NCBI GenBank assembly: GCA_030583805.1
Contig: CP129476.1
Location: forward strand, 669,640 to 733,639
From: Patescibacteria group bacterium
GTDB taxonomy: Bacteria; Patescibacteriota; Patescibacteriia; SG8-24; DYFX01
Direction of reading: 5' to 3'
Length of the DNA stretch: 64,000 nt
Position numbers and translations under genes: made by a program. Positions 1 to 64,000 of the stretch are shown here, piece after piece. The notes beneath the pieces were generated by a model. That model was not told the origin of the DNA. It did no database searches and worked only from the letters and a program-made list of their open reading frames with translations. Positions within the stretch are counted from its first letter, which is position 1, and each line of letters opens with the position of its first letter.

Positions 1-777
1 GACGATCCAGAGAAGGATCAGCCAGTACAGCACGTTCGGAACGGTGCCGAGGTTGAATCCCGCGGCGCTCAGGATCGCGTTGAGGACGATCGGGGCCGTC
101 GCGGCGTACGCCGAGGCGATAAAGGCGCGCTTCCACGGCCATGCGCGCTTCACGAGCTTGAGCGCGAACCACAAGAGCAGGCCATGCAGCGCGACACTGA
201 GCAGGAATCCGACCCATGTCGCCCCGAACACCATGAGCGTCATGAACAGCGCGCCGAGGAACAGCGCGAGCGGCGTCCAACGGGCGAACTCTCCGAGCGC
301 TTTCTCGCGCGACACGGAAAAATTCGGGATCTTCTTGAAAGAAGAGAACCGCGCTTCGTGATCGCTCGTGCGCTGCATGATTCCGTCGTAGCCGATCACG
401 ATCGTGTTGATCGATCCTGCCTCATACGGCGGAAGCGCGGCGGTCGCCGTCGCGGTATCGATCACGACGAACGATCCGTCATCGGAGAATTTGAGCGGCT
501 GCTCGAGATTGCTCGACAATCGGCCGTCCTTCATTTCGAAGACGGTGCCGGCCGGCACGCGGGCAAGCACGTTCTCCGTCGCGTAGCGCAGCGCGCGCGG
601 CACTTCGACGAAGAAGATGATCAAGAACGGCAGCGTCCAGAGGAACAACGAGAGCAGCGCGAGATGCGCGGCGGCTTCGCCGGGCTTGCGGTCTTCGAGG
701 CGACGGTAAAAGTCGGGGCGGCTCGAAGCGGCGACGGCGGTACGGATCCAGTGACGGAGCCAGGCGAAGAATTTCAT
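1..777 (-). CDS. Polytopic membrane protein, 3' end (C-terminus) runs off the left edge of the window; possibly DUF1189-like
   Basis: ATG is the reverse complement of 775-777, 2 nt after the gyrA stop. The minus-strand translation MKFFAWLRHWIRT...LFLWTLPFLIIFFVEV... has several hydrophobic helices. No stop occurs before the window edge, so the ORF track does not list it. Confidence 0.55.
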   Translation of the reverse strand, partial: MKFFAWLRHWIRTAVAASSRPDFYRRLEDRKPGEAAAHLALLSLFLWTLPFLIIFFVEVPRALRYATENVLARVPAGTVFEMKDGRLSSNLEQPLKFSDDGSFVVIDTATATAALPPYEAGSINTIVIGYDGIMQRTSDHEARFSSFKKIPNFSVSREKALGEFARWTPLALFLGALFMTLMVFGATWVGFLLSVALHGLLLWFALKLVKRAWPWKRAFIASAYAATAPIVLNAILSAAGFNLGTVPNVLYWLILLWIV

Positions 778-778
778 G

Positions 779-3250
779 TTAGACCAGGGTTACGCTCGAG
801 ACGGAGTCTTTCTCGGCCTTGAAGCGCATGACGCGCACGCCCTGCGTCTGTCGGCCGAGCTGCGGAACGGTCGCGAGCGGGAAGCGGATGACTTGGCCCT
901 TTTCGGAGATGACGATCACGTCGCGGTCATCCTTGGAGTTGATGAGAAGCGCCTGGACGATCGGTCCGGTCTTGGCGGTGACTTCGGCGGTCTTGATGCC
1001 CGAACCCGCGCGTCCCTGCACCTTGTATTCGCTCAAGTTGGTGCGCTTGCCGAAGCCGTGTTCCATGACGACCATGAGATCGAAGGCTCCCTTGTCGACC
1101 GACTTGCCGTCGACGACATCCATGCCGACGATGGCGTCCTTCCCCTTCATGCGCATGCCGGTCACGCCGGCGGCCGAACGGCCCATGGCGCGCACATCCT
1201 TCTCGTTGAAGCGGATCGACTGTCCCTGCGCGGTGACGAGAATAATGTCGTCGTTGCCGCCAGAAGGCTTCACCCATTCGAGGTTGTCCTCGGGGCGGAT
1301 CTTGATAGCGATGAGGCCCGAGCGGCGCACGTCCTTGAATTCGGAAATTTCCGTCTTCTTGATGACGCCGTTCTTCGTGACCATCACGAGATATTTGGCG
1401 TCGACGAGTTCGGAAGCCGCCATCGAGGAGGAAACCTTTTCGTTGGGCGCGAGCTGCAAGAAGTTGACGATGGCCTGGCCCTTCGAGGTGCGCGAGGCCT
1501 GCGGCACGTCGTACGCCTTGAGCTGGAAGACGCGTCCGCGCGTCGTGAAGAACAAGAGGTCGGCGTGCGTGTTGGTCGTGAACATCTGGCTCACGATGTC
1601 CTCTTCCTTGGTGGCGATGCCGGCGACGCCTTTGCCGCCGCGCGATTGCTGCTTGAAGGTGTCGGGATGCACGCGCTTGATGTAGCCGTCGGCGGTCAGC
1701 ATGACGATCGTCGGCTCGTTGGCGACGAAGTCTTCGGCGGAGAATTCCTTCACGCCGTGCGCGACGATCTGCGTCTTGCGGTCGGTAGCGTGCTTGTCGC
1801 GCAGCGTTTTTACTTCATCCTTGATGATGCCGAGGATGCGCTTCGGGGATTCCAAAATCGCTTCGAGCTCCTTGATGAGCGCGAGCTTCTCTTTCAGCTC
1901 GTCCGTAATCTTTTTCGCTTCGAGGTTGGCGAGCTGCTGGAGGCGCATGTCGAGCACGGCCTGCGCCTGGATGTCGTCCAGCTTGAACTTGGCTTTCAAG
2001 TTCGCCTTGGCTTCGTCCTTGTCCTTGGAGGCCTTGATCGTCTTGATGACGGCGTCGAGGTTGTCGAGCGCGATCTTCAAGCCCTTCAAAATATGGGCGC
2101 GTTCCTTGGCGCGGGCGAGGTCGAAAGCGGTGCGGCGGCGGACGACTTCTTGGCGGTGCTTCACGTAGGCTTCGAGCACCGCTTTCAAGTTCATGATGCG
2201 CGGCTGGATGCCGCCGTCGAGCGCCAGCATGTTGACGTGGAACGTCTCCTGGAGCTGCGTCAGGTTGAAAAGGCGGTTCAGCACCTTCTTCGGATACGCG
2301 TCGCGCTTGAGTTCGATAACGACGCGCACGCCGTCCTTGTTGGATTCGTCGCGGAGATCTTTGATGCCTTCGATTTTCTTCTCGCGGACGAGATCGGCGA
2401 TCTTCTCGAGCAGCTGCGCCTTGTTCACCTGGTACGGAACTTCGTTCACGATGATATTGAAGCCGCTCTTGGTTTCGACGATGTCCGTCTTGGCGCGCAT
2501 GACGATGCCGCCCTTGCCGGTCGCGTAGGCTTTTTTGATTTCCTTGGCGTCGTAAATGATGCCGCCCGTCGGGAAGTCGGGGCCTTTGATGAATTTGGTC
2601 AAATCGTCGACGGAACAATCCTTCTCGTCGATGAGGTGCATGACGGCGTCGCACACTTCGCCGACGTTATGCGGCGGAATGTTGGTGGCCATGCCGACCG
2701 CGATACCGAGCGTGCCGTTGATGAGCAGGTTCGGGAGCTTGGCGGGAAGCACCGTCGGTTCCTTGTGGGCGCCGTCGTAGTTCGGCACGAAGTCGACCGT
2801 GTCGCGTTCGATGTCCTGCAGCATCTCTTCGGAAATGCCGTGGAGCTTGGCCTCCGTATAACGCATGGCGGCGGCGTTGTCACCGTCCATCGAGCCGAAG
2901 TTGCCTTGGCCGTGGACGAGCGGGGCGCGCATCGCGAAATCCTGGGCCATGCGGACCATGGAGTCGTAAATGGCGGAGTCGCCGTGCGGGTGGTACTTGG
3001 CCATGACTTCACCGACCACGTTCGCCGACTTGCGGAATTTGGCGCTGGGGCGGAGTCCGATCGACCACATCGCGTACAGGATGCGACGATGCACCGGCTT
3101 CAAGCCGTCGCGCACGTCCGGAAGGGCGCGCGAGACGATGACGGACATGGCGTAGTCCAAATACGAATCCTGGACTTCGTCCACGATGGAGCGAGGTTCG
3201 AGGCGGCCGACATTCAGTTCGTCGATGGAAGTCTGTTCAGGCGGTTTCAT
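779..3250 (-). CDS. gyrA: DNA gyrase subunit A
   Basis: 823 aa. It has the N-terminal breakage-reunion domain with the active-site motif [10 protein letters not shown] and the C-terminal beta-pinwheel repeats. Similarity to GyrA is unambiguous. Confidence 0.95.
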
Positions 3251-3255
3251 AGGAT

Positions 3256-3657
3256 TCAGGGTTGGTCCGCCAAAGCTTCATCGGCGGCGGACGTTTCGTT
3301 TTCCGTTTCAGGTGTCGTCGTGGCGGCTCCGGCGGCGATCTTGGCTTTGAGCGTCGCGAGCGCTTCGCTTTGCGTTCGTTGCGCGCGCACGATCGAGCCA
3401 AGCGCGTCCGAGACCTCAAGGAGCGTTGTCTTGATCGGCATGGCTCGCGTGACCACGCCGTCGGCCAAGACCGACCAGCGCGGCGCGTCGCTTGGCTGCG
3501 TGCCGAACTTCTGATACCGCAGCGTTAGCGCGTACAAACCCGTAATGGCGAGCATCGAAACGCCGACCAAGACTCCGAGCAGGAGTTCCTGCTGAGCCTT
3601 GGTGCGTCCCGCGCCGGGCGGCGCGGCGTACGGCGGTTTGTGCGCTTTGCGCGGCAT
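3256..3657 (-). CDS. Small single-pass membrane protein (hypothetical)
   Basis: The internal ATG (MPRKAHK...) overlaps the upstream stop as ATGA at 3657. There is one predicted TM helix ([20 protein letters not shown]). It is co-directional with the flanking genes, so likely part of an operon. Confidence 0.5.
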
Positions 3658-4307
3658 CAGGCTTTGGAGAGAAGAACGATGAACGTTTCGTCTTGCGGCA
3701 GATCTTTTTTCGTAACCTTCCACTTGTCGCTTTCGATCGTCTTGGCGCCGAGCTCTTTAACGAACGGCGCGACGTCGCCAGCCGTGAGCGCGAGATCTTT
3801 CATCTTATAGTGCATCGGGATCACGACGCGCGGCTCCATGCGCGTGACGAGGTCGGCCGCGGCCTGGGCCGCGAGGACGTCTCCCCCGCCGACCGGGATC
3901 ATGAGCACGTCGACTTCGCCGATCTGCGCGAGCTGGTCGTCGGTGAGCGGCTTGTCGAGGCCGCCGAGGTGCACCACGCGCACGTCATCGACGAGGAAAT
4001 GATAGATGGTGTTGCGGTGATAGTCCTTCGATTCGCCTTTCTCGTGCGCCGCGGGCGTGCCGTAGATCGGAATGCCGCGAACTTCGTATTCGCCTGGATG
4101 CGAGACGAGGAACGCTTTCTCCCCCGCCGCTTCGACGTTGTTGTGGTGGTCGTGCGTGCGGCGGCTGATCGTCAGGATGTCCGCGTTCAGGTTGCGCGGA
4201 AGCTTTCCGACTTTGTCCGAATAGGGGTCGGTGACAAGACTGACTTCCTCGTTACCGATTTTCGTCGTGATCTTGAAGCAGGAAACCCCGAAAAACTGGA
4301 TCGTCAT
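3657..4307 (-). CDS. MBL-fold metallo-hydrolase (UPF0173-like)
   Basis: 216 aa with a His/Asp-rich metallo-beta-lactamase-fold pattern (TISRRTHDHH, HLGG, PVGG). The length is typical of small Zn-dependent hydrolases. Confidence 0.7.
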   Translation of the reverse strand: MTIQFFGVSCFKITTKIGNEEVSLVTDPYSDKVGKLPRNLNADILTISRRTHDHHNNVEAAGEKAFLVSHPGEYEVRGIPIYGTPAAHEKGESKDYHRNTIYHFLVDDVRVVHLGGLDKPLTDDQLAQIGEVDVLMIPVGGGDVLAAQAAADLVTRMEPRVVIPMHYKMKDLALTAGDVAPFVKELGAKTIESDKWKVTKKDLPQDETFIVLLSKA

Positions 4308-4394
4308 GTGAGGCGAGTGAGGCTGTTTTTACGGGTCTACTTTAGCATCGACGCGCGGGCGCGGCAAGGGGTCGCCGGGACGAAAAAACGCCCT

Positions 4395-4673
4395 TCACCA
4401 ATCGAAGGGCGCCCGGGGCAGAAGCGGCGGAAGGCCGGCGAAGCTGACGGCGAACTGCGTGAGAGAGATCGCGCAAAGGACGATGCCGGCCGCGAGGTAC
4501 GCGCGCCGGTATGCGCCGCGGAAGCGGAGGCACGCGATGCCGCAAAGAGCGGAAAGTACGGCGAACGCGATGACGGGAAAGAGAAAGGCGGGCGGTACGA
4601 CGACGAGGCTGGCGAAGACGTTCCGCCATCGGGAAGCGGGCGCGCGTTGCGCGGTACGGCTGAGCACGGGCAT
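4395..4673 (-). CDS. Small membrane protein (hypothetical)
   Basis: 92 aa with two hydrophobic helices. It is followed on the minus strand by a hairpin plus T-run at ~4378-4410. Confidence 0.4.
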   Translation of the reverse strand: MPVLSRTAQRAPASRWRNVFASLVVVPPAFLFPVIAFAVLSALCGIACLRFRGAYRRAYLAAGIVLCAISLTQFAVSFAGLPPLLPRAPFDW

Positions 4674-4732
4674 GCGCGACTCCTTGGCGGGTTATCTTCA
4701 AGGTAAGGCCGGGTAACGTTCGCGTCAACGCA

Positions 4733-4758
4733 AAACCCCGCCGAAGCGGGGTTTTTGT
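4733..4758 (-). terminator. Rho-independent terminator downstream of the cytochrome b5-like gene
   Basis: The sequence aaaaccccgccgaagcggggttttt is a GC hairpin with a flanking A/T run. Confidence 0.6.
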
Positions 4759-4762
4759 GCGG

Positions 4763-5224
4763 TTACTTCAACGCACCAATCTTGAATGATGCGAGTCTGT
4801 TCTCCTGAAGCGCGGAACCGCCGTGCTGGTTGTTGAAGGTGGCACTACCGTCTCTGCCGCAGAGCGACAAGATGGCGCTCTCGCCGCCGGGGTGTTTGCC
4901 GATCCACGAGGTGAGGTCGTAGACCGAGCCGTTGATGGCGGACCAACAGCTGGCAGCGCCGGCGTGCGCCGCGACTTCGGCCATCGTATAGGTCTTCGCG
5001 CCGGTTGGTTCGTCGGAAACCGGAGGCGTCGGCTCGGGTTCAGTCTCCGTCTCCGGAGGCGGACAGCATGGCGGTTCGGGTGTCGGGGTGGGCTCGGGCG
5101 CGGGTTCGGGAGTCGGCGCCGGGGCAGGCTGCTCTTGAGCGGCGGGCGGCAGCGTCGTCGTCGAGGCGCAGCCTGCGCCGACGAGAATCAAAACTGAAGC
5201 GAAAGAAAGCAGGATTTTTTTCAT
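4763..5224 (-). CDS. Lipoprotein with a Pro/Glu/Thr-rich linker and a cytochrome b5-like heme-binding domain
   Basis: Start MKKILLSFASVLILVGAGC is a lipobox signal peptide with an AAGGAGG SD 6 nt upstream. The long PEPTPEP linker is followed by a cyt-b5 signature region ending ...SWIGKHPGGESAIL. Confidence 0.7.
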   Translation of the reverse strand: MKKILLSFASVLILVGAGCASTTTLPPAAQEQPAPAPTPEPAPEPTPTPEPPCCPPPETETEPEPTPPVSDEPTGAKTYTMAEVAAHAGAASCWSAINGSVYDLTSWIGKHPGGESAILSLCGRDGSATFNNQHGGSALQENRLASFKIGALK

Positions 5225-5289
5225 AGGTAATAACAAGTAAGGAGGTCTTCGGCCAGTATAACAAAAACGCCTTGAGACAAGGCGCGTGG

Positions 5290-5625
5290 TCAAGCGGACT
5301 TTCGGAGGAGGTCTTTTCCGGCGTCGGTGAGATGAAACTTGTGGACCTTGAGATGCTTCAAGAAGCCGTCGATCGTAACAGGCTCGATATCAATCGTGCG
5401 TCGCACGTAGCCGGCATCCTCAAGCTTCGTGAGAAAATGGTACGGGAAAGCGATGCCTGTGACGCTGCAGATTTCGAGACCGGACATGCCCTCCAACGGC
5501 GCGCCGCGCAGCACGTAGAGCACGAGACGGGTCTGGCCTTTGCCGCCGACCCAGATGAACATGGCGACGTGGTAGACGGTCCAGAGCGCCGCGAACGCGA
5601 TGAGCCAATTGACGTGAATGTACAT
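5290..5625 (-). CDS. Membrane-anchored winged-helix (PadR/MarR-like) protein
   Basis: Start MYIHVNWL has an AAGGAGGG SD. There is an N-terminal TM helix followed by a wHTH-like segment (SGLEICSVTGIAFPYHFLTKLEDAGYVRR). Confidence 0.55.
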   Translation of the reverse strand: MYIHVNWLIAFAALWTVYHVAMFIWVGGKGQTRLVLYVLRGAPLEGMSGLEICSVTGIAFPYHFLTKLEDAGYVRRTIDIEPVTIDGFLKHLKVHKFHLTDAGKDLLRKSA

Positions 5626-5708
5626 GAACCCTCCTTGGGCATGTGCACGCTCCAAATATCACGGGCCGGAGAACGCGTCAACGCGCGTAGAAAAGAAAAA
5701 CGCCACGT

Positions 5709-6230
5709 TCAGCGTGGCGAGATAGCCGCTTCGATGCGGTCTTCGATCAGGCGTTCGAACTCGGGTTCCGGTTGCGCGAGAGCGCGGCGAATCTCGTTCG
5801 CGTCTTTCGCTCCGGCGGCGAAGAGCAGCGCGTAGCGCCAGTGGATGGCGATATCTTCGCTCCCGCGTTTCGGAAAGAGCATCGCGTCCTTCTCGATCGA
5901 GGGGCGAAACTGTTTGCTGCAGCGCAGGAGATGATCGCACTGGTCGGGATCGACGCGACGGCGCAGGTGCGGATGGCGCGTGTAGTACCACACCGCCTCG
6001 CGAATGAAGCGCAGCGCTTCCGCGCCGCCTTCATATGTGAGCGTGACGCGCGCGCCGTTCACGGTCTCGATCAGCGTGAGCTTGTCGAATCTCACTTCGC
6101 AGACGCGCGGCGCGCCGAACTTCATCTGCCGCATGAACGCGACGGACGCCTCGCCGGTCGGACACGCCACCGGCGTGCCGGCGGCGCAGCGCCAAGCGTC
6201 GTTCGCGGTGGAGGTGAGAATGTCGATCAC
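5709..6230 (-). CDS. Hypothetical protein
   Basis: A candidate GTG start is coupled to the upstream stop (GTGA at 6227-6230). The alternative long ORF start (6287) would overlap the upstream gene by 60 nt. No recognisable domain. Confidence 0.4.
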   Translation of the reverse strand: MIDILTSTANDAWRCAAGTPVACPTGEASVAFMRQMKFGAPRVCEVRFDKLTLIETVNGARVTLTYEGGAEALRFIREAVWYYTRHPHLRRRVDPDQCDHLLRCSKQFRPSIEKDAMLFPKRGSEDIAIHWRYALLFAAGAKDANEIRRALAQPEPEFERLIEDRIEAAISPR

Positions 6231-6640
6231 ATCCGCTCCACACGGTAGCGCGCGAGTTCTCTCCGGCCCTTGGCCGTGAGAACGCACCGATAGATGGAAA
6301 CATCCAGCGCCCTGCCGTCGCTCGTCACCGTCGTCCTCTCCTCGACGACGTGCTCCAAGTACCCGTCTTCCAAAAGAGAGCCGAGCGCAACGTGGGGCGC
6401 CGTGAGATAGAGCGCCTTGCCGATCTCCCTGCCCGTGCAGCCCTCCGGCTTCTTCTCGATGATCGAAAGGATCCGGGGGCGCAGCCAGAGCTGGTAGCGA
6501 TACCAGACGTAGCCAGCGAAGCCGACGCCGAGCAGCACGCCGAGCACCGTCCCGAGAACGGGACCGAGCGCCATGCGGAGCGACTGCGTCGCGATGATCG
6601 GGAACAGGAACAAGACGAGCAAAATGTGTCTCTTTTTCAC
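6227..6640 (-). CDS. Membrane-anchored winged-helix protein, paralogue of 5290-5625
   Basis: GTG start (VKKRHILLVLF) has an AAGGAGG SD 7 nt upstream. It has an N-terminal TM helix plus wHTH (TGREIGKALYLTAPHVALGSLLEDGYLEHV), the same architecture as 5290-5625. Confidence 0.55.
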   Translation of the reverse strand: MKKRHILLVLFLFPIIATQSLRMALGPVLGTVLGVLLGVGFAGYVWYRYQLWLRPRILSIIEKKPEGCTGREIGKALYLTAPHVALGSLLEDGYLEHVVEERTTVTSDGRALDVSIYRCVLTAKGRRELARYRVERM

Positions 6641-6793
6641 GGGTGTTCCTCCTTGCTGACCGGGAAAGATATATCGCAAAAAAGCGTCAGCGTCAAGGCA
6701 ACGTGCCGAGCCGTTGTTTGGCGTAATTCCCCTTCCTTATATGCGCGCCGCTTTCCTTCTCGGCGCCGCCTGGCCGGCGCGGCCGGGGAGGAC

Positions 6794-6822
6794 TTGCCAA
6801 ATACGGGGTTTTTACCTATACT
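6794..6822 (+). promoter_or_regulatory. Sigma-70-type promoter for rpsA
   Basis: TTGCCA at 6794-6799, a 17-nt spacer, then TATACT at 6817-6822. A hairpin (ggagccaccgggcggctcc, ~6836-6858) sits in the leader. There is no canonical SD before the rpsA ATG. Confidence 0.55.
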
Positions 6823-6914
6823 CCGGACGGACGAAAAGGAGCCACCGGGCGGCTCCCTCATTAATTCTTAAGAGGCCCGGATTTATTTAGGAAAACTTTA
6901 TTCTTAACCCCCGT

Positions 6915-8037
6915 ATGTCAGAAACCAAAACCGCTAAACTCGACCTGAAGGCCCTGCTCGAAGACAAGAGCTGGCTGAACATCCCGAAGGTCGGCGACGT
7001 CGTCAAAGGCGTCATTATCTCGCTCTCCAAGAACGAAATCCGCATCGACATTGACGGCTATAAGACCGGTGTCGTTCGCGGTCGCGAACTGTTCGCGGAA
7101 GCCGTCGAATACGCCGATCTCGCGGTCGGCCAGGAAGTCGAAGCGACCGTCATCGATCTCGAAAACGAGCTCGGCGAGGTCGAATTGTCGTTCCGCTACG
7201 CCGGCCAGCAGAAGGCCTGGGAAGTCCTCCGCAAGCTCATGGACTCCGGCGAACTCGTCGACGCCAAGATCATCGAAGCCAACAAGGGCGGCTTGCTCGC
7301 CAACGTGAACCACGTGAACGGCTTCCTCCCGGTTTCGCAGCTCTCCCCCGACAACTACCCGCGCGTGTCCGGCGGCGACAAGATCAAGATTCTCGAGAAG
7401 CTGAAGAGCTTCGTCGGCACCACGATGAAGGTCAAAGTCATCGACGTGAACGAGCGCGAAGAGAAGCTGATCGTCTCCGAGAAGTCCGTCTGGGAAGAAG
7501 CCCAGAAGGGCGTGCTCGACAAGTACAAGCTCGGCGACGTCGTCGAGGGCACGATCACCGCGATTGCCGACTTCGGCGTCTTCGTGAAGTTCGACAACCT
7601 CGAAGGCCTCGTCCACATTTCCGAAATCGCCTGGCAGCGCATCGACCACCCGCGCGACCTGGTGAAGGTCGGCGAAACCGTCAAAGCCGAAATCATCGGC
7701 ATTGAAGGCTCCAAGATCTTCCTCTCGATGAAGAAGCTCATCCAGGACCCGTGGAAGACGGTCAACGACAAGTACAAGATCGGCGACAAAGTCGAAGGCA
7801 AGATCCTGAAGATCAACCCGTTCGGTTTCTTCGTCGAACTCGACCGCGACATCCACGGTCTCGCGCACATCTCCGAACTCTCGAAAAAACCGGTCAAGAA
7901 CGTCACCGAAATCGCGAAGATCGGCGACACCATGACCTTCAAAATCGTCTCGATCGAGCCGGAACAGCATCGCCTGGGCCTCTCGCTGAAGGCTCTCGAA
8001 GAAGGTGGTTCCAGTGAGGCCGAGGCTCCCAAAGCCA

Positions 8038-8045
<8 letters not shown>
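6915..8045 (+). CDS. rpsA: 30S ribosomal protein S1 (four S1 domains, short form)
   Basis: 376 aa with four repeats of the S1 RNA-binding domain (GDVVKGVI..., GQEVEATV..., GDVVEGTI..., GDKVEGKI...). Confidence 0.9.
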
Positions 8046-9855
<1,810 letters not shown>

Positions 9856-9861
9856 CAGAAA

Positions 9862-9895
9862 AGAACCGGCTCCCGAAAGGGGCCGGTTCTTGCGT
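9862..9895 (+). terminator. Hairpin terminator after ftsH
   Basis: The sequence gaaccggctcccgaaaggggccggttc is followed by T-rich sequence. Confidence 0.5.
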
Positions 9896-9923
9896 TCTAA
9901 GGCGAATTCGCTACCATGCCGAC

Positions 9924-10451
9924 ATGAAGATCTACGTCGGATCGCTCAATCCCGCCAAAGTCGACGCCGTGCGCGAAGCGCTGGCCGACTATCCCGTCTT
10001 CGCCGCCTGCGAAGTCGTCGGTTTTGAAGCGTCTTCCGGCGTGTCGGAGCAACCGAAAACGCTCGACGAAACGATGCGTGGCGCGATTGCTCGGGCCAAG
10101 CACGCCTGGCAGGAAGGCGGCATCGGATTCGGCTTGGAGTCCGGGCTCATGCAGGTACCCCACACTGAAACCGGCCACATGGACGTTTGCGTCTGCGCGA
10201 TCTGGGACGGCGAGAAACACGTCGCCGGCATCTCCTCCGCCTGGGAATGCCCGCCGGAAATCACGAAGATGATGCTGAGCGAGGGTCTGACCATGAACGA
10301 CGCTTTCTACAAATCCGGGCGCACGGACGATCCGAAGATCGGCAGCTCCATCGGCGCGATCGGTTTGCTGACGGAAGGCCGCGTCGACCGCAAAGCCTAC
10401 ACCAAGCAGGCGATCCACATGGCGATGATCCATTTGAAGAAGCCGGAATAA
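9924..10451 (+). CDS. Non-canonical purine NTP phosphatase (YjjX/inosine-xanthosine triphosphatase family)
   Basis: 175 aa. The N-terminus MKIYVGSLNPAKVDAV and the SGVSEQP motif are typical of the YjjX/Maf-Ham1-like fold. Confidence 0.6.
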   Translation: MKIYVGSLNPAKVDAVREALADYPVFAACEVVGFEASSGVSEQPKTLDETMRGAIARAKHAWQEGGIGFGLESGLMQVPHTETGHMDVCVCAIWDGEKHVAGISSAWECPPEITKMMLSEGLTMNDAFYKSGRTDDPKIGSSIGAIGLLTEGRVDRKAYTKQAIHMAMIHLKKPE

Positions 10452-10476
10452 AAAAAGCGACCTGCAGGAGGTCGGA

Positions 10477-10827
10477 TCAGAAGATGGACGATTCGTCCTT
10501 GAACGTGAACAGCGGCTTGCGCTTCTTGCGGCGCACACGGTACGGATACCCTTCCTCGATGCCGAGCGTGACGGTTTCATAGCCGTCATCTTTCTTTTTC
10601 GGAGATGGCGGCGCTGCGCTGGTGGACCTCTGCGGCGGTGCGGGTGCGGGCTGGATCGGGTCCGTCTTGGGTCCAACGACCTCTCGCTCTTCGGTCTGGC
10701 GCGCAGGAAGCGCGTCCCGCACCGTGCGAACCGGTGGCAGCTTCTCCATGAATCGGGAGGCGCGTCGTCGACGCAGCTCGTTCAACGCGATCAAACCGAT
10801 ACAAAAAACGATGGCTGCGAAATACAT
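10477..10827 (-). CDS. Small membrane-anchored protein (hypothetical)
   Basis: Start MYFAAIVFCIGLIAL has a GAGGAG SD. One TM helix is followed by a Pro-rich tail. Confidence 0.45.
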   Translation of the reverse strand: MYFAAIVFCIGLIALNELRRRRASRFMEKLPPVRTVRDALPARQTEEREVVGPKTDPIQPAPAPPQRSTSAAPPSPKKKDDGYETVTLGIEEGYPYRVRRKKRKPLFTFKDESSIF

Positions 10828-10950
10828 GCGCGGACTCCTCGAATGACCTGACACAGGTTAGCCAGAAATCTATGCGCCCGTCAAGACGTTCCTCTGCACC
10901 GCAGAGTGCGCTATACTGGAACCACTATGTTCGACTCACATGGAGGAGGT

Positions 10951-11949
10951 ATGACCAAGAAACCGTCCGGCACGTTTTATCGTCACATTTTGGCCGACGC
11001 CTGGCGCACCGTGCGCGCCAACAAGGCGCTCTGGCTCTTGGGTTTTTTCGTCTCATTCCTCGGAAACGGCGGCGTCTATGAGCTCCTGGTGCAGGGCACC
11101 GGCCGGCTCGGGCTCCGCGAAGATTTCGGCGGCTTCGCCTCGCTCGGGCTCCTGCCCGGCTGGGGGCGCTTCTCCTCGAGCCTTGCAGGGCTCGATGCCG
11201 GCAACGTCGTCGTGATCCTGCTCGTGGCCCTGACCGCGATCGCCATGACGGTGATCGCCTTCTGGGTCGTCATTTCGTCGCAAGGCGGCCTCATCGTCGG
11301 CGCGCGCGACGCCCAGCGCGGGCGCAAAACGACGTTCGGCTCGCTCTTCGCCGCCGGCAACGAAACGTTCGGCTCGCTCCTCGCGCTCAACATCCTCTCG
11401 CGCTTGGCGGTCATGGCGTTTTTCTACCTGCTCCTGGCGCTTACGGTACTCTACTTGGCCGACGCCAACATCTGGAGCGTGCTCGCCTACCTTTCCGGCT
11501 TCATCTTCCTGGTACCGATCACCTTGATCATCGGCTTCGTCACGATCTACGCCGCGTGCTATATCGCGCTCCAGCGCCTGTCGTTCGTCGCCGCCATCGA
11601 GTCGGCCATCGCGCTCTTCCGCAAGTACTGGCTGATCAGCGTCGAAACCGCGCTCATCCTGTTCGGCGTGAATCTGCTCGCCGCGCTCGGCATCGGTGCC
11701 GTGACCGGAGCGGTCGGCATCGCGCTCATCCCCTTCCTGATCGGCGCCTCGCTTCTCAAGAGCGCCGCGGTCCTCTCGCTCGTGGCGGCCGTGGCCGCGC
11801 TGATCGGCGTCCTCTTCCTCGCCTTCGTCGGCTCGTTCCTGGCCGCTTTCCAGTACGCGGTCTGGGTTTCCCTCTTCACCAAATTGCACACGCGCGGCCA
11901 CGGCGGCGCGTCCAAACTCGCCCGCTGGTTCCAGCGCTTGCTGAAATAA
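10951..11949 (+). CDS. Polytopic integral membrane protein (hypothetical)
   Basis: ATG at 10951 has a GGAGGAGG SD. About 8 hydrophobic segments are visible. It lies immediately upstream of pilB, but no PilC-like motifs were recognised. Confidence 0.6.
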   Translation: MTKKPSGTFYRHILADAWRTVRANKALWLLGFFVSFLGNGGVYELLVQGTGRLGLREDFGGFASLGLLPGWGRFSSSLAGLDAGNVVVILLVALTAIAMTVIAFWVVISSQGGLIVGARDAQRGRKTTFGSLFAAGNETFGSLLALNILSRLAVMAFFYLLLALTVLYLADANIWSVLAYLSGFIFLVPITLIIGFVTIYAACYIALQRLSFVAAIESAIALFRKYWLISVETALILFGVNLLAALGIGAVTGAVGIALIPFLIGASLLKSAAVLSLVAAVAALIGVLFLAFVGSFLAAFQYAVWVSLFTKLHTRGHGGASKLARWFQRLLK

Positions 11950-11982
11950 AAGGCCCCGGCTCTTGCTGGGACGCGAAATCGG

Positions 11983-13695
11983 ATGCCTGGCGACAACCCC
12001 TCAATTGAAGACCTGCTGAAGAAAACCAAGCTGCCGAGCGTCTCTACCCCTGACGCCCAGGCCAAGTTCGCGGCGAAAATGCGCGATCTTGATACGCAGG
12101 CCAAGGAACGCGAAACCGCCAAGCGCGGCGCCCTGCTCGGCGCTTCCTACATCAACCTCAAGGGGTTTCCGATCTCTCCGGAAGCGCTCGTCCTCCTGTC
12201 GCAAGAACAGGCGGAAGCGCTCCAAGCGGTCGTGTTTTTGCAAACCGGCGACGAAGTCCGCGTCGGCGCGGTCGATCCTTCGCGCCCCGACGTAAAGGAG
12301 GCGATCTATCAAGTCGGCGAACGGGCGCATGCCAACGTCGGCACGTACATCATCTCTGAAGAAAGCTTCAGACACGCTTTCAAGCTGTATGACGCGCTGC
12401 CGAAGGTGCGCAAGATCGTAAAAGGCATCGAGATGACGGAGGAGGACCTCAAGAAGCATCAGGCGCGGATGCAATCGTACAAGGACCTCGACAGCCTCAT
12501 GAAAGGCGCCGACGTGACGGACGCCGTCACGATCATCATTGCCGGCGCGCTCAAGGGCGACGCTTCGGACATCCACGTCGAGGCTGAAGAAAAGGACGTC
12601 GTCGTCCGCTACCGCATCGACGGCGTGCTCCAGGACGCCGCCCGCCTGGAACGCGGCATCTGGCCGCGCATCATTTCGCGCATCAAGCTGTTTTCGAGCC
12701 TCAAGATCAACGTCACCAACGTGCCGCAAGACGGCCGCTTCACGATCTTCATCGGCGGCAAGAAAACCGAAGTCCGCGTCTCGACCGTGCCGACGTCCTA
12801 CGGCGAATCGGTCGTCATGCGCTTGCTCCGCCCTTCGACGATCAGTCTCGGCTTCGAGCAGCTCGGCATCCGCGGCAAGGCGTTCGAACAGCTCAAGCGC
12901 GAAATCGACAGGCCGAACGGCATGATCATCACGACCGGTCCGACCGGATCCGGTAAGACGACCACGCTCTACGCCATTTTGAAAAAATTGAACACGTCGG
13001 ACACCAAGATCATCACTCTCGAAGATCCGGTCGAATACAGCCTCGAGGGCATCAACCAGTCGCCGATCGACCTTTCGAAGGACTACACCTTCGCCAAAGG
13101 CTTGCGCGCGATCCTGCGCCAGGACCCGGACGTCATCATGGTCGGCGAAATCCGCGACCTCGAAACGGCGGAGACCGCCATCCAAGCCGCGCTCACCGGC
13201 CACTTGATGGTCTCGACGATCCATACCAACAGCGCGGCCGGCGCCATCCCCCGCTTCTTGTCGATGGGCGTGAAGCCGTTCTTGCTCGCGCCGGCCCTGA
13301 ATGCCGTGATCGGCCAACGTCTCGTCCGCCGCATTCATGAAGACTGCAAGATGGAAGCGGAACCGGACGCCGATCAAATGAAAAAAGCCAAGGCGATTCT
13401 CGGCGCGCTTTCGCCCGAGAGCGGTGAGAAACGCGATCTCGACAAGATGACGTTCTGGAAAGGCAAGGGCTGCGACGCTTGCGGAGACTCCGGCTACAAG
13501 GGCCGCATCGGCATCTACGAAATTTTCACCATGAGCCCCGAGATCGAGAAAGTCATTCTTTCCGGCAACGTCTCGGAGTACCAGATGCAGGAGATCGCCG
13601 CGAAACAAGGCATGATCACGATGGCGCAGGACGGTCTCCTCAAGGCGCTCGACGGCCTGACGACGATCGACGAAGTCCTGGCCGCCGCCGAATAG
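11983..13695 (+). CDS. pilB: Type IV pilus assembly / type II secretion ATPase (PilB/GspE family)
   Basis: 570 aa. Motifs seen: Walker A GPTGSGKTTT, His box GHLMVSTIHTNSAAGAIPR, Asp box, and C-terminal tetracysteine GCDACGDSGYKGR. An N-terminal GSPII_E_N-like domain is present. Confidence 0.88.
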   Translation: MPGDNPSIEDLLKKTKLPSVSTPDAQAKFAAKMRDLDTQAKERETAKRGALLGASYINLKGFPISPEALVLLSQEQAEALQAVVFLQTGDEVRVGAVDPSRPDVKEAIYQVGERAHANVGTYIISEESFRHAFKLYDALPKVRKIVKGIEMTEEDLKKHQARMQSYKDLDSLMKGADVTDAVTIIIAGALKGDASDIHVEAEEKDVVVRYRIDGVLQDAARLERGIWPRIISRIKLFSSLKINVTNVPQDGRFTIFIGGKKTEVRVSTVPTSYGESVVMRLLRPSTISLGFEQLGIRGKAFEQLKREIDRPNGMIITTGPTGSGKTTTLYAILKKLNTSDTKIITLEDPVEYSLEGINQSPIDLSKDYTFAKGLRAILRQDPDVIMVGEIRDLETAETAIQAALTGHLMVSTIHTNSAAGAIPRFLSMGVKPFLLAPALNAVIGQRLVRRIHEDCKMEAEPDADQMKKAKAILGALSPESGEKRDLDKMTFWKGKGCDACGDSGYKGRIGIYEIFTMSPEIEKVILSGNVSEYQMQEIAAKQGMITMAQDGLLKALDGLTTIDEVLAAAE

Positions 13696-13705
13696 AAAAT
13701 GAAAA

Positions 13706-13735
13706 CCCCGCCGTGCGTACACGGCGGGGTTGCGC
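13706..13735. terminator. Bidirectional hairpin terminator between convergent pilB and 13743-14474
   Basis: The sequence aaaaccccgccgtgcgtacacggcggggtt is a GC hairpin. Confidence 0.6.
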
Positions 13736-13742
13736 GTTTGAG

Positions 13743-14474
13743 CTAGGCGCTGCCGACCTGATGATGCTGCGTGTAATACGCGAGCACTTGGTTGCGGCCG
13801 TCTTCCGACAAATTGTCGGGGAGATTCTTGCCGCTCGCGAGAACGCCGGCGTACATCCGCAGCTGCTGCAGCTTGAACGGGCCAGCGGGCACGCGGATTG
13901 TCTTCGCGTGCACGGGAACGAGAATCGCGGGTTCCGGCGGCGTGACGACGGCCGGCTTCGGCTCGGCGCGTTCCTCGACCTCGTCGATCCAGACGTTCCG
14001 CCACTTGGCCTCCTCCGGATCCGGCGGCTCGTCCGCGGCGGTTCCGTGCACCATGGCGCGAAGAGCGTCCCGATAGGAGACCTCGTTGGAATCGAACAGG
14101 CGTTCGAAGAGCGCGTTGACCGCCGGCACGTGCCCCGACATGCGGAAGGCGGCGTGAAAGAGGTGCTCCGAGTACGTACGTTCCATGAACACGTGGTCGT
14201 CGATCTTGAACGCGATGCGCAAGCACTGGTGCTCGGCTCGGGAGATCCTGACGACGAGATTCCGGCGCGGAGCCGGCTGTTGATGTCCGAAGAGGTAGTC
14301 GGCGATCACCGACAGGTGGAGGGTGATGTGATCCCACGCGCCGTTGCCTCCCGCATCCACGAAGCGCCGGTATTCCGGATCTTCGAGGATAAACCGGAGG
14401 CTCGGGTTGCGATCAGGCTCCCACATGAGATCGAGATCTTCAGCAAGAGCGAAGCGCAGCGACTGCACGATCAT
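13743..14474 (-). CDS. Hypothetical protein
   Basis: 243-aa ORF with ordinary composition and no recognisable motif. Confidence 0.45.
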   Translation of the reverse strand: MIVQSLRFALAEDLDLMWEPDRNPSLRFILEDPEYRRFVDAGGNGAWDHITLHLSVIADYLFGHQQPAPRRNLVVRISRAEHQCLRIAFKIDDHVFMERTYSEHLFHAAFRMSGHVPAVNALFERLFDSNEVSYRDALRAMVHGTAADEPPDPEEAKWRNVWIDEVEERAEPKPAVVTPPEPAILVPVHAKTIRVPAGPFKLQQLRMYAGVLASGKNLPDNLSEDGRNQVLAYYTQHHQVGSA

Positions 14475-14609
14475 GAGCGGCTCCTTGCGATGAAATCTGC
14501 GGTCGGCAGATCGAAGTCGACGGTACCAAAAAAAATGCTCACTGTCAAGGTACGCCGCTGCGCAACAGCGCGGCCCGACGCAAATAAAAAGGCGCCGCGA
14601 TGGGCGCTT

Positions 14610-16139
14610 TCAAGGGACAGTCGGATCATCGTCGATGCGGATGTCGGCCAAGGCCTCTTCGACGGCGCTCGGCGTGTCGTCAACGATGCCGTAGCGTTCA
14701 AGAAGCAAACGGCCTTCATCTTGGTCGGCGCATTCCTCGAACGGTTTCGAGAAGTCGGCCGCATGCGTGCGCGCGTGACGGTATTCGTGGTTCACGACCA
14801 CCATGAGCCAGCGCGTCGAGCTGAACATGCTCTTTTGGACGTAGATGCCGAGCGGCGTTCCGTCACCCGACTTGAGCACGAAACCCTCGATGGACTGGAG
14901 CTCGTCCCCGATCGCCTCAAACGGGAAGATCGGCAGCTTCACGTCGGGGTACTCCCGCCGTATCGCATCGAAGACCAGGCGCGCTCGCGACTTTTCCTTC
15001 TCGTTGAGATCGACGATCTTGTACGTTGCGCCCTCGATAATCCTCGGCGCATAGTCGTTGGCCTCGGGAACGCCGCAGCGCATCAGAAAGTCGCGCAGCG
15101 TCGGCGAGGTAACCGTGACGGGCTTCTTGCCCAACGAGGAACGCACGTATTCGTCGCCGAATCCGGGGTTCGATATGACGGCTTTGTCGCCATAGGCCGT
15201 TTCCCATACCGCGCACCACGCGTCCTCGCCCGCGAGCTCTTCGAGATGCGCGGTGTGGGAAAGCGCGTGCTCCTCGAACGGCGCCTTGCCGTCCTGGATG
15301 GCGCGGAGAACCTGCAGCAGTACATCTTCGTCTTTCATCGAAGCCAGCACGATGCCGATCCATTGATAGACCGTGGTCATGTTGGCAAAGACGCGCTCTT
15401 CGGTCAGCAGCCCTTCCATGTCGAGGCTGTAGTCGAAGCGCGAAGCGTCGGCGCCGTCTTTCGAGCAGTAGGCCAGGGTGCCGTGCGCGAAGAGGCGCGT
15501 CGCGCCGTCTTCCGACTTCGGAAAGATGCGCAGCATCACGACGTTGTTCGTCGTGATGGAGAAGAGGTGCTCCGTCGCGGCGAGCCACTTGAAGTAGCGG
15601 TCCGGGTTCGCCATGATCGCCTCGTAGTCGGCAGTCTTGCGAATGAACACGGCGTGCGTGTTTTCCGGCGGCCAATGGATCTGCGCATGCTCGCTCAGCA
15701 CCGGACCGTTCAGGTCGTTGCCGCGCGCGTTGTTCAAGTACTCGCGCCAGATCGGAAACTCCGCGAGCGGATCGTCTCCGATCGGATTGCTCCAGTTCTT
15801 GTAGGCGCTGTCGACGCCGAACGGCATCGGGATTTCCTGCACGTCGCCCCCTTTGGGGCGCAGCAGGATCACGAACTGACGAAGCGTTGCGTCGTCATCC
15901 GCCGTCCGCGCTTCATAGCGCATGCTGTAGGAGCCGGCGTCGTCCGACGACATCACCAAGACGGGCAGGTCGTGCCGAAGCGCGACAAGCGGCGCGATCT
16001 TGGCGCCGGACTGGAAGATGCTGTGAGGATTCGAGCGGTCAACCTCGACAGGCGTATCGGAAAGCCCGAAGAACGTGAGGCGTTTTCGCGGGCATCGCCC
16101 ACGATTCGCAATGCGAACCCAGACGGTGTCTTTCCCCAT
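14610..16139 (-). CDS. Hypothetical protein with C-terminal HExxH motif (possible metallopeptidase-like)
   Basis: 509 aa. The sequence VVNHEYRHARTH sits near the C-terminus. It is co-directional with tsaE/tsaD immediately downstream of them. Confidence 0.5.
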   Translation of the reverse strand: MGKDTVWVRIANRGRCPRKRLTFFGLSDTPVEVDRSNPHSIFQSGAKIAPLVALRHDLPVLVMSSDDAGSYSMRYEARTADDDATLRQFVILLRPKGGDVQEIPMPFGVDSAYKNWSNPIGDDPLAEFPIWREYLNNARGNDLNGPVLSEHAQIHWPPENTHAVFIRKTADYEAIMANPDRYFKWLAATEHLFSITTNNVVMLRIFPKSEDGATRLFAHGTLAYCSKDGADASRFDYSLDMEGLLTEERVFANMTTVYQWIGIVLASMKDEDVLLQVLRAIQDGKAPFEEHALSHTAHLEELAGEDAWCAVWETAYGDKAVISNPGFGDEYVRSSLGKKPVTVTSPTLRDFLMRCGVPEANDYAPRIIEGATYKIVDLNEKEKSRARLVFDAIRREYPDVKLPIFPFEAIGDELQSIEGFVLKSGDGTPLGIYVQKSMFSSTRWLMVVVNHEYRHARTHAADFSKPFEECADQDEGRLLLERYGIVDDTPSAVEEALADIRIDDDPTVP

Positions 16140-16205
16140 GACGTACTCCTTGGGACGGGTTGGCGAAAAGGCCTATTCTGACGCTAACACCCCTGCGCGA
16201 AACCT

Positions 16206-16634
16206 TCAACCGGCGATCGTGATGGAGCGCGTATCGCCGCCGCGGTGCGCCAAACGCACTTTGATCAGTTTTTTCGGCAAAAGCTCTTGAATACGGTCGG
16301 CCCATTCGACGAGCACGATCGTATCGGGATGGCGCAAATACTCCGCGAGGCCGACAGCCTTGAACTGCGCAACGTCGCCGCGATAGGCGTCGACGTGCAG
16401 AAGCACCTTCGCCCCGCCGCGTTTCGGCAGCCGATATTCTTGCATCAAAATAAACGTCGGGCTTTGGACGCGCTTCTTCACGCCGAGCGCCTTGGCCAGC
16501 GCTTGCGCGAACGTCGTCTTGCCGGCGCCGAGATCGCCGTAAAGCGCTATTGTCTCTCCCCCGTGCAGGCCGGCGGCCAGTTCCTTGGCAATCACCGCCG
16601 TTTCTTTCGAGGTGCGCGTAACATATTTCTTCAT
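16206..16634 (-). CDS. tsaE: tRNA threonylcarbamoyladenosine biosynthesis ATPase TsaE
   Basis: 142 aa with Walker [11 protein letters not shown]. The size and placement next to tsaD fit TsaE. Confidence 0.85.
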
Positions 16635-16635
16635 A

Positions 16636-17658
16636 CTAGTTCAAACCGAGTTCCCACGCCGGATCGGCCAGCATCCCCTTCCACGGATCGGATTTCTTTT
16701 TCGACAGCCGGAAATAGCCGGCCATGGCGATCATGGCGGCGTTGTCGGTGCAATACTGCAGCGCGGGAATGACGGCTTCCGTTTTCGGAAGCTCTTTTTT
16801 GACGGCGGACGCGAGCGCCTCGCGCAGCGGCCCATTGGCCGCGACGCCGCCCGCCAGAAACACCGTTTTGGCCTTCTTGGCCTTGGCCGCGCGGATCGTT
16901 TTCGCGACGAGCGTGTCGACCACCGCGGCTTGGAACGAAGCGCAGATGTCGTTCACGTCTTCGGCCGACCATTCCTTCTTGCGCTGCAGCGTATAGAGGA
17001 CGGCCGTTTTGAGTCCCGAAAAACTGAAATCGAAATTCGGCTGACCCAGCAGCGGGCGCGGGAACGCGAATTTTTCCGGATCGCCGAGCGTGGCGCGTTT
17101 CGAAACGGCCGGGCCGCCCGGATAGCCGAGATCGAGCATCTTCGCGACCTTGTCGAACGCCTCGCCCGCCGCATCATCGAGCGTCGAACCGATGCGTTCG
17201 TATTTGCCGAATCCTTTCATCAAGATAAGTTCCGTGTGTCCGCCGGAAACGACGAGAACCAGCGCCGGAAAGGCGTAGGCGCTCGCGATTTTTTTGTCGA
17301 TCCAGTTGGCGGCGATGTGGCCTTCGATGTGGTTCACGCCGACGATCGGGAGCTCCCAGCCGTACGCCAAGGCGCGGGCGAAGTCGGTGCCGACGCGGAG
17401 CGAGGTGATGAGCCCCGGCCCGCGCGTGACGGCGATGCCGTCCAAATCCTTCTTCGAAACGCCGAGTTCGTCGATCAGGAGCGGGAGCGTTTCGACGTGC
17501 AGGCGCGCGGCCACTTCCGGCACGACGCCGCCGTACTCGGCATGTTTCAACACCTGCGAAGCCGTGAGATGCTTCTCAATCCGAGCAACGCCCTTGCTCA
17601 CATGGAGCAGGGCGGCCGAGGTTTCGTCGCAGGATGTCTCGATACCGAGGATGCGCAT
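16636..17658 (-). CDS. tsaD: tRNA N6-adenosine threonylcarbamoyltransferase TsaD (Kae1/YgjD)
   Basis: 340 aa with the N-terminal motif MRILGIETSCDETSAAL and ASKH-fold motifs (GVxxN, SGGHTE). Confidence 0.92.
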   Translation of the reverse strand: MRILGIETSCDETSAALLHVSKGVARIEKHLTASQVLKHAEYGGVVPEVAARLHVETLPLLIDELGVSKKDLDGIAVTRGPGLITSLRVGTDFARALAYGWELPIVGVNHIEGHIAANWIDKKIASAYAFPALVLVVSGGHTELILMKGFGKYERIGSTLDDAAGEAFDKVAKMLDLGYPGGPAVSKRATLGDPEKFAFPRPLLGQPNFDFSFSGLKTAVLYTLQRKKEWSAEDVNDICASFQAAVVDTLVAKTIRAAKAKKAKTVFLAGGVAANGPLREALASAVKKELPKTEAVIPALQYCTDNAAMIAMAGYFRLSKKKSDPWKGMLADPAWELGLN

Positions 17659-17723
17659 AGGATTGACAGATCCGATTCTTGATGATAGAAGGTTTACACG
17701 GATACTTCAAGGGGAGGTCGCCA

Positions 17724-18241
17724 TGGCGGATCCGAAGATCGAAGCGTTCACGCGGGAGTTCCTTGCTTACCGCCCGTTCCTGGAAAGCCAGACGCGGCGG
17801 TATCTGCACGACCGGGAAGACATGCGCGACGTGCTCCAGAACGTCTGGATCAAGGCCTCGAGAGCGATCGAATCGCTGCGGACGGATCATCTCAAGGCGT
17901 GGATGGCCACGATCACCCGGCGCGAGGCGCTCAACTTCCTCCGACGTAAGTCGCGCAGGTTGCAGATGGAACTGCCCGGCCAAGAGACGACGCTCCATGC
18001 GCGTCCCGATCCGAGACCGCTGCCGAACGAACTGGCCGAGCGACGCACGCTCGCGACCGCTCTTCGCAAGCTCGCGGAACGCTCGCCGAAGCAAGCCGCA
18101 GCCGTCTATCTCGTCCACCTCGTCGGACACACGCACACGGAAGCGGCAACTGCCCTCGGCGTCACGGAAGGCACCGCCAAAAGCAACGCCTTCAAGGGCG
18201 TCGAGCGGATGTTTCTCACCCTCACGGCCGAAGCGGCCTGA
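17724..18241 (+). CDS. RNA polymerase sigma-70 factor, ECF subfamily
   Basis: Region 2 (...DVLQNVWIKASRA...) and region 4 (AVYLVHLVGHTHTEAATALGVTEGTAKSNAFKGVERM) are present. GGGGAGG lies upstream of the ATG. No anti-sigma gene follows. Confidence 0.8.
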
Positions 18242-18314
18242 GGGTTTTTCATATCGCCGCGATCTTGACGAAAACCGGCTTTTGCTCTAAATTACCCATG
18301 TTCAACAAACCCGC

Positions 18315-18389
18315 GGCCTCATCGTCTAACGGTTAGGACAGCTCCCTTTCACGGAGCAGATAGGGGTTCGATTCCCCTTGGGGCTACCA
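18315..18389 (+). tRNA. tRNA-Glu (anticodon UUC)
   Basis: Hand-folded cloverleaf. The acceptor stem is GGCCUCA/UGGGGCU with 2 G-U pairs. The D arm is GTCT/GGAC. The anticodon arm is GCTCC-cTTTCAc-GGAGC. The T arm is AGGGG-TTCGATT-CCCCT. CCA is encoded. Confidence 0.8.
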
Positions 18390-19878
18390 AAAGCGACCTT
18401 CCTTCCGGGAAGGTCGTTTTTATTGCAAAGATTGGCGACAAAGCGGTAGTTCCAAATTTGTTTCCGTCGAAAGTCAGTCTTTCCTTGAAAATTAGGTTCT
18501 GAAAACGGATACGGGCGTGATGATTGCCTTCAAGGCCCATCCATGTCTTGGCGGGCTGACCAATAAATTTAAAGCAGTAGTCCATAGCCCCCTGCAGATC
18601 AAAGTCGTCCTTTCGGTTATCTTCTATCAGCGAGTATTGGACGTCGAGCCTCTTGCTATTCAATGCCCGCTGCTCCTGAAAATCCTCATCACTATATTTT
18701 CCGTTTCGGTGTAATTCAAAGATTTGCTGACGCTCGATCTTCAGCTTTTCAATAATCTGTTGTACGGCAGCCTCTCGTTTGTCAAAACGTCGGTGATTGG
18801 ACTTCCAAATGTCCATAACAACCGATTTGAACAACTTCTCGTATTTCTGATCGGGAGCGATTGTAGAAAGGTGCTTAACAAAAGTACTTTCAAATTTATC
18901 TTTTGCGATTGTTTTTTTCTTGGAGCACGCACTATTGGAGTGGTGGTAATAGGGGTAGCGCTTACCTTTCCACCCTCGCGTGTTGCTACCAGTTAGTGGC
19001 GACCCGCATTCAGCGCAGCAAATAAGTTTCCGTAGTGGAAACATAGAATTATCAGTTTCCCGAGGTACGGACCAGCTGGAACGTTGGCCCGTCGGCTGCT
19101 GGCACGCCCGGAAAAGTTGCGGGGCAATAATAGGTTCAAAGCCGCCCACCCATTCCTCACCAAAAGCTTTGATAACTCCGCAATATGCCGGGTTGCGTAG
19201 CAGCTTTTGGACCTCTTGCGGCAGGATGGGTTTCTTACGTTTCGTGAGCAAGCCTTGCTTTGTCAAGAAATCCGCCATTTCCTTATAGGTCTTCTCCCCC
19301 TTCGCGTATTCTTCAAAACCTGCACGCACAATGGGCGCCATGATCGGATCAGGAACAATATGCGTTCTTTTACCGCGCAGAGGTTTGTAGTACCCCAGAG
19401 GTGGTATCCAAACCCAGTACCCCTCCTTTGCACGTTGGATCATTCCATTTTTTGTTCGATTGGCACGTTGCGCATTATCGTATTGAGCAACAAGAGCATG
19501 GATACCTCCCATGAATTCACCCTCCGGGGTTTCGTTGATCGTTTCAGATACGGACCGCAAGCTCGTCCCATGCTTCAACAAGATTTCACGCACCCCTAAA
19601 TGCACCTGCGCGTTGCGAGAAAAGCGGTCCAACTTATGGACGATGAAGAAGGTGGGCTTGTTTTTCGTGCAGTAGTCAATCGCTGCCATAAACGCAGCGC
19701 GGTCAGCCGTTTTGGCGGATTGGCCACCCTCAACAAAAACCTTCAGGACGGTAATCTTGTTTCGCTGAGCATACTCGCGGCACTGCTCCTCCTGCGTCTC
19801 CAAGCTGGTCCCCTCAACCTGCTCTTTCGAAGAAACGCGGACGTAGATAATACATGTTTGGTTGGCCTGTGGGTTCAT
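18349..19878 (-). CDS. Large serine recombinase (integrase)
   Basis: 509 aa. The N-terminal resolvase catalytic domain (IIYVRVSSKEQ) is followed by a recombinase domain and a zinc ribbon (CCAECGSPL...). The last ~13 codons (...GIEPLSAP) are encoded by the complementary strand of the tRNA-Glu T-arm and acceptor. Confidence 0.85.
   Translation of the reverse strand: MNPQANQTCIIYVRVSSKEQVEGTSLETQEEQCREYAQRNKITVLKVFVEGGQSAKTADRAAFMAAIDYCTKNKPTFFIVHKLDRFSRNAQVHLGVREILLKHGTSLRSVSETINETPEGEFMGGIHALVAQYDNAQRANRTKNGMIQRAKEGYWVWIPPLGYYKPLRGKRTHIVPDPIMAPIVRAGFEEYAKGEKTYKEMADFLTKQGLLTKRKKPILPQEVQKLLRNPAYCGVIKAFGEEWVGGFEPIIAPQLFRACQQPTGQRSSWSVPRETDNSMFPLRKLICCAECGSPLTGSNTRGWKGKRYPYYHHSNSACSKKKTIAKDKFESTFVKHLSTIAPDQKYEKLFKSVVMDIWKSNHRRFDKREAAVQQIIEKLKIERQQIFELHRNGKYSDEDFQEQRALNSKRLDVQYSLIEDNRKDDFDLQGAMDYCFKFIGQPAKTWMGLEGNHHARIRFQNLIFKERLTFDGNKFGTTALSPIFAIKTTFPEGRSLLVAPRGIEPLSAP
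18393..18421 (+). terminator. Hairpin plus T-run immediately after the tRNA
   Basis: The sequence gcgaccttccttccgggaaggtcg ends in ttttt. Confidence 0.6.
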
Positions 19879-20198
19879 AGCTCATTCCGTACAATACCCA
19901 ATTTTTCGATGTTGGAGCCGACCCCAAGGGGTTTTTTGGAAAGATGATCTATTTTCCATCCCCGAGCATCGAAAGCTAGATGTCCGATGCCATACAAGAT
20001 TGCTAAAATACCCTCTAACTGCTCATTAGTGAGGTCTTTCAAGGCCGGATCGACTTTTCTAGCCTGTTTGGGCGAGAGCATCAGGAATAGCAACAAAAAA
20101 GCGTGCATGCCCACAACCCAAAAATAGGGGTTGTGAGGCATACACGCTTTCCGGCGATCCGACGTTATCGGACCGTACCCGGCTTCGGCGCTCGGCAA
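19875..20198 (-). CDS. Hypothetical small membrane protein
   Basis: 107-aa ORF that overlaps the recombinase start by 4 nt. It has one hydrophobic segment and low GC like the rest of the island. Confidence 0.35.
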   Translation of the reverse strand: MPSAEAGYGPITSDRRKACMPHNPYFWVVGMHAFLLLFLMLSPKQARKVDPALKDLTNEQLEGILAILYGIGHLAFDARGWKIDHLSKKPLGVGSNIEKLGIVRNEL

Positions 20199-20269
20199 AT
20201 TGCCGACGGTTGGGAAGACCTTATAGCGACAAGATTATATCTTTTTTGCACCCTATGCAAGTGCTGGTG

Positions 20270-22033
20270 TTATGCGGCTAGCTGCTCAAACACTGGGTCC
20301 AAACGTTCGGCTGCTACCCTTTTGGCACCGACCATTTTTGCCAGTTCCAAACACGCAACACCATATCCAATATTCTTCGAAGCAATATGGCGTTGATAAA
20401 ATTCCTTCAACATGGCTTTGCCGTGAAAACGATCTGTGGCCTTTCCCTCCGCCAATATTCCATCAACTACTTCGGTGGCATCAAGCACATAGCGCCCTAG
20501 GTCCGTGTCGTTAGGCAGCAATGCTTGAATTTCAGCCACCGCGCTTCTGTGGGCCTCCTTCACCTCCGCAACCGTAGCACCATTAAGACGCACCGTCCGA
20601 GTTTTTAACTTTTGACGAACGCGCCGTGCAATCTCGCTATTCTTCATGCTTGTAGCAATTACAACAAGCTCTTTCGAGAGTGCCGCTTCATCCGCAAAGG
20701 TATTCACTTCGATACTCAACAAGTACTGTTGCAGAATTTCCGGGTCTAAAAGGAAATTTTCGATCATGCATACAGGTAGCTGAAAAACGCCTGGGGTGCT
20801 TCCGAGAGATTGATCTGCGTCTACAAGACCCCTCACACGAATTCTATAGACGTCTTCGGGAACATGCTCGCGCAGACGAGTGACCGTATTAATGACATTC
20901 CCCTTACCACCCACTGGAACCAGTGTGTATGCAGTTGCCCTTGGATAAAAGATTTGAAGCAATCGAAGGTCGGAAGGCTCGTCGGGCGGTGCTGTCTCGC
21001 CTTCAATGCAAACCAGCGCTCGACCAGTGGTAAGGAAATAGGTACTACCAGCGAGTTGCTTTAGGGCCTCTAAGCGCTCAAGGCTAGATGCAATGCGCTT
21101 GAGTTGGTTTTCTTCCGGATCAGCTGACGGATTGGACAACAGGTACAACTCGTTGTCGAACGTCTGATCTAAGATGGTGGGTGAATGTGTAGTGAGAACG
21201 AATTGAGTTCTTGCAGTTGCTGCTTGGTTTCGTACGTAAGCAAGCAATTTTGATTGTAGGTCCGGGTGCAAATGCTGCTCTGGCTCATCCACTAAAAAAA
21301 CCCGATCCTCCGGCGCTCGAGCGGCCGGAGTGCTGCCAGACCCAATAGTTTCTAATTTCTCCAAATTCTCACGAATAGCGTCCTCCAGCAGGGGAAGGAA
21401 AAGAACGATGATCGATTTTTCGCCCGAACTCATGTCGTCAATATCAACCTCGATGGTGCCGCTGGCATCCTTACGAGCCCAGATACAACGGATATTTTCT
21501 TCGTCGGCAAAATCAATCCTATCGAAAACGAGGTGTGGCAATAGATACTTAGTCAGGTTTTCTAGGGGTTCGTAGATGCGCGGCAATGTTGCCGGATCAA
21601 TAGTTTCCCCATGACGTTGCTTTGCATCAACTACTCCAGCAATGATTGCCTGCCGCCGATTTTCGATCTTCCCTAGGGTATGCTTGATCGTACTACCAGC
21701 TTCATCGACGTTTCCGGGCGTGCGGGCAGAGTTATGAAAACTCAGGCCCTCGTAACCAGAAACATCATTGCCAGAAATCAAATCCGCAAGTGACCTAAGA
21801 CCGCCGGACAACCATCCACGCCTTACTTTAGTGGCGCGAAGAACACGGTGGGGCGGTTGATAAAAAATACGCGTGTTACCATCCGTGGTATTAGCACCTT
21901 GTTTAATGGCATATAAAAGCGTGGACTTGCCCACACCATTCGGACCAGCAATAACCATCACAGCCGGAACCTCTGTCGCTTCAGCTAGACGAATGGACTT
22001 GTTATTTACGACCCTGAAAGTTTTTAACCCCAT
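20270..22033 (-). CDS. OLD-family / PARIS (AriA-AriB fusion)-like ABC-type ATPase with C-terminal Toprim-like nuclease domain
   Basis: 587 aa. ABC-ATPase motifs seen: Walker A GPNGVGKST, Q-loop FYQPPH, signature-like MSSGEKS, Walker B/D-loop VFLVDEPEQHLHP, and H-loop LTTHSP. A C-terminal region with LVCIEGETA and GLVDADQS resembles the Toprim E and DxD motifs of OLD/DUF4435 nucleases. Confidence 0.6.
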   Translation of the reverse strand: MGLKTFRVVNNKSIRLAEATEVPAVMVIAGPNGVGKSTLLYAIKQGANTTDGNTRIFYQPPHRVLRATKVRRGWLSGGLRSLADLISGNDVSGYEGLSFHNSARTPGNVDEAGSTIKHTLGKIENRRQAIIAGVVDAKQRHGETIDPATLPRIYEPLENLTKYLLPHLVFDRIDFADEENIRCIWARKDASGTIEVDIDDMSSGEKSIIVLFLPLLEDAIRENLEKLETIGSGSTPAARAPEDRVFLVDEPEQHLHPDLQSKLLAYVRNQAATARTQFVLTTHSPTILDQTFDNELYLLSNPSADPEENQLKRIASSLERLEALKQLAGSTYFLTTGRALVCIEGETAPPDEPSDLRLLQIFYPRATAYTLVPVGGKGNVINTVTRLREHVPEDVYRIRVRGLVDADQSLGSTPGVFQLPVCMIENFLLDPEILQQYLLSIEVNTFADEAALSKELVVIATSMKNSEIARRVRQKLKTRTVRLNGATVAEVKEAHRSAVAEIQALLPNDTDLGRYVLDATEVVDGILAEGKATDRFHGKAMLKEFYQRHIASKNIGYGVACLELAKMVGAKRVAAERLDPVFEQLAA

Positions 22034-22346
22034 GTTTATTTGCTTGCTGACTTACGTTGGACAGAAGCGCCTTCACACGCTCCTTTTGATCATTGGACAT
22101 CCACTGTGCCCAATACCCCTGATATGAGGCAAGTTGTAGATAGGCGTTATACGCCGCGTCACCAGCGAATAGCTGTTGTGCCTGCGGTGAGCGGGTAACT
22201 AGTGTGGGGCTGTTGGTAGTGGCACGCAGCACCAGTCTTTGCGTGTCGGGCTGGTTATTTTCAGCGGTTTCTAAGCACCACTCAATATGGTCGAGCAATG
22301 CTCCATGCTTTGCGACATTATCACTGATTGGGATGCGAAAAAACAT
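22002..22346 (-). CDS. Hypothetical protein (114 aa), co-operonic with the OLD-like gene
   Basis: The ORF overlaps the downstream ATPase start by 32 nt. It has no known motif and the island's low-GC composition. Confidence 0.4.
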   Translation of the reverse strand: MFFRIPISDNVAKHGALLDHIEWCLETAENNQPDTQRLVLRATTNSPTLVTRSPQAQQLFAGDAAYNAYLQLASYQGYWAQWMSNDQKERVKALLSNVSQQANKHGVKNFQGRK

Positions 22347-22349
22347 ACT

Positions 22350-22562
22350 TCAGTTCTCGGTTCTCTCATTAATGAGCTCGCCTAAACATACAAGGTAAGC
22401 GACGCTAATGCCTACCACGAAAGCACGTTGTACCATTCCGCCACCGAAGACGTAGCCCAGAAGTGTGCCGCCAACAAACGCTGCGACCTGCTGAAGAATG
22501 ATCCTGCGAATTGGTGCCTCGCCTATTCCATACCAGCCCCAAAACCCTCTCTCTTTTTTCAT
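22350..22562 (-). CDS. Small two-TM membrane protein (hypothetical)
   Basis: MKKERGFWGWYG... with two hydrophobic helices. It is the first gene of the three-gene minus-strand operon. The start is uncertain (no SD). Confidence 0.35.
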   Translation of the reverse strand: MKKERGFWGWYGIGEAPIRRIILQQVAAFVGGTLLGYVFGGGMVQRAFVVGISVAYLVCLGELINERTEN

Positions 22563-22815
22563 ACCCGTGGTTGGATTTATTGGCAGGACGCACAAAGCTC
22601 CCCGCCAGCGATGGCTTGCGCCACCCATGCAAGTTTCCCTGCATGACCAACCACGGTGCTCTGACGAGGAGCCCTATACCGTGGTTGGTTTAGATGCCGT
22701 GCCCAGCGTTTTAGGCTGGGGTTAGGCACTATGAATTGTGGTGGTAATTTATCACATCTGGACCAGAAAGCTACAATGCTCGCTCCAAGACGCCTACTTT
22801 CAAAATTCGCTAAAC

Positions 22816-24273
22816 ATGGCTAGGCTTGTTAGCAACACCCCCCCCTTCACTCAGAAGACAATGATTGAAAAAACTGAAATAGAGGCCAAGGCAAAGGAGT
22901 TTGAGCTACACGTCGCAAATGTACAACGTGACTATGTTTTTGGTTGGCTACTTTTTGGTATTTTTACTTCAAGCAAATTAAAAGATCAGATTTTTTTGAA
23001 AGGCGGAAATGCATTACGCAAAGGGTATTTCCGTGACACACGCTTTTCAAGCGATTTGGACCTCGGTATTCCAAATGACATTGAACAGACTGTTTTGCTC
23101 GATGAGTTCAATGCTGTCTGCGCCTTTGTTGAGCATCACGCGGGGATTTCATTTGTTACGGATGAAAATAAAGTTGAGGAGAAGTTTGCCGCCGCCGAAG
23201 CGCCGATCCCTGGGTTGCGGGTCTATGAGGCCCGGATTTATTTCAGGGATTTCTATGGTAAAGCCGATCATTTCAAAATAAAGGTGGCGATGGACATCAC
23301 CCGTTTCGACAAGGTTCTATTACCGATACAATCGGTTGATTTGATACATCCATACTCTGATGCCAGCGATGTCGCCTGCAAAATCCAGTGTATGAAGTTG
23401 GAGGAGATCATCGCCACGAAATTGAAATGTCTTTTGCAAAGGGAGCATGCTCCTGATTTGTTCGATTACGTATATTCAATCAAACAGCTGGGCGGCGAGC
23501 TCAACAAAACCGAGGTAATTACGACGCTGGTTCAGAAAACAATTTTCGGACGCAACCCACATGTTCTGAAATGTATTCTACGAAATACACCTTTTGACTA
23601 TTTCAAAAGCTATTGGGCAACGACCGTTGTGTGTGCGAAACAATTTATCTTTGGAGTAGAAGAAGCAATTACGTTTTTTCTTTCTGACCTCGAAGGCTTG
23701 TTCACCATTTACCCGGATAATGGCTTCGAAGCGTTTGCTTACTTTGGACCAGAATTGAGATTGCCGATCATGAAGGCTGGGAGAGAGCAGACACTGCTCA
23801 AAATTTGCTATAAGGGAGCGGATAGGCTGGTCGAGCCCTACTCTCTGAAGTACATGCAACGTAAGGATGGCGTAGAGAGAGAATATCTATACGTCTACAA
23901 TCTAAGCGGCGGAGATAGCGAGCCCGGAATACGTTCATTTGTCGCGGAGAAAATTGAAGCAATCGAAAATACGAATGAAAAATTCGCCCCTCGGGCGCAA
24001 ATCGAATTATCAAAGGCTGGAGAGCTACCAGAAAATCCATACCTTTTTGACCCAGATAGGCCAACTCCCGCTCCACGCCCCCGCCATCGCGTCAGTAAGT
24101 TGACCCGAGGCTGGGGAAGCGCGGCGTCGTCAATCAAATACATCTATCAGTGTAGCTATTGCGGTCGAAAATTTTCTAAATCGAAACATGACGGATCGCT
24201 GCGAGAGCACAAAGACAAGGGAGGCTATCGCTGCGGAGGTAGGCACGGCTTCTATGTCGACACAAAATACTAA
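22816..24273 (+). CDS. AbiEii/DUF1814-like nucleotidyltransferase fused to a C-terminal zinc-ribbon (candidate abortive-infection/defence protein)
   Basis: The N-terminal motif IFLKGGNALRKGYFRDTRFSSDLDLG matches the AbiEii-type pol-beta NTase signature (hGG-x9-13-DhDh). The C-terminus YQCSYCGRKF...H...H..C...C is Cys/His-rich. The start is uncertain (22738 GTG, 22816 ATG, or 22861 ATG). A possible -10 TACAAT lies at 22772-22777. Confidence 0.6.
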   Translation: MARLVSNTPPFTQKTMIEKTEIEAKAKEFELHVANVQRDYVFGWLLFGIFTSSKLKDQIFLKGGNALRKGYFRDTRFSSDLDLGIPNDIEQTVLLDEFNAVCAFVEHHAGISFVTDENKVEEKFAAAEAPIPGLRVYEARIYFRDFYGKADHFKIKVAMDITRFDKVLLPIQSVDLIHPYSDASDVACKIQCMKLEEIIATKLKCLLQREHAPDLFDYVYSIKQLGGELNKTEVITTLVQKTIFGRNPHVLKCILRNTPFDYFKSYWATTVVCAKQFIFGVEEAITFFLSDLEGLFTIYPDNGFEAFAYFGPELRLPIMKAGREQTLLKICYKGADRLVEPYSLKYMQRKDGVEREYLYVYNLSGGDSEPGIRSFVAEKIEAIENTNEKFAPRAQIELSKAGELPENPYLFDPDRPTPAPRPRHRVSKLTRGWGSAASSIKYIYQCSYCGRKFSKSKHDGSLREHKDKGGYRCGGRHGFYVDTKY

Positions 24274-24664
24274 ACTTGTTTCCGTTGATTTCGTTCCACG
24301 ATAGCTCGTATATCTGCCGAAATCTGTGCCAGGCCGGGAAACTCGAGTTGTTGACGTTCGCCCCACCCCTCAACCCATTGAAGCCACAGCTTACGGTCTG
24401 CGGAGGCACCCGAACTTGGGCTCACAGCTCTCTTGTAAAGAGCCTGAATAACGTCGGGGGTTTTGTCTTTGGTCCAAGCAGCCATTGATCTTCGGACGCG
24501 CTCATCAAATCCGGTGACGAGCCTCCAATCAGAGAGTGTCGCCGGATCAACATCCAAAAGCACTGCCAATTCTTTCTGATTACGTGGACGTCGCAGAGGT
24601 GTAGGAAGCGCACACCACGCAACAAATTTCTCGAATTCGACTATCTTTTTTGTAAGAGACATAA
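24270..24664 (-). CDS. Small HTH DNA-binding protein (terminase-small-subunit-like, or a possible recombination directionality factor)
   Basis: Start MSLTKKIVEFEKF. The predicted HTH is ...NQKELAVLLDVDPATLSDWR. It is convergent with the NTase gene and is the last gene of the low-GC island. Confidence 0.4.
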
Positions 24665-24820
24665 TTGGCTTAAATTGGCATAGCGACGCCCGTTCCATCA
24701 CCTCGTGGCACCTAGTGTGTAGGAACGATAGTCCTGCGAGGAAGGCTGTCAGCAAAGAGCTTCCATTGTTTGAGCTCGGCCACGATTTCGTTCCAGATTT
24801 CAGTGGTCCGGGCTACCACC

Positions 24821-24855
24821 AAAACACCCGCCTAAACGGCGGGTGTTTTGTTTTT
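24821..24855. terminator. Bidirectional terminator at the right edge of the island
   Basis: The hairpin acacccgcctaaacggcgggtgt is flanked by aaaa on one side and tttgttttt on the other. Confidence 0.65.
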
Positions 24856-24873
24856 AAAAATTAGGCGCGAATC

Positions 24874-24902
24874 TTGACGTTGTCGGTTTTCTCTGCTATT
24901 TT
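24874..24902 (+). promoter_or_regulatory. Putative sigma-70 promoter for 24937-25920
   Basis: TTGACG, a 17-nt spacer, then TATTTT. A GGAGG SD lies before the GTG start. Confidence 0.4.
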
Positions 24903-24936
24903 CCGATCACATCATTGATGGTTAGAGGAGGCTCAC

Positions 24937-25920
24937 GTGAACAATGACGTAGTGGTCTTTCCAAGAGACTTCGCCCCGGCTCACGCCTTGCAGAACCCCG
25001 AAACGCTGATCGCCTGCGGCGACGCGGTCTCGGCAGGATCGGTCTCGGGCGACACCATCGAGGTCGACGTGGGTTCACGGCCGCTTCGGCTCGTCCTGCG
25101 GGGCTTCAAGATCATGGATCCCCCGAGGCCCGCCCGATCCAACGGCTCCAACGCCCTGTACCTGGCGAGCGGCAAGGACAAGCGGGACGGACTCCTGCTG
25201 CAGTACCTTCCGCCGCACGCGACGACGTCGCTGCACTTTCACGCCTGCACCCGCGAGACGTTCCACCTGCTGGCCGGCCAGGCCGCCCTCAGGACGCCCT
25301 GGGGTACGGAAGTTCCCCTGAACGTGCGCCGCAGCGTCACCAACGACGAGTTCGTCCCGCACCAGGTCGTGACCGCCGAATCCGCATCGGTCATCCTGCT
25401 CGAGATGGCATTGCCGTCCGAGTCCACGGGCATGAAGGATCACTTCTACGTGGACGCGAACACCGCGCTCGACATCCATTCCAAGGGTGCGTATCCATCT
25501 TCCGAGCTGAGCAACTTCGCAGCGCACGGCTTCTCCATCGACGGCGTCGACTGCGCTTCGATGGAGGGGTTCCTCCAGTCCCTCAAGGAACCCGATCCGG
25601 AAGTCCAGCGCATGATCTGCAAGCTCGTCGGCGGCGAAGCCAAGCGCCGCGGCGAGAAGTTGAACCTGGCCAGGCTGCCCTCGGATCCGCTCCACTGGCA
25701 GGGTCAGGTCATCGATCGTCGATCGCAGTCATACCAGCAGCTGCTGGACCGAGCCTACGCGGAGCTGGCGAAGAGCGGCAGCTTTCAGAAAGCGCTGGCG
25801 GCCACGGGGGAAGCCCTGCTGGTACACAGCATCGGCAAGAAGCTGCCGGAAGACACGATCCTCACGGAGACGGAGCTGTGCTCCAGGCTGCTGCGGATTC
25901 GATATTCGCTGCAGTCGTGA
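24937..25920 (+). CDS. Hypothetical protein with N-terminal cupin-like domain
   Basis: GTG start with a GGAGG SD. The segment TSLHFHACTRETFHLLAGQAAL resembles the cupin HxH...E...G motif. The C-terminal ~150 aa are unassigned. Confidence 0.5.
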   Translation: MNNDVVVFPRDFAPAHALQNPETLIACGDAVSAGSVSGDTIEVDVGSRPLRLVLRGFKIMDPPRPARSNGSNALYLASGKDKRDGLLLQYLPPHATTSLHFHACTRETFHLLAGQAALRTPWGTEVPLNVRRSVTNDEFVPHQVVTAESASVILLEMALPSESTGMKDHFYVDANTALDIHSKGAYPSSELSNFAAHGFSIDGVDCASMEGFLQSLKEPDPEVQRMICKLVGGEAKRRGEKLNLARLPSDPLHWQGQVIDRRSQSYQQLLDRAYAELAKSGSFQKALAATGEALLVHSIGKKLPEDTILTETELCSRLLRIRYSLQS

Positions 25921-26117
25921 ACCAATCCATTTCTCCTCATGCACGCGCCTCGACAGGCCGAGCTCTCTTGCTCACCCTGTCTGCAGGCGCTTTTTTGTTT
26001 GATTGACGTATCTTTCCTTTGAAGAAAATGATCACCTGACCCCTAGGTACCAGGTACTCGTCACCTTCTGCAAAAAGAAAAACCCGCCCGAGGAGGACCC
26101 TCGAACGGGCACACATG

Positions 26118-27056
26118 CTAGTTCAGCCTGCGAATGAGCTTCTGAAGCGGGCGACGAGCTTCGTCGACCAACTCTGGGGAGTGCGCGTCGACCAAGCCGC
26201 TAGAGAGATGATCTCGCAGATTGGCCGCGAGCGCTGCAACCTCGTCGGTATTGACCTGCTTCTCACCTCGCGCGACCTGGGAAGCCACATCGAGCAGAGC
26301 CTTGATCGAAAGGGCTTGCGCCGATGCGTAAGAAAAACGCTCGGCCTCGTCAACCTTCCTTGAAGGATCTGAGGGTTGGGGCGCCATCTCGGGCTGCGTC
26401 GCAAGGTACTGCTTGAGCACCTGCTCGCGCTGCGCATAGGCCGCGCGTTCCGCCTGATCCTTCGTATGCCAAGCCGTGGTCGAGGCATGCTGGTGCGCCG
26501 TATACGCCGCGCTCCGCGCAGAAGCATGGCGGGTATACGCCGAGCTACGTCTCTGCGCATGACGGGTATAGGCCGCGCTACGAGCCGTTTGATGCGTCTG
26601 GTAGGCGGATGCATCGAACGGCTTGCTCGAGGCGGATTGCCGTGCCGTATCCGCCTTGGCGTAGGCGCGATCGCGCTCGGCATCCGCTGCAGCATATTCC
26701 GCATCGCGCTCCCTGTCCGCTCGAACATAAGCGGTATCCCGCTTTTCCTGAGCATCGATGAGAGCAGCTTTGTATTGACTCTTGGCGTCCTGGATCGCCC
26801 CGACGTAGGAGGCCTGCGCAGCGCGCAGGGGCGCAGCCGGACCGAACAAGAGCTTGGCACGCGCCTCTTGCTCTGCTTTCCACGACGACTCGAACGGCTT
26901 GAGTTGCTCTTCGAGCGTTTGAAGATCGATCGAGCCTGCAAGCATACCGCCCCTTGATGTTCTCGAAGATCGGCTTTTCAGAACGAATAGGACTACGAGG
27001 GTCGTGAGCGCAGCCGTGACTGCGGAAACTACGATGGGGAGATAAAAAGAGCTCAT
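26118..27056 (-). CDS. Membrane-anchored low-complexity repeat protein (hypothetical)
   Basis: An N-terminal TM helix is followed by imperfect tandem peptide repeats (AYTRHAQRRSSAYTRHASARSAAYTAHQ; RDTAYVRADRERDAEYAAADAERDRAYAKAD). The repeats are also visible at nucleotide level as ~27-30 bp repeats at ~26440-26600. Confidence 0.55.
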   Translation of the reverse strand: MSSFYLPIVVSAVTAALTTLVVLFVLKSRSSRTSRGGMLAGSIDLQTLEEQLKPFESSWKAEQEARAKLLFGPAAPLRAAQASYVGAIQDAKSQYKAALIDAQEKRDTAYVRADRERDAEYAAADAERDRAYAKADTARQSASSKPFDASAYQTHQTARSAAYTRHAQRRSSAYTRHASARSAAYTAHQHASTTAWHTKDQAERAAYAQREQVLKQYLATQPEMAPQPSDPSRKVDEAERFSYASAQALSIKALLDVASQVARGEKQVNTDEVAALAANLRDHLSSGLVDAHSPELVDEARRPLQKLIRRLN

Positions 27057-27201
27057 GGCCTAGCGATACTCCTTTATGGACCTTTTTGTCAATAGCCCTG
27101 GGTTCCACGCTCTCGCGACAGCCTGCCCCTTTAGTACCAGGTACCCATTTCAAAAAAATGACACGACCGATAGTCGTGTCACGAAGCCCTGCGTTGTAGG
27201 T

Positions 27202-28266
27202 CTAGATCTCGCTAATCCCGAGAATCTCGAGTGCGCGCTCCTCGAGCTGACGCGCTCGTTCTCGAGTGATGCCACCCATCTCCTCGCCAACCTCTTCCAG
27301 GGTGCGATAGGTGGACGGCACGCTTCCATCGAGACCGAAGCGCAGCTCGATCGCTCGCCCGAAGTTCGCTTGCGATGAGGAGGCAAGAGCGCGGAGGCGA
27401 CCGTCTCGCCGAGCGGCGACAAGTTCCTTCAGCACGTCGAGGCGCGCGAGCGGCAGATTCGCAGGAAGCGCGGCGAGACCGAGCTCTTTGGCAAGCGCCT
27501 GCCGCTGCTCAGCGGACTTCAATAGCGGTCGAAGTTTCTCGACACGGCGCTTCAGCATGGCCGCCATCTGCCTCGAACGCTTGTTGGCTGGAAAACCTCC
27601 ATCGAGGTAATACAGGATGCCGTTGATATACGCCGAGATTGCGTGCTCGAGAATCGGCGCTAGTCCGAACATCGGACACAGCTCGCGTTGCGGTATGTAT
27701 TCCTCACCGTCCAGGCAGAAGTACCTGGCCGTCATGAGCGCCGAGTCCCAGCGCATGGCGACAAGCTCCTCGAAGAGCGTTCGCTGCTCTCCCTCAAGTC
27801 GAAGAAGAAACTGCCGCTGAGGCTCATACGTCTTCGAGATGATCCGACCGGGCTCCCAGGCCAGCTCAGGCCTAACATGACCCGTCTGCACCGCGACCCC
27901 GCGCTCCGCAAGAAGCTTGAGCGCACTGTCGGGATGAAGCCTGCGGTGCATCGAGGGCAGGACCTGGAAGGTCTGGAGATTCGGTGCACGCTCCAACACC
28001 AGCTCAACTGCCCAGAGCATTGGCGCTCCGTCGACGTGAACGAACGTCACCTTGTCATCCAACGTCCTGAAGGACTGATCTTCCTTTCCGAACTTTGGAC
28101 GGACGACATGAATGCCAGCCTGGAGAAGCTGCTTGGCATTCACGGCGCTGTTGCCGAACTCGGTCTTGACCTCGGAGCGAGCCGGCATCCGGGAAGGCTT
28201 GGCCTTCTCGGAGGGTGAGCACCGGGAACAGAATTCCTTGCGCAGTCCATGGGGACAGCGTTCCAT
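27202..28266 (-). CDS. Zn-ribbon protein with C-terminal sigma-70 region 4-like HTH (orphan region 4)
   Basis: The N-terminus is CPHGLRKEFCSRC. The C-terminus LRALASSSQANFGRAIELRFGLDGSVPSTYRTLEEVGEEMGGITRERARQLEERALEIL closely parallels RpoD regions 4.1/4.2. No region 2 is recognisable. Confidence 0.6.
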   Translation of the reverse strand: MERCPHGLRKEFCSRCSPSEKAKPSRMPARSEVKTEFGNSAVNAKQLLQAGIHVVRPKFGKEDQSFRTLDDKVTFVHVDGAPMLWAVELVLERAPNLQTFQVLPSMHRRLHPDSALKLLAERGVAVQTGHVRPELAWEPGRIISKTYEPQRQFLLRLEGEQRTLFEELVAMRWDSALMTARYFCLDGEEYIPQRELCPMFGLAPILEHAISAYINGILYYLDGGFPANKRSRQMAAMLKRRVEKLRPLLKSAEQRQALAKELGLAALPANLPLARLDVLKELVAARRDGRLRALASSSQANFGRAIELRFGLDGSVPSTYRTLEEVGEEMGGITRERARQLEERALEILGISEI

Positions 28267-28567
28267 TTGGAACCTTATTCGCCACCGGGGAAAGAACCTA
28301 TTCGGTCGTTCCGGGACGAATACGGCTGGTGATGGCTCACCAGACAGACTCGTCCCAGAAACAACCCATACAATCAGAAACAGGGGGTTTTGTCAATCAA
28401 GCCGTCTACCATAAGAAACGCTCCTCCACGGAAGGTCTCTTTTTGTTGTAGCGTCTAGATACTTGACGGCTTGTCTTTTTGATGATGAAGTCCACCGTTC
28501 ACGCGCCGTACGCAGTCTGATCCAGACCGCTTCGTGCGCGTGCGCAGTCATCACCAAGGAGGATGCG

Positions 28568-29278
28568 ATGGCTTCTGGAGATACCGAGACCGCTCTGCAG
28601 CTCCCAGCTGCCCGCGCCATGCGGAAGACGCATTGGTTCATGGCTCTGCTCGCATTCTGCTTCGGCTGGATGCGGAGGCCCTTCGCTCGCAAAGCGCTCA
28701 AGGGCACGAGCGAGCCCAAGCCGCTGCCGCCCGCGCCGCCGCAAGAGGAAGTGCTGCTGCCAGCTCCACCTCTCGATCCCAAGATCGTGCGCGGCCAAGA
28801 GCTGTGGAAGAAGCTGCGCGATCATCCCGCATCCGGCTGCACGTATCGGGGCTGGGATGCGGACAAGCGCTGCAAGATCGATCGTGAGCTGCCGGGATAC
28901 ATGGGCGCGCAGGGGCTCACGCCCGAGGATCTGGGAATCAGCTTGGCTGATCTCAAGGCCGCCGCTCGACGCATCCCGATCGCTCACACCCGAGGCTACA
29001 TGGAGCGCGCGGGGAGGGGCGATTTCGGTCCAGCCTTCACGGACGATCTGGAGAAGCGCATCACCACGCACAAGCTCACGCGCGAGGAGCTGGGCGTGAC
29101 GCCTGAGCAGATCGCCGCCATCTCGCGCGCGGAGAACATCAACGCCGGCATGACCGTGCTCCGGCTGCTGCGCGAAGGGCACATGACCCTGGAAGAGTTC
29201 CGCAACTCGTTGCGATGGCGCAACCTCACCGCCGCCGATCTCGGCACGACCGAACAAGAATTCGTGCTCTATCAGTAG
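28568..29278 (+). CDS. Hypothetical protein
   Basis: ATG (MASGDTE) has an AAGGAGG SD. A hydrophobic segment sits near the N-terminus. There is no recognisable domain. Confidence 0.5.
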   Translation: MASGDTETALQLPAARAMRKTHWFMALLAFCFGWMRRPFARKALKGTSEPKPLPPAPPQEEVLLPAPPLDPKIVRGQELWKKLRDHPASGCTYRGWDADKRCKIDRELPGYMGAQGLTPEDLGISLADLKAAARRIPIAHTRGYMERAGRGDFGPAFTDDLEKRITTHKLTREELGVTPEQIAAISRAENINAGMTVLRLLREGHMTLEEFRNSLRWRNLTAADLGTTEQEFVLYQ

Positions 29279-29387
29279 CGCCTCTGACGCCGCACCGGGC
29301 GGCCTCGAGGCGCTTTTTTAATCCCCTATGTCCCCGACATAACCTGTGCTAAATTATCCGCCGACCTCTTCTTAACAAACTTCAGAC

Positions 29388-29945
29388 ATGAAAAAATCTT
29401 CCCTCGTTGCCGTGATCGCGCTGCCGCTCTTGTTCACCGCCGTCATGGCTCAAGCTGCGGGAAGCAGCCCGTGGACGGCCGTCTGGTCGGCGATCGACGA
29501 ACTGCGCGCGCAAGTTGATGCGCTCGCGCCCGTCCCGGGGCCGCAGGGCGAACCTGGGCCGATGGGTCCGCAAGGTCCGCAGGGCGAAACCGGACCGATG
29601 GGTCCGCAAGGCGAGCCTGGTGCCGACGGCCAGCAAGGTCCGGCAGGGACGCAGGGCCCGGCCGGCACGTCGATCGATCGCTCGCAGCTCTACACCAAAT
29701 TCAGCATGGTGGAAGTCCCCGGCATCGGAAACCCCGGAGTATCCTTGCAGGTCGCTTGCAACGATGCGAACGACATCCTGATCGGTGGCGGCTACTGGGT
29801 GCAGCACGGAGACATCCGCGTTCTGAGCAGCTATCCGTCACGCCCGCAGTTTGCCAACGCTCTTCACATGTGGGCCGTCGGATTCACCTCCTTCGGCGCG
29901 GCCGGCCAAGCGCAAGTCATCGCCGACTGCTTGCGCGTCGAGTAA
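29388..29945 (+). CDS. Secreted collagen-like (Gly-X-Y) repeat protein with C-terminal globular domain
   Basis: A signal peptide ([23 protein letters not shown]) is followed by 14 uninterrupted GXY triplets ([44 protein letters not shown]) and a ~100-aa C-terminal domain. Confidence 0.75.
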
Positions 29946-29952
29946 GTTTCAA

Positions 29953-30010
29953 AAGAACGCTCCCCCGGAGCGTTCTTTTTTTAGAAAAAAACGCGCCGTG
30001 AAAGCGCGTT
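29953..30010. terminator. Pair of convergent rho-independent terminators
   Basis: aagaacgctcccccggagcgttctttttt serves the plus strand and aaacgcgccgtgaaagcgcgtt preceded by aaaaaaa serves the minus strand. Confidence 0.65.
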
Positions 30011-30011
30011 G

Positions 30012-30746
30012 TCAGTGTGCCGCCGAGGATGGCGGCGCGGATTGATCGGATGAAGACGTGCCGTCGCGCGGCTTCGCCTTGATCGTGAGCAGACGGGAGA
30101 TGAACGAGATGTGGGCCGCCGACAGGAAGGCGATCGAGGAAAGGCACCACACGGCGGCGCGTTCGTCCTTGTTCCCGGTGAGTTGCCACGCCAGGAACGG
30201 TCCGAGGACGAAATGGTAGGCCACGAACCGCCAGCTGCCGTAGACGATCGGGACGATGAAGACCGTGATCCAGTACGACAGGTAGTTGGGATCGAAGTTC
30301 GACAGCGTGAGCCGCCAGGCGATGTGCCACTCTCCGTGGTACGAACAGGTGTCGAGCCCGCAGAGCGCCTGCTTAGCCACGTTGCAAACGCCGAAGTGGC
30401 CTTGCCCCGTGAGCATGGAGAGCATGAACGCCGAACCGACGATGCACATCGGCCAGACCCAGCGCGCGGCCTTGCGCCGCTCGGCTGGCAGCCACGAGAG
30501 CGCGAACATGTTCACGAAGAACGGCTGGAAGCAGATGTGGATGTACGAAAGGTACGTGAGCGCCGTATTGGCGGGCAGGCCGCATTCGCCGATGACCGCG
30601 TAGGTCAGGCCCTGCAGCGTTTCCATAACGCTGAAGTACGCGAGCGGCAGCCATCGGAACGTCTCATGCCCCTTGTGACGGGACCAGTACGCGCCGGCGA
30701 ATCCGCCGACGGCCAGGGCGAACGAAGCTTCTCCGGACCAACACAT
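30012..30746 (-). CDS. Polytopic membrane protein (hypothetical)
   Basis: 244 aa with about 6 hydrophobic segments rich in W/F/Y. No known motif was recognised. Confidence 0.5.
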   Translation of the reverse strand: MCWSGEASFALAVGGFAGAYWSRHKGHETFRWLPLAYFSVMETLQGLTYAVIGECGLPANTALTYLSYIHICFQPFFVNMFALSWLPAERRKAARWVWPMCIVGSAFMLSMLTGQGHFGVCNVAKQALCGLDTCSYHGEWHIAWRLTLSNFDPNYLSYWITVFIVPIVYGSWRFVAYHFVLGPFLAWQLTGNKDERAAVWCLSSIAFLSAAHISFISRLLTIKAKPRDGTSSSDQSAPPSSAAH

Positions 30747-30867
30747 AGCAGACTCCTCCCCAGACGCGTGTCGTGCGCATGGACGCAGCGATCGTAGGGC
30801 GCGAGCGCCCGCTTGTCAAGACGCGTTCGTTGACGCGGCCCGTTTTTCATGGCACGCTGCACAGACT

Positions 30868-32103
30868 ATGAAACAACGTCCGCTCGCCGTTATTTTCCTG
30901 ACCGCGCTCGTCGACCTGATCGGTATCGGCATTCTGATCCCGGTCATGCCGCAGCTCTTGGCGAATCCCGATTCGCCGCACTATCTGTTCCCGGGCGCCA
31001 TCACGGTCGGACGCGGTTTCATGCTGCTCGGCGCGCTTACGGCCGTTTACCCGCTCATGTCGTTCCTGTCCGCCCCGATCCTCGGACAGCTTTCCGACCG
31101 CTATGGCCGCCGGAAGGTCCTGGCCGTTTGCTTGGCCGGCACGTCGATCGGATACGCGCTTTTCGGCATCGCGATCCTGCTCAAGAGCATCCCCCTTCTT
31201 TTCCTCTCGCGCATCATCGACGGCATCACGGGCGGCAATATCTCGGTGGCGCAAGCCGCCGTCGCCGACATTTCGACGCCCGAGACGCGCGCGAAAAACT
31301 TCGGCAAGCTCGGCGCCGCGTTCGGCCTTGGTTTCATTCTGGGTCCCTTTATCGGCGGCAAGCTCGCCGATCCGAGCGTTGTTTCGTGGTTCAACGCCAC
31401 GACGCCGTTTTGGTTTGCGGCGATCTTGGCCGCATTCAACTTCGCTTCGGTCATGCTGTTCTTTCCGGAGACGCGCAAGTTCGACCCCGTCGCCAAAACC
31501 TTCAACTGGCTCCGTTCGGTCGGCGATATCGGCCGCGCCTGGCGCTGGAAAGAATTGCGGAGCCTGTTCATTGTCGGCTTTCTCTTTTTCTCCGGTTTCT
31601 CCTTTTTCGTTTCCTTTTTCAACGTCTATCTGACGAACCGCTTCGGGTTCACCGAGGGCCGCGTCGGCGAGTACTTCGCGTACGTCGGGTTCTTCATCGT
31701 GCTGGCCCAGGCGCTCTTGATCGGCCCCGTGACCAAGCGCTGGAGCGAAGCGCACATTCTGCGCGTCTCGATGCTCGGAACGGCGCTCACGGTCTTCTCC
31801 ATGCTGCTCGTGCGCGAAACGTGGCAATTGTTCCTTATTCCGCCCTTCATGGCGGCCTCAAACGCCTTGTCAATGTCGAGCCTCGTGAGCGTCGTAAGCA
31901 AAACCGCCGGGCCGGAACGTCAAGGCGAAATCCTCGGCTTGAACGCCAGCATCCAATCGCTTTCGAACGCGCTGCCGCCCCTGCTCGCGGGACTGATTGC
32001 CGCCCGCCTTACGCCCGAAGCGCCGATCGCGATCGGCGCCTTCATCTGTCTGGTCGGTTGGATGGCCTTCGGCCTCGCGACCCGCACGGCGAAAGAAGCG
32101 TAA
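30868..32103 (+). CDS. MFS transporter (DHA1/TetA-like)
   Basis: 411 aa with 12 predicted TM segments and MFS motif A-like GQLSDRYGRRKVL. Confidence 0.85.
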   Translation: MKQRPLAVIFLTALVDLIGIGILIPVMPQLLANPDSPHYLFPGAITVGRGFMLLGALTAVYPLMSFLSAPILGQLSDRYGRRKVLAVCLAGTSIGYALFGIAILLKSIPLLFLSRIIDGITGGNISVAQAAVADISTPETRAKNFGKLGAAFGLGFILGPFIGGKLADPSVVSWFNATTPFWFAAILAAFNFASVMLFFPETRKFDPVAKTFNWLRSVGDIGRAWRWKELRSLFIVGFLFFSGFSFFVSFFNVYLTNRFGFTEGRVGEYFAYVGFFIVLAQALLIGPVTKRWSEAHILRVSMLGTALTVFSMLLVRETWQLFLIPPFMAASNALSMSSLVSVVSKTAGPERQGEILGLNASIQSLSNALPPLLAGLIAARLTPEAPIAIGAFICLVGWMAFGLATRTAKEA

Positions 32104-32174
32104 ACGAAAAGCGCGTCTGACCGGCCGATGCCGATGGAAGACGCGCTTACGGTTCCAGAATCTCGTCGGTAGAA

Positions 32175-33224
32175 GTGGCCGACTCGGTTGAGCTGGCCGA
32201 ATCAACCGGCGTCGTTGTAGCAGAATCGTATTCCGATGTCGAAGACGGCGTTTCGTATTTCCACATCCGTACATCGAACAGCGCCGGATGGGGGCCGACG
32301 ACGCACTATCGCGTACAAGTCGACACGAAACCGCCTGAAGCGTTTGCCGTCACGGTCGAAACCGGCCTGACGACGCTCCTGAAAGCCGCGGCGAAAGACG
32401 CCACGTCCGGCATCGCCTCGTACATCGTGCAGGTCGATGACGGAGAGAGCGTCGAGGTCGATATGAAACAACTTGAGGCCGGCACGTATGTTCTTGAGAA
32501 CTTGCCGGCCGGAGCGCACAGCGTCCTGGTAACGGCGTACGACAAGGCCGGCAACTTCACGTCGACAACCGCGAGCTTTACGTCCGTGACCGCGCAAGCG
32601 CCTGTGATTGCCGAATATCCGGCAGAACTGTCCGACGGCGACGTTTTGACGCTGAAAGGCACGACCTATCCGAACGCGCAGTTGTCGATTTGGCTGCAGC
32701 GGGACTCAAAGGACATCCAGCGCTATACGCTCAAAGCGGACGAAAACGGCGCGTTCACGTTCGTCGGACCGGATCGCGTCAAAGGCGGTTTGTATCAGGT
32801 TTGGATGGAAGCCGTCACCGACCAAGGCTTCCGCACCGACGTCTCCAAGCCGATCTTCGTGAACGTCAAACAGACGGAGTTCTGGAGGCGGCTGGCCGAG
32901 TTGCAGAAGTACCTCACAGTCATCGTGCCGATCGTCGCCCTGACAATGACGCTCGTCTTGGTCATGCTGCACGGCGTGCAAAAAGCCGTCCGCCTGCGCC
33001 GCCGCATCCACCGTGAAATCGGCGACGTGGAAGGCGAGATTCATAAAGCCTTCGACACCCTGCGCACCGACCTGCGCGACCATCTGAAATCGCTCGAGAA
33101 GGCCAGGAACCAGCGCGAGCTGACGCCGGATGAGGAGAAAATCGCCGCGCGACTGAAGAAGAATCTTGACCTCGCGGAGAAGGCGCTCAAAAAGACGGTG
33201 GAAAAAATTGAAAAAGACGTCTAA
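32175..33224 (+). CDS. Ig-like-domain protein with C-terminal TM anchor and coiled-coil tail; possibly 5'-truncated
   Basis: GTG start with no SD and no signal peptide. Beta-rich Ig-like segments are followed by a TM helix (LTVIVPIVALTMTLVLVMLHGV) and a charged coiled-coil tail. Confidence 0.45.
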   Translation: MADSVELAESTGVVVAESYSDVEDGVSYFHIRTSNSAGWGPTTHYRVQVDTKPPEAFAVTVETGLTTLLKAAAKDATSGIASYIVQVDDGESVEVDMKQLEAGTYVLENLPAGAHSVLVTAYDKAGNFTSTTASFTSVTAQAPVIAEYPAELSDGDVLTLKGTTYPNAQLSIWLQRDSKDIQRYTLKADENGAFTFVGPDRVKGGLYQVWMEAVTDQGFRTDVSKPIFVNVKQTEFWRRLAELQKYLTVIVPIVALTMTLVLVMLHGVQKAVRLRRRIHREIGDVEGEIHKAFDTLRTDLRDHLKSLEKARNQRELTPDEEKIAARLKKNLDLAEKALKKTVEKIEKDV

Positions 33225-33251
33225 ACGAAACGCCCGCTTGCAAGCGGGCGT

Positions 33252-35555
33252 TTACCGTTTCACTTCTTCCGCGATCGCTTCGTCAAAGGGTCGTTCGAGC
33301 TCAGACGACTGGCGTTCCCACAACTGTTCCAGCGACGCGATCGGTGATCCCCAGTCATACGCGGAGACGTACGCATCACCGAGTAATGGGAGTTCGGTCA
33401 TCCAATCTTCCGCAAGCGCACGTTCCTGGACACCGGGCAGGATTTGCCTCAACCGCCTGCCGCTATCGATCAGGTAGGCGTGATCGTTTCCGTACATGCG
33501 CACGACGGTTCCCGGACGGTAGCCGATCGAAAGGCCGAGCGGGAGTTTTGCCAGTTGATATTCCGGTACGGTTTCGATTTCGTCGTGCAATCGCCAGCTT
33601 TCGACAGTCGCCGCGTCCAAGAACACATGCCGCACTCTTTCCTTGTCGAGATAATAAGCCGTCGCCGTCCTCGTTCCTCTAAAGACGTCGCCGGGATGGG
33701 CATGCGGGACGCGCGACGCCTCGCACAATTCGGGAAACGCGGTGAGGTCGATGGATTGTCCGCGCTCGTAGACGCGCGTATCCCTGAGAATCCGCACATC
33801 TTCAATGACAGCCCCGTCCGCGAGCACGCGCACGCGAATCTCGTGGCTGTACCCACCCGTCGCTTCAATGTGTACATAACGCCGATGATTGAGACGCTCG
33901 ATATGAACGACGATATCATCGTCCGTTCGCCCGCTGAGCTGGTCGAAGACGTACGTGGTCTCGATATCGGTGAGCCGCGCCACTCGAGGGCGCTCCTCAA
34001 CGCCGCTCTCGCCGCCCTGAAGATTGATAAGATACGGCTCCAGCGACATGTGTTCGTAGTCGGCGCGACACTGCGGCTCGACGCCGGGCGCGATGATCTT
34101 CTCGCCGTCCGGCGTCCTGATCGTTTCATGCGCATGCGGCGAATGGCACTGGTCGGCCGCATCCAGCCGCACGGCAACGACCTCGGGTTCGGACATCAGC
34201 CCGAAGGGGCTCATGAATTGAACGTACGCTGTTTTCAAGCCGTCGCCCTCCGACAGCACAAACGGCACCGCCTCTACGCGCAACACGTCGCCGTAATACG
34301 GAATCCATTCTGAACCAGAAAATTCTGGATCTTCGCTGATGCGCACGCGATGCGCGTTGTGGGCATGCACGAGAATCGCGATATTTCTTGTTGTTGTGCA
34401 CAGTTCCGGATCGGTGGCGATCTCGATGTTCGTCGGCAAAATCGCGCCGGAGCCGCCCTGATACCCCGGCATCGTGATGATTTTCGCCGTGTTCGACCGC
34501 GCGGATTCGTTTCCGCTCGAATCGGACGCTTTCATCGCAAAGTAGTAGGTCGCTTCGGGGGCCAGACCCTCGATCGACATCGTTTGGCGCGTACCCGCCA
34601 CTTCCGGCACCGGCACGCCCGTGATTTGCCGCGCCACGACAAAATCGGTCTCAGTCACGATCGGCGTAAGCGCGTAGCGGATATCGTATGAAAAAGCGGT
34701 TCCGACCACACCGTCATCACCGGGAGCCGTCCATGCCAACTCGACGACCGATGCCGCCGGATTCACGGCGACTAAATCCGCAATCGCTGCGGGAGGCGTC
34801 GCGTCCTCTTGGAAACGCACAATGTGCCCGCGCCAGCCCACGGCAGCACCGGAGACCGCAGTCACGACACCTTGAAGACCCGGGCTATTGGCGAGGTTAT
34901 CGCCCGCCGCGAATGCCGCGTCGGGAGCCGTACCGGGACCTGAGGTATTGAAGTCTTGCCGCTCGACGAATCCCTCGCTGCCATTGCTCCACGAGGGGTT
35001 AGTCAACGCTCTTGATGCACCGATCGTGAAAGCGGCAAAAACTAGTTCGTTCGCTTCCGTCGTCGTCACGTTTCCGGAAAAAGGCGCGCGACTGTTTCCT
35101 TCCGCCCCGCTCGATCCGACATACGCCAGCGAGCCCGCGTATTCATACACGTGCAGTCCGATAGAACCCGGATTGGAAGCAGCCGTTACGGAGACCGATT
35201 GCTCTCCTCCAACCGCTCGCTTGAAAAATACGGCCTGACTGATCGCGCCAGCTTGATTGATTGCGGTATCCCAACCGTGCGGTTCCGCAATTGCCGCATT
35301 TCCATTCGCTCCGACCACGGCGATCAACATGTGCCCGGACGATACGGCCGAAGAAAAAACAGTGCTGACGGTTGTCGGGTCAGCCTCCGTTGCAAGCTTC
35401 ACGCCTTGCGCGGCCTGCACGAATGTCGCCGCCTGCGTAGGACCCGCCGAAAACAAAAGTGCGCCGCCGAACGTGAAGAGCGCAACAGCCGCCAACATCC
35501 GACGCGCCGTCCGCGTGCGGTTCTTTTGTAAAAGCCGAAGTTCCGTATGCGGCAT
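33252..35555 (-). CDS. Large secreted protein with fibronectin type III domain (hypothetical)
   Basis: A long Tat/Sec-like signal (…TRTARRMLAAVALFTFGGALLFSAGPTQA) is followed by an FN3-like segment (APGDDGVVGTAFSYDIRYA...YYFAMKASDSSGNES). Confidence 0.6.
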   Translation of the reverse strand: MPHTELRLLQKNRTRTARRMLAAVALFTFGGALLFSAGPTQAATFVQAAQGVKLATEADPTTVSTVFSSAVSSGHMLIAVVGANGNAAIAEPHGWDTAINQAGAISQAVFFKRAVGGEQSVSVTAASNPGSIGLHVYEYAGSLAYVGSSGAEGNSRAPFSGNVTTTEANELVFAAFTIGASRALTNPSWSNGSEGFVERQDFNTSGPGTAPDAAFAAGDNLANSPGLQGVVTAVSGAAVGWRGHIVRFQEDATPPAAIADLVAVNPAASVVELAWTAPGDDGVVGTAFSYDIRYALTPIVTETDFVVARQITGVPVPEVAGTRQTMSIEGLAPEATYYFAMKASDSSGNESARSNTAKIITMPGYQGGSGAILPTNIEIATDPELCTTTRNIAILVHAHNAHRVRISEDPEFSGSEWIPYYGDVLRVEAVPFVLSEGDGLKTAYVQFMSPFGLMSEPEVVAVRLDAADQCHSPHAHETIRTPDGEKIIAPGVEPQCRADYEHMSLEPYLINLQGGESGVEERPRVARLTDIETTYVFDQLSGRTDDDIVVHIERLNHRRYVHIEATGGYSHEIRVRVLADGAVIEDVRILRDTRVYERGQSIDLTAFPELCEASRVPHAHPGDVFRGTRTATAYYLDKERVRHVFLDAATVESWRLHDEIETVPEYQLAKLPLGLSIGYRPGTVVRMYGNDHAYLIDSGRRLRQILPGVQERALAEDWMTELPLLGDAYVSAYDWGSPIASLEQLWERQSSELERPFDEAIAEEVKR

Positions 35556-35658
35556 GGTGCAAAATACCCTTATATCATAGCAAAAAAATACCATTTTGTC
35601 CATTCTCTTCAGCAAAAAAACGCCCCCTTTCGGGAGCGTTTTTTTGGAACCGGGTCGA

Positions 35659-38600
35659 TTAGAGTGCGGTCAGGTCGACGGTGAATTCGCAGCCGGCAGG
35701 GTTCGTGAGATCAACCCTCCAACCGCTCAAGAAGTCGCTGTCGACGTTGCGCATGTTGACCAAGTTGACCGTGTAGCCGGCTTGGCCGCGGATGCTCAGG
35801 TTACCCGCGCGGATCGAGCCGTCGGCCTGAACGGCCGGTTGCGTCGGCACGTGCACCTGGAAGGTGGCCGACACGCCGGGTGCGACCTGGCAGGTATCGT
35901 GCACGCGGAGCGTGTTGCCCTGGAAGCGCAGGTCGCGCAGCCACGACTGAACGTAGCTCGAGTTGCGGGAATAGGCCGGTGTCAGGTTCGCCTGGGCGGT
36001 GACGACGTCGCCGGACCTGGAGTACGTCATCGAAGAAACGGATTCGTTCTGTTCGATGGCCGAACCGTTGCGGTCGAAGCGGACGACGTTCTGACCGACA
36101 ACGCTCATCTGGATGCCGCTGTGCGACCAGATGTTCGAGGTCGCGGCGAGCCAACCGTTGCGATACAGCGTGAAGGCGCCCTGGTCGTGATGCGCGTGCG
36201 ATTCGTCATACGGACCGGCGACGAACGACATCCAGAAGGCGTCGCGGTTCCACGAGTTGCGAGCGAAGAAGTGGCCGACGCCCGTGGCGTGGTATTCAAG
36301 CGCGGTTGGCGGCGTCGCGACGTCCGAGATGGTCAGCACGCCGGTGCGGCGGTTGAAGCCGTCCAAGGACGAATCGGAGTTGTTCTCGAGCCACCAGACG
36401 CCGCGGCGCGCCTGCTCGGTGCCCGGGTTGAGGGCAACGGCTTCACGCACGAGGTTCTCATGGTAGTCGTAGATTTCCGGCTGCGAGACGCGCGACTGGT
36501 CGCCGATCGGGGCGAAACGGTCGAGCGTCGGAACGGTCGCGTGAACCCAGTAATCGATCGTATCCCGGGCGTGCGTCGAGAGGCGCGAGAGATCTTCGCC
36601 GGTCGAAGCCTTCCACATGCGATAGTTCTCGAAGAGATTCTTCTGCGCCGTGCCGTATCCGGTACCTTCGCGGCTACCGCCGCCGCTGATGCGGGCGAAG
36701 TAGTTCACGAGGGGCGGGAACTTGTTCTGCTGGAGGAAGTTGATCCACGTCATGTTCTTCGAAGCGAGCGCCCAAAGCTGGGTGGCTTCCAAGAAGCTGA
36801 AGTGGTAGTTGTTGCCCGGGTTATCGATCGACCAGCCGCTCCACGGAGCGGAACGGGTGCCCCATCGGGCGGTCGACGGATTCCAGACGTTATAGATCGT
36901 CTGGTCGGCATACGCGATCCAGCGCGCGCGCTGGGACGGCGTCATGCGGTCGTAGCCGCGGTCGAACGTAAGCGCGACCTGTTCGATGTTCCAGCCGACT
37001 TCAAGGTACGAGTCGCCGGCGACATCGGGGTTCCGTCCGGCGGCGATCGCCGCTTCCGCAGCCGCAACCATGGCGTCGACCCTCGTGATGGCGTGGTCGA
37101 TATAGCTCGTCGTACCCGTGAGGGCGTACATCACGGCAGCGTCGCTCGGCGTGTAGTCGTAGCCGGGAGAGCCTGCGACAGCGGCATCCACCCAGGCCTT
37201 AAAGCTGGCGTAGCCTGATGCGGACGTGCTGAAGTTTTGAAGCGAGATGAAGGGGCGGTTGACCGGAAGGGTATACGTGTACCCCGGATAGACAGAACCG
37301 GTCGAAGGCGGCGTGCACGTCTGCGTGGTCGCCGGGCTCGGCGTGGTGACGCCGGCGCAGTCGGTCGTCATGGTGCACGAACGCGTCTGGCTGCCGCTCG
37401 CGGAGCAGGCGTTCCAGGCAGTACACGTCCAGGTGTCGGCGGTGCAGGAAGGCGTCGTCGTGGGCGGCGTGCACGACTGGGTCGTGGCCGGGCTCGGCGT
37501 GGTGACGCCAGGGCAGTCCGAGGTCATGCTGCACGAACGCGTCTGGGAACCGCTCGCGGAGCAGGCGTTCCAGTCGGTGCAAGACCACGTGTCGGCGGTG
37601 CAGGAAGGCGACGTCGAAGGCGGCGTGCACGACTGGGTCGTGGCCGGGCTCGGCGTGGTGACGCCGGCGCAGTCGTACGTCATGAGACAGCTGCGCGCTT
37701 GGCTGCCGCTCGACGAACACATAACCCAATCGGTGCAGGACCAGGTGTCCGCGGTGCAGCTCTGCGTCGGGGCCGTGCTCGATCCTTGCTGCACGACATA
37801 CAGGTGCGCGTCATCAACGGTCGCAGTAATCGTGCCGCCATCGTCCAGCTTGAACTGGAAGTAGACGCGGTCGAGGCGCTGGCCGTTGGTATTCAGCGTC
37901 AGATAGACGTCGACAATCTGCGTGCTGACAGGATAGTCCTGGCACGTTGAGGACGGATCGCTCGAGGTCATCGTGTACGCGATCGAACACACCTGCAGGC
38001 GAAGACCCGAAGCCGAAGCGCTGTCGACGCGCATTTTTGCCTTGACGGTGAGCGAGTTCGCGATCGGGCCGCCGTTATACGGATAGGCCTTTTCAAAGGC
38101 GACGCGGCCGTACGAGTTCGCGGTGACGCGCAGGCTGCTCGTGCCTTGAATGGCGTTGGCAGCGAGACGCGAGACGGTACCGTCCGAGCTTCCGTTCGGC
38201 TCGAAGCCGCCAACCGTCGTTTCAAAGCCGTTGTCGGTAATAAGGTCGACGAGTTCATAGCCCGAAGGCACCGTCGGCATCTGGCCGGTGGTCGCCGGCG
38301 GAGTCGTCGTTGCAGGCGGCGTGCAGGATTGCGTGGTGGCCGGACTCGGCGTCGAAACACCCGCGCATTCGTTCGTGATGATGCAGACGCGCATCTGGCT
38401 GCCGCTCGAAGAGCAGGCGTTCCAGTCGGTGCAGGACCAGACATCAGCGGTGCAGGAAGGCGTAGACGAAATCGGCGTGCAGGACTGGGTCGTGGCCGGA
38501 CTCGGCGTAACGACGCCGGCGCAGTCTTCCGTCATGGTGCACAAACGCGTCTGGCTGCCGCTCGAAGAACAGGCGTTCCACTCGGTGCACGACCACGTGT

Positions 38601-39369
38601 CGGCCGTGCAGGAAGGCGTCGTCGTGGGCGGGGTGCAGGATTGCGTGGTGGCCGGGCTCGGCGTAACGACGCCGGCGCAGTCAGCCGTCATGGTGCACGT
38701 GCGCGTCTGGGAACCGCTTGCGGAGCAGGCGTTCCACTCGGAGCACGACCACGTGTCGGCCGTGCAGGAAGGCGCCGGAGGAGGCGTCGTGCCGGTCGGA
38801 GCGTCAGGAAGAGGCGCGGTCGGCGTCAATGCGCCCAAATTTTTGTCGGCATTGATCGTCGTGGCGGAGGCGAGTTCCGCATTGCGGTCGTAGTCGGAAG
38901 CGGAAACGATCTGGGAGCCGATCGTATAGTTTACGAAGAAAGCATCCGGAATATCGTCGACAAGCGTGGCCCAACCGGAGCCGAAGATGGCCGCAGCCAC
39001 GGACTCAGACGCGATATGACGCAAAACGCCTCCGCGAGAAACCGCGTAGACTTTCGGGTCGGTATCGATCTTCACCATGCGGAAACCCGGGCGGTAGGTG
39101 ACGTTTCCGCCGATGCGCGCTTCGGTCAACTCAGCGGCCGTGACGTTCTGGACGCTGGAAAAGTCGACGTACCACGTGCGGAAAACACGCTCGTTCGGAA
39201 AGACGTAACGCCGGCCGTTGGTGGCGTAGTAATAGACGGCGGGATGATCGGCGCGCTTGATCAGCGAGCCCGGCGCCGGGGCGGCGTGCGCCAAAGGCGG
39301 CATGCCGAGAAGAGACGTCGCGAGCGTTATAAGAAGGATCAAGGCACGGAACGCGTTCGTCTTCTTCAT
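35659..39369 (-). CDS. Giant secreted protein: conserved N-terminal domain, 6 copies of a ~47-aa six-Cys module, and a C-terminal heparinase II/III-like polysaccharide lyase domain
   Basis: 1236 aa with a signal peptide. The repeats read SCTADTWSCTDWNACSASGSQTRSCTMTTDCAGVTTPSPATTQSCTPP. The C-terminal alpha/alpha-toroid-like region carries YDESHAHHDQGAFTLYRNGW, like the His/Tyr catalytic motif of the heparinase II/III family. Confidence 0.7.
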   Translation of the reverse strand: MKKTNAFRALILLITLATSLLGMPPLAHAAPAPGSLIKRADHPAVYYYATNGRRYVFPNERVFRTWYVDFSSVQNVTAAELTEARIGGNVTYRPGFRMVKIDTDPKVYAVSRGGVLRHIASESVAAAIFGSGWATLVDDIPDAFFVNYTIGSQIVSASDYDRNAELASATTINADKNLGALTPTAPLPDAPTGTTPPPAPSCTADTWSCSEWNACSASGSQTRTCTMTADCAGVVTPSPATTQSCTPPTTTPSCTADTWSCTEWNACSSSGSQTRLCTMTEDCAGVVTPSPATTQSCTPISSTPSCTADVWSCTDWNACSSSGSQMRVCIITNECAGVSTPSPATTQSCTPPATTTPPATTGQMPTVPSGYELVDLITDNGFETTVGGFEPNGSSDGTVSRLAANAIQGTSSLRVTANSYGRVAFEKAYPYNGGPIANSLTVKAKMRVDSASASGLRLQVCSIAYTMTSSDPSSTCQDYPVSTQIVDVYLTLNTNGQRLDRVYFQFKLDDGGTITATVDDAHLYVVQQGSSTAPTQSCTADTWSCTDWVMCSSSGSQARSCLMTYDCAGVTTPSPATTQSCTPPSTSPSCTADTWSCTDWNACSASGSQTRSCSMTSDCPGVTTPSPATTQSCTPPTTTPSCTADTWTCTAWNACSASGSQTRSCTMTTDCAGVTTPSPATTQTCTPPSTGSVYPGYTYTLPVNRPFISLQNFSTSASGYASFKAWVDAAVAGSPGYDYTPSDAAVMYALTGTTSYIDHAITRVDAMVAAAEAAIAAGRNPDVAGDSYLEVGWNIEQVALTFDRGYDRMTPSQRARWIAYADQTIYNVWNPSTARWGTRSAPWSGWSIDNPGNNYHFSFLEATQLWALASKNMTWINFLQQNKFPPLVNYFARISGGGSREGTGYGTAQKNLFENYRMWKASTGEDLSRLSTHARDTIDYWVHATVPTLDRFAPIGDQSRVSQPEIYDYHENLVREAVALNPGTEQARRGVWWLENNSDSSLDGFNRRTGVLTISDVATPPTALEYHATGVGHFFARNSWNRDAFWMSFVAGPYDESHAHHDQGAFTLYRNGWLAATSNIWSHSGIQMSVVGQNVVRFDRNGSAIEQNESVSSMTYSRSGDVVTAQANLTPAYSRNSSYVQSWLRDLRFQGNTLRVHDTCQVAPGVSATFQVHVPTQPAVQADGSIRAGNLSIRGQAGYTVNLVNMRNVDSDFLSGWRVDLTNPAGCEFTVDLTAL
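37300..37750 (-). repeat. Intragenic tandem repeat (3 x ~150 bp) encoding the six-Cys module
   Basis: The nucleotide-level repeats also give repetitive antisense ORFs. Confidence 0.7.
38320..38770 (-). repeat. Intragenic tandem repeat (3 x ~150 bp) encoding the six-Cys module
   Basis: Same unit as 37300-37750. Confidence 0.7.
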
Positions 39370-39393
39370 AGGCTTTTGAGTTTCAAGGCCTTC

Positions 39394-39422
39394 ATTGTAT
39401 CAAAAAAACGTCAAGAGTTCAA
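39394..39422 (-). promoter_or_regulatory. Sigma-70-type promoter of giant gene 1, duplicated at 42882-42910
   Basis: Minus strand reads TTGAAC, 17 nt, then TACAAT. The ~45 nt from the ATG upstream are identical between the two paralogues. Confidence 0.5.
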
Positions 39423-39437
39423 GAGCAGTTTTTGCAC

Positions 39438-39480
39438 TGTTGCAACAAAAAAGACACCCGCGACGAGTTGCCGCGGGTGT
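39438..39480 (-). terminator. Terminator of giant gene 2
   Basis: Minus strand reads aagacacccgcggcaactcgtcgcgggtgtctttttt. Confidence 0.6.
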
Positions 39481-39497
39481 CTTAGGCTTATTCTCGA

Positions 39498-42400
39498 TTA
39501 CCAGATGCTCCGGCCGCCGAGCGCCCAGCCGATGACGGGGGCGTTCTTGTACTGCCAGAGGAACTTGCGAGGCGGCGTCGTGCGGTAGATCGCACGTCCG
39601 GCGTCCCTGGTCGCCTGGTTGTCGCGCGTCCAATACGCGATCGATTCATCGTGCGTCAGAAGCAGTTCGCGAGCCATGGCTTGGAGATTCGCCCGCTGGG
39701 CCATGTCTTGCGTGAGGTACGCGCCGAGCGCGATAACCGAGCTCACGTCGAGCGCATGCTCGAAACCGTCAGACGGATTCGGGTCGGTATCGCCTGGCGT
39801 ACCGAAGCTGCGCGCGATGTAGTACGGGTACCAGCGGCCATCGCTCATCGGGCCTTCGCCGCCGACGGGCTTGGAGGTGATGCCGCGCGTGACTTCGCAC
39901 TGCGCGAGGTCGACGATCGCAGCCGGAGCCGAGGAGTACCCCGTCGCCTGATACCCGCGGAGGAAGCCGTAGCCGAGAAGGCTCGACATCCACGGAGAGA
40001 ACGTATTGGTCTCCCCTTCCGGCGGATAGTTGAAGCAGCCGTTCGGCTGGTTGCCATTCAAGGGGGACGTCTGGCGAGCACGCATCACTTCCATGGCGTT
40101 CGTGGCATAGGAACGCTGGTGAGCGCTGCCCGTCAGCTCGGCGTCGATCGCGTGCGCAAGCAGCGCGTAGCCGCGATGACGTTCCGTGTCGCCCGTACCG
40201 AGCAAGTTGTGGTGGAACTGGAAGCCCCACGAGATGTAACCGATCTTGCGGAGAACCGACGCGTCGCCCGTGAGCAAGTAGTTCGAGAGCAAGCTTTCGC
40301 TGTACGAATACTTCATGTCATGGAACGAACCGGTCGCGTTCGGGTTCTTCAGGCGGAAGCTGCCGACGCAGTACGGGTAGTACGTGCTGGAGCAGTTTTC
40401 TGGACCGTAGATATTCTGCGCGTAGTGATCCGCGGCGCGATGCGCTTCGCGGAGCATATCGACGTTCCCGGTACGGAAGTAGCCGTTATAGAACGTTTGC
40501 GTACGGTCGTAGAGCCACGGCTCCGGATCCGTGTAGAAGTTGATGTAGTCCGACGAGCTCGTGACCGGCCAGCTCTGCTTCTTCGGGTACTGCTGGTTGA
40601 TCAGCGAGTAGAAGAAGTCGTCGGTCGCCTTGTCGGTGGCGGCGAGGTACGGCTGCGTGCCGACGGCATTCACCATCGGGAACACGTTCGTGCAGTCGAG
40701 ATAGCGGTGATCGATGGCGGCGAGGACGGCCGGTTCGCGAATCGTAAGGCCGCTCGTGTTCACCGACGACGCATAGGTGCCGTCGTTCGCGACGCGGTAC
40801 GTGTCACGCACTGCCGTTTCGCTGGTGAGGCTCTGCGTGCGGGCGCGGTTCAAGCCGATCGTAACGTTGACCGGGCTCGTGCTCGAGAAGGCCATATCGA
40901 ACTGCACGAGGACGCTGCGGATACCCGGGTTACCGGAAGCCGTGAGGCCATTGCAGAGCAAGCGCTGATCCGGCATCCGTTCCCACGCGCCGAGGCTGCG
41001 GACGAACGCCGGGATTTCCTGGCCGGCCGCGTTGGTCACGCGGATATTGTTGGTGTTCACGAGCGTTCCAGGCGGCAACGGGAAGCCGAAGGAGACGCGG
41101 CGCGTCTGGCCGACGGCGTCGGCCGCCGGGACCAAGCGCACCGTCACGTCTTTCGGCGTCGTATTGACCGCGGCGCCGTTCGAGGAGACGTCGTTGCGCA
41201 AATCCATTTCGGCGGTCATCGAGCGCCAGGTGGTCGGGCGGCTGTTATAGCCCGAAATTTCAAGGTTGGTGGAGTCCGAAGCCGGAGGCGGCGGCGTGCA
41301 GGACTGCGACGTAGCCGGGCTTGGCGTGGTCACGCCGGCGCAGTCGGTCGTCATGGTGCACGAGCGCGTCTGGGAACCGCTTGCGGAGCAGGCGTTCCAG
41401 TCGGTGCACGTCCACGTGTCGGCCGTGCAGGAAGGCGTCGGCGTTCCAGGCGTGCAGCTCTGCGTCGTAGCCGGGCTCGGCGTGGTCACGCCGGCGCAGT
41501 CCGAAGTCATGGTGCAGGTACGCGTCTGGCTGCCGCTCGTGGAACAGGCGTTCCAATCGGTGCAAGACCAGGTGTCGGCCGTGCACGAAGGCGTCGGCTC
41601 GGGTGCCGGAGTCGCGCTGCCGCGTTGAACGATGTAGAGGTGCGCATCGTCAAGCGTCGCGACAAGCGTGCCGTCATCATCCAGCTTGAGCTGGAAGTAG
41701 GTGCGCGCAATCTGCTGACCGCCGACTTCATACGTCAGGAAGACGTCTTTGACCCCCTGGTTGACCCGGAAGTCCTGGCACTTCGTTCGCTGGTTGTTGC
41801 TCGTTTGGAGATAGACAACCGCGCAAATCTGCAGATTCTTGTTGGAGGCCGAAGCGCTGTCGACGCGCACTTTCGCCTTTACGGTGACGGAGTCGGCGAT
41901 GGGGCCTCCGGCGTACGGGTATTCCTGCGCGAAGGCGATACGGCCGTAGCGGTTGAAGCTGGCGCGGAGGCTGCCGGTTCCCGCGATCACGTTCGTGGTG
42001 ACGCGCGAGACGCTTCCCGAAGAGGCGCCATTGGGCGCGAAACCTCCGGTCGACGTTTCAAAACCGTTATCGGTGATAGCATCAACGAGAATGGAGCCGC
42101 TCGGAACCGTCGGCATCGGGCCGGTGGTCGGCGGAGGCGGCGGCGTGCAGGACTGCGACGTAGCCGGGCTCGGCGTAACGACGCCGGCGCAGTCGGTCGT
42201 CATGGTGCACGAACGCGTTTGCGTGCCGCTAGCAGAGCACATGTTCCAATCCGTGCACGTCCAGGTGTCGGCCGTGCAGCTCGGCGCGGGCGGCGGAGTG
42301 GGCGTCGGATCAACGACGTCGCCAAGGCCTTTATCGGCATTAATCGTCGTGGCAGAAGCCAATTCGGCGCTCGGGCTGTAATCAGAAGCCGAGGTAATAG

Positions 42401-42857
42401 GGGCTCCGTCCGTGTAGTTTACGAAAAACGGGTCGGGAATATCGTCGACGAGCGACGCCCAGCCGGAGCCGAAAATAGCGGCCGCTACGGCTTCCGAGGG
42501 AAGAAGCCTCAAAACGCCGCCGCGGGAAATCGCGTAGACGCTGGGGTCGGTGTCGATTTTAATCATCCTCAAACCCGGTCGATAGGTGACGTTGCCGCCG
42601 ATCGTGATGGCGGCAAGCTCGTCAGCCGTGACGGTTTGCACGGTGGAAAAGTCGGCATACCACGTGCGGAACACTTGTTCGTTCGGAAAGACGTAACGCC
42701 GGCTGTTTGAAGCGAAGTAATAGACGGCGGGATGATCGGCGCGTTTGATCAGCGACCCGGGCGTCGGCGCCGCTTTCGCCGTGAAAGGCATCCCCATGAA
42801 GGACGTGGCGATCGTGAGCAAGAGGATCAAGGCGCGGAACGCGTTCGTCTTCTTCAT
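39498..42857 (-). CDS. Giant secreted paralogue: same N-terminal domain, 3 copies of the six-Cys module, and a different large C-terminal domain (unassigned, possibly glycan-active)
   Basis: 1119 aa. The first ~190 aa are ~75% identical to 35659-39369. The cysteine repeats read PSCTADTWTCTDWNACSASGSQTRSCTMTTDCAGVTTPSPATSQSCTPPPP. Confidence 0.7.
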   Translation of the reverse strand: MKKTNAFRALILLLTIATSFMGMPFTAKAAPTPGSLIKRADHPAVYYFASNSRRYVFPNEQVFRTWYADFSTVQTVTADELAAITIGGNVTYRPGLRMIKIDTDPSVYAISRGGVLRLLPSEAVAAAIFGSGWASLVDDIPDPFFVNYTDGAPITSASDYSPSAELASATTINADKGLGDVVDPTPTPPPAPSCTADTWTCTDWNMCSASGTQTRSCTMTTDCAGVVTPSPATSQSCTPPPPPTTGPMPTVPSGSILVDAITDNGFETSTGGFAPNGASSGSVSRVTTNVIAGTGSLRASFNRYGRIAFAQEYPYAGGPIADSVTVKAKVRVDSASASNKNLQICAVVYLQTSNNQRTKCQDFRVNQGVKDVFLTYEVGGQQIARTYFQLKLDDDGTLVATLDDAHLYIVQRGSATPAPEPTPSCTADTWSCTDWNACSTSGSQTRTCTMTSDCAGVTTPSPATTQSCTPGTPTPSCTADTWTCTDWNACSASGSQTRSCTMTTDCAGVTTPSPATSQSCTPPPPASDSTNLEISGYNSRPTTWRSMTAEMDLRNDVSSNGAAVNTTPKDVTVRLVPAADAVGQTRRVSFGFPLPPGTLVNTNNIRVTNAAGQEIPAFVRSLGAWERMPDQRLLCNGLTASGNPGIRSVLVQFDMAFSSTSPVNVTIGLNRARTQSLTSETAVRDTYRVANDGTYASSVNTSGLTIREPAVLAAIDHRYLDCTNVFPMVNAVGTQPYLAATDKATDDFFYSLINQQYPKKQSWPVTSSSDYINFYTDPEPWLYDRTQTFYNGYFRTGNVDMLREAHRAADHYAQNIYGPENCSSTYYPYCVGSFRLKNPNATGSFHDMKYSYSESLLSNYLLTGDASVLRKIGYISWGFQFHHNLLGTGDTERHRGYALLAHAIDAELTGSAHQRSYATNAMEVMRARQTSPLNGNQPNGCFNYPPEGETNTFSPWMSSLLGYGFLRGYQATGYSSAPAAIVDLAQCEVTRGITSKPVGGEGPMSDGRWYPYYIARSFGTPGDTDPNPSDGFEHALDVSSVIALGAYLTQDMAQRANLQAMARELLLTHDESIAYWTRDNQATRDAGRAIYRTTPPRKFLWQYKNAPVIGWALGGRSIW
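41297..41597 (-). repeat. Intragenic tandem repeat (2 x ~150 bp) encoding the six-Cys module
   Basis: Same module as in gene 35659-39369. A single further copy lies at ~42137-42272. Confidence 0.65.
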
Positions 42858-42881
42858 AGGCTTTTGAGTTTCAAGGCCTTC

Positions 42882-42910
42882 ATTGTATCAAAAAATGTCA
42901 AGTATTTCAA
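42882..42910 (-). promoter_or_regulatory. Sigma-70-type promoter of giant gene 2
   Basis: Minus strand reads TTGAAA, 17 nt, then TACAAT. Confidence 0.5.
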
Positions 42911-42971
42911 GTGCATCTTTTCTTGAAAAAAACGCGCTCGATGCGCGAGCGCGAGTGGTGCGTGGTGTTGA

Positions 42972-43127
42972 CTACGACTTCGACTTCTTCTTGCGGACGG
43001 CCAGGTGGCCCTTGAACTCCTTCTTGCGGGCGCTCGTCCGGTCGTGGCCGGTCGTGCGCAGGTGCGCCTGGTACTGCCCGGGGTTGTTGGTCTTGTAGTG
43101 GCACTTGGGGTCGGGGCAGGGCCGCAT
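42972..43127 (-). CDS. Small C2H2-like zinc-finger protein with basic tail (not in the ORF track, below 60 aa)
   Basis: Minus-strand frame translates to MRPCPDPKCHYKTNNPGQYQAHLRTTGHDRTSARKKEFKGHLAVRKKKSKS, i.e. C-x4-C-x12-H-x5-H. A GAGGAG lies ~10 nt upstream. The overlapping 104-aa ORF in another frame is low-complexity Pro/Arg. Confidence 0.45.
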   Translation of the reverse strand: MRPCPDPKCHYKTNNPGQYQAHLRTTGHDRTSARKKEFKGHLAVRKKKSKS

Positions 43128-43278
43128 CGTGTTCCATCTCCTCAGTCGAAGATCCAGCTGTCCGAGCTGGGCGGTTGTCGTTTGACCGAGCCTTCCTATC
43201 AGTTTTCCGCGGCGTTGTCAATATCCTTCAATTGAAAACGCGCCTGCTGAGCAGCAAGCGCGAGGTTCGTTCGAGTCC

Positions 43279-43830
43279 TCAGTCATCCTCGACGACTTCG
43301 ACAAGACCGAGCGCGGCCATGCCATGCATGTGGTGCGGACGCATCCGGTGCATGGCGTCTGTCCCGGCCAGTTTGCCAAGCAGCTCGGCATGACGCTCTT
43401 CGTCCGGCAGGATCTGTTCGACGATCGGACGGAAATCGGCGGGCAGGAGTGGGTGCCTGGCGATCACGCGAAAGCGGTTGCGAGCGAGCATCTCTCCGAA
43501 GGCGCCGGCGGCGCACGCATCCTCGAAGGACTTGATCCAGGGCCAAATTTGGCCCCAGTACCGTTCCGGCTTGGGTGCGGACGGGACGGGTATGCCTTTC
43601 TCGACAAGAAGGTGCTCCACCAGACCGGCGTGACGAAACTCGTCAGCAATGATGCCCGCATAAGAGTTGAATGCGTAGCCCCGAGGCTGAAAACGGCCGA
43701 CGATCTCGCCGAAACGCAGCGCTCCGCCGCGTTCCGCCCAGTACAAGCTGGGCAGCCAGCCGGTATACAAGCTGTCCGTGCGAACGAGCGTTTCGAACCA
43801 CTGTGACGTGCGTTGATGGAGCTTGGTCAT
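43279..43830 (-). CDS. Ferritin-like di-iron-carboxylate protein (hypothetical)
   Basis: Start MTKLHQ has an AGGAGGA SD. Two ExxH motifs (ADEFRHAG, PDEERHAEL) are spaced as in the ferritin-like/rubrerythrin superfamily. Confidence 0.5.
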   Translation of the reverse strand: MTKLHQRTSQWFETLVRTDSLYTGWLPSLYWAERGGALRFGEIVGRFQPRGYAFNSYAGIIADEFRHAGLVEHLLVEKGIPVPSAPKPERYWGQIWPWIKSFEDACAAGAFGEMLARNRFRVIARHPLLPADFRPIVEQILPDEERHAELLGKLAGTDAMHRMRPHHMHGMAALGLVEVVEDD

Positions 43831-43910
43831 GATCTCCTCCTGCCCTATTCTGTGCACAAAAATCGCGTCTCGTCAATCCTTTGACGTCCGAACGCCAAGG
43901 TCGTAGGCTT

Positions 43911-44906
43911 ATGCCCATGACCAGCCTCGCTTCTCTCGCCACGAAACACGTCGGCGACATCGTTACTCTCGCGATCGAACACCACCCTTCCCGCAAGGCG
44001 CTGGTCGTTTTCGATGCGCGCTCCCCCCTCTCGCGCCTTTTGGCCGACGCCTATAAGGAGGCGCTCCCCCACGCGACGTTCCTCGACTTCGACGCCGTCA
44101 CGGCCGACGCGATCATGGACGAGATCAAGAAACTCGAGCCGGGCGACCTGACGGTGCTGATCCAATCCTCCAATTTCCGGCTGAGCGAATTCCGCATCCG
44201 CATCGAGCTGTTCCAACGCGGACTCTCCGTCATCGAGCACGTCCATCTCGAACGCGCCACGGACGAACGGCAGATCGAAATCTACGTCGACGCGCTGGCG
44301 TACGATCCTTCCTATTACCGCACGCGCGGACATCTTTTGAAGAAGCGTATCGATGCGGCCGAGACGATCAAGGTGATCGGAAACGGCACCGTGCTGACCT
44401 ACGAAGGCGGCATGGAGGAAACGAAACTCAACGTCGGCGACTATGAGGGCATGAAGAACGTCGGCGGCACGTTTCCGATCGGCGAAGTGTTCAGCGAACC
44501 GAAAGATTTTAATTTGCTAAACGGCGAGGCGATGATTTTCGCCTTCGCGGGCACCGACCATCTCGTGAAGCTTCACACGCCGTTCAAGATCCGCATCGAA
44601 AAAGGCATCTTGGTTTCGCATGAAGGACCGAAAGAGTTCCAAGACGTGTTGGATCAAATTTCCGCGGAAGAAGAAATCATGGTGCGCGAATTCGGCGTCG
44701 GCTTGAATCCCGCCTTCAGCAAAGAGCGCGTCGTGAGCGATATCACCGCTTTCGAACGCCAAAAAGGCCTGCATCTTTCCCTCGGCGAAAAACACGGCGT
44801 CTACGCCAAGCCCGGCCTCGTGCCGAAAAAGACGCATTTTCACATCGATATTTTCGTCGACTTCGAACGCATTGAAGCCGACGGCCAGGATTTGCTCCGC
44901 GAATAA
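43911..44906 (+). CDS. Hypothetical protein, possibly M29-type aminopeptidase-like
   Basis: 332-aa ORF. Only weak pattern resemblance to M29 was recognised. Confidence 0.4.
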   Translation: MPMTSLASLATKHVGDIVTLAIEHHPSRKALVVFDARSPLSRLLADAYKEALPHATFLDFDAVTADAIMDEIKKLEPGDLTVLIQSSNFRLSEFRIRIELFQRGLSVIEHVHLERATDERQIEIYVDALAYDPSYYRTRGHLLKKRIDAAETIKVIGNGTVLTYEGGMEETKLNVGDYEGMKNVGGTFPIGEVFSEPKDFNLLNGEAMIFAFAGTDHLVKLHTPFKIRIEKGILVSHEGPKEFQDVLDQISAEEEIMVREFGVGLNPAFSKERVVSDITAFERQKGLHLSLGEKHGVYAKPGLVPKKTHFHIDIFVDFERIEADGQDLLRE

Positions 44907-44932
44907 AAACCCGCGCAGCGCGCGGGCGAGGG

Positions 44933-45370
44933 TCAGTCGATCAAGAATTCGTACAGATCTTCCGCATCGACATCGTCGACCGGAACGGCCGCCGCGAGCC
45001 GTCCCGCCAGCACGAGGTAGCGTTCGCGCGTCGGCTGATGCGACAGCACGTATTCGCGCGTCCGCTCTTCGAACACGAGGCCGGACGTATCCGCGTCGCC
45101 GAGCTGGGCGCGCGTGAAGTCGTGCCGCGTGCCGTCGTCGAGTTCGTTGATGTAGTGCGACCGCATGTGCGCGAAGGCCGGAAGCGCTTCGAGCGAAGCG
45201 CGAAGCAGCTTGCCGCCGAAGAGCTTCTGCGCCGCCGCCGAAACGACCGCACAATGGCCCCAAAGCGGATTCTCCGCGGTCCAACCGTCGGGATCGGCGC
45301 TGGTTTCGCGGATGCAGACGTCCGGCAGCAACGCGGCGAAAGACGCTGGCGTCAGGTGCGCAGCTTTCAT
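44933..45370 (-). CDS. Hypothetical protein
   Basis: 145-aa ORF, followed on the minus strand by the hairpin cccgcgcagcgcgcggg at ~44913-44929. Confidence 0.45.
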   Translation of the reverse strand: MKAAHLTPASFAALLPDVCIRETSADPDGWTAENPLWGHCAVVSAAAQKLFGGKLLRASLEALPAFAHMRSHYINELDDGTRHDFTRAQLGDADTSGLVFEERTREYVLSHQPTRERYLVLAGRLAAAVPVDDVDAEDLYEFLID

Positions 45371-45473
45371 CGATTCCTCCTGGCTCTTGCTTGAGCACGC
45401 GCATCCTATAGAACCATGCGCTCGTGCGCAAGATTCCTTTCAAAAGAAAATCCCTGCACCGCGTGGTGCAGGG

Positions 45474-46667
45474 TCAGTTGAACTCGTGATCGAGGCTGAA
45501 CACGGACGTGCCGAGCACCGTGCCGATCCCCCGCGCGTAGGCGGAGAAGACCGGCCAGTCGACCTGGACGCAGCCGGACAGCGTGAGCTGCACGCCAGCG
45601 ACCATGATCTGCTCGAGGCCGCTCACGTCCTCGGCGAGCGGGCTGACCGTGATGCCCTTGCGCGCGGCGTCGATGGCCACGATGTAGCGGGCGCCCGGCA
45701 GGTTGAACAGCGCGTAGGCGAAGCCGCGGCGCTCGTCCACGTAGAAGTCCTGCGCGGCGATCCGCCCCGAGCTGAGCTCGTCGAACGACTTCCGTCCGAC
45801 ACGGCTCTTCGCGAAGGCCTCGCGTGCGCGCATCTCCGCCTTGGCGAGCGCGTCCTCGTCCCAGAGATCGACGTTCGCGCGGAACAGCGTCCGGTAGCGC
45901 TCGAGGAGGCGCGTCCGGTGGAAGGCGTGCTCGGGGTGCGGCTGGAGCGCGGGCCGGCCGAAGGCGATCTGCGTCTTGGCCGCGATCGCGTTCTCCTCGG
46001 CGCGCTGCTCGTCGGTCTTGGGAAGGAACCCGTTGGCCAGGAGCGGCTTCGAGGTGTACAGCTCGGCGAGACCGTTCTCGTCGATCCACTCGAGCACCGA
46101 CAGCTCGTCGATGATCTCGTGGACCAGCTCGCCGTCCTTCTCGCCGGCGTGGCGGCCGCCGCTCTTCGGGTGGTAGAAGTTGAGCGCGAAGGCGCGCTCG
46201 TCGTAGCCCTCGGGCCGCTTGCCCGCCGCCTCTTCGCGGCGGTCCGGCGGGATCCAGCCGATCGTGAGATGGCTGAAGCCGAGCTTCCGGAGACGCTTCG
46301 TCTCGGCGTTCGTGCCGGGGATGCCGACGATGCCGCGGGCGATCTTCGCGTCCTTGTGCGGGACGATCACGAGCACGCGTCCGAGCGCGCGCTCGTCGTA
46401 GATCTTGCCGTGCAGGTCGAGCTCGAAGGCGGAGTTGCGCTTGATGAACAGGTTGCGCACCTCCCCTTTCAGCCCGTGGGGCACCGGAACGTTGTAGCGT
46501 TCCTCCCGCACGAACCGCACGATCCGTCCCTTCTCCGTCACCTCGCGCGCCTCGATGCCGTCCGAGGACAGGCCTGCGAGGCGCCCGTGACCGCTGCGCG
46601 CGCGATGGCGCGAGTGATCGAGGGCGGAAGACGAACCCTTGGCGTGACCGGTGGTCGGTTGCATCCG
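45474..46667 (-). CDS. Hypothetical protein
   Basis: Start MQPTTGH has an AGGAGA SD. It contains GIPGTN and EKDGE segments, but no confident family assignment. Confidence 0.5.
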   Translation of the reverse strand, partial: RMQPTTGHAKGSSSALDHSRHRARSGHGRLAGLSSDGIEAREVTEKGRIVRFVREERYNVPVPHGLKGEVRNLFIKRNSAFELDLHGKIYDERALGRVLVIVPHKDAKIARGIVGIPGTNAETKRLRKLGFSHLTIGWIPPDRREEAAGKRPEGYDERAFALNFYHPKSGGRHAGEKDGELVHEIIDELSVLEWIDENGLAELYTSKPLLANGFLPKTDEQRAEENAIAAKTQIAFGRPALQPHPEHAFHRTRLLERYRTLFRANVDLWDEDALAKAEMRAREAFAKSRVGRKSFDELSSGRIAAQDFYVDERRGFAYALFNLPGARYIVAIDAARKGITVSPLAEDVSGLEQIMVAGVQLTLSGCVQVDWPVFSAYARGIGTVLGTSVFSLDHEFN

Positions 46668-46812
46668 ACTCTCCTTCTTTAATGCTCTCTGGTATGTATG
46701 GGAAAGACCCCGTTCCGGGTAGAGAGCAAAGCCCGAAAACCCCACTTCATACGCGATTTTTGGCGTAATGTCAAGGCCGCTTCGGCGTCTAAGCTGGTAT
46801 ACTGGCCTCACC

Positions 46813-48141
46813 ATGCTTCGCCGCCTTTCTCTCATCCTCATCTTCGCGATCGCCGCCTCCGTTTTCGCGGCGCGCCCGTTTGCGTTGGCGCAAACGTCGA
46901 GCGAGATCCAGGCGCAGCAAACCGAACTGCAAAAGCAGCTGAAAGAGATCGAGCGGCAGATCGCCGATTACGAAAAGCAGCTGAAAGACGTCCGTTCCGA
47001 AAAGAACACGCTGGCCAACAAACTGAAGCAACTGAACGCCCAGCGCGCCAAGCTGAATCTCCAAGTCCAGCAGACGAAGGCGCTCCTGAACGAAACGCTC
47101 GGGAAACTCGACGCGACGCAGAGCCAAATCGCCGTCCAGGGCGAAAAACTCGAGATGCTGCATCGACAGATGGGCGTGGTGCTGCAAGAACTCCACCGTC
47201 AGGACCAACGCGGTCTGATCGAAATATTGCTTTCGGGCAGCGACCTCTCCGGTTTTTTCGCGCAGGTCAACGGCTACGCGCAGATCAACGAGGGACTCTC
47301 CGTCCTTCTCGATCAGACCAAGCGCCTGGAAGCCTCGCTGAAGAAACAGGAGGAAACGCTCGTGGAGCAGAAGCAGCAGCAGGAAAACCTGGTCGCCATC
47401 GCGCAGCTGCAGACCCAGGAAGTCGCCACGACCATCAGCGCGCAGGACGCGCTCCTGCAGCAAACCAAGGGAAAGGAAACGAACTACCAAAGCGCGCTCT
47501 CGGATACGAAAAAACGCGCGAGCGAAATCAAGAACCGCATTTATAACTTGATCGAGGTCGGAAAGAAGGTGACCTTCGGAGAAGCCGTGGCCGTCGCGGA
47601 TTGGGCCTCGTCGCATACCGGCGTCCGCTCGGCCTTTCTGCTCGCGATCCTGACGCAGGAGTCGAACCTCGGAAAAAACGTCGGCACCTGCAACCGCGCG
47701 AACGATCCGCCGTCGAAAAGCTGGCGTGTCGTGATGAAACCCTCGCGCGACCACGAGCCGTTCAAGAACATCACCTCGTCGTTGAATTTGCCGATCGATA
47801 CGACGCCAGTTTCTTGTCCGATGAAAGACGCACAGGGCAACCAGGTCGGCTGGGGCGGCGCCATGGGTCCGGCGCAGTTCATTCCTTCGACGTGGGCGAG
47901 CTATGCTCCGAAAGTCGAAGCGATCAGCGGGAAAACCGCGAACCCTTGGGACATGCGCGACGCCTTTCTCGCCTCGGCCATCTATCTGAAGGCGCTCGGC
48001 GCCGGAAACCAAAGCGGCGAATGGACGGCGGCGATGAAATATTTTTCAGGATCGACGAATCTCAAATACCGTTTCTACGGCGACAACGTCGTGAAGCTCG
48101 CGGAGCAATATCAGGAAGACATCGACGAGTTGAAGAAATAA
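46813..48141 (+). CDS. Secreted coiled-coil protein with C-terminal lytic-transglycosylase (SLT/GH23-like) domain
   Basis: A signal peptide is followed by ~250 aa of Gln/Leu-rich coiled coil. The C-terminus has AILTQESNLG (catalytic Glu-Ser) and GAMGPAQFIPSTW. A TATACT -10 lies 13 nt before the ATG. Confidence 0.65.
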   Translation: MLRRLSLILIFAIAASVFAARPFALAQTSSEIQAQQTELQKQLKEIERQIADYEKQLKDVRSEKNTLANKLKQLNAQRAKLNLQVQQTKALLNETLGKLDATQSQIAVQGEKLEMLHRQMGVVLQELHRQDQRGLIEILLSGSDLSGFFAQVNGYAQINEGLSVLLDQTKRLEASLKKQEETLVEQKQQQENLVAIAQLQTQEVATTISAQDALLQQTKGKETNYQSALSDTKKRASEIKNRIYNLIEVGKKVTFGEAVAVADWASSHTGVRSAFLLAILTQESNLGKNVGTCNRANDPPSKSWRVVMKPSRDHEPFKNITSSLNLPIDTTPVSCPMKDAQGNQVGWGGAMGPAQFIPSTWASYAPKVEAISGKTANPWDMRDAFLASAIYLKALGAGNQSGEWTAAMKYFSGSTNLKYRFYGDNVVKLAEQYQEDIDELKK

Positions 48142-48142
48142 A

Positions 48143-48170
48143 AGAGGCCGCGAGAGCGGCCTTTTACGTA
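48143..48170. terminator. Bidirectional terminator
   Basis: The sequence aaaagaggccgcgagagcggccttttac. Confidence 0.6.
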
Positions 48171-48670
48171 TGCAGTTTCACCAGCGCCGTGTCCGCGCGC
48201 TCGGCCAGGAGCGTAAGCTTCGGGCATACGAGGCAGAGCGCGTAGAGCGCCTGACGGAAGGCGTGGCTCGATGATCGGCCAAGGCCGGGAAACTCCCGGC
48301 TGCCGACGACGTACGCGGCGCGTCCGCAAGCGCACGGCGCGCGCTCGGCCTCGCCCGCCGGACCGAACGGTCGCGCAAGCGGCATGAGCGGCGGTGACCA
48401 TCGCATTCCGTTCACCTTGTCGGTGGTGCGCCGCTTCATCTCGTCCATCTTGCCCCTGTCATCGATGACGCAGGTCTCGATCCAGAAAGGATCGTAGGCG
48501 ACCGGCCTGCCGTTCTCGATGCGGTGCGATCGGACGAAGAAGTGAATCTGCCCCGTACCGTAGCCGGGCATCGACGCCGGCCAGCCGCGCGGCAGATACC
48601 GGAGGAACTGCCCGAGCTCGCTCTCGGCATCAATGCCGAACAGCGCGATCTTCATGTCGTGCAGGTTCAT
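48164..48670 (-). CDS. Hypothetical protein
   Basis: Start MNLHDMKIALFG overlaps the upstream stop (TGATG). The long 294-aa ORF extension is rejected because it is the 3' end of the upstream gene read in another frame. Confidence 0.45.
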   Translation of the reverse strand: MNLHDMKIALFGIDAESELGQFLRYLPRGWPASMPGYGTGQIHFFVRSHRIENGRPVAYDPFWIETCVIDDRGKMDEMKRRTTDKVNGMRWSPPLMPLARPFGPAGEAERAPCACGRAAYVVGSREFPGLGRSSSHAFRQALYALCLVCPKLTLLAERADTALVKLHT

Positions 48671-49518
48671 CACACCCTCCAGGGCTTGTCCTTGTCGTCG
48701 TTGTCGAACTTCTCCCCCTTCGCGAACGGTTCGAGGATCCACTCGGCGCCCGTGTCGGACGGGCGCGCGCGGTACCCGTAGATGAGACCGGGCGAGACCT
48801 TGAGCGCGGCGAAGAGCCAGGAGATGAGGCGCGGAACGATGAGATCGTTGCCGCCCTCGTCGCGATTCAGCTCCCTGAATGACTGGAAGTCTTCGAAGGG
48901 CGCCTTGCCGGGCGACGGCCGATACACGTTCCAGGCATCCTCCCAAAGGCAGCGCCCGACGTGTTTCACGATCGAGCTGGCGGGAATGGCCGTGCCGGGA
49001 CGTCCTGGAATGAGGAAGGAGCCGGCTTGCGTCATCAGGAACGTGCACGGCTCTTCGCCGCGGCGGTGATAGCTGCGCAGCGTCATCGCGATCGTGTCCG
49101 CCGTGCGGAACGCGACCAGCGGACTGAGCCGCGCGCTCGGCAGCGCGAACTTCTCGAACTCGAGCTCCGGGTGACGGGCGATGAAGCCGGCCACGGTCGC
49201 TTCGAGCGAACGCGTCTCCGCCTCAACTGCGGCATTCAGCCGCACGATGTCGGACACCCGTTCATCAAGCGCGTCCTCGGAATCGTCGGCGTCTTCCATG
49301 AACTCGAGCAGCTTTATGGAGAGGGCGACGACCATCATGCCAGCCAAAGCGATGTCCGTAACCTCGAAGAGGTCGGCGTTCTGGCACGTCTCGCACTCGA
49401 TCACATGCGTGCGAATCGCATCGGCCTCCACTTTGGCGAGGCGGTCGAACTCGGGTGCGTCAATGTGTTGCACAAGATCGGCCAGCAAGGCCTTCCATCG
49501 GTTGCAAAGATCGGACAT
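48670..49518 (-). CDS. Hypothetical protein
   Basis: 282-aa ORF with an acidic N-terminal region (HVIECETCQNADLFE). Confidence 0.45.
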   Translation of the reverse strand: MSDLCNRWKALLADLVQHIDAPEFDRLAKVEADAIRTHVIECETCQNADLFEVTDIALAGMMVVALSIKLLEFMEDADDSEDALDERVSDIVRLNAAVEAETRSLEATVAGFIARHPELEFEKFALPSARLSPLVAFRTADTIAMTLRSYHRRGEEPCTFLMTQAGSFLIPGRPGTAIPASSIVKHVGRCLWEDAWNVYRPSPGKAPFEDFQSFRELNRDEGGNDLIVPRLISWLFAALKVSPGLIYGYRARPSDTGAEWILEPFAKGEKFDNDDKDKPWRV

Positions 49519-49608
49519 GGCGACCTCCTTGGTCGGACAGGCCGACAGTAGCGCGGGCGACCGCCTGCGTCAATCCGTTTTCCGAGGCGGTCTGATATAC
49601 TTAAGGAC

Positions 49609-51306
49609 ATGAGCCACATCTTTCTCGAACTCACCCTCGTCCTCGCGCTCGCCACGGGTTTCGGCATGCTCGCGCGATGGCTGCGGCAACCGACCATTCT
49701 CGGATACATCGCGACAGGACTTATCGTCGGGCCTCTTGGTCTCCTCCAGCTGAACAGCCCTGAAACGCTCGATGCCATGGCCGAGCTCGGCATCACCTTC
49801 CTACTGTTCTTGGTGGGCATGGAGATGCGTTTCAAGGATCTCAAGCACGTCGGAAAAGCCGCGCTCTTGACCGGCATCGGCCAGATCGTTTTCACGTTCG
49901 TGATCGGCTACGGCCTGACGCGCCTGCTCGGATACGGCGAGCTGGCAGCCCTCTACATCGCCGTGGCGCTGACCTTCTCTAGCACGATCATCGTCGTGAA
50001 ACTCCTTTCGGAAAAGCGCGAGCTTGAGAGCCTGCACGGCAAAATCGTCATCGGCTTCCTGCTCGTGCAGGACTTCGTAGCCCTTCTTTTCCTGATCCTC
50101 CTTACCAGCCTTTCCGGATCCGAAAACGCCACTCTGGCGACGCTTCCGTATGCGGCCATCGGGTTCGCCTTCCTCAAAGGCGCCGCGCTTTTGGCTGTTT
50201 CGCTGGCGATCGGCCGATGGATCATGCCGCGCCTCCTGCGCTCGGTCGGCCACTCGCAAGAAGTACTCTTCCTCGTCTCGATGGCATGGGGCATGGGCAT
50301 GGCGGCGGTCGCGGCGCTGCCGCAGGTCGGCCTGACGATCGAGATCGGCGCGTTCTTGGCCGGTATCGCTCTCGCCGGCAGCATCGAACGCCACCAGATC
50401 ACGAGCCGCATCAAATCGCTGCGCGACTTTTTCATCGTCGTATTCTTCATCGTGCTCGGCTCGAAGATGGTCCTGAGTTCCGCCGCCGCCGTCACGACGC
50501 CCGCGATCGTCCTTTCCCTCTTCGTCCTGATCGGCAATCCGATCATCGTGCTCGTGATCATGGGCTTGCTGGGCTATCGCTCGCGCACGTCGTTCATGGC
50601 GAGCGTGACGGTCGCCCAAATCTCGGAGTTCAGCTTGATCCTGATGGCGCTCGGCTCGCGGCTTGGGCACGTCAATTCCGAGGTGGTTTCGCTCGTCACC
50701 GTCGTCAGCATCGCCACGATCGCCATCTCGTCCTACCTCATCATCTACAGCGAGACGCTGTACGGATGGTTGAAGACGCCGTTGAAAATTTTCGAGTTCC
50801 GCGCGCAGAAGGAGCGCCGCCCGCATGACGAGGCGCGGCGCGGGCACATCGTGCTGGTCGGCTGCCATCGCATGGGCCACAACATCCTCGCCTCGCTGGA
50901 GGAAATGCATAAGGATTTCACCGTCGTCGACTTCAACCCGGAAGTCGTCGAGCGCCTCGCCAAGCGCGGCATTCACGCCGTGTATGGCGACATTTCCGAT
51001 CCCGAAATCGCCGAGCTCTGCGGCCTCGATCACGCGCGGCTCGTGATTTCGACCGTGCCGCCCGTCGAAGACTCTCGCGCCATTCTCGCGTACACGCGCA
51101 AGCACAACCCGGGCGCCAAAGTCATTCTCACCGCCGACAACGAATACGAATCGCTCGACCTCTACGAAGCCGGGGCGGATTACGTCCTGCTGCCTCATTT
51201 CATCGGCGGCATCCAGCTGGCGCGGCTTCTCGAGGGCGACACGTCGCTCTCGTCGCTCGTCAAATTGCGCGAGCAGGATATCGCGATCATTACCGGTCAC
51301 CCCTAA
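49609..51306 (+). CDS. Monovalent cation:proton antiporter-2 (CPA2) family, Kef-type, with C-terminal RCK/TrkA-N domain
   Basis: 565 aa with ~12 TM segments. The C-terminal Rossmann segment reads GHIVLVGCHRMGHNILASL...DFTVVD. Confidence 0.85.
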   Translation: MSHIFLELTLVLALATGFGMLARWLRQPTILGYIATGLIVGPLGLLQLNSPETLDAMAELGITFLLFLVGMEMRFKDLKHVGKAALLTGIGQIVFTFVIGYGLTRLLGYGELAALYIAVALTFSSTIIVVKLLSEKRELESLHGKIVIGFLLVQDFVALLFLILLTSLSGSENATLATLPYAAIGFAFLKGAALLAVSLAIGRWIMPRLLRSVGHSQEVLFLVSMAWGMGMAAVAALPQVGLTIEIGAFLAGIALAGSIERHQITSRIKSLRDFFIVVFFIVLGSKMVLSSAAAVTTPAIVLSLFVLIGNPIIVLVIMGLLGYRSRTSFMASVTVAQISEFSLILMALGSRLGHVNSEVVSLVTVVSIATIAISSYLIIYSETLYGWLKTPLKIFEFRAQKERRPHDEARRGHIVLVGCHRMGHNILASLEEMHKDFTVVDFNPEVVERLAKRGIHAVYGDISDPEIAELCGLDHARLVISTVPPVEDSRAILAYTRKHNPGAKVILTADNEYESLDLYEAGADYVLLPHFIGGIQLARLLEGDTSLSSLVKLREQDIAIITGHP

Positions 51307-51397
51307 ACGTCGCCCGAGACGCACCATCTCGCGCGTCCGTGCCGGTGATCCGCATAGAGAAAAGCCCCGTCCTGACGATCGTCAGGTACGGGGCGTT

Positions 51398-52732
51398 TTA
51401 TCGTTTGCACTCACTGCCGTCGACCGGCCATTCGACGGCGCACTTCGGAGCTTTCTTCCGCTTCAGCTTTTTCATGGGCGGAAGCGGCTGGCGCGCGCGC
51501 CAATCGTGGTACCCGTCGGCGGCTTTGCGAGCCTCTTCCTTATCGATGAGGTCGGGATTGCGTCTGGCAAGCCGGTGCGCGATCACGAAGTCTTCCGCGT
51601 CGAGCGCCGCCTTGAACGCCAGTGCAGGACCTTCCTTGCGAAAGGCGTCGTCGCAACCGACCTCGGCGATGATGGTCGCGTCTTCATAGAGTTTGAGTTC
51701 CAGCGCACGGTCGAACGCGCGGCGAACCCACTCTCCAGTCTTGGCCAAGCGACCGACGATGCGGACTTCATCCAGCGTCAATGCGATCGCGAGCGCGTGC
51801 TCGTGCTCTTCAGGGTGCCGATCCAAGAACGCCTTGAGGCGGTATTCCCAGTGCCCGCGCAGCATGTGCTGAAAGAGCTGTGCCTTCGCTTCATCACCCA
51901 TCCGCGCGCTTGCGGCAAGGGCCAGGGCGATATCGTATTCCTCGGACTGCATCGCGGCGAAGAAGTACTGTCGCGCCTCCTCTTGGGGAAGAAGCCACTC
52001 CGAAGGGTCGAACGTGCCCTCCTCGCAGTCCGCTTCTATCAGCATCTTCACGACGTTTTCGGGCGGCGGGCGCAAAGCGCTCACGGCGCGCAAACCGCGA
52101 TCGCAGCCAGGGTAGACGTATCCCCACTGCCCGAAAGCGGACACGTACCCCGTCGCGAAATACTCGGCCACGAACGCGGATCGTTTCTCCGCATCCCACT
52201 TCGCCTTCTCGATCTGCTCGAACGCAAAGTCGTCGAGCTTGTCGGACGCCGCCGCGTCAATGATATCGTCGCGGAGCTCCGGCTCGACCGGGCAATCGAA
52301 TTGCAGCAGGAGCCGGCGAAGCGCTTCGTTGTTCACCTGCGCATGCGCTTCGATCACGTCGTCGATCGCGAGCGTACCTGACGCTTTTACCGGCCCGTAT
52401 AGGCAGGCGATACGTACCTCGACTTGGAAGGCCCTCCAAGCCTCCTGACGCAAGTCTTCATCGAGCACGCTGTAGCCCTTGGGGTACGCCGCGAGCTTGG
52501 CCTGCGCCGCCTTGCGCGCTTCTTCAAGCGCGAGACCGATCAACATCGGATCCAGCTTGGCTTTCCAGGCGGCCTCAGCCGCCAGAGCGTACTGGCCAGC
52601 CAAAAAGTGCTTCCTCCACGCTCCGCCCGCGGCGGAACGCTCCAGCGTTTCCGCGGTCGTTTTCGTGGTCGTATCCTTCGGGCTGTGCAGGCACCCGGCC
52701 AGAACGAAAGCCGTCATCATCCATGCACGCAT
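51398..52732 (-). CDS. Lipoprotein, alpha-helical (hypothetical)
   Basis: Start MRAWMMTAFVLAGC is a lipobox with a GGGAGG SD. The long upstream ORF extension is rejected as Arg-rich antisense sequence of the GT2 gene. Confidence 0.55.
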   Translation of the reverse strand: MRAWMMTAFVLAGCLHSPKDTTTKTTAETLERSAAGGAWRKHFLAGQYALAAEAAWKAKLDPMLIGLALEEARKAAQAKLAAYPKGYSVLDEDLRQEAWRAFQVEVRIACLYGPVKASGTLAIDDVIEAHAQVNNEALRRLLLQFDCPVEPELRDDIIDAAASDKLDDFAFEQIEKAKWDAEKRSAFVAEYFATGYVSAFGQWGYVYPGCDRGLRAVSALRPPPENVVKMLIEADCEEGTFDPSEWLLPQEEARQYFFAAMQSEEYDIALALAASARMGDEAKAQLFQHMLRGHWEYRLKAFLDRHPEEHEHALAIALTLDEVRIVGRLAKTGEWVRRAFDRALELKLYEDATIIAEVGCDDAFRKEGPALAFKAALDAEDFVIAHRLARRNPDLIDKEEARKAADGYHDWRARQPLPPMKKLKRKKAPKCAVEWPVDGSECKR

Positions 52733-52773
52733 GAGTCCTCCCTTGGCAAAAAGGCCTCGAAAATCACCGTAAC

Positions 52774-53484
52774 CTACCCCAACTCTTTGCGCAACGCCGC
52801 TGCTTTTTTGAGAAAATGGAATCCCGTCGAGAAAAGCCGAACCTTGCTCGGACCGGCGGCGCCGGGGCGTTCCGTCCAACGAATGCCGATCTCGTCGATG
52901 CGCGCCTGGCTTTGACGCAGCCGCGCGAGCAATTCCGTATCGAAGAAAAAACCGTCGTCGCGGATCGTCGGCAACGCGTCGTTGCGCACGCGGACGGAGA
53001 ACGCCTTGCAGCCGCATTGAGGATCGCGCACGCCGAGTCCGAGCAAGGCGTTGGCAACGGCGGCGTAGGCGCGCGTCACCGCTTTCCGCACCAGCGGACG
53101 TCCAACCTCGGAATCGGACGCTCGGCGCGAACCGATGGCGCAATCCGCGCCCTCGGCAACGGCGCGGATGAGCCGCTCGGCGGAAACGAGGTCGGCGGAA
53201 AGATCCGCATCCATGAAAAGATAGACGTCCGCTTCGACGGCGGCGGCGGCCCGCTTGATCGCGCCGCCCTTGCCGGCGACGTTCGTGCCGAGCGCGATCG
53301 TGCCCGGCAGCAATTTTTCCAAAAGTTTCGCGACCCACGCCGTGCTGTCATGCGAGCCGTTTTCCGACAGCACGAGCGTAAAACCGTCGCCGTACGCCGC
53401 CTTCCCCCACTCCCAAACCCGCTTCGCGTTCGCTTCGAGAATCGCGGCTTCGTCGTGAGCGGGAATAAGGACGGCGACGCGCAT
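52774..53484 (-). CDS. Family 2 glycosyltransferase (DPM1/GtrB-like)
   Basis: VLIPAHDEA is followed by the DxD motif FMDADLSAD. The size and pattern fit the GT2 catalytic domain. Confidence 0.75.
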   Translation of the reverse strand: MRVAVLIPAHDEAAILEANAKRVWEWGKAAYGDGFTLVLSENGSHDSTAWVAKLLEKLLPGTIALGTNVAGKGGAIKRAAAAVEADVYLFMDADLSADLVSAERLIRAVAEGADCAIGSRRASDSEVGRPLVRKAVTRAYAAVANALLGLGVRDPQCGCKAFSVRVRNDALPTIRDDGFFFDTELLARLRQSQARIDEIGIRWTERPGAAGPSKVRLFSTGFHFLKKAAALRKELG

Positions 53485-53487
53485 CGG

Positions 53488-54708
53488 TCAAAATCCGTCG
53501 AGCGGTACGTGCGGGTCGGCGAGATCGCTTTCGCGACCCGCGACGGAAACGCCAGAGGTGATCAATGCCGCGGCAGCGGCGCGCTGGTCCACCGCGTTCA
53601 AAAGCGTCGCGCCGATCACGCGGCCGCCGAGCGTGCGGAACTCAACGATCTTTTTTCCATCCTCAAGCACGCGCTCGTAGCGCTGCGCTTCCGGCAGCAT
53701 GCGGGATTCGCCGAGGAACAGCAGGCTCGCGCCGGGGAAGACGGCCGTGCTGTAGCCCGTCAGCAAGACGAACTTCTCGTGCCTGCCGAGGAGCGCCTGG
53801 CCGACGTGCCTGCCTTGGGCGATCGCGTTGGCCCAGTTGCCGACGACGCGGCGGAAGCCGACGACCTCGTCATCGTATTCGGCGCAGTCGCCGGCAACCC
53901 AGACGTTCTCATGGCTTGCTTTCAAATACGCGTCGGCGAGCAGGCCCTGCGTGCCGCGAAGGTCGCCGAACGGCTCCATCGGAGTTTCGATGCCGATCCC
54001 GACGCCGACGAGGTTGCAGGGAACCGTCTCGCCGGTTGAAAGCGTCACGCCGGAAATCCCGCCTTCGACCTCGACGGCCGCGACTTTCGCGCCGTTGCGC
54101 ACCTCGACGCCTTTTGCCTCGAGCGCGGCTTGCACCGCATGGCCGATTTTTTCTCCGAGCGCGGACGTCCAAAAGTGCGGTCCGCGGTTGATCAGGGTCG
54201 CCTTCACGCCTTTTTCAACGCACGCGGCCGCAAACTCGATTGCGATGAATCCGCTGCCGACGATCGCCATGCGCATGTCGGGCACGAGGCGCTCGCGCAG
54301 CTTGATAGCGTCTTCATACGTCTGAAGCTGGAGAACGTCGGCGTGATCGGCGCCGGACATCTGCCACGCGCGCGGCTTGCCGCCGACCGCGATCAGCAAT
54401 TTTTTGTAGGAAATTTCTTCGTCGCCGTCGAGCGTGGCGATGCTGCGCTTGTAGTCGACGCGCAGCACGGAGCGGCCGCGCATCAGCTCGATGCGCTTTT
54501 CGGCATACCACGCTTCGTTTTTCAAAAACGCCTTCTCCGGGGAGATCTTGCCCTTGGCCGCATGCGGCAAGAGCACGCGCGAATAGAGCTGGTGCGCTTC
54601 GTCGCTCACGATGACGACGTCGCCCTGGCCGCCGCCGACCCGGTAGGTCTCGGCCGCCGTGGTGCCCGCCGCGCCGCCGCCGATGATCAGAATCTCGACT
54701 TCCCGCAT
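53488..54708 (-). CDS. FAD-dependent pyridine nucleotide-disulfide oxidoreductase (ferredoxin/rubredoxin-NAD(P)+ reductase-like)
   Basis: IIGGGAAG is the FAD GxGxxG motif, IVGSGFIAIE is the NAD GxGxxG motif, and the C-terminal dimerisation region is present. Confidence 0.8.
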   Translation of the reverse strand: MREVEILIIGGGAAGTTAAETYRVGGGQGDVVIVSDEAHQLYSRVLLPHAAKGKISPEKAFLKNEAWYAEKRIELMRGRSVLRVDYKRSIATLDGDEEISYKKLLIAVGGKPRAWQMSGADHADVLQLQTYEDAIKLRERLVPDMRMAIVGSGFIAIEFAAACVEKGVKATLINRGPHFWTSALGEKIGHAVQAALEAKGVEVRNGAKVAAVEVEGGISGVTLSTGETVPCNLVGVGIGIETPMEPFGDLRGTQGLLADAYLKASHENVWVAGDCAEYDDEVVGFRRVVGNWANAIAQGRHVGQALLGRHEKFVLLTGYSTAVFPGASLLFLGESRMLPEAQRYERVLEDGKKIVEFRTLGGRVIGATLLNAVDQRAAAAALITSGVSVAGRESDLADPHVPLDGF

Positions 54709-54726
54709 ATGCGAAATCTACCCGCG

Positions 54727-54966
54727 TTACGGGTAGACTTGGTTGCCGTCTTCGTCGTAGAGGAAGATGGCTTTCGTCGGGCAGGATTCCGCCGCCATCT
54801 TGATCGTCTCGGCGTCGTGGCCGTCGATATCGACGAGATAGGCTTTGTTTTCCTCATCCATCTGGAAGGTGCCCGGCGCGATCACGACGCACGAAGCCGC
54901 CCCGATGCAGAGGTCGCGGTCGATGACGATCTTGGTGATTTTGAGCGGCTTGGTTTCTTCAGACAT
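54727..54966 (-). CDS. Single-cluster [4Fe-4S]/[3Fe-4S] ferredoxin
   Basis: CIGAASC...ESCP cysteine pattern as in Pyrococcus/Thermotoga-type ferredoxins. It is adjacent to the oxidoreductase. Confidence 0.7.
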   Translation of the reverse strand: MSEETKPLKITKIVIDRDLCIGAASCVVIAPGTFQMDEENKAYLVDIDGHDAETIKMAAESCPTKAIFLYDEDGNQVYP

Positions 54967-55020
54967 ATCGCGGACAGCGTAAATCAAAACCGCCCCTTCG
55001 GCAAGGGCGGTTCCTTCGAA

Positions 55021-56250
55021 CTATTCGTATCGCAGCGCCTCGATTGGATCGAGCTTTGAGGCCTTTCTTGCCGGATAGAGGCCGAAAATGACGCCGACCG
55101 CCGTCGCGACGCCGAAGGCCTTGAGCACGGCGTCGATCGGCACGACGAAGACCCAGCCGTCGATCATGTTGGCGACGATTTTGGAACCAAGCCACGAAAT
55201 AGTGGCGCCAAGGAGGGCTCCGAGGAGGCCGCCGAGCATGGTAAGCAGGATCGCTTCGATCAGGAATTGCGTCATGATGTCGCGTCGTCGCGCGCCGAGC
55301 GCTTTGCGCAGGCCGATTTCGCGGGTACGTTCCGTCACGGAGACGAGCATGATGTTCATGATGCCAATGCCGCCGACGAAAAGCGAAATCGAGGCGATTG
55401 CCGACAAGAAGACGGTCAGCGCCGACGAGATCGCGCCGAACGTTTCGGCGGCTTGCTCCTGCGTCGTTACCTGGAAGTCGTCCTTCTTGCGATCGCCTTC
55501 CGGATTGTCGATATCGTGCCGATCGCGCAGGAGGAGCCGGATGTCTTCCGCGCCGTATTCCGGATTGCCTTTGAGGCGGGCGGTAATAAAGGTCAGGTGA
55601 TCCTCGCCCTGCAGCTCCCGGCGAGCCGTGGTGATCGGGATGTAGACCGATTTGTCCAAGTCTTGGAAAAACAGGACGCCGAGCTTCGGCAGCACGCCGA
55701 TCACGAGAAACGTCTTGCGCTTCACCGTCACCGACTGGCCGACCGGATTATCGTCGCCGAAAAGGTCTTCCGCCGTCTTGGAGCCGAGCACGATCGAGCG
55801 CAGCGCACCTTCGACGTCGGACTCGTCGAACCAGCGGCCTTGCGCGGCCTCGAACGAGTTGAGCTCGGCGTACTCGACCGTCGTCGCCACGATTTGCGGA
55901 GAGACGTTCGTGCCGGCGCGGCTCACGACGCCGTCGACGTACTTGATCGGCGCGGAAATCTTCACGCTGTCGAGATTGTTGATGGCCACGAAGTCGTCGT
56001 ACTTGAGGGCGTTCAGCTGCGCGAAGTTCGGCGGGCCCGCCCCGTCGCCGCCGCCGGGCTCGACGAAGACGGAGTCCTGTCCGAAGCTTTCCAACTGATT
56101 CAAGATCAGGCCTTCAACGCCCTTGCCGAGCGACGTCATCAAAATGACCGAAGCGATGCCGATAATGATGCCGAGCATCGTGAGCAGCGTGCGCAGCTTG
56201 TGCCCGAACAAGGTCTTTACTGACGAGTGGATCGTTTCAAGATAGCGCAT
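55021..56250 (-). CDS. ABC transporter permease (MacB/FtsX family)
   Basis: 409 aa with an N-terminal TM, a large periplasmic domain, and a C-terminal FtsX-type 3-TM bundle. Confidence 0.85.
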   Translation of the reverse strand: MRYLETIHSSVKTLFGHKLRTLLTMLGIIIGIASVILMTSLGKGVEGLILNQLESFGQDSVFVEPGGGDGAGPPNFAQLNALKYDDFVAINNLDSVKISAPIKYVDGVVSRAGTNVSPQIVATTVEYAELNSFEAAQGRWFDESDVEGALRSIVLGSKTAEDLFGDDNPVGQSVTVKRKTFLVIGVLPKLGVLFFQDLDKSVYIPITTARRELQGEDHLTFITARLKGNPEYGAEDIRLLLRDRHDIDNPEGDRKKDDFQVTTQEQAAETFGAISSALTVFLSAIASISLFVGGIGIMNIMLVSVTERTREIGLRKALGARRRDIMTQFLIEAILLTMLGGLLGALLGATISWLGSKIVANMIDGWVFVVPIDAVLKAFGVATAVGVIFGLYPARKASKLDPIEALRYE

Positions 56251-56251
56251 A

Positions 56252-56992
56252 TCACTTCTGCAGGCCGTTGCCGTTTTTGGAGCTCTTGCGCGTCTGCACG
56301 GCCACGTCCCCCTCGATGAAGCCGTCGCGGATCGAAAGAATGCGGCGCGCGTGCTCGGCGGTCTCCTTCTCGTGCGTCACGAGAATGATGGTATTTCCCT
56401 TGTCGTTCAGATCTTCAAGAAGTTCCATGACGACGCCTCCGGACTTCGAGTCCAAGTTGCCCGTCGGTTCGTCGGCAAAAATCACGGCCGGCTTCGAGAC
56501 CAGGGCGCGCGCAATGGCCACGCGCTGCTTTTCTCCGCCAGAGATGCGCGTCACGGAGTAATCACGGCGATGCGCAAGCCCGACGTCCGCCACCGCTTCT
56601 TCGGCCCGCGCGACGCGCTCGTGTTCGGGAATGTCGTGATACGCGAGCGCAAGCTTGACGTTTTCAAGAACAGAAAGTTCCGGCAGCAGGAAAAAGGATT
56701 GAAAGACGAAACCGACGCGCTCGCGCCGCATGCGGGCGAGGTCGTCGTCGACCAGGCTGCTTACGTCCTGGCCGTCGAATTCATATCGGCCCTCCGTCGC
56801 GTGGTCGAGGAAACCGAGGATATGCATGAGCGTCGACTTGCCGGAGCCGGACGGACCCATGATGGCGATGAACTCCCCCTTTTCGATGCCGAACGAGACC
56901 CCCTTGAGTACGGGCGTCTCGACCTCGCCGCTCACATAGCTTTTTTTGAGCCCTTCGACGCGAATGAGGGGCGTTCCAGTACCGTTCGGCAT
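56252..56992 (-). CDS. ABC transporter ATP-binding protein (MacB/LolD-like)
   Basis: Start MPNGTGTPLIRVEGL. Motifs seen: Walker A GPSGSGKST, signature ISGGEKQR, Walker B IIFADEPT. The N-terminal extension of the ORF track is rejected. Confidence 0.88.
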   Translation of the reverse strand: MPNGTGTPLIRVEGLKKSYVSGEVETPVLKGVSFGIEKGEFIAIMGPSGSGKSTLMHILGFLDHATEGRYEFDGQDVSSLVDDDLARMRRERVGFVFQSFFLLPELSVLENVKLALAYHDIPEHERVARAEEAVADVGLAHRRDYSVTRISGGEKQRVAIARALVSKPAVIFADEPTGNLDSKSGGVVMELLEDLNDKGNTIILVTHEKETAEHARRILSIRDGFIEGDVAVQTRKSSKNGNGLQK

Positions 56993-56996
56993 GCGT

Positions 56997-58682
56997 TTAG
57001 CGTTTGACTTGTCCGTTCTCGCGGATCGAGAGGATGACTTCCTCGCCGCCCGCGAGCCCTTCCAAGACTTCCACAAGACCGTTGTCGCCGCGCGTGCCGA
57101 GCTGCACGTCGAGGCGCTTCTCCGCTCCGTCCTCAAGAATGCGGACGTACTTTTTTCCGTCATCGTCTTCGCGCACCGAGCGCTGCGGAACGATGAGCGC
57201 TTCAGGCCGCTCGATCGTGACGACCGTGACGGAAGCCGTCATGCCCGCGCGCACGGAATGGCCGTTTCCGACGAAGCGGAAACGCGTCTTGTAGTAGACG
57301 ACGTCTTGAATGACGGTTTGCGCCGTATCGATCGTGGCGAGTTCTCCCGCGAAGATCACGTCGTCGCCGTACGCGTCGAGCGTCATTTCCGCTTCCATGC
57401 CGACGCGCAGCTTGGCGATGTCGGTTTCCGGCACGTCGGCCTCGATTTCGTAGACGTCGTTGCCGTGCAGTTTCAGGATAACCTCGTTCGACGTGACGGT
57501 CGATCCGATGCGTCCGAGCACGGCGGCGATCGTGCCGTCGTACGGCGCGCGGATACGCGTGCGATCAAGGGCGATCGACGCTTCGCCGAGCGCGGCCGAA
57601 GCCTGGGTCACGCTCGCGCGCGCGGCCGCGAGATCGTACGACGTCGCCGGCGCCTTCTTGAGCGCGAGCGACGCCTTGGCGCTTTCAAGCGCGCCTTCGT
57701 ACGTGCGGACGTTTTGTTCCGCGGCGTTCAGCGCGGCGGAATTGGAGGCGATAATGCTGGCAACCAGCTGCCGTTGCGATTCAGAGGCGTTCACGGCGCT
57801 GTTCATATCAACCCAGGCGGCACGCACGTTCGCCTTGCGGGTATCGAACGCGGCCTGCGTGGTTTGGCTATTCGGCGTCGAGATCTGCATCAAATCGGTC
57901 GCGGTCTGGGCGGCTTGCCGGACGCTCTTCGCTTCCAGGAGGAGCGCCGCGAGAAGCGCGTCTTTGCCGGCGCGGTTCGCGAGACGATAGGCCGCGAGAT
58001 CGGCTTCCATTTTTGCGAAGTCGTTGCGCGCGTATCCGTAGTTCAAGGCCGTCTGCGTCGCCAGCATCGTGTTCGTCGTCCAAAAATCGGCGCGCAGGTT
58101 TCCAATCCCGTCAAAAACGTCGCTCCTCAGCACCTGCATGACGGTTGAGGCCTTGAGGAAGAGGGTTTCGATCTGGCCGTCCATGTCGGCATGCGCCTTC
58201 TGAAGGCTGGCGGCGTTCGACACGTTCGTGTCGGCAAGAGCCTGCCGGGCTTGTTCAAGCGCGATTTCAGCGTTGGAGACCGCGACTTCCGCCACGCGCA
58301 CGTCTTCCGGCGTCGCGCCGTTCACGAGGCGGTCCAGATTCGCTTGGGCGGACTGGAGCGAGGCTTGGGCGGACTGCACGCGCACGCGCTCATTGCGGTC
58401 GTCGAGCGTCGCGAGGATCGCGTTCGTTTTGACGGCGTCACCGACGCTCACGTCGATCGACCTTACGCGTCCCGAGCCTTCAAATTTCAAATCGACGTCG
58501 GTGGACGAAACGACCTCGCCCGTCACTTGGACGGTTTGGCGAAGCGTGCCGCGCTCGACCGTGTGCGTATCGTACTCGATCTTCGGGCCGCGCTTCGCGA
58601 AAACGCCGATCACGAGCACGGCGCCGATCACGACGCCTCCGTACGTCGCAAGACGTTTCCAATTGAGTTTCGGCAAGGTCAT
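56997..58682 (-). CDS. HlyD/MacA-family periplasmic adaptor subunit
   Basis: An N-terminal TM is followed by a long coiled-coil hairpin and beta-barrel/lipoyl segments. It overlaps marR by 4 nt (ATGA). Confidence 0.8.
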   Translation of the reverse strand: MTLPKLNWKRLATYGGVVIGAVLVIGVFAKRGPKIEYDTHTVERGTLRQTVQVTGEVVSSTDVDLKFEGSGRVRSIDVSVGDAVKTNAILATLDDRNERVRVQSAQASLQSAQANLDRLVNGATPEDVRVAEVAVSNAEIALEQARQALADTNVSNAASLQKAHADMDGQIETLFLKASTVMQVLRSDVFDGIGNLRADFWTTNTMLATQTALNYGYARNDFAKMEADLAAYRLANRAGKDALLAALLLEAKSVRQAAQTATDLMQISTPNSQTTQAAFDTRKANVRAAWVDMNSAVNASESQRQLVASIIASNSAALNAAEQNVRTYEGALESAKASLALKKAPATSYDLAAARASVTQASAALGEASIALDRTRIRAPYDGTIAAVLGRIGSTVTSNEVILKLHGNDVYEIEADVPETDIAKLRVGMEAEMTLDAYGDDVIFAGELATIDTAQTVIQDVVYYKTRFRFVGNGHSVRAGMTASVTVVTIERPEALIVPQRSVREDDDGKKYVRILEDGAEKRLDVQLGTRGDNGLVEVLEGLAGGEEVILSIRENGQVKR

Positions 58683-59101
58683 GGCAGGATTTTTTCAAAA
58701 AGTTTGATCATGAGGTCCTGTTCCTTCGTCGAGAGCCGCCCGAGGATGTGCGCCATCTGACGATCGACTTCCGCGAAGCGCCGGCTGATGAACGTTCTCC
58801 CCTTTGCCGTGAGACGCAGCCGGATGCTGCGGCGATCGCTCGCGTCCTGCTGGCGAATGAGGAACCCGGCGGCGACGAGACCGTCCGTCAGCGCCGTCGC
58901 CGAAGGCGGAGCGATGCGGAGAAACGAGGATAATTCCTTCATGGTCGGCTCGCCGCGCTCGCGCACGTATCCGAGCACGAGGAGGCGCGGCAGCGTCGAC
59001 GGGTCGAGCGGGAAGCTTTTCTTTCCGAGGCGCTCGTGGAGCGCGCGCTTCATCGCAAGCATCAATTCGATCAGCCGTCGAAGGCGGGCAGTCTGCGGCA
59101 T
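58679..59101 (-). CDS. MarR-family transcriptional regulator
   Basis: 140 aa with a wHTH (LPRLLVLGYVRERGEPTMKELSSFLRIAPPSATALTDGLVAAGFL). It is the first gene of the efflux operon. Confidence 0.8.
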   Translation of the reverse strand: MPQTARLRRLIELMLAMKRALHERLGKKSFPLDPSTLPRLLVLGYVRERGEPTMKELSSFLRIAPPSATALTDGLVAAGFLIRQQDASDRRSIRLRLTAKGRTFISRRFAEVDRQMAHILGRLSTKEQDLMIKLFEKILP

Positions 59102-59110
59102 GCCGAAAAC

Positions 59111-59143
59111 GAAAGAATAGTTAGGTCTCCTAACTATTCTTTC
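59111..59143. promoter_or_regulatory. Probable MarR operator: perfect 15-bp inverted repeat with 3-bp spacer
   Basis: gaaagaatagttagg-tct-cctaactattctttc lies 10-40 bp upstream of the marR start. Confidence 0.55.
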
Positions 59144-59161
59144 ACCTTCGCGACCTGCCTG

Positions 59162-59938
59162 TCAACCTTGCGGCGGCGGCAGGGGCGGAGGCGGCGAGGC
59201 CTTGGGTTTCAGGGCGTGCCTGGGAATCTGCAGTTTTTTGCCGGGACGCAGCGTATACGGGGGCTTCAGCCGATTCACGCGCACGATTTCTTGCCAGCTC
59301 ACTTCAAAACGACTCGAAAGCGTCATGACGGAATCGCCCGGCTCGACACGATAGGCCAGTGAGCGCGAAAGCGGTTTGAGCTTCGGCAGCGGCTTCGGTA
59401 CCGCTTTTTTCGCCGGAGCGGGCTGTGCCGGATCCTTTCCCGTCGCTTTCGCAAAAACCTTCGCAAGCTTCACGTCGCGAGGCCGCATGAGTACGTGCAC
59501 GATGGCGAGTCCGGCGACGAGCGCGGCGGCGGCGCCTCCGGCGACGGCGGGATTCGGCAGCAGCCAAAACGCGTGAGAGGAGATCGTGGCGGACGCGCTT
59601 CCTTCATTTAAGATAATCGTCGCGCGGAGCTGTCCCACGATCGGCGCGTCATGCCAGCGCACGCGCACGTCGACAGTGCTGCCCGGCGGCACGACAACGT
59701 CCTCGATCGGAAGCGAGGCTGGAAGCGAGGTGCCATACACGCTGATTACAACCACGCGACCGCTGGCCATCACGGCCTGCGGACGATCGTTCGCGATCGT
59801 GAACGTCAGCACGCGGTCGACGCCGTCGGGTGCCTGCCGCACGGCGCGTACGTTGAGCGGAGAAATATCTTGCGCCAACGCGGGCATGGCGAGCGCCCAA
59901 AACAGCGTCGAGAGGATGAAGAGGAGCCTGTTGAACAT
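59162..59938 (-). CDS. Secreted/membrane protein with C-terminal LysM domain
   Basis: A signal peptide (MFNRLLFILSTLFWALAMPALAQ), a TM helix, and LysM (YRVEPGDSVMTLSSRFEVSWQEIVRVNRL) are present. Confidence 0.55.
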   Translation of the reverse strand: MFNRLLFILSTLFWALAMPALAQDISPLNVRAVRQAPDGVDRVLTFTIANDRPQAVMASGRVVVISVYGTSLPASLPIEDVVVPPGSTVDVRVRWHDAPIVGQLRATIILNEGSASATISSHAFWLLPNPAVAGGAAAALVAGLAIVHVLMRPRDVKLAKVFAKATGKDPAQPAPAKKAVPKPLPKLKPLSRSLAYRVEPGDSVMTLSSRFEVSWQEIVRVNRLKPPYTLRPGKKLQIPRHALKPKASPPPPLPPPQG

Positions 59939-59975
59939 ATCTGACGATATTGTACCGTATAGCCGAGGTGCCGTC

Positions 59976-60689
59976 ATGAGGAAGTTTGTTCTCACTCTCT
60001 CGCTCCTCGCGTTCCTTTTCTCATCGATTCCCGTTGTTGAGGCGCGTGGCCGGGCGCAGAAGCGCCAAAACGCGGCAGCCGACCGGCACGACCTCGATCG
60101 CATCCGGGATATCCCGCATCTCAAGCGGCTCATCGCCGGCGGGTACCTGGTCAAAATCGATGGAAGCGATACCGACGCCTACGCGATCGCTGACGAGCTC
60201 GGCGAGGAGGATCCCGGAAACCGCGCGCTCTACATGCATGGGCGTCCCTACACGAAAGCGTTTCTCAAAGACCTCCTCGGCAGGGCGCATCGCGAGTTCG
60301 GCAGGGAATACAAAGTCACGTCGCTGACGCGCACGTGGGAGTACCAGCGCCTGCTGTGCAAATCGAATGACAACGCCATCTGCGGCGGCAAGGGCTGGAA
60401 GCGTTCATCCCATCTCACCGGCGCGACCGTCGACATTTCCTACGTCGGCTTCTCAAAAAGCGAACATCGCTGGTTCCGTCGTGAGTTGGATGCGCTCCAA
60501 AAGCGCGGCACGATCATCTACATCAAGGAGTACGCTCAGTCGTGCTACCACATCATGGTGCTGCCGACCTACGGCAAAGGCAGCAAGGCGAAAGCCACCA
60601 AGAAAGCCAAGCCTACCAAGAAGGCAAAGGCCAAGAAACCTCAGAAGAAGAAAAAGAAGCGCGGAAAGAAGCGCAAGCGGTCCCGATAA
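59976..60689 (+). CDS. Peptidase M15 (VanY-like D-Ala-D-Ala carboxypeptidase fold) with Lys-rich C-terminal tail
   Basis: A signal peptide is followed by the zinc-binding signature SSHLTGATVDIS (S-x-H-x-x-G-x-A-x-D). The C-terminus is KAKATKKAKPTKKAKAKKPQKKKKKRGKKRKRSR. Confidence 0.6.
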   Translation: MRKFVLTLSLLAFLFSSIPVVEARGRAQKRQNAAADRHDLDRIRDIPHLKRLIAGGYLVKIDGSDTDAYAIADELGEEDPGNRALYMHGRPYTKAFLKDLLGRAHREFGREYKVTSLTRTWEYQRLLCKSNDNAICGGKGWKRSSHLTGATVDISYVGFSKSEHRWFRRELDALQKRGTIIYIKEYAQSCYHIMVLPTYGKGSKAKATKKAKPTKKAKAKKPQKKKKKRGKKRKRSR

Positions 60690-60757
60690 CTCGGGGCCTT
60701 TTTTATGCACATGAATGTAAAGTTGACTTAACGTAAAGCATACTTTACACTCAGGAC

Positions 60758-60961
60758 ATGCCTGTACACATCATCAATCGTCTTCGCGAGCTGCGCGCTG
60801 AGCACGCCATGACGCAAGAAACGCTGGCAGAGGACGTCGGCGTTTCCCGCCAAACGATCATCGCCATCGAAAAGGGACAGTACACGCCGTCCCTGCTTCT
60901 GGCCATGAAGATCGCCTCCCGCTTCCGCAAGCGCGTCGAGGATATTTTTGCCCTCAAATAA
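60758..60961 (+). CDS. XRE-family (Cro/CI-type) HTH transcriptional regulator
   Basis: 67 aa with MTQETLAEDVGVSRQTIIAIEKGQYTPSLLLAMKIA. Confidence 0.8.
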   Translation: MPVHIINRLRELRAEHAMTQETLAEDVGVSRQTIIAIEKGQYTPSLLLAMKIASRFRKRVEDIFALK

Positions 60962-60965
60962 TCCT

Positions 60966-61250
60966 ATGGAGATGCAACCCATGCTCGAAATGATCCTGCC
61001 GACCTTGGCCGCTGTGGCCGCCCTGATCGTCCTGGCCTTCGGCCTGGCCGAGGGGCGGGGCGACGAGCGCGATGCGCTTCACCGCTACTTGGCCAGTCGC
61101 ACCGGTTTCTTGCTCGCCCTGCCCGTCTTGGCCGTCGGTACGCTCTGGCAAACGTACACACACACGCTGGATCCCTGGCTCCTCGGCACCCTGATCGCCG
61201 CGACGCTCGGAAAAGTTATCGGCCTCCTGTACGGACGCGTTACACACTAA
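60966..61250 (+). CDS. Small two-TM membrane protein co-transcribed with the XRE regulator
   Basis: MEMQPMLEMILPTLAAVAALIVLAF... It abuts the XRE gene stop. Confidence 0.5.
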   Translation: MEMQPMLEMILPTLAAVAALIVLAFGLAEGRGDERDALHRYLASRTGFLLALPVLAVGTLWQTYTHTLDPWLLGTLIAATLGKVIGLLYGRVTH

Positions 61251-61259
61251 CCTTCTTCT

Positions 61260-61892
61260 ATGAAAAACACGTTCGCTCTCACGCTCGGATCCGCTCTGTT
61301 CGTTCTGGTAGGCGCCGGCTGCACCACAGCCCCCGTCGTGCCGGATCTCCCGACCGAACCGCCCGCGATGATGCAGGAAGAAAAAGAGGCTGACGCGATG
61401 GAAAAGAAAGAGGACGCCATGATGGAAGGTGAGAGGGACAACAACGTTATGATGGAAAAGGAGGGCGACGCCATAATGGAAGACGGGGGTGGCGTGCGAA
61501 TCGGAGGCGCAATGCTGACGGAAGATGAAGCCGAAGTCGCGAACGAAATGATGGCGCCTGAACCGCGCCCGTACTACATCGCGTATACCGAGACGGCAGC
61601 CGCATCGGCACTGCAAAAATCGCGCGCCGTCGTCTATTACTTCTGGGCCTCGTGGTGCCCGATCTGCCGCGCCGAGGAACCGAAGATCAAGACCTGGATC
61701 GAGAACTCCAACCTGCCTGTCGCCGGTTTCCGCGTGAACTACGACACGGAAGCCGCTCTCAAGGCCAAGTACAAAATTCCCTATCAGCACACGACCGTCT
61801 TCCTGAACGCCAAGGGCGAGGAAGTCGAGCGTTTCAACGGCCCCGTGGAAGAAGCGACGTTCATGGCGGCGCTGAAAAAGGCGACGCAATAA
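61260..61892 (+). CDS. Thioredoxin-fold lipoprotein (TlpA/ResA-like thiol-disulfide oxidoreductase)
   Basis: A lipobox (LVGAGC) and an acidic Met/Glu-rich linker precede the CxxC site WASWCPICR. Confidence 0.7.
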   Translation: MKNTFALTLGSALFVLVGAGCTTAPVVPDLPTEPPAMMQEEKEADAMEKKEDAMMEGERDNNVMMEKEGDAIMEDGGGVRIGGAMLTEDEAEVANEMMAPEPRPYYIAYTETAAASALQKSRAVVYYFWASWCPICRAEEPKIKTWIENSNLPVAGFRVNYDTEAALKAKYKIPYQHTTVFLNAKGEEVERFNGPVEEATFMAALKKATQ

Positions 61893-61895
61893 GGT

Positions 61896-62606
61896 ATGAG
61901 CCTGTTCTTTCTTGCCATTGCCGCCGGGTTCCTGACGATTCTCGCTCCCTGCATCCTGCCGGTTCTCCCCTTCTTGCTCGGCACGTCGGGCGGACGATCG
62001 AAGTGGCGCCCAGTCATGATCATCGTCGGTTTCGTGGGCTCGTTCACGCTGATCGGCGCGGCGCTAGCCACCGCGGGAACCTTCCTCGGCATCTCGAACG
62101 ACAATCTTCGCATCCTGGCAGGCGTTCTCCTCATCCTGTTCGGAGCGGCTCTCTTCTTTGAGAAAGCCTACGAACAGCTCGCGATTCGTCTCCAACCCGC
62201 GCTCGCCAAGCTCGGCGCGAACGTCGCGCACGGTTCGGCCACCAAGTCCGACGCCATGTCGGGCCTCTTGGTCGGCTTCAGCCTCGGCCTTGTCTGGTCG
62301 CCGTGTGCCGGACCGATTCTGGGCACGATCCTGACCTTGGCCGCGCGCAGCGCCGACTACGTCACGACGGCGCTCCTCTTCTTCGCCTACGCGCTCGGTG
62401 CCGGCATTCCGATGCTGGGCATCGCCTACGGCAGCCACCGCCTGCAGGAACGCCTCCGCTCCGTCGGCCATCTGCAACCGATACTCAACAAGATCTTCGG
62501 CGCGCTCGTCATCCTGACGGCCATCGCGATTCTCACGGGCTACGACCGCGTCGCGCAGGCGTGGCTCGTCGAACGTTTTCCGCTCGAATCGATCTTGAAA
62601 CTCTGA
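61896..62606 (+). CDS. ccdA: Cytochrome c-type biogenesis / thiol-disulfide electron transporter CcdA (DsbD core)
   Basis: 6 TM segments with the conserved Cys in LAPCILP and WSPCAGP. Confidence 0.8.
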   Translation: MSLFFLAIAAGFLTILAPCILPVLPFLLGTSGGRSKWRPVMIIVGFVGSFTLIGAALATAGTFLGISNDNLRILAGVLLILFGAALFFEKAYEQLAIRLQPALAKLGANVAHGSATKSDAMSGLLVGFSLGLVWSPCAGPILGTILTLAARSADYVTTALLFFAYALGAGIPMLGIAYGSHRLQERLRSVGHLQPILNKIFGALVILTAIAILTGYDRVAQAWLVERFPLESILKL

Positions 62607-62610
62607 CGCC

Positions 62611-63726
62611 ATGAAGACACGCTACCTCTTCGCCATCCTTGCGGGCGCCGCCGCGCTCCTCATCGCCGCCTATGCCGTGTCGGTACGCACCATGGGCATG
62701 GCCGATCTGATGCCGACGAGCCCGTTCGCCAAGCTCACGGTACCGACGAGCGAAGCCACGCTCCCCGTCTTGGCCGAGGCCATGCCGGAATTCACGAACA
62801 TCGCGTCCTGGCTCAACTCCTCGCCGCTCGCCGTCGACGATCTCAAAGGCAAGGTCGTGCTGATCGATTTCTGGACGTACTCCTGCATCAACTGCATCCG
62901 CACGCTTCCGTACGTCACGTCGTGGTACGGAAAGTACGCCGAGAACGATTTCGTCGTGATCGGCGTGCATACGCCCGAGTTCGCGTTCGAAAAGGAAGAA
63001 AAGAACGTGCGCCAGGCGATCGAACGGCACGGCATCCGCTACCCCGTCGCGCTCGACAACGCCTACGGCACCTGGACCGCGTACGGCAACCGCTACTGGC
63101 CGGCGCACTACCTGTTCGATGCCGAAGGCCGTCTTCGCTACTACCACTTTGGCGAAGGGAAATACGACAAAACCGAAGCGGCAATCCAATCGCTCTTAAA
63201 GGAGAACGGCCAGGCGGCCGCCATGCCGCTGACGGAAGGGACGACGCCGGACTTCGCGAAAATCGGCTCGCCGGAAACCTACCTCGGCTACGATCGCATG
63301 AGCGGGCTGGCGAGTCCCGAAACCGTCGCCCGGGACGCCGCGCGCACCTACACGTTCCCGGAGTCGCTCGCCCGCAACACGTTCGGCCTGAGTGGAACCT
63401 GGACGGTCGAGGACGAACGCGCGATCCCGAGCGCCGGCGGCGCGCTCCGCTACCGCTACTCCGCTTCAGCCGCCAACCTGGTCCTCGCGAGCCATCGCCC
63501 TGACGGTCCGGCGCTCCGCGTCGAAGTCCTTCTTGATGGAGGCCCCGTGCCCGAGGCGCTGCAAGGCGCAGACATCAACAATGGCGAGGACGGTACGACC
63601 TACCTGCTCGTGCAGGACGAGCGCCTGTATGAGCTCACGAATGCCCGCGGAACCTACGGCGAGCACCTACTTGAACTGATTTTTAGCGAGCCTGGCGTCT
63701 CCGCCTACGCATTTACATTCGGTTGA
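62611..63726 (+). CDS. Thioredoxin-like domain protein with C-terminal beta-rich domain (DipZ C-terminal-like)
   Basis: A signal/TM segment is followed by the CxxC site YSCINCIR in a TlpA-like fold. The ~170-aa C-terminal domain is unassigned. Confidence 0.65.
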   Translation: MKTRYLFAILAGAAALLIAAYAVSVRTMGMADLMPTSPFAKLTVPTSEATLPVLAEAMPEFTNIASWLNSSPLAVDDLKGKVVLIDFWTYSCINCIRTLPYVTSWYGKYAENDFVVIGVHTPEFAFEKEEKNVRQAIERHGIRYPVALDNAYGTWTAYGNRYWPAHYLFDAEGRLRYYHFGEGKYDKTEAAIQSLLKENGQAAAMPLTEGTTPDFAKIGSPETYLGYDRMSGLASPETVARDAARTYTFPESLARNTFGLSGTWTVEDERAIPSAGGALRYRYSASAANLVLASHRPDGPALRVEVLLDGGPVPEALQGADINNGEDGTTYLLVQDERLYELTNARGTYGEHLLELIFSEPGVSAYAFTFG

Positions 63727-63742
63727 GCTACGATAGTGCCGT

Positions 63743-64000
63743 ATGCATGAACAGTCACCCATGCGAGATACGAACGAGGCCGAACAAGACGTCACGAGCG
63801 AGACGGGCGCGAGAAAATCCTCACCAACAGCCTCAGGAGCTCCGGAAGCGACTTGGCAAGGCAAGATGTTGGAGCCGGATCTTCGCATTCCCCTCTCGGA
63901 CGCCGACGCGCTCGATCAGCTCAATCAGGTGCACCACGAACTCGGCTCTCCGCCGGAAGCCGGCGAATCCGAAACCGTCACGCCTGAAGACGAGCGCGAT
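63743..64000 (+). CDS. Hypothetical acidic protein, 5' fragment (continues beyond the window)
   Basis: An ATG at 63743 opens a frame with no stop to the end of the window. It is not in the ORF track for that reason. Confidence 0.3.
   Translation, partial: MHEQSPMRDTNEAEQDVTSETGARKSSPTASGAPEATWQGKMLEPDLRIPLSDADALDQLNQVHHELGSPPEAGESETVTPEDERD

Follow-up and report, generated by a model that had tools for sequence, protein, structure and literature searches.

Tandem secreted paralogues of a Patescibacteria genome share a scaffold with a six-cysteine module and carry non-homologous, carbohydrate-enzyme-like heads

Results and discussion

A tandem pair of modular proteins

Genes A and B, two intact minus-strand ORFs that lie next to each other in the 64,000-nucleotide stretch of Patescibacteria DNA analysed here (the window), are tandem paralogues that share a common scaffold and end in non-homologous heads. 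The scaffold has the same order in both proteins: a Sec-type signal peptide, an N domain, one to three copies of a six-cysteine module, a middle domain resembling carbohydrate-binding modules (CBMs), two to three further modules and the head. The module is one of a family of extracellular domains that has no annotation and comprises about 1,500 clusters. We consider it probable that A and B are co-regulated, Sec-secreted modular enzymes that degrade polysaccharides and stand on a stalk, rich in disulfides, that serves as a spacer or in adhesion. The genomes of Patescibacteria are very small, and these bacteria are believed to rely on other cells. The genes, their scaffold and the downstream neighbour are as follows.

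35659..39369 (-), gene A, 1236 aa; closest to P0001, at 78% identity
39498..42857 (-), gene B, 1119 aa; identical to GenBank WKZ28633.1 (QY323_03780, Patescibacteria group bacterium), encoded on a contig of 1.17 Mb
33252..35615 (-), downstream neighbour gene, 787 aa, with an FN3-like region and, near its C-terminus (aa 641-761), a homologue of the N domain found in A and B
39283..39369 (-), signal peptide of A, aa 1-29, end AHA|A, read from the sequence
42771..42857 (-), signal peptide of B, aa 1-29, end AKA|A, read from the sequence
38830..39282 (-), N domain of A, aa 30-180
42318..42770 (-), N domain of B, aa 30-180; lineage-specific, with no Pfam or PDB match
38317..38769 (-), modules A1-A3
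42141..42281 (-), module B1
37774..38283 (-), middle CBM-like domain of A, aa 363-532
41610..42110 (-), middle CBM-like beta-sandwich domain of B, aa 250-416
37309..37761 (-), modules A4-A6
41292..41588 (-), modules B2 and B3

The two ORFs coincide exactly with the adjacent genes of 1236 and 1119 aa named in the original prediction, which had called their products giant; at 1.1-1.2 kaa they are large rather than giant. The exact sequence of the gene A product was not found in the protein collection searched. The N-terminal domain is indeed shared, but it is not near-identical as had been claimed, since residues 1-245 are only 75% identical between A and B. Within this region the N domain itself, of approximately 150 aa, shows about the same identity (~75%), and it is carried by three genes in a row, namely B, A and then the 787-aa neighbour. 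A sequence-profile search of PDB with the N domain returned nothing real, the antibody matches being judged spurious, and neither the full-length proteins nor the isolated N and middle domains gave anything above threshold in Pfam or NCBIfam.

The middle domain, of approximately 165 aa and about 60% identical between A and B, was absent from the original prediction. Its weak matches were to Mann_GBD_bact (E=0.5), to a CBM13-like family (E=0.007) and to CBM chains in PDB (E about 1), and no significant match to a CBM family profile was obtained when a galactose-binding-like sandwich of the CBM4/9/22 type was tested. Matches to picornavirus VP4 in the PDB profile search were spurious. In other phyla this domain sits N-terminal to members of both head families, and such a position fits a CBM role.

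Promoters and separate transcription units

The intergenic elements were located at the following positions.

42882..42910 (-), promoter-like site of B, TTGAAA-17-TACAAT with a TG extension; A and B have the same 24-nt leader after it
39394..39422 (-), promoter-like site of A, TTGAAC-17-TACAAT with a TG extension
39451..39483 (-), intrinsic terminator hairpin with a 14-bp stem and a T run, separating gene B from the A promoter

The 40 nt up to and including the end of the ATG are identical before both genes, where 0 such matches are expected by chance, and together with the common TTGAA(C/A)-17-TACAAT form this bears out the shared promoter and 5′ UTR that had been proposed. Since the terminator hairpin stands between gene B and the promoter of A, the two genes are separate transcription units. 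The 5′ regions show 90-95% identity within a genome and 72-85% between genomes, and on this comparison they appear to be homogenised within each genome; the promoter and leader being kept alike in this way, the A and B enzymes are probably co-expressed. The leader was also considered as a structured RNA and this was not supported, as its short AGGC/GCCT complement is not kept in a related genome and Rfam finds nothing there.

Sequence and age of the six-cysteine module

A six-frame scan of the whole window recovered the six-cysteine pattern nine times, always inside ORFs A and B, with six copies in A (aa 201-351 and 537-687) and three in B (aa 193-239 and 424-522), the same counts as first reported. 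The module is 47 aa long with the spacing C-x6-C-x5-C-x9-C-x5-C-x13-C; two of the gaps given originally (C-x5-C-x5-C-x9-C-x5-C-x12-C) were off by one, as can be seen in the example sequence that accompanied them. The consensus is W-x-C-x-x-W-x-x-C-S-x-x-G-x-Q-x-R-x-C, in which W8, W13 and R24 are invariant or nearly so. All six cysteines are kept in 526 of 562 repeats, and 31 of the 36 non-canonical repeats lack both Cys2 and Cys4, a paired loss that points to a Cys2-Cys4 bond.

The modules repeat with a period of 156 nt and are 72-93% identical to one another in protein and 72-88% in DNA. With a dN/dS of 0.19 they are under purifying selection, and the dS of 0.66 between copies indicates that the repeats are old. 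It is extremely unlikely that faulty assembly produced the tandem duplication or the number of repeats, a concern attached to the original prediction which we reject: although the region is repetitive, with its regular period and two paralogues 3.5 kb apart, no pair of copies exceeds 88% nucleotide identity, so that at such divergence an assembler would have no cause to merge or multiply them. Moreover, the same B-then-A tandem with its 127-nt spacer occurs in the independent assembly GCA_020049755.1, and both paralogues lie on one contig of a third genome.

The module family and its partners

The original prediction could not assign the module to a described domain, and our searches agree: single and triple modules matched no Pfam family at E<=10 (hmmscan), NCBIfam was also negative, and so were the PDB profile searches, including one with the four-cysteine variant of the module. 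A match of the module profile to an LDL-receptor class A domain in PDB (E about 1.3) was judged to be a coincidence of cysteine pattern. In the literature on Patescibacteria or CPR combined with thrombospondin or cysteine-rich, we did not find the module described, the results being type-3 repeats or unrelated. The module has no match among described sequence families, but it is not peculiar to A and B: 1,479 representatives (clusters at 50% identity) were collected at E<=1e-3, and the carriers are mostly Patescibacteria. The genome scan, for which the nine module copies of the window served as query, reached close relatives only.

Among the sampled module-bearing proteins the commonest partner is a secreted trypsin-like protease (Trypsin_2 in 38 of 75 and Trypsin in 12 of 75), rather than a glycan-active head. 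This bears on the unlikely alternative that the module acts as a small carbohydrate-binding module of its own, much like CBM1, CBM10 or hevein-like knots whose tryptophans are exposed, and that its repetition multiplies glycan avidity rather than providing a spacer. The two nearly invariant tryptophans within a 47-aa disulfide knot, the tandem repeats adjoining CAZyme-like heads, and the PG_binding_1 or SLH domains that also occur in some module-bearing proteins would be in line with such a role. However, half or more of the sampled proteins bear protease heads and not glycan enzymes, A and B already contain a separate CBM-like domain, and under the fold register discussed below the tryptophans would be buried in a layered core. 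In orthologues such as P0004, plain Ser/Gly/Pro linkers stand in place of the modules and the rest of the protein is kept, which also speaks against a glycan-binding role of the module.

Likeness to thrombospondin type-1 repeats

The thrombospondin type-1 repeat (TSR, Pfam TSP_1) is usually regarded as a eukaryotic adhesion module. Like the six-cysteine module, TSRs, in particular those of group 2 found in the apicomplexan adhesins MIC2/TRAP, in properdin and in UNC5, are extracellular, about 50 aa long and have six cysteines; a motif of the form W..W..CS..G.Q.R..C appears to be common to both, and both form tandem arrays in adhesive or secreted multidomain proteins. They differ in that the tryptophans of the module are spaced by 5 with a cysteine between them, and not by 3, and in that it has one invariant Arg in place of R-x-R. 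The module also differs in its cysteine spacing, in the probable Cys2-Cys4 bond, which has no TSR counterpart, in its shorter length (47 aa) and in being prokaryotic.

The AF2 model of the module (pLDDT 94.9) has three to four short predicted strands, and its top Foldseek matches were the MIC2 TSR (TMq 0.55, 31% identity), Unc5A, complement C5b8 and Sema5A TSR3-4, with a best E-value of 1.2. When alignments were compared with hhalign, the larger module alignment and those of the variants fell in the expected TSR register with 15-57% probability (57% and 48% for the four-cysteine variant), whereas the 66-sequence module alignment against seven verified TSRs gave a non-TSR register with 28% probability. 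The modules did not match Pfam TSP_1 (PF00090), and module profiles run against PDB sequences returned no TSR chain. A likeness to this well-known disulfide-rich family is seen in the predicted fold and the motif, at suggestive significance, but sequence profiles are negative; to that extent the likeness goes part of the way against the original prediction, which a match to such a family was to refute. The model suggests, although not at a statistically decisive level, that the module folds as a compact beta domain with three disulfides, resembling a TSR, and by analogy with TSRs its other bonds would be Cys1-Cys5 and Cys3-Cys6, compatible with group-2 pairing.

More tentatively, and with doubt prevailing, the module and its four- to six-cysteine variants could be a genuine prokaryotic branch of the TSR superfamily, present in hundreds to thousands of secreted proteins, mainly of episymbiotic Patescibacteria, where they would build adhesive stalks that bring proteases or polysaccharide-degrading heads to the partner surface. 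If so, the family would provide a bacterial relative or source for TSRs and a common "attack/attachment" scaffold of the CPR, and a classic eukaryotic adhesion fold would extend to bacteria.

Two non-homologous heads

The C-terminal heads occupy the following positions.

35662..37305 (-), head A, aa 689-1236; a polysaccharide-lyase domain of heparinase II/III-like type, containing YDESHAHHDQG
39501..41285 (-), head B, aa 525-1119; from a rare family without a name, its model consisting of a beta domain and an (alpha/alpha)6 toroid

Homology between the two heads was rejected, the hhalign comparison of their families giving 1% probability of a relationship, and the heads differ as had been stated. 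The first of them had been called heparinase II/III-like, and the profile of its family matched the structures of heparinase III (4mmh, E=4.5e-7; also the 8r75/8r6z heparinases), heparinase II (2fuq, E=4.7e-5) and a PL15 oligo-alginate lyase (3a0o, E=3.6e-4). Gene A alone scored 17.6-20.5 bits against Pfam Hepar_II_III_C (PF07940), below the gathering cut-off of 24, and this family was matched by 11 of 20 close homologues of head A (best E=2.8e-7); NCBI gives some homologues the name "heparinase II/III family protein". Many phyla contributed to the more than 1,267 homologues found, with about 50% identity across phyla. The family has an invariant Y..SHAH.DQG block, which may correspond to the catalytic His in heparinase II. 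By these profile matches, which cover the H-x-H-x-D-x-G motif, the head A family is related to the heparinase II/III-like polysaccharide lyases (PL12, PL21, PL15, PL17; PF07940) and it is broadly distributed, but it forms a distinct unnamed subfamily with only remote similarity to characterised lyases.

The second head had been described as unrelated. It is non-homologous to head A, but it too resembles carbohydrate enzymes. Its AF2 model (pLDDT 88.5, pTM 0.91) consists of a beta domain followed by a toroid, and the (alpha/alpha)6 toroid is a fold typical of carbohydrate-active enzymes. With Foldseek the model matched (alpha/alpha)6 enzymes (AGE epimerases, GH76, GH88, GH9, GH127 and PL8) at E-values of 1e-5 to 1e-3, with no close structural relative (TMq 0.3-0.4), and the head B profile matched no solved structure among PDB sequences. 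The family is small, with 39 detectable homologues, and sub-threshold Pfam matches were to PcRGLX_1st in 7 of 25 members (E=0.03 for B) and to GH127 in 4 of 25. An N-terminal beta domain with an (alpha/alpha)6 toroid is likewise found in PcRGLX-like PL26, GH127, GH9 with an Ig-like domain and AGE epimerases, but the TM-scores to these enzymes are low and their catalytic residues are not transferable. Head B is therefore carbohydrate-enzyme-like by its modelled fold class, which suggests an enzymatic activity.

That head A scores below the Pfam threshold and that head B has no near structural relative could also be taken to mean that the heads are degenerate enzyme folds, which only bind the surface polysaccharide of a partner, and that A and B are non-catalytic adhesins, in keeping with the attached life on other cells commonly ascribed to Patescibacteria. 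We regard this as very unlikely, given that head A keeps its identity across phyla with dozens of invariant polar and aromatic columns, the Y..SHAH.DQG block included, as is typical of a conserved active site, and that head B has invariant charged residues across homologues only 25-30% identical.

Proposed function and origin

For polysaccharide-degrading enzymes on a stalk, the reading that we prefer, the protein would be retained at the producer's envelope by its N domain. The strings of modules, with linkers of five residues (Pro/Thr) between them, would make a stalk that is stiff, resists proteases and may also be adhesive. Held out in this way, the CBM-like domain and the head could bind and cleave an acidic or otherwise complex polysaccharide, candidate targets being environmental glycans or the capsule or EPS of a partner cell. 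In other phyla both head families occur with this CBM-like domain, so they are probably directed at the same kind of polymer, and A and B probably act in complementary ways on one polymer or on related ones.

The pair probably arose by duplication of the scaffold and exchange of the head cassette. As members of both head families in other phyla have the CBM-like domain in front of them, the exchange would have used old cassettes made of this domain and a head. The swapping of heads on a common stalk that was originally proposed is upheld in the shared scaffold and the non-homologous heads. The binding of host or partner surface glycans, proposed along with it, would be a conjectural role, and modules elsewhere are mostly found on proteases. 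The arrangement recalls the modular secreted CAZymes of Gram-positive bacteria, in which a signal peptide, an anchor-like domain, a spacer, a CBM-like domain and a catalytic head are likewise combined and paralogues exchange heads. However, the spacers of A and B are folded disulfide-rich modules and not unstructured PT linkers or FN3/Ig domains, and their anchor-like N domain is an undescribed family; unlike those CAZymes, A and B have no LPxTG motif, SLH or dockerin, nor do they have a C-terminal TM anchor.

To our knowledge, the mechanism by which Patescibacteria contact or feed on their partners is largely unknown. At this locus a lineage-specific N domain and disulfide-rich modules make up a secreted scaffold that can be reused to mount different hydrolytic heads, and in relatives the module mostly bears proteases. 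The locus also flags two uncharacterised candidate polysaccharide-active families, one widespread and heparinase-like and the other rare, and defining the module family would annotate about 1,500 clusters of "hypothetical" surface or secreted proteins.

Gene layout and locus conservation

Two intact open reading frames, here called A and B, lie side by side on the minus strand, exactly at the coordinates of the original prediction.

35659-39369, minus strand: gene A, 1236 aa
39498-42857, minus strand: gene B, 1119 aa
A, aa 201-351 and 537-687: six copies of the module
A, aa 689-1236: head A, heparinase-like family
B, aa 193-239 and 424-522: three copies of the module
B, aa 525-1119: head B, rare family

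Over aa 1-245, which include the signal peptide, the N-terminal regions of the two proteins are 75% identical; between the modules both have a middle domain of ~165 aa that was absent from the earlier description (66% identity over 335 aa). The sequence of protein B is that of GenBank WKZ28633.1 (QY323_03780, 'Patescibacteria group bacterium'), encoded on a contig of 1,167,441 bp, and the nearest relative of A is P0001, at 78% identity. The exact A product has no entry in a collection of 15 billion proteins, though B of the same genome is present there; in the public record gene A may be unannotated, carry a different start or be marked as a pseudogene.

The module copies show a dS of 0.66 and a dN/dS of 0.19, so the repeats are old, under purifying selection and offer no near-identical sequence for an assembler to collapse. 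GCA_020049755.1, an independent assembly, has a B orthologue (90% identity) ahead of P0001 in the same orientation; the 127-nt spacer between them keeps the same terminator-promoter-leader layout. The gene order is again the same in a third genome, JBAZZB01, where a B orthologue of 1140 aa and an A orthologue of 1203 aa (2+3 modules) stand ~5 kb apart. Given the diverged copies and the same tandem in GCA_020049755.1, we regard an assembly artefact as excluded, pending confirmation from the reads. Synteny around the locus is conserved as well: both in the window (32175-33224, plus strand) and in JBAZZB01 (20-1024 in the compared locus L002), the B-type gene has in its neighbourhood an Ig-like (Big_13) protein whose C-terminal part holds a TM segment and a coiled coil, in JBAZZB01 directly upstream of it.

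Promoters and leaders

The 40 nt up to the ATG are identical in A and B, with 0 expected by chance. Each gene has one promoter-like site, TTGAA(C/A)-17-TACAAT with a TG extension, and B is set apart from the promoter of A by a terminator hairpin of 14 bp, so that the genes are separate units, each driven by the same promoter. The promoter core is kept in all five genes compared, and the leader occurs in genome-specific variants, each common to both paralogues of its genome. At positions -60 to -1 the identity is 90-95% within a genome but 72-85% from one genome to another; the sequence coding for the N domain follows the normal pattern, orthologues being 87% and paralogues 77% identical. This comparison indicates concerted evolution of promoter and leader and points to gene conversion or to a strong constraint acting jointly on the regulatory sequences, and thereby to co-expression of A and B. 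The homogenised stretches lie at 39370-39430 and 42858-42918 of the window, and in loci L001, L002 and L009. The ~24-nt leader is without an evident Shine-Dalgarno sequence.

A low-GC island elsewhere in the window

At 18315-24273, adjoining a tRNA-Glu, the GC content is 47-51% versus ~62%, and the gene content suggests a defence island that has integrated into this CPR genome.

18349-19878, minus strand: large serine recombinase
20270-22033, minus strand: fused AriA/AriB-like (PARIS-type) ATPase-DUF4435 protein
22610-22728, minus strand: LOOT RNA (89.5 bits)
22738-24273, plus strand: AbiEii toxin homologue

Heads and middle domain

The head A family comprises more than 1,267 proteins, with ~50% identity across many phyla, and its profile matches heparinase III (E=4.5e-7), heparinase II, and PL15 and PL35 lyases, which bears out the heparinase II/III-like head that had been proposed. 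Pfam Hepar_II_III_C is matched by 11 of 20 members of the family, A itself falling under the cut-off. Head B has 39 detectable relatives in scattered phyla, contains no Pfam domain, and its sequence profile finds no match in the PDB. Its AlphaFold2 model (pLDDT 88.5, pTM 0.91) has a beta domain and, C-terminal to it, an (alpha/alpha)6 toroid; its structural matches are AGE epimerases, GH76, GH88, GH9, GH127 and PL8 (E 1e-5 to 1e-3; TM-scores modest). Weak Pfam matches in its relatives are to PcRGLX_1st and GH127. No homology between the two head families is detectable, as expected from the claim that the C-terminal parts differ.

The middle domain, whose CBM-type matches are weak, stands N-terminal to both head families in other phyla (45 times with the head A family, 6 times with that of head B), so the cassettes of CBM-like domain and head are old. 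Modules accompany 8 of 126 A-type and 6 of 43 B-type heads; these architectures mark N domain and modules as lineage additions to the cassettes. The heads would have been exchanged as cassettes on a common scaffold, and the accessory middle domain common to both suggests related substrates.

N domain

For the N domain (aa 30-180), Pfam and the PDB contain no relative. Directly behind the signal peptide it is frequent both in 'hypothetical' proteins of ~1200 aa under the name Candidatus Uhrbacteria and in proteins that have TIG, beta-helix or GH44 domains. A further copy lies in the downstream neighbour gene.

33252-35615, minus strand: 787 aa, with an FN3-like region and a C-terminal N-domain homologue at aa 641-761

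This copy is 25% identical to the N domain (E=1e-8), so that three consecutive genes carry this undescribed domain. At 35574-35602 the neighbour gene shows a promoter-like site of its own, likewise TG-extended. In a related genome the N domain lies beside a sequence resembling, by eye, a peptidoglycan-binding domain, and PG_binding_1 takes the same post-signal-peptide position in other module proteins. From these neighbours and counterparts, and because A and B possess neither an LPxTG motif nor a TM anchor, we infer a putative role of the N domain in envelope retention.

The six-cysteine module and its family

In a six-frame scan of the 64 kb the six-cysteine pattern occurs nine times, always within A and B. 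Its spacing is C-x6-C-x5-C-x9-C-x5-C-x13-C; the formula first proposed was off by one in two gaps, while the example sequence quoted with it was correct. The DNA repeat period of 156 nt corresponds to a module of 47 aa and a Pro/Thr linker of 5 aa, and the copies are 72-93% identical as protein and 72-88% as DNA. The module consensus is P-x-C-T-x-D-x-W-x-C-x-x-W-x-x-C-S-x-x-G-x-Q-T-R-x-C. Searches of Pfam-A and NCBIfam with the full proteins, isolated modules (E<=10) and seven other module-rich proteins left it unmatched, in keeping with the view that it belongs to no described domain.

Of 1.84 billion cluster representatives, 1,479 match a module profile built from 66 sequences at E<=1e-3 and 491 at <=1e-10, and the module is therefore not locus-specific. 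Close relatives, by source names and genome scan, belong to the Patescibacteria lineages Uhrbacteria, Parcubacteria/Paceibacterota, Minisyncoccota, Gribaldobacteria, Peregrinibacteria and Saccharibacteria; a few module-bearing MAGs are labelled otherwise, among them Acidobacteria, Thermoanaerobaculia and Binatia, through either transfer or mis-binning. Of 75 module-bearing proteins sampled, 38 have Trypsin_2 and 12 have Trypsin, which makes trypsin-like proteases the most frequent partner, ahead of LamG, TIG, PG_binding_1 and others; these varied fusions mark the module as a promiscuous extracellular building block. In protease-bearing proteins a 4-Cys variant (CTSWTYSDWS.CS..G.QTR.V) is mixed among the 6-Cys copies. 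Four proteins of ~1,800-1,970 aa (P0018, P0019, P0011, P0025) combine the middle domain, two modules, a beta-helix and a heparinase-like head in MAGs labelled Acidobacteria or Thermoanaerobaculia, so either the module extends beyond Patescibacteria or the bins carry a wrong label. Outside the window, a wider repeat family (P0157, P0182, P0193, P0204; up to 18 copies per protein) has the consensus C-T-P-N-W-x-C-x-x-W-x-x-C-x-x-x-Q-T-R-T-C-T-D-x-N-x-C-G...K-P-x-x-x-Q-x-C, often after a coiled coil and a PG_binding_1 domain.

Is the module related to thrombospondin type-1 repeats?

The module consensus is reminiscent of the signature of thrombospondin type-1 repeats (TSRs). A confident AlphaFold2 model, built with the module alignment (pLDDT 94.9), has short strands at residues 7-10, 21-23, 26-30 and 43-45, and Foldseek returned no significant match in the PDB (best E=1.2). 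The top matches, none significant, are TSR chains: T. gondii MIC2 TSR (TMq 0.55, 31% identity), the Unc5A ectodomain, complement C5b8 and semaphorin-5A TSR3-4. Profiles of TSP-1 and properdin TSR sequences, checked against PDB entries, aligned in a register other than expected with the 66-sequence alignment, in the expected register at 15% probability with a 573-repeat alignment, and in the expected register at 57% and 48% with the natural 4-Cys variant. By sequence profile the module is not placed among TSRs.

Six cysteines are present in 526 of 562 full-length repeats, and in 31 of the 36 others Cys2 and Cys4 are lost jointly, which implies a predicted Cys2-Cys4 disulfide. The pairs Cys1-Cys5 and Cys3-Cys6 are assigned solely by analogy with group-2 TSRs, whose disulfide pairing serves as the model. 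The module thus would resemble a TSR in its working, and may be related to it.

The modules are most likely stiff, protease-resistant and possibly adhesive spacers, a role that fits their frequent fusion to proteases, the plain Ser/Gly linkers standing in their place in the orthologue P0004, and their variable copy number among orthologues. The overall architecture is of a known kind, the modular secreted CAZyme; no description of the module family, of the N domain or of head B was found in the libraries and literature searched. A and B are best seen as co-regulated, Sec-secreted modular enzymes on one scaffold, with a predicted activity on polysaccharides; what they act on, how they are anchored and whether they serve against a host or partner cell are matters of inference. 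The most interesting aspect of the locus is the possible kinship of its module with TSRs.
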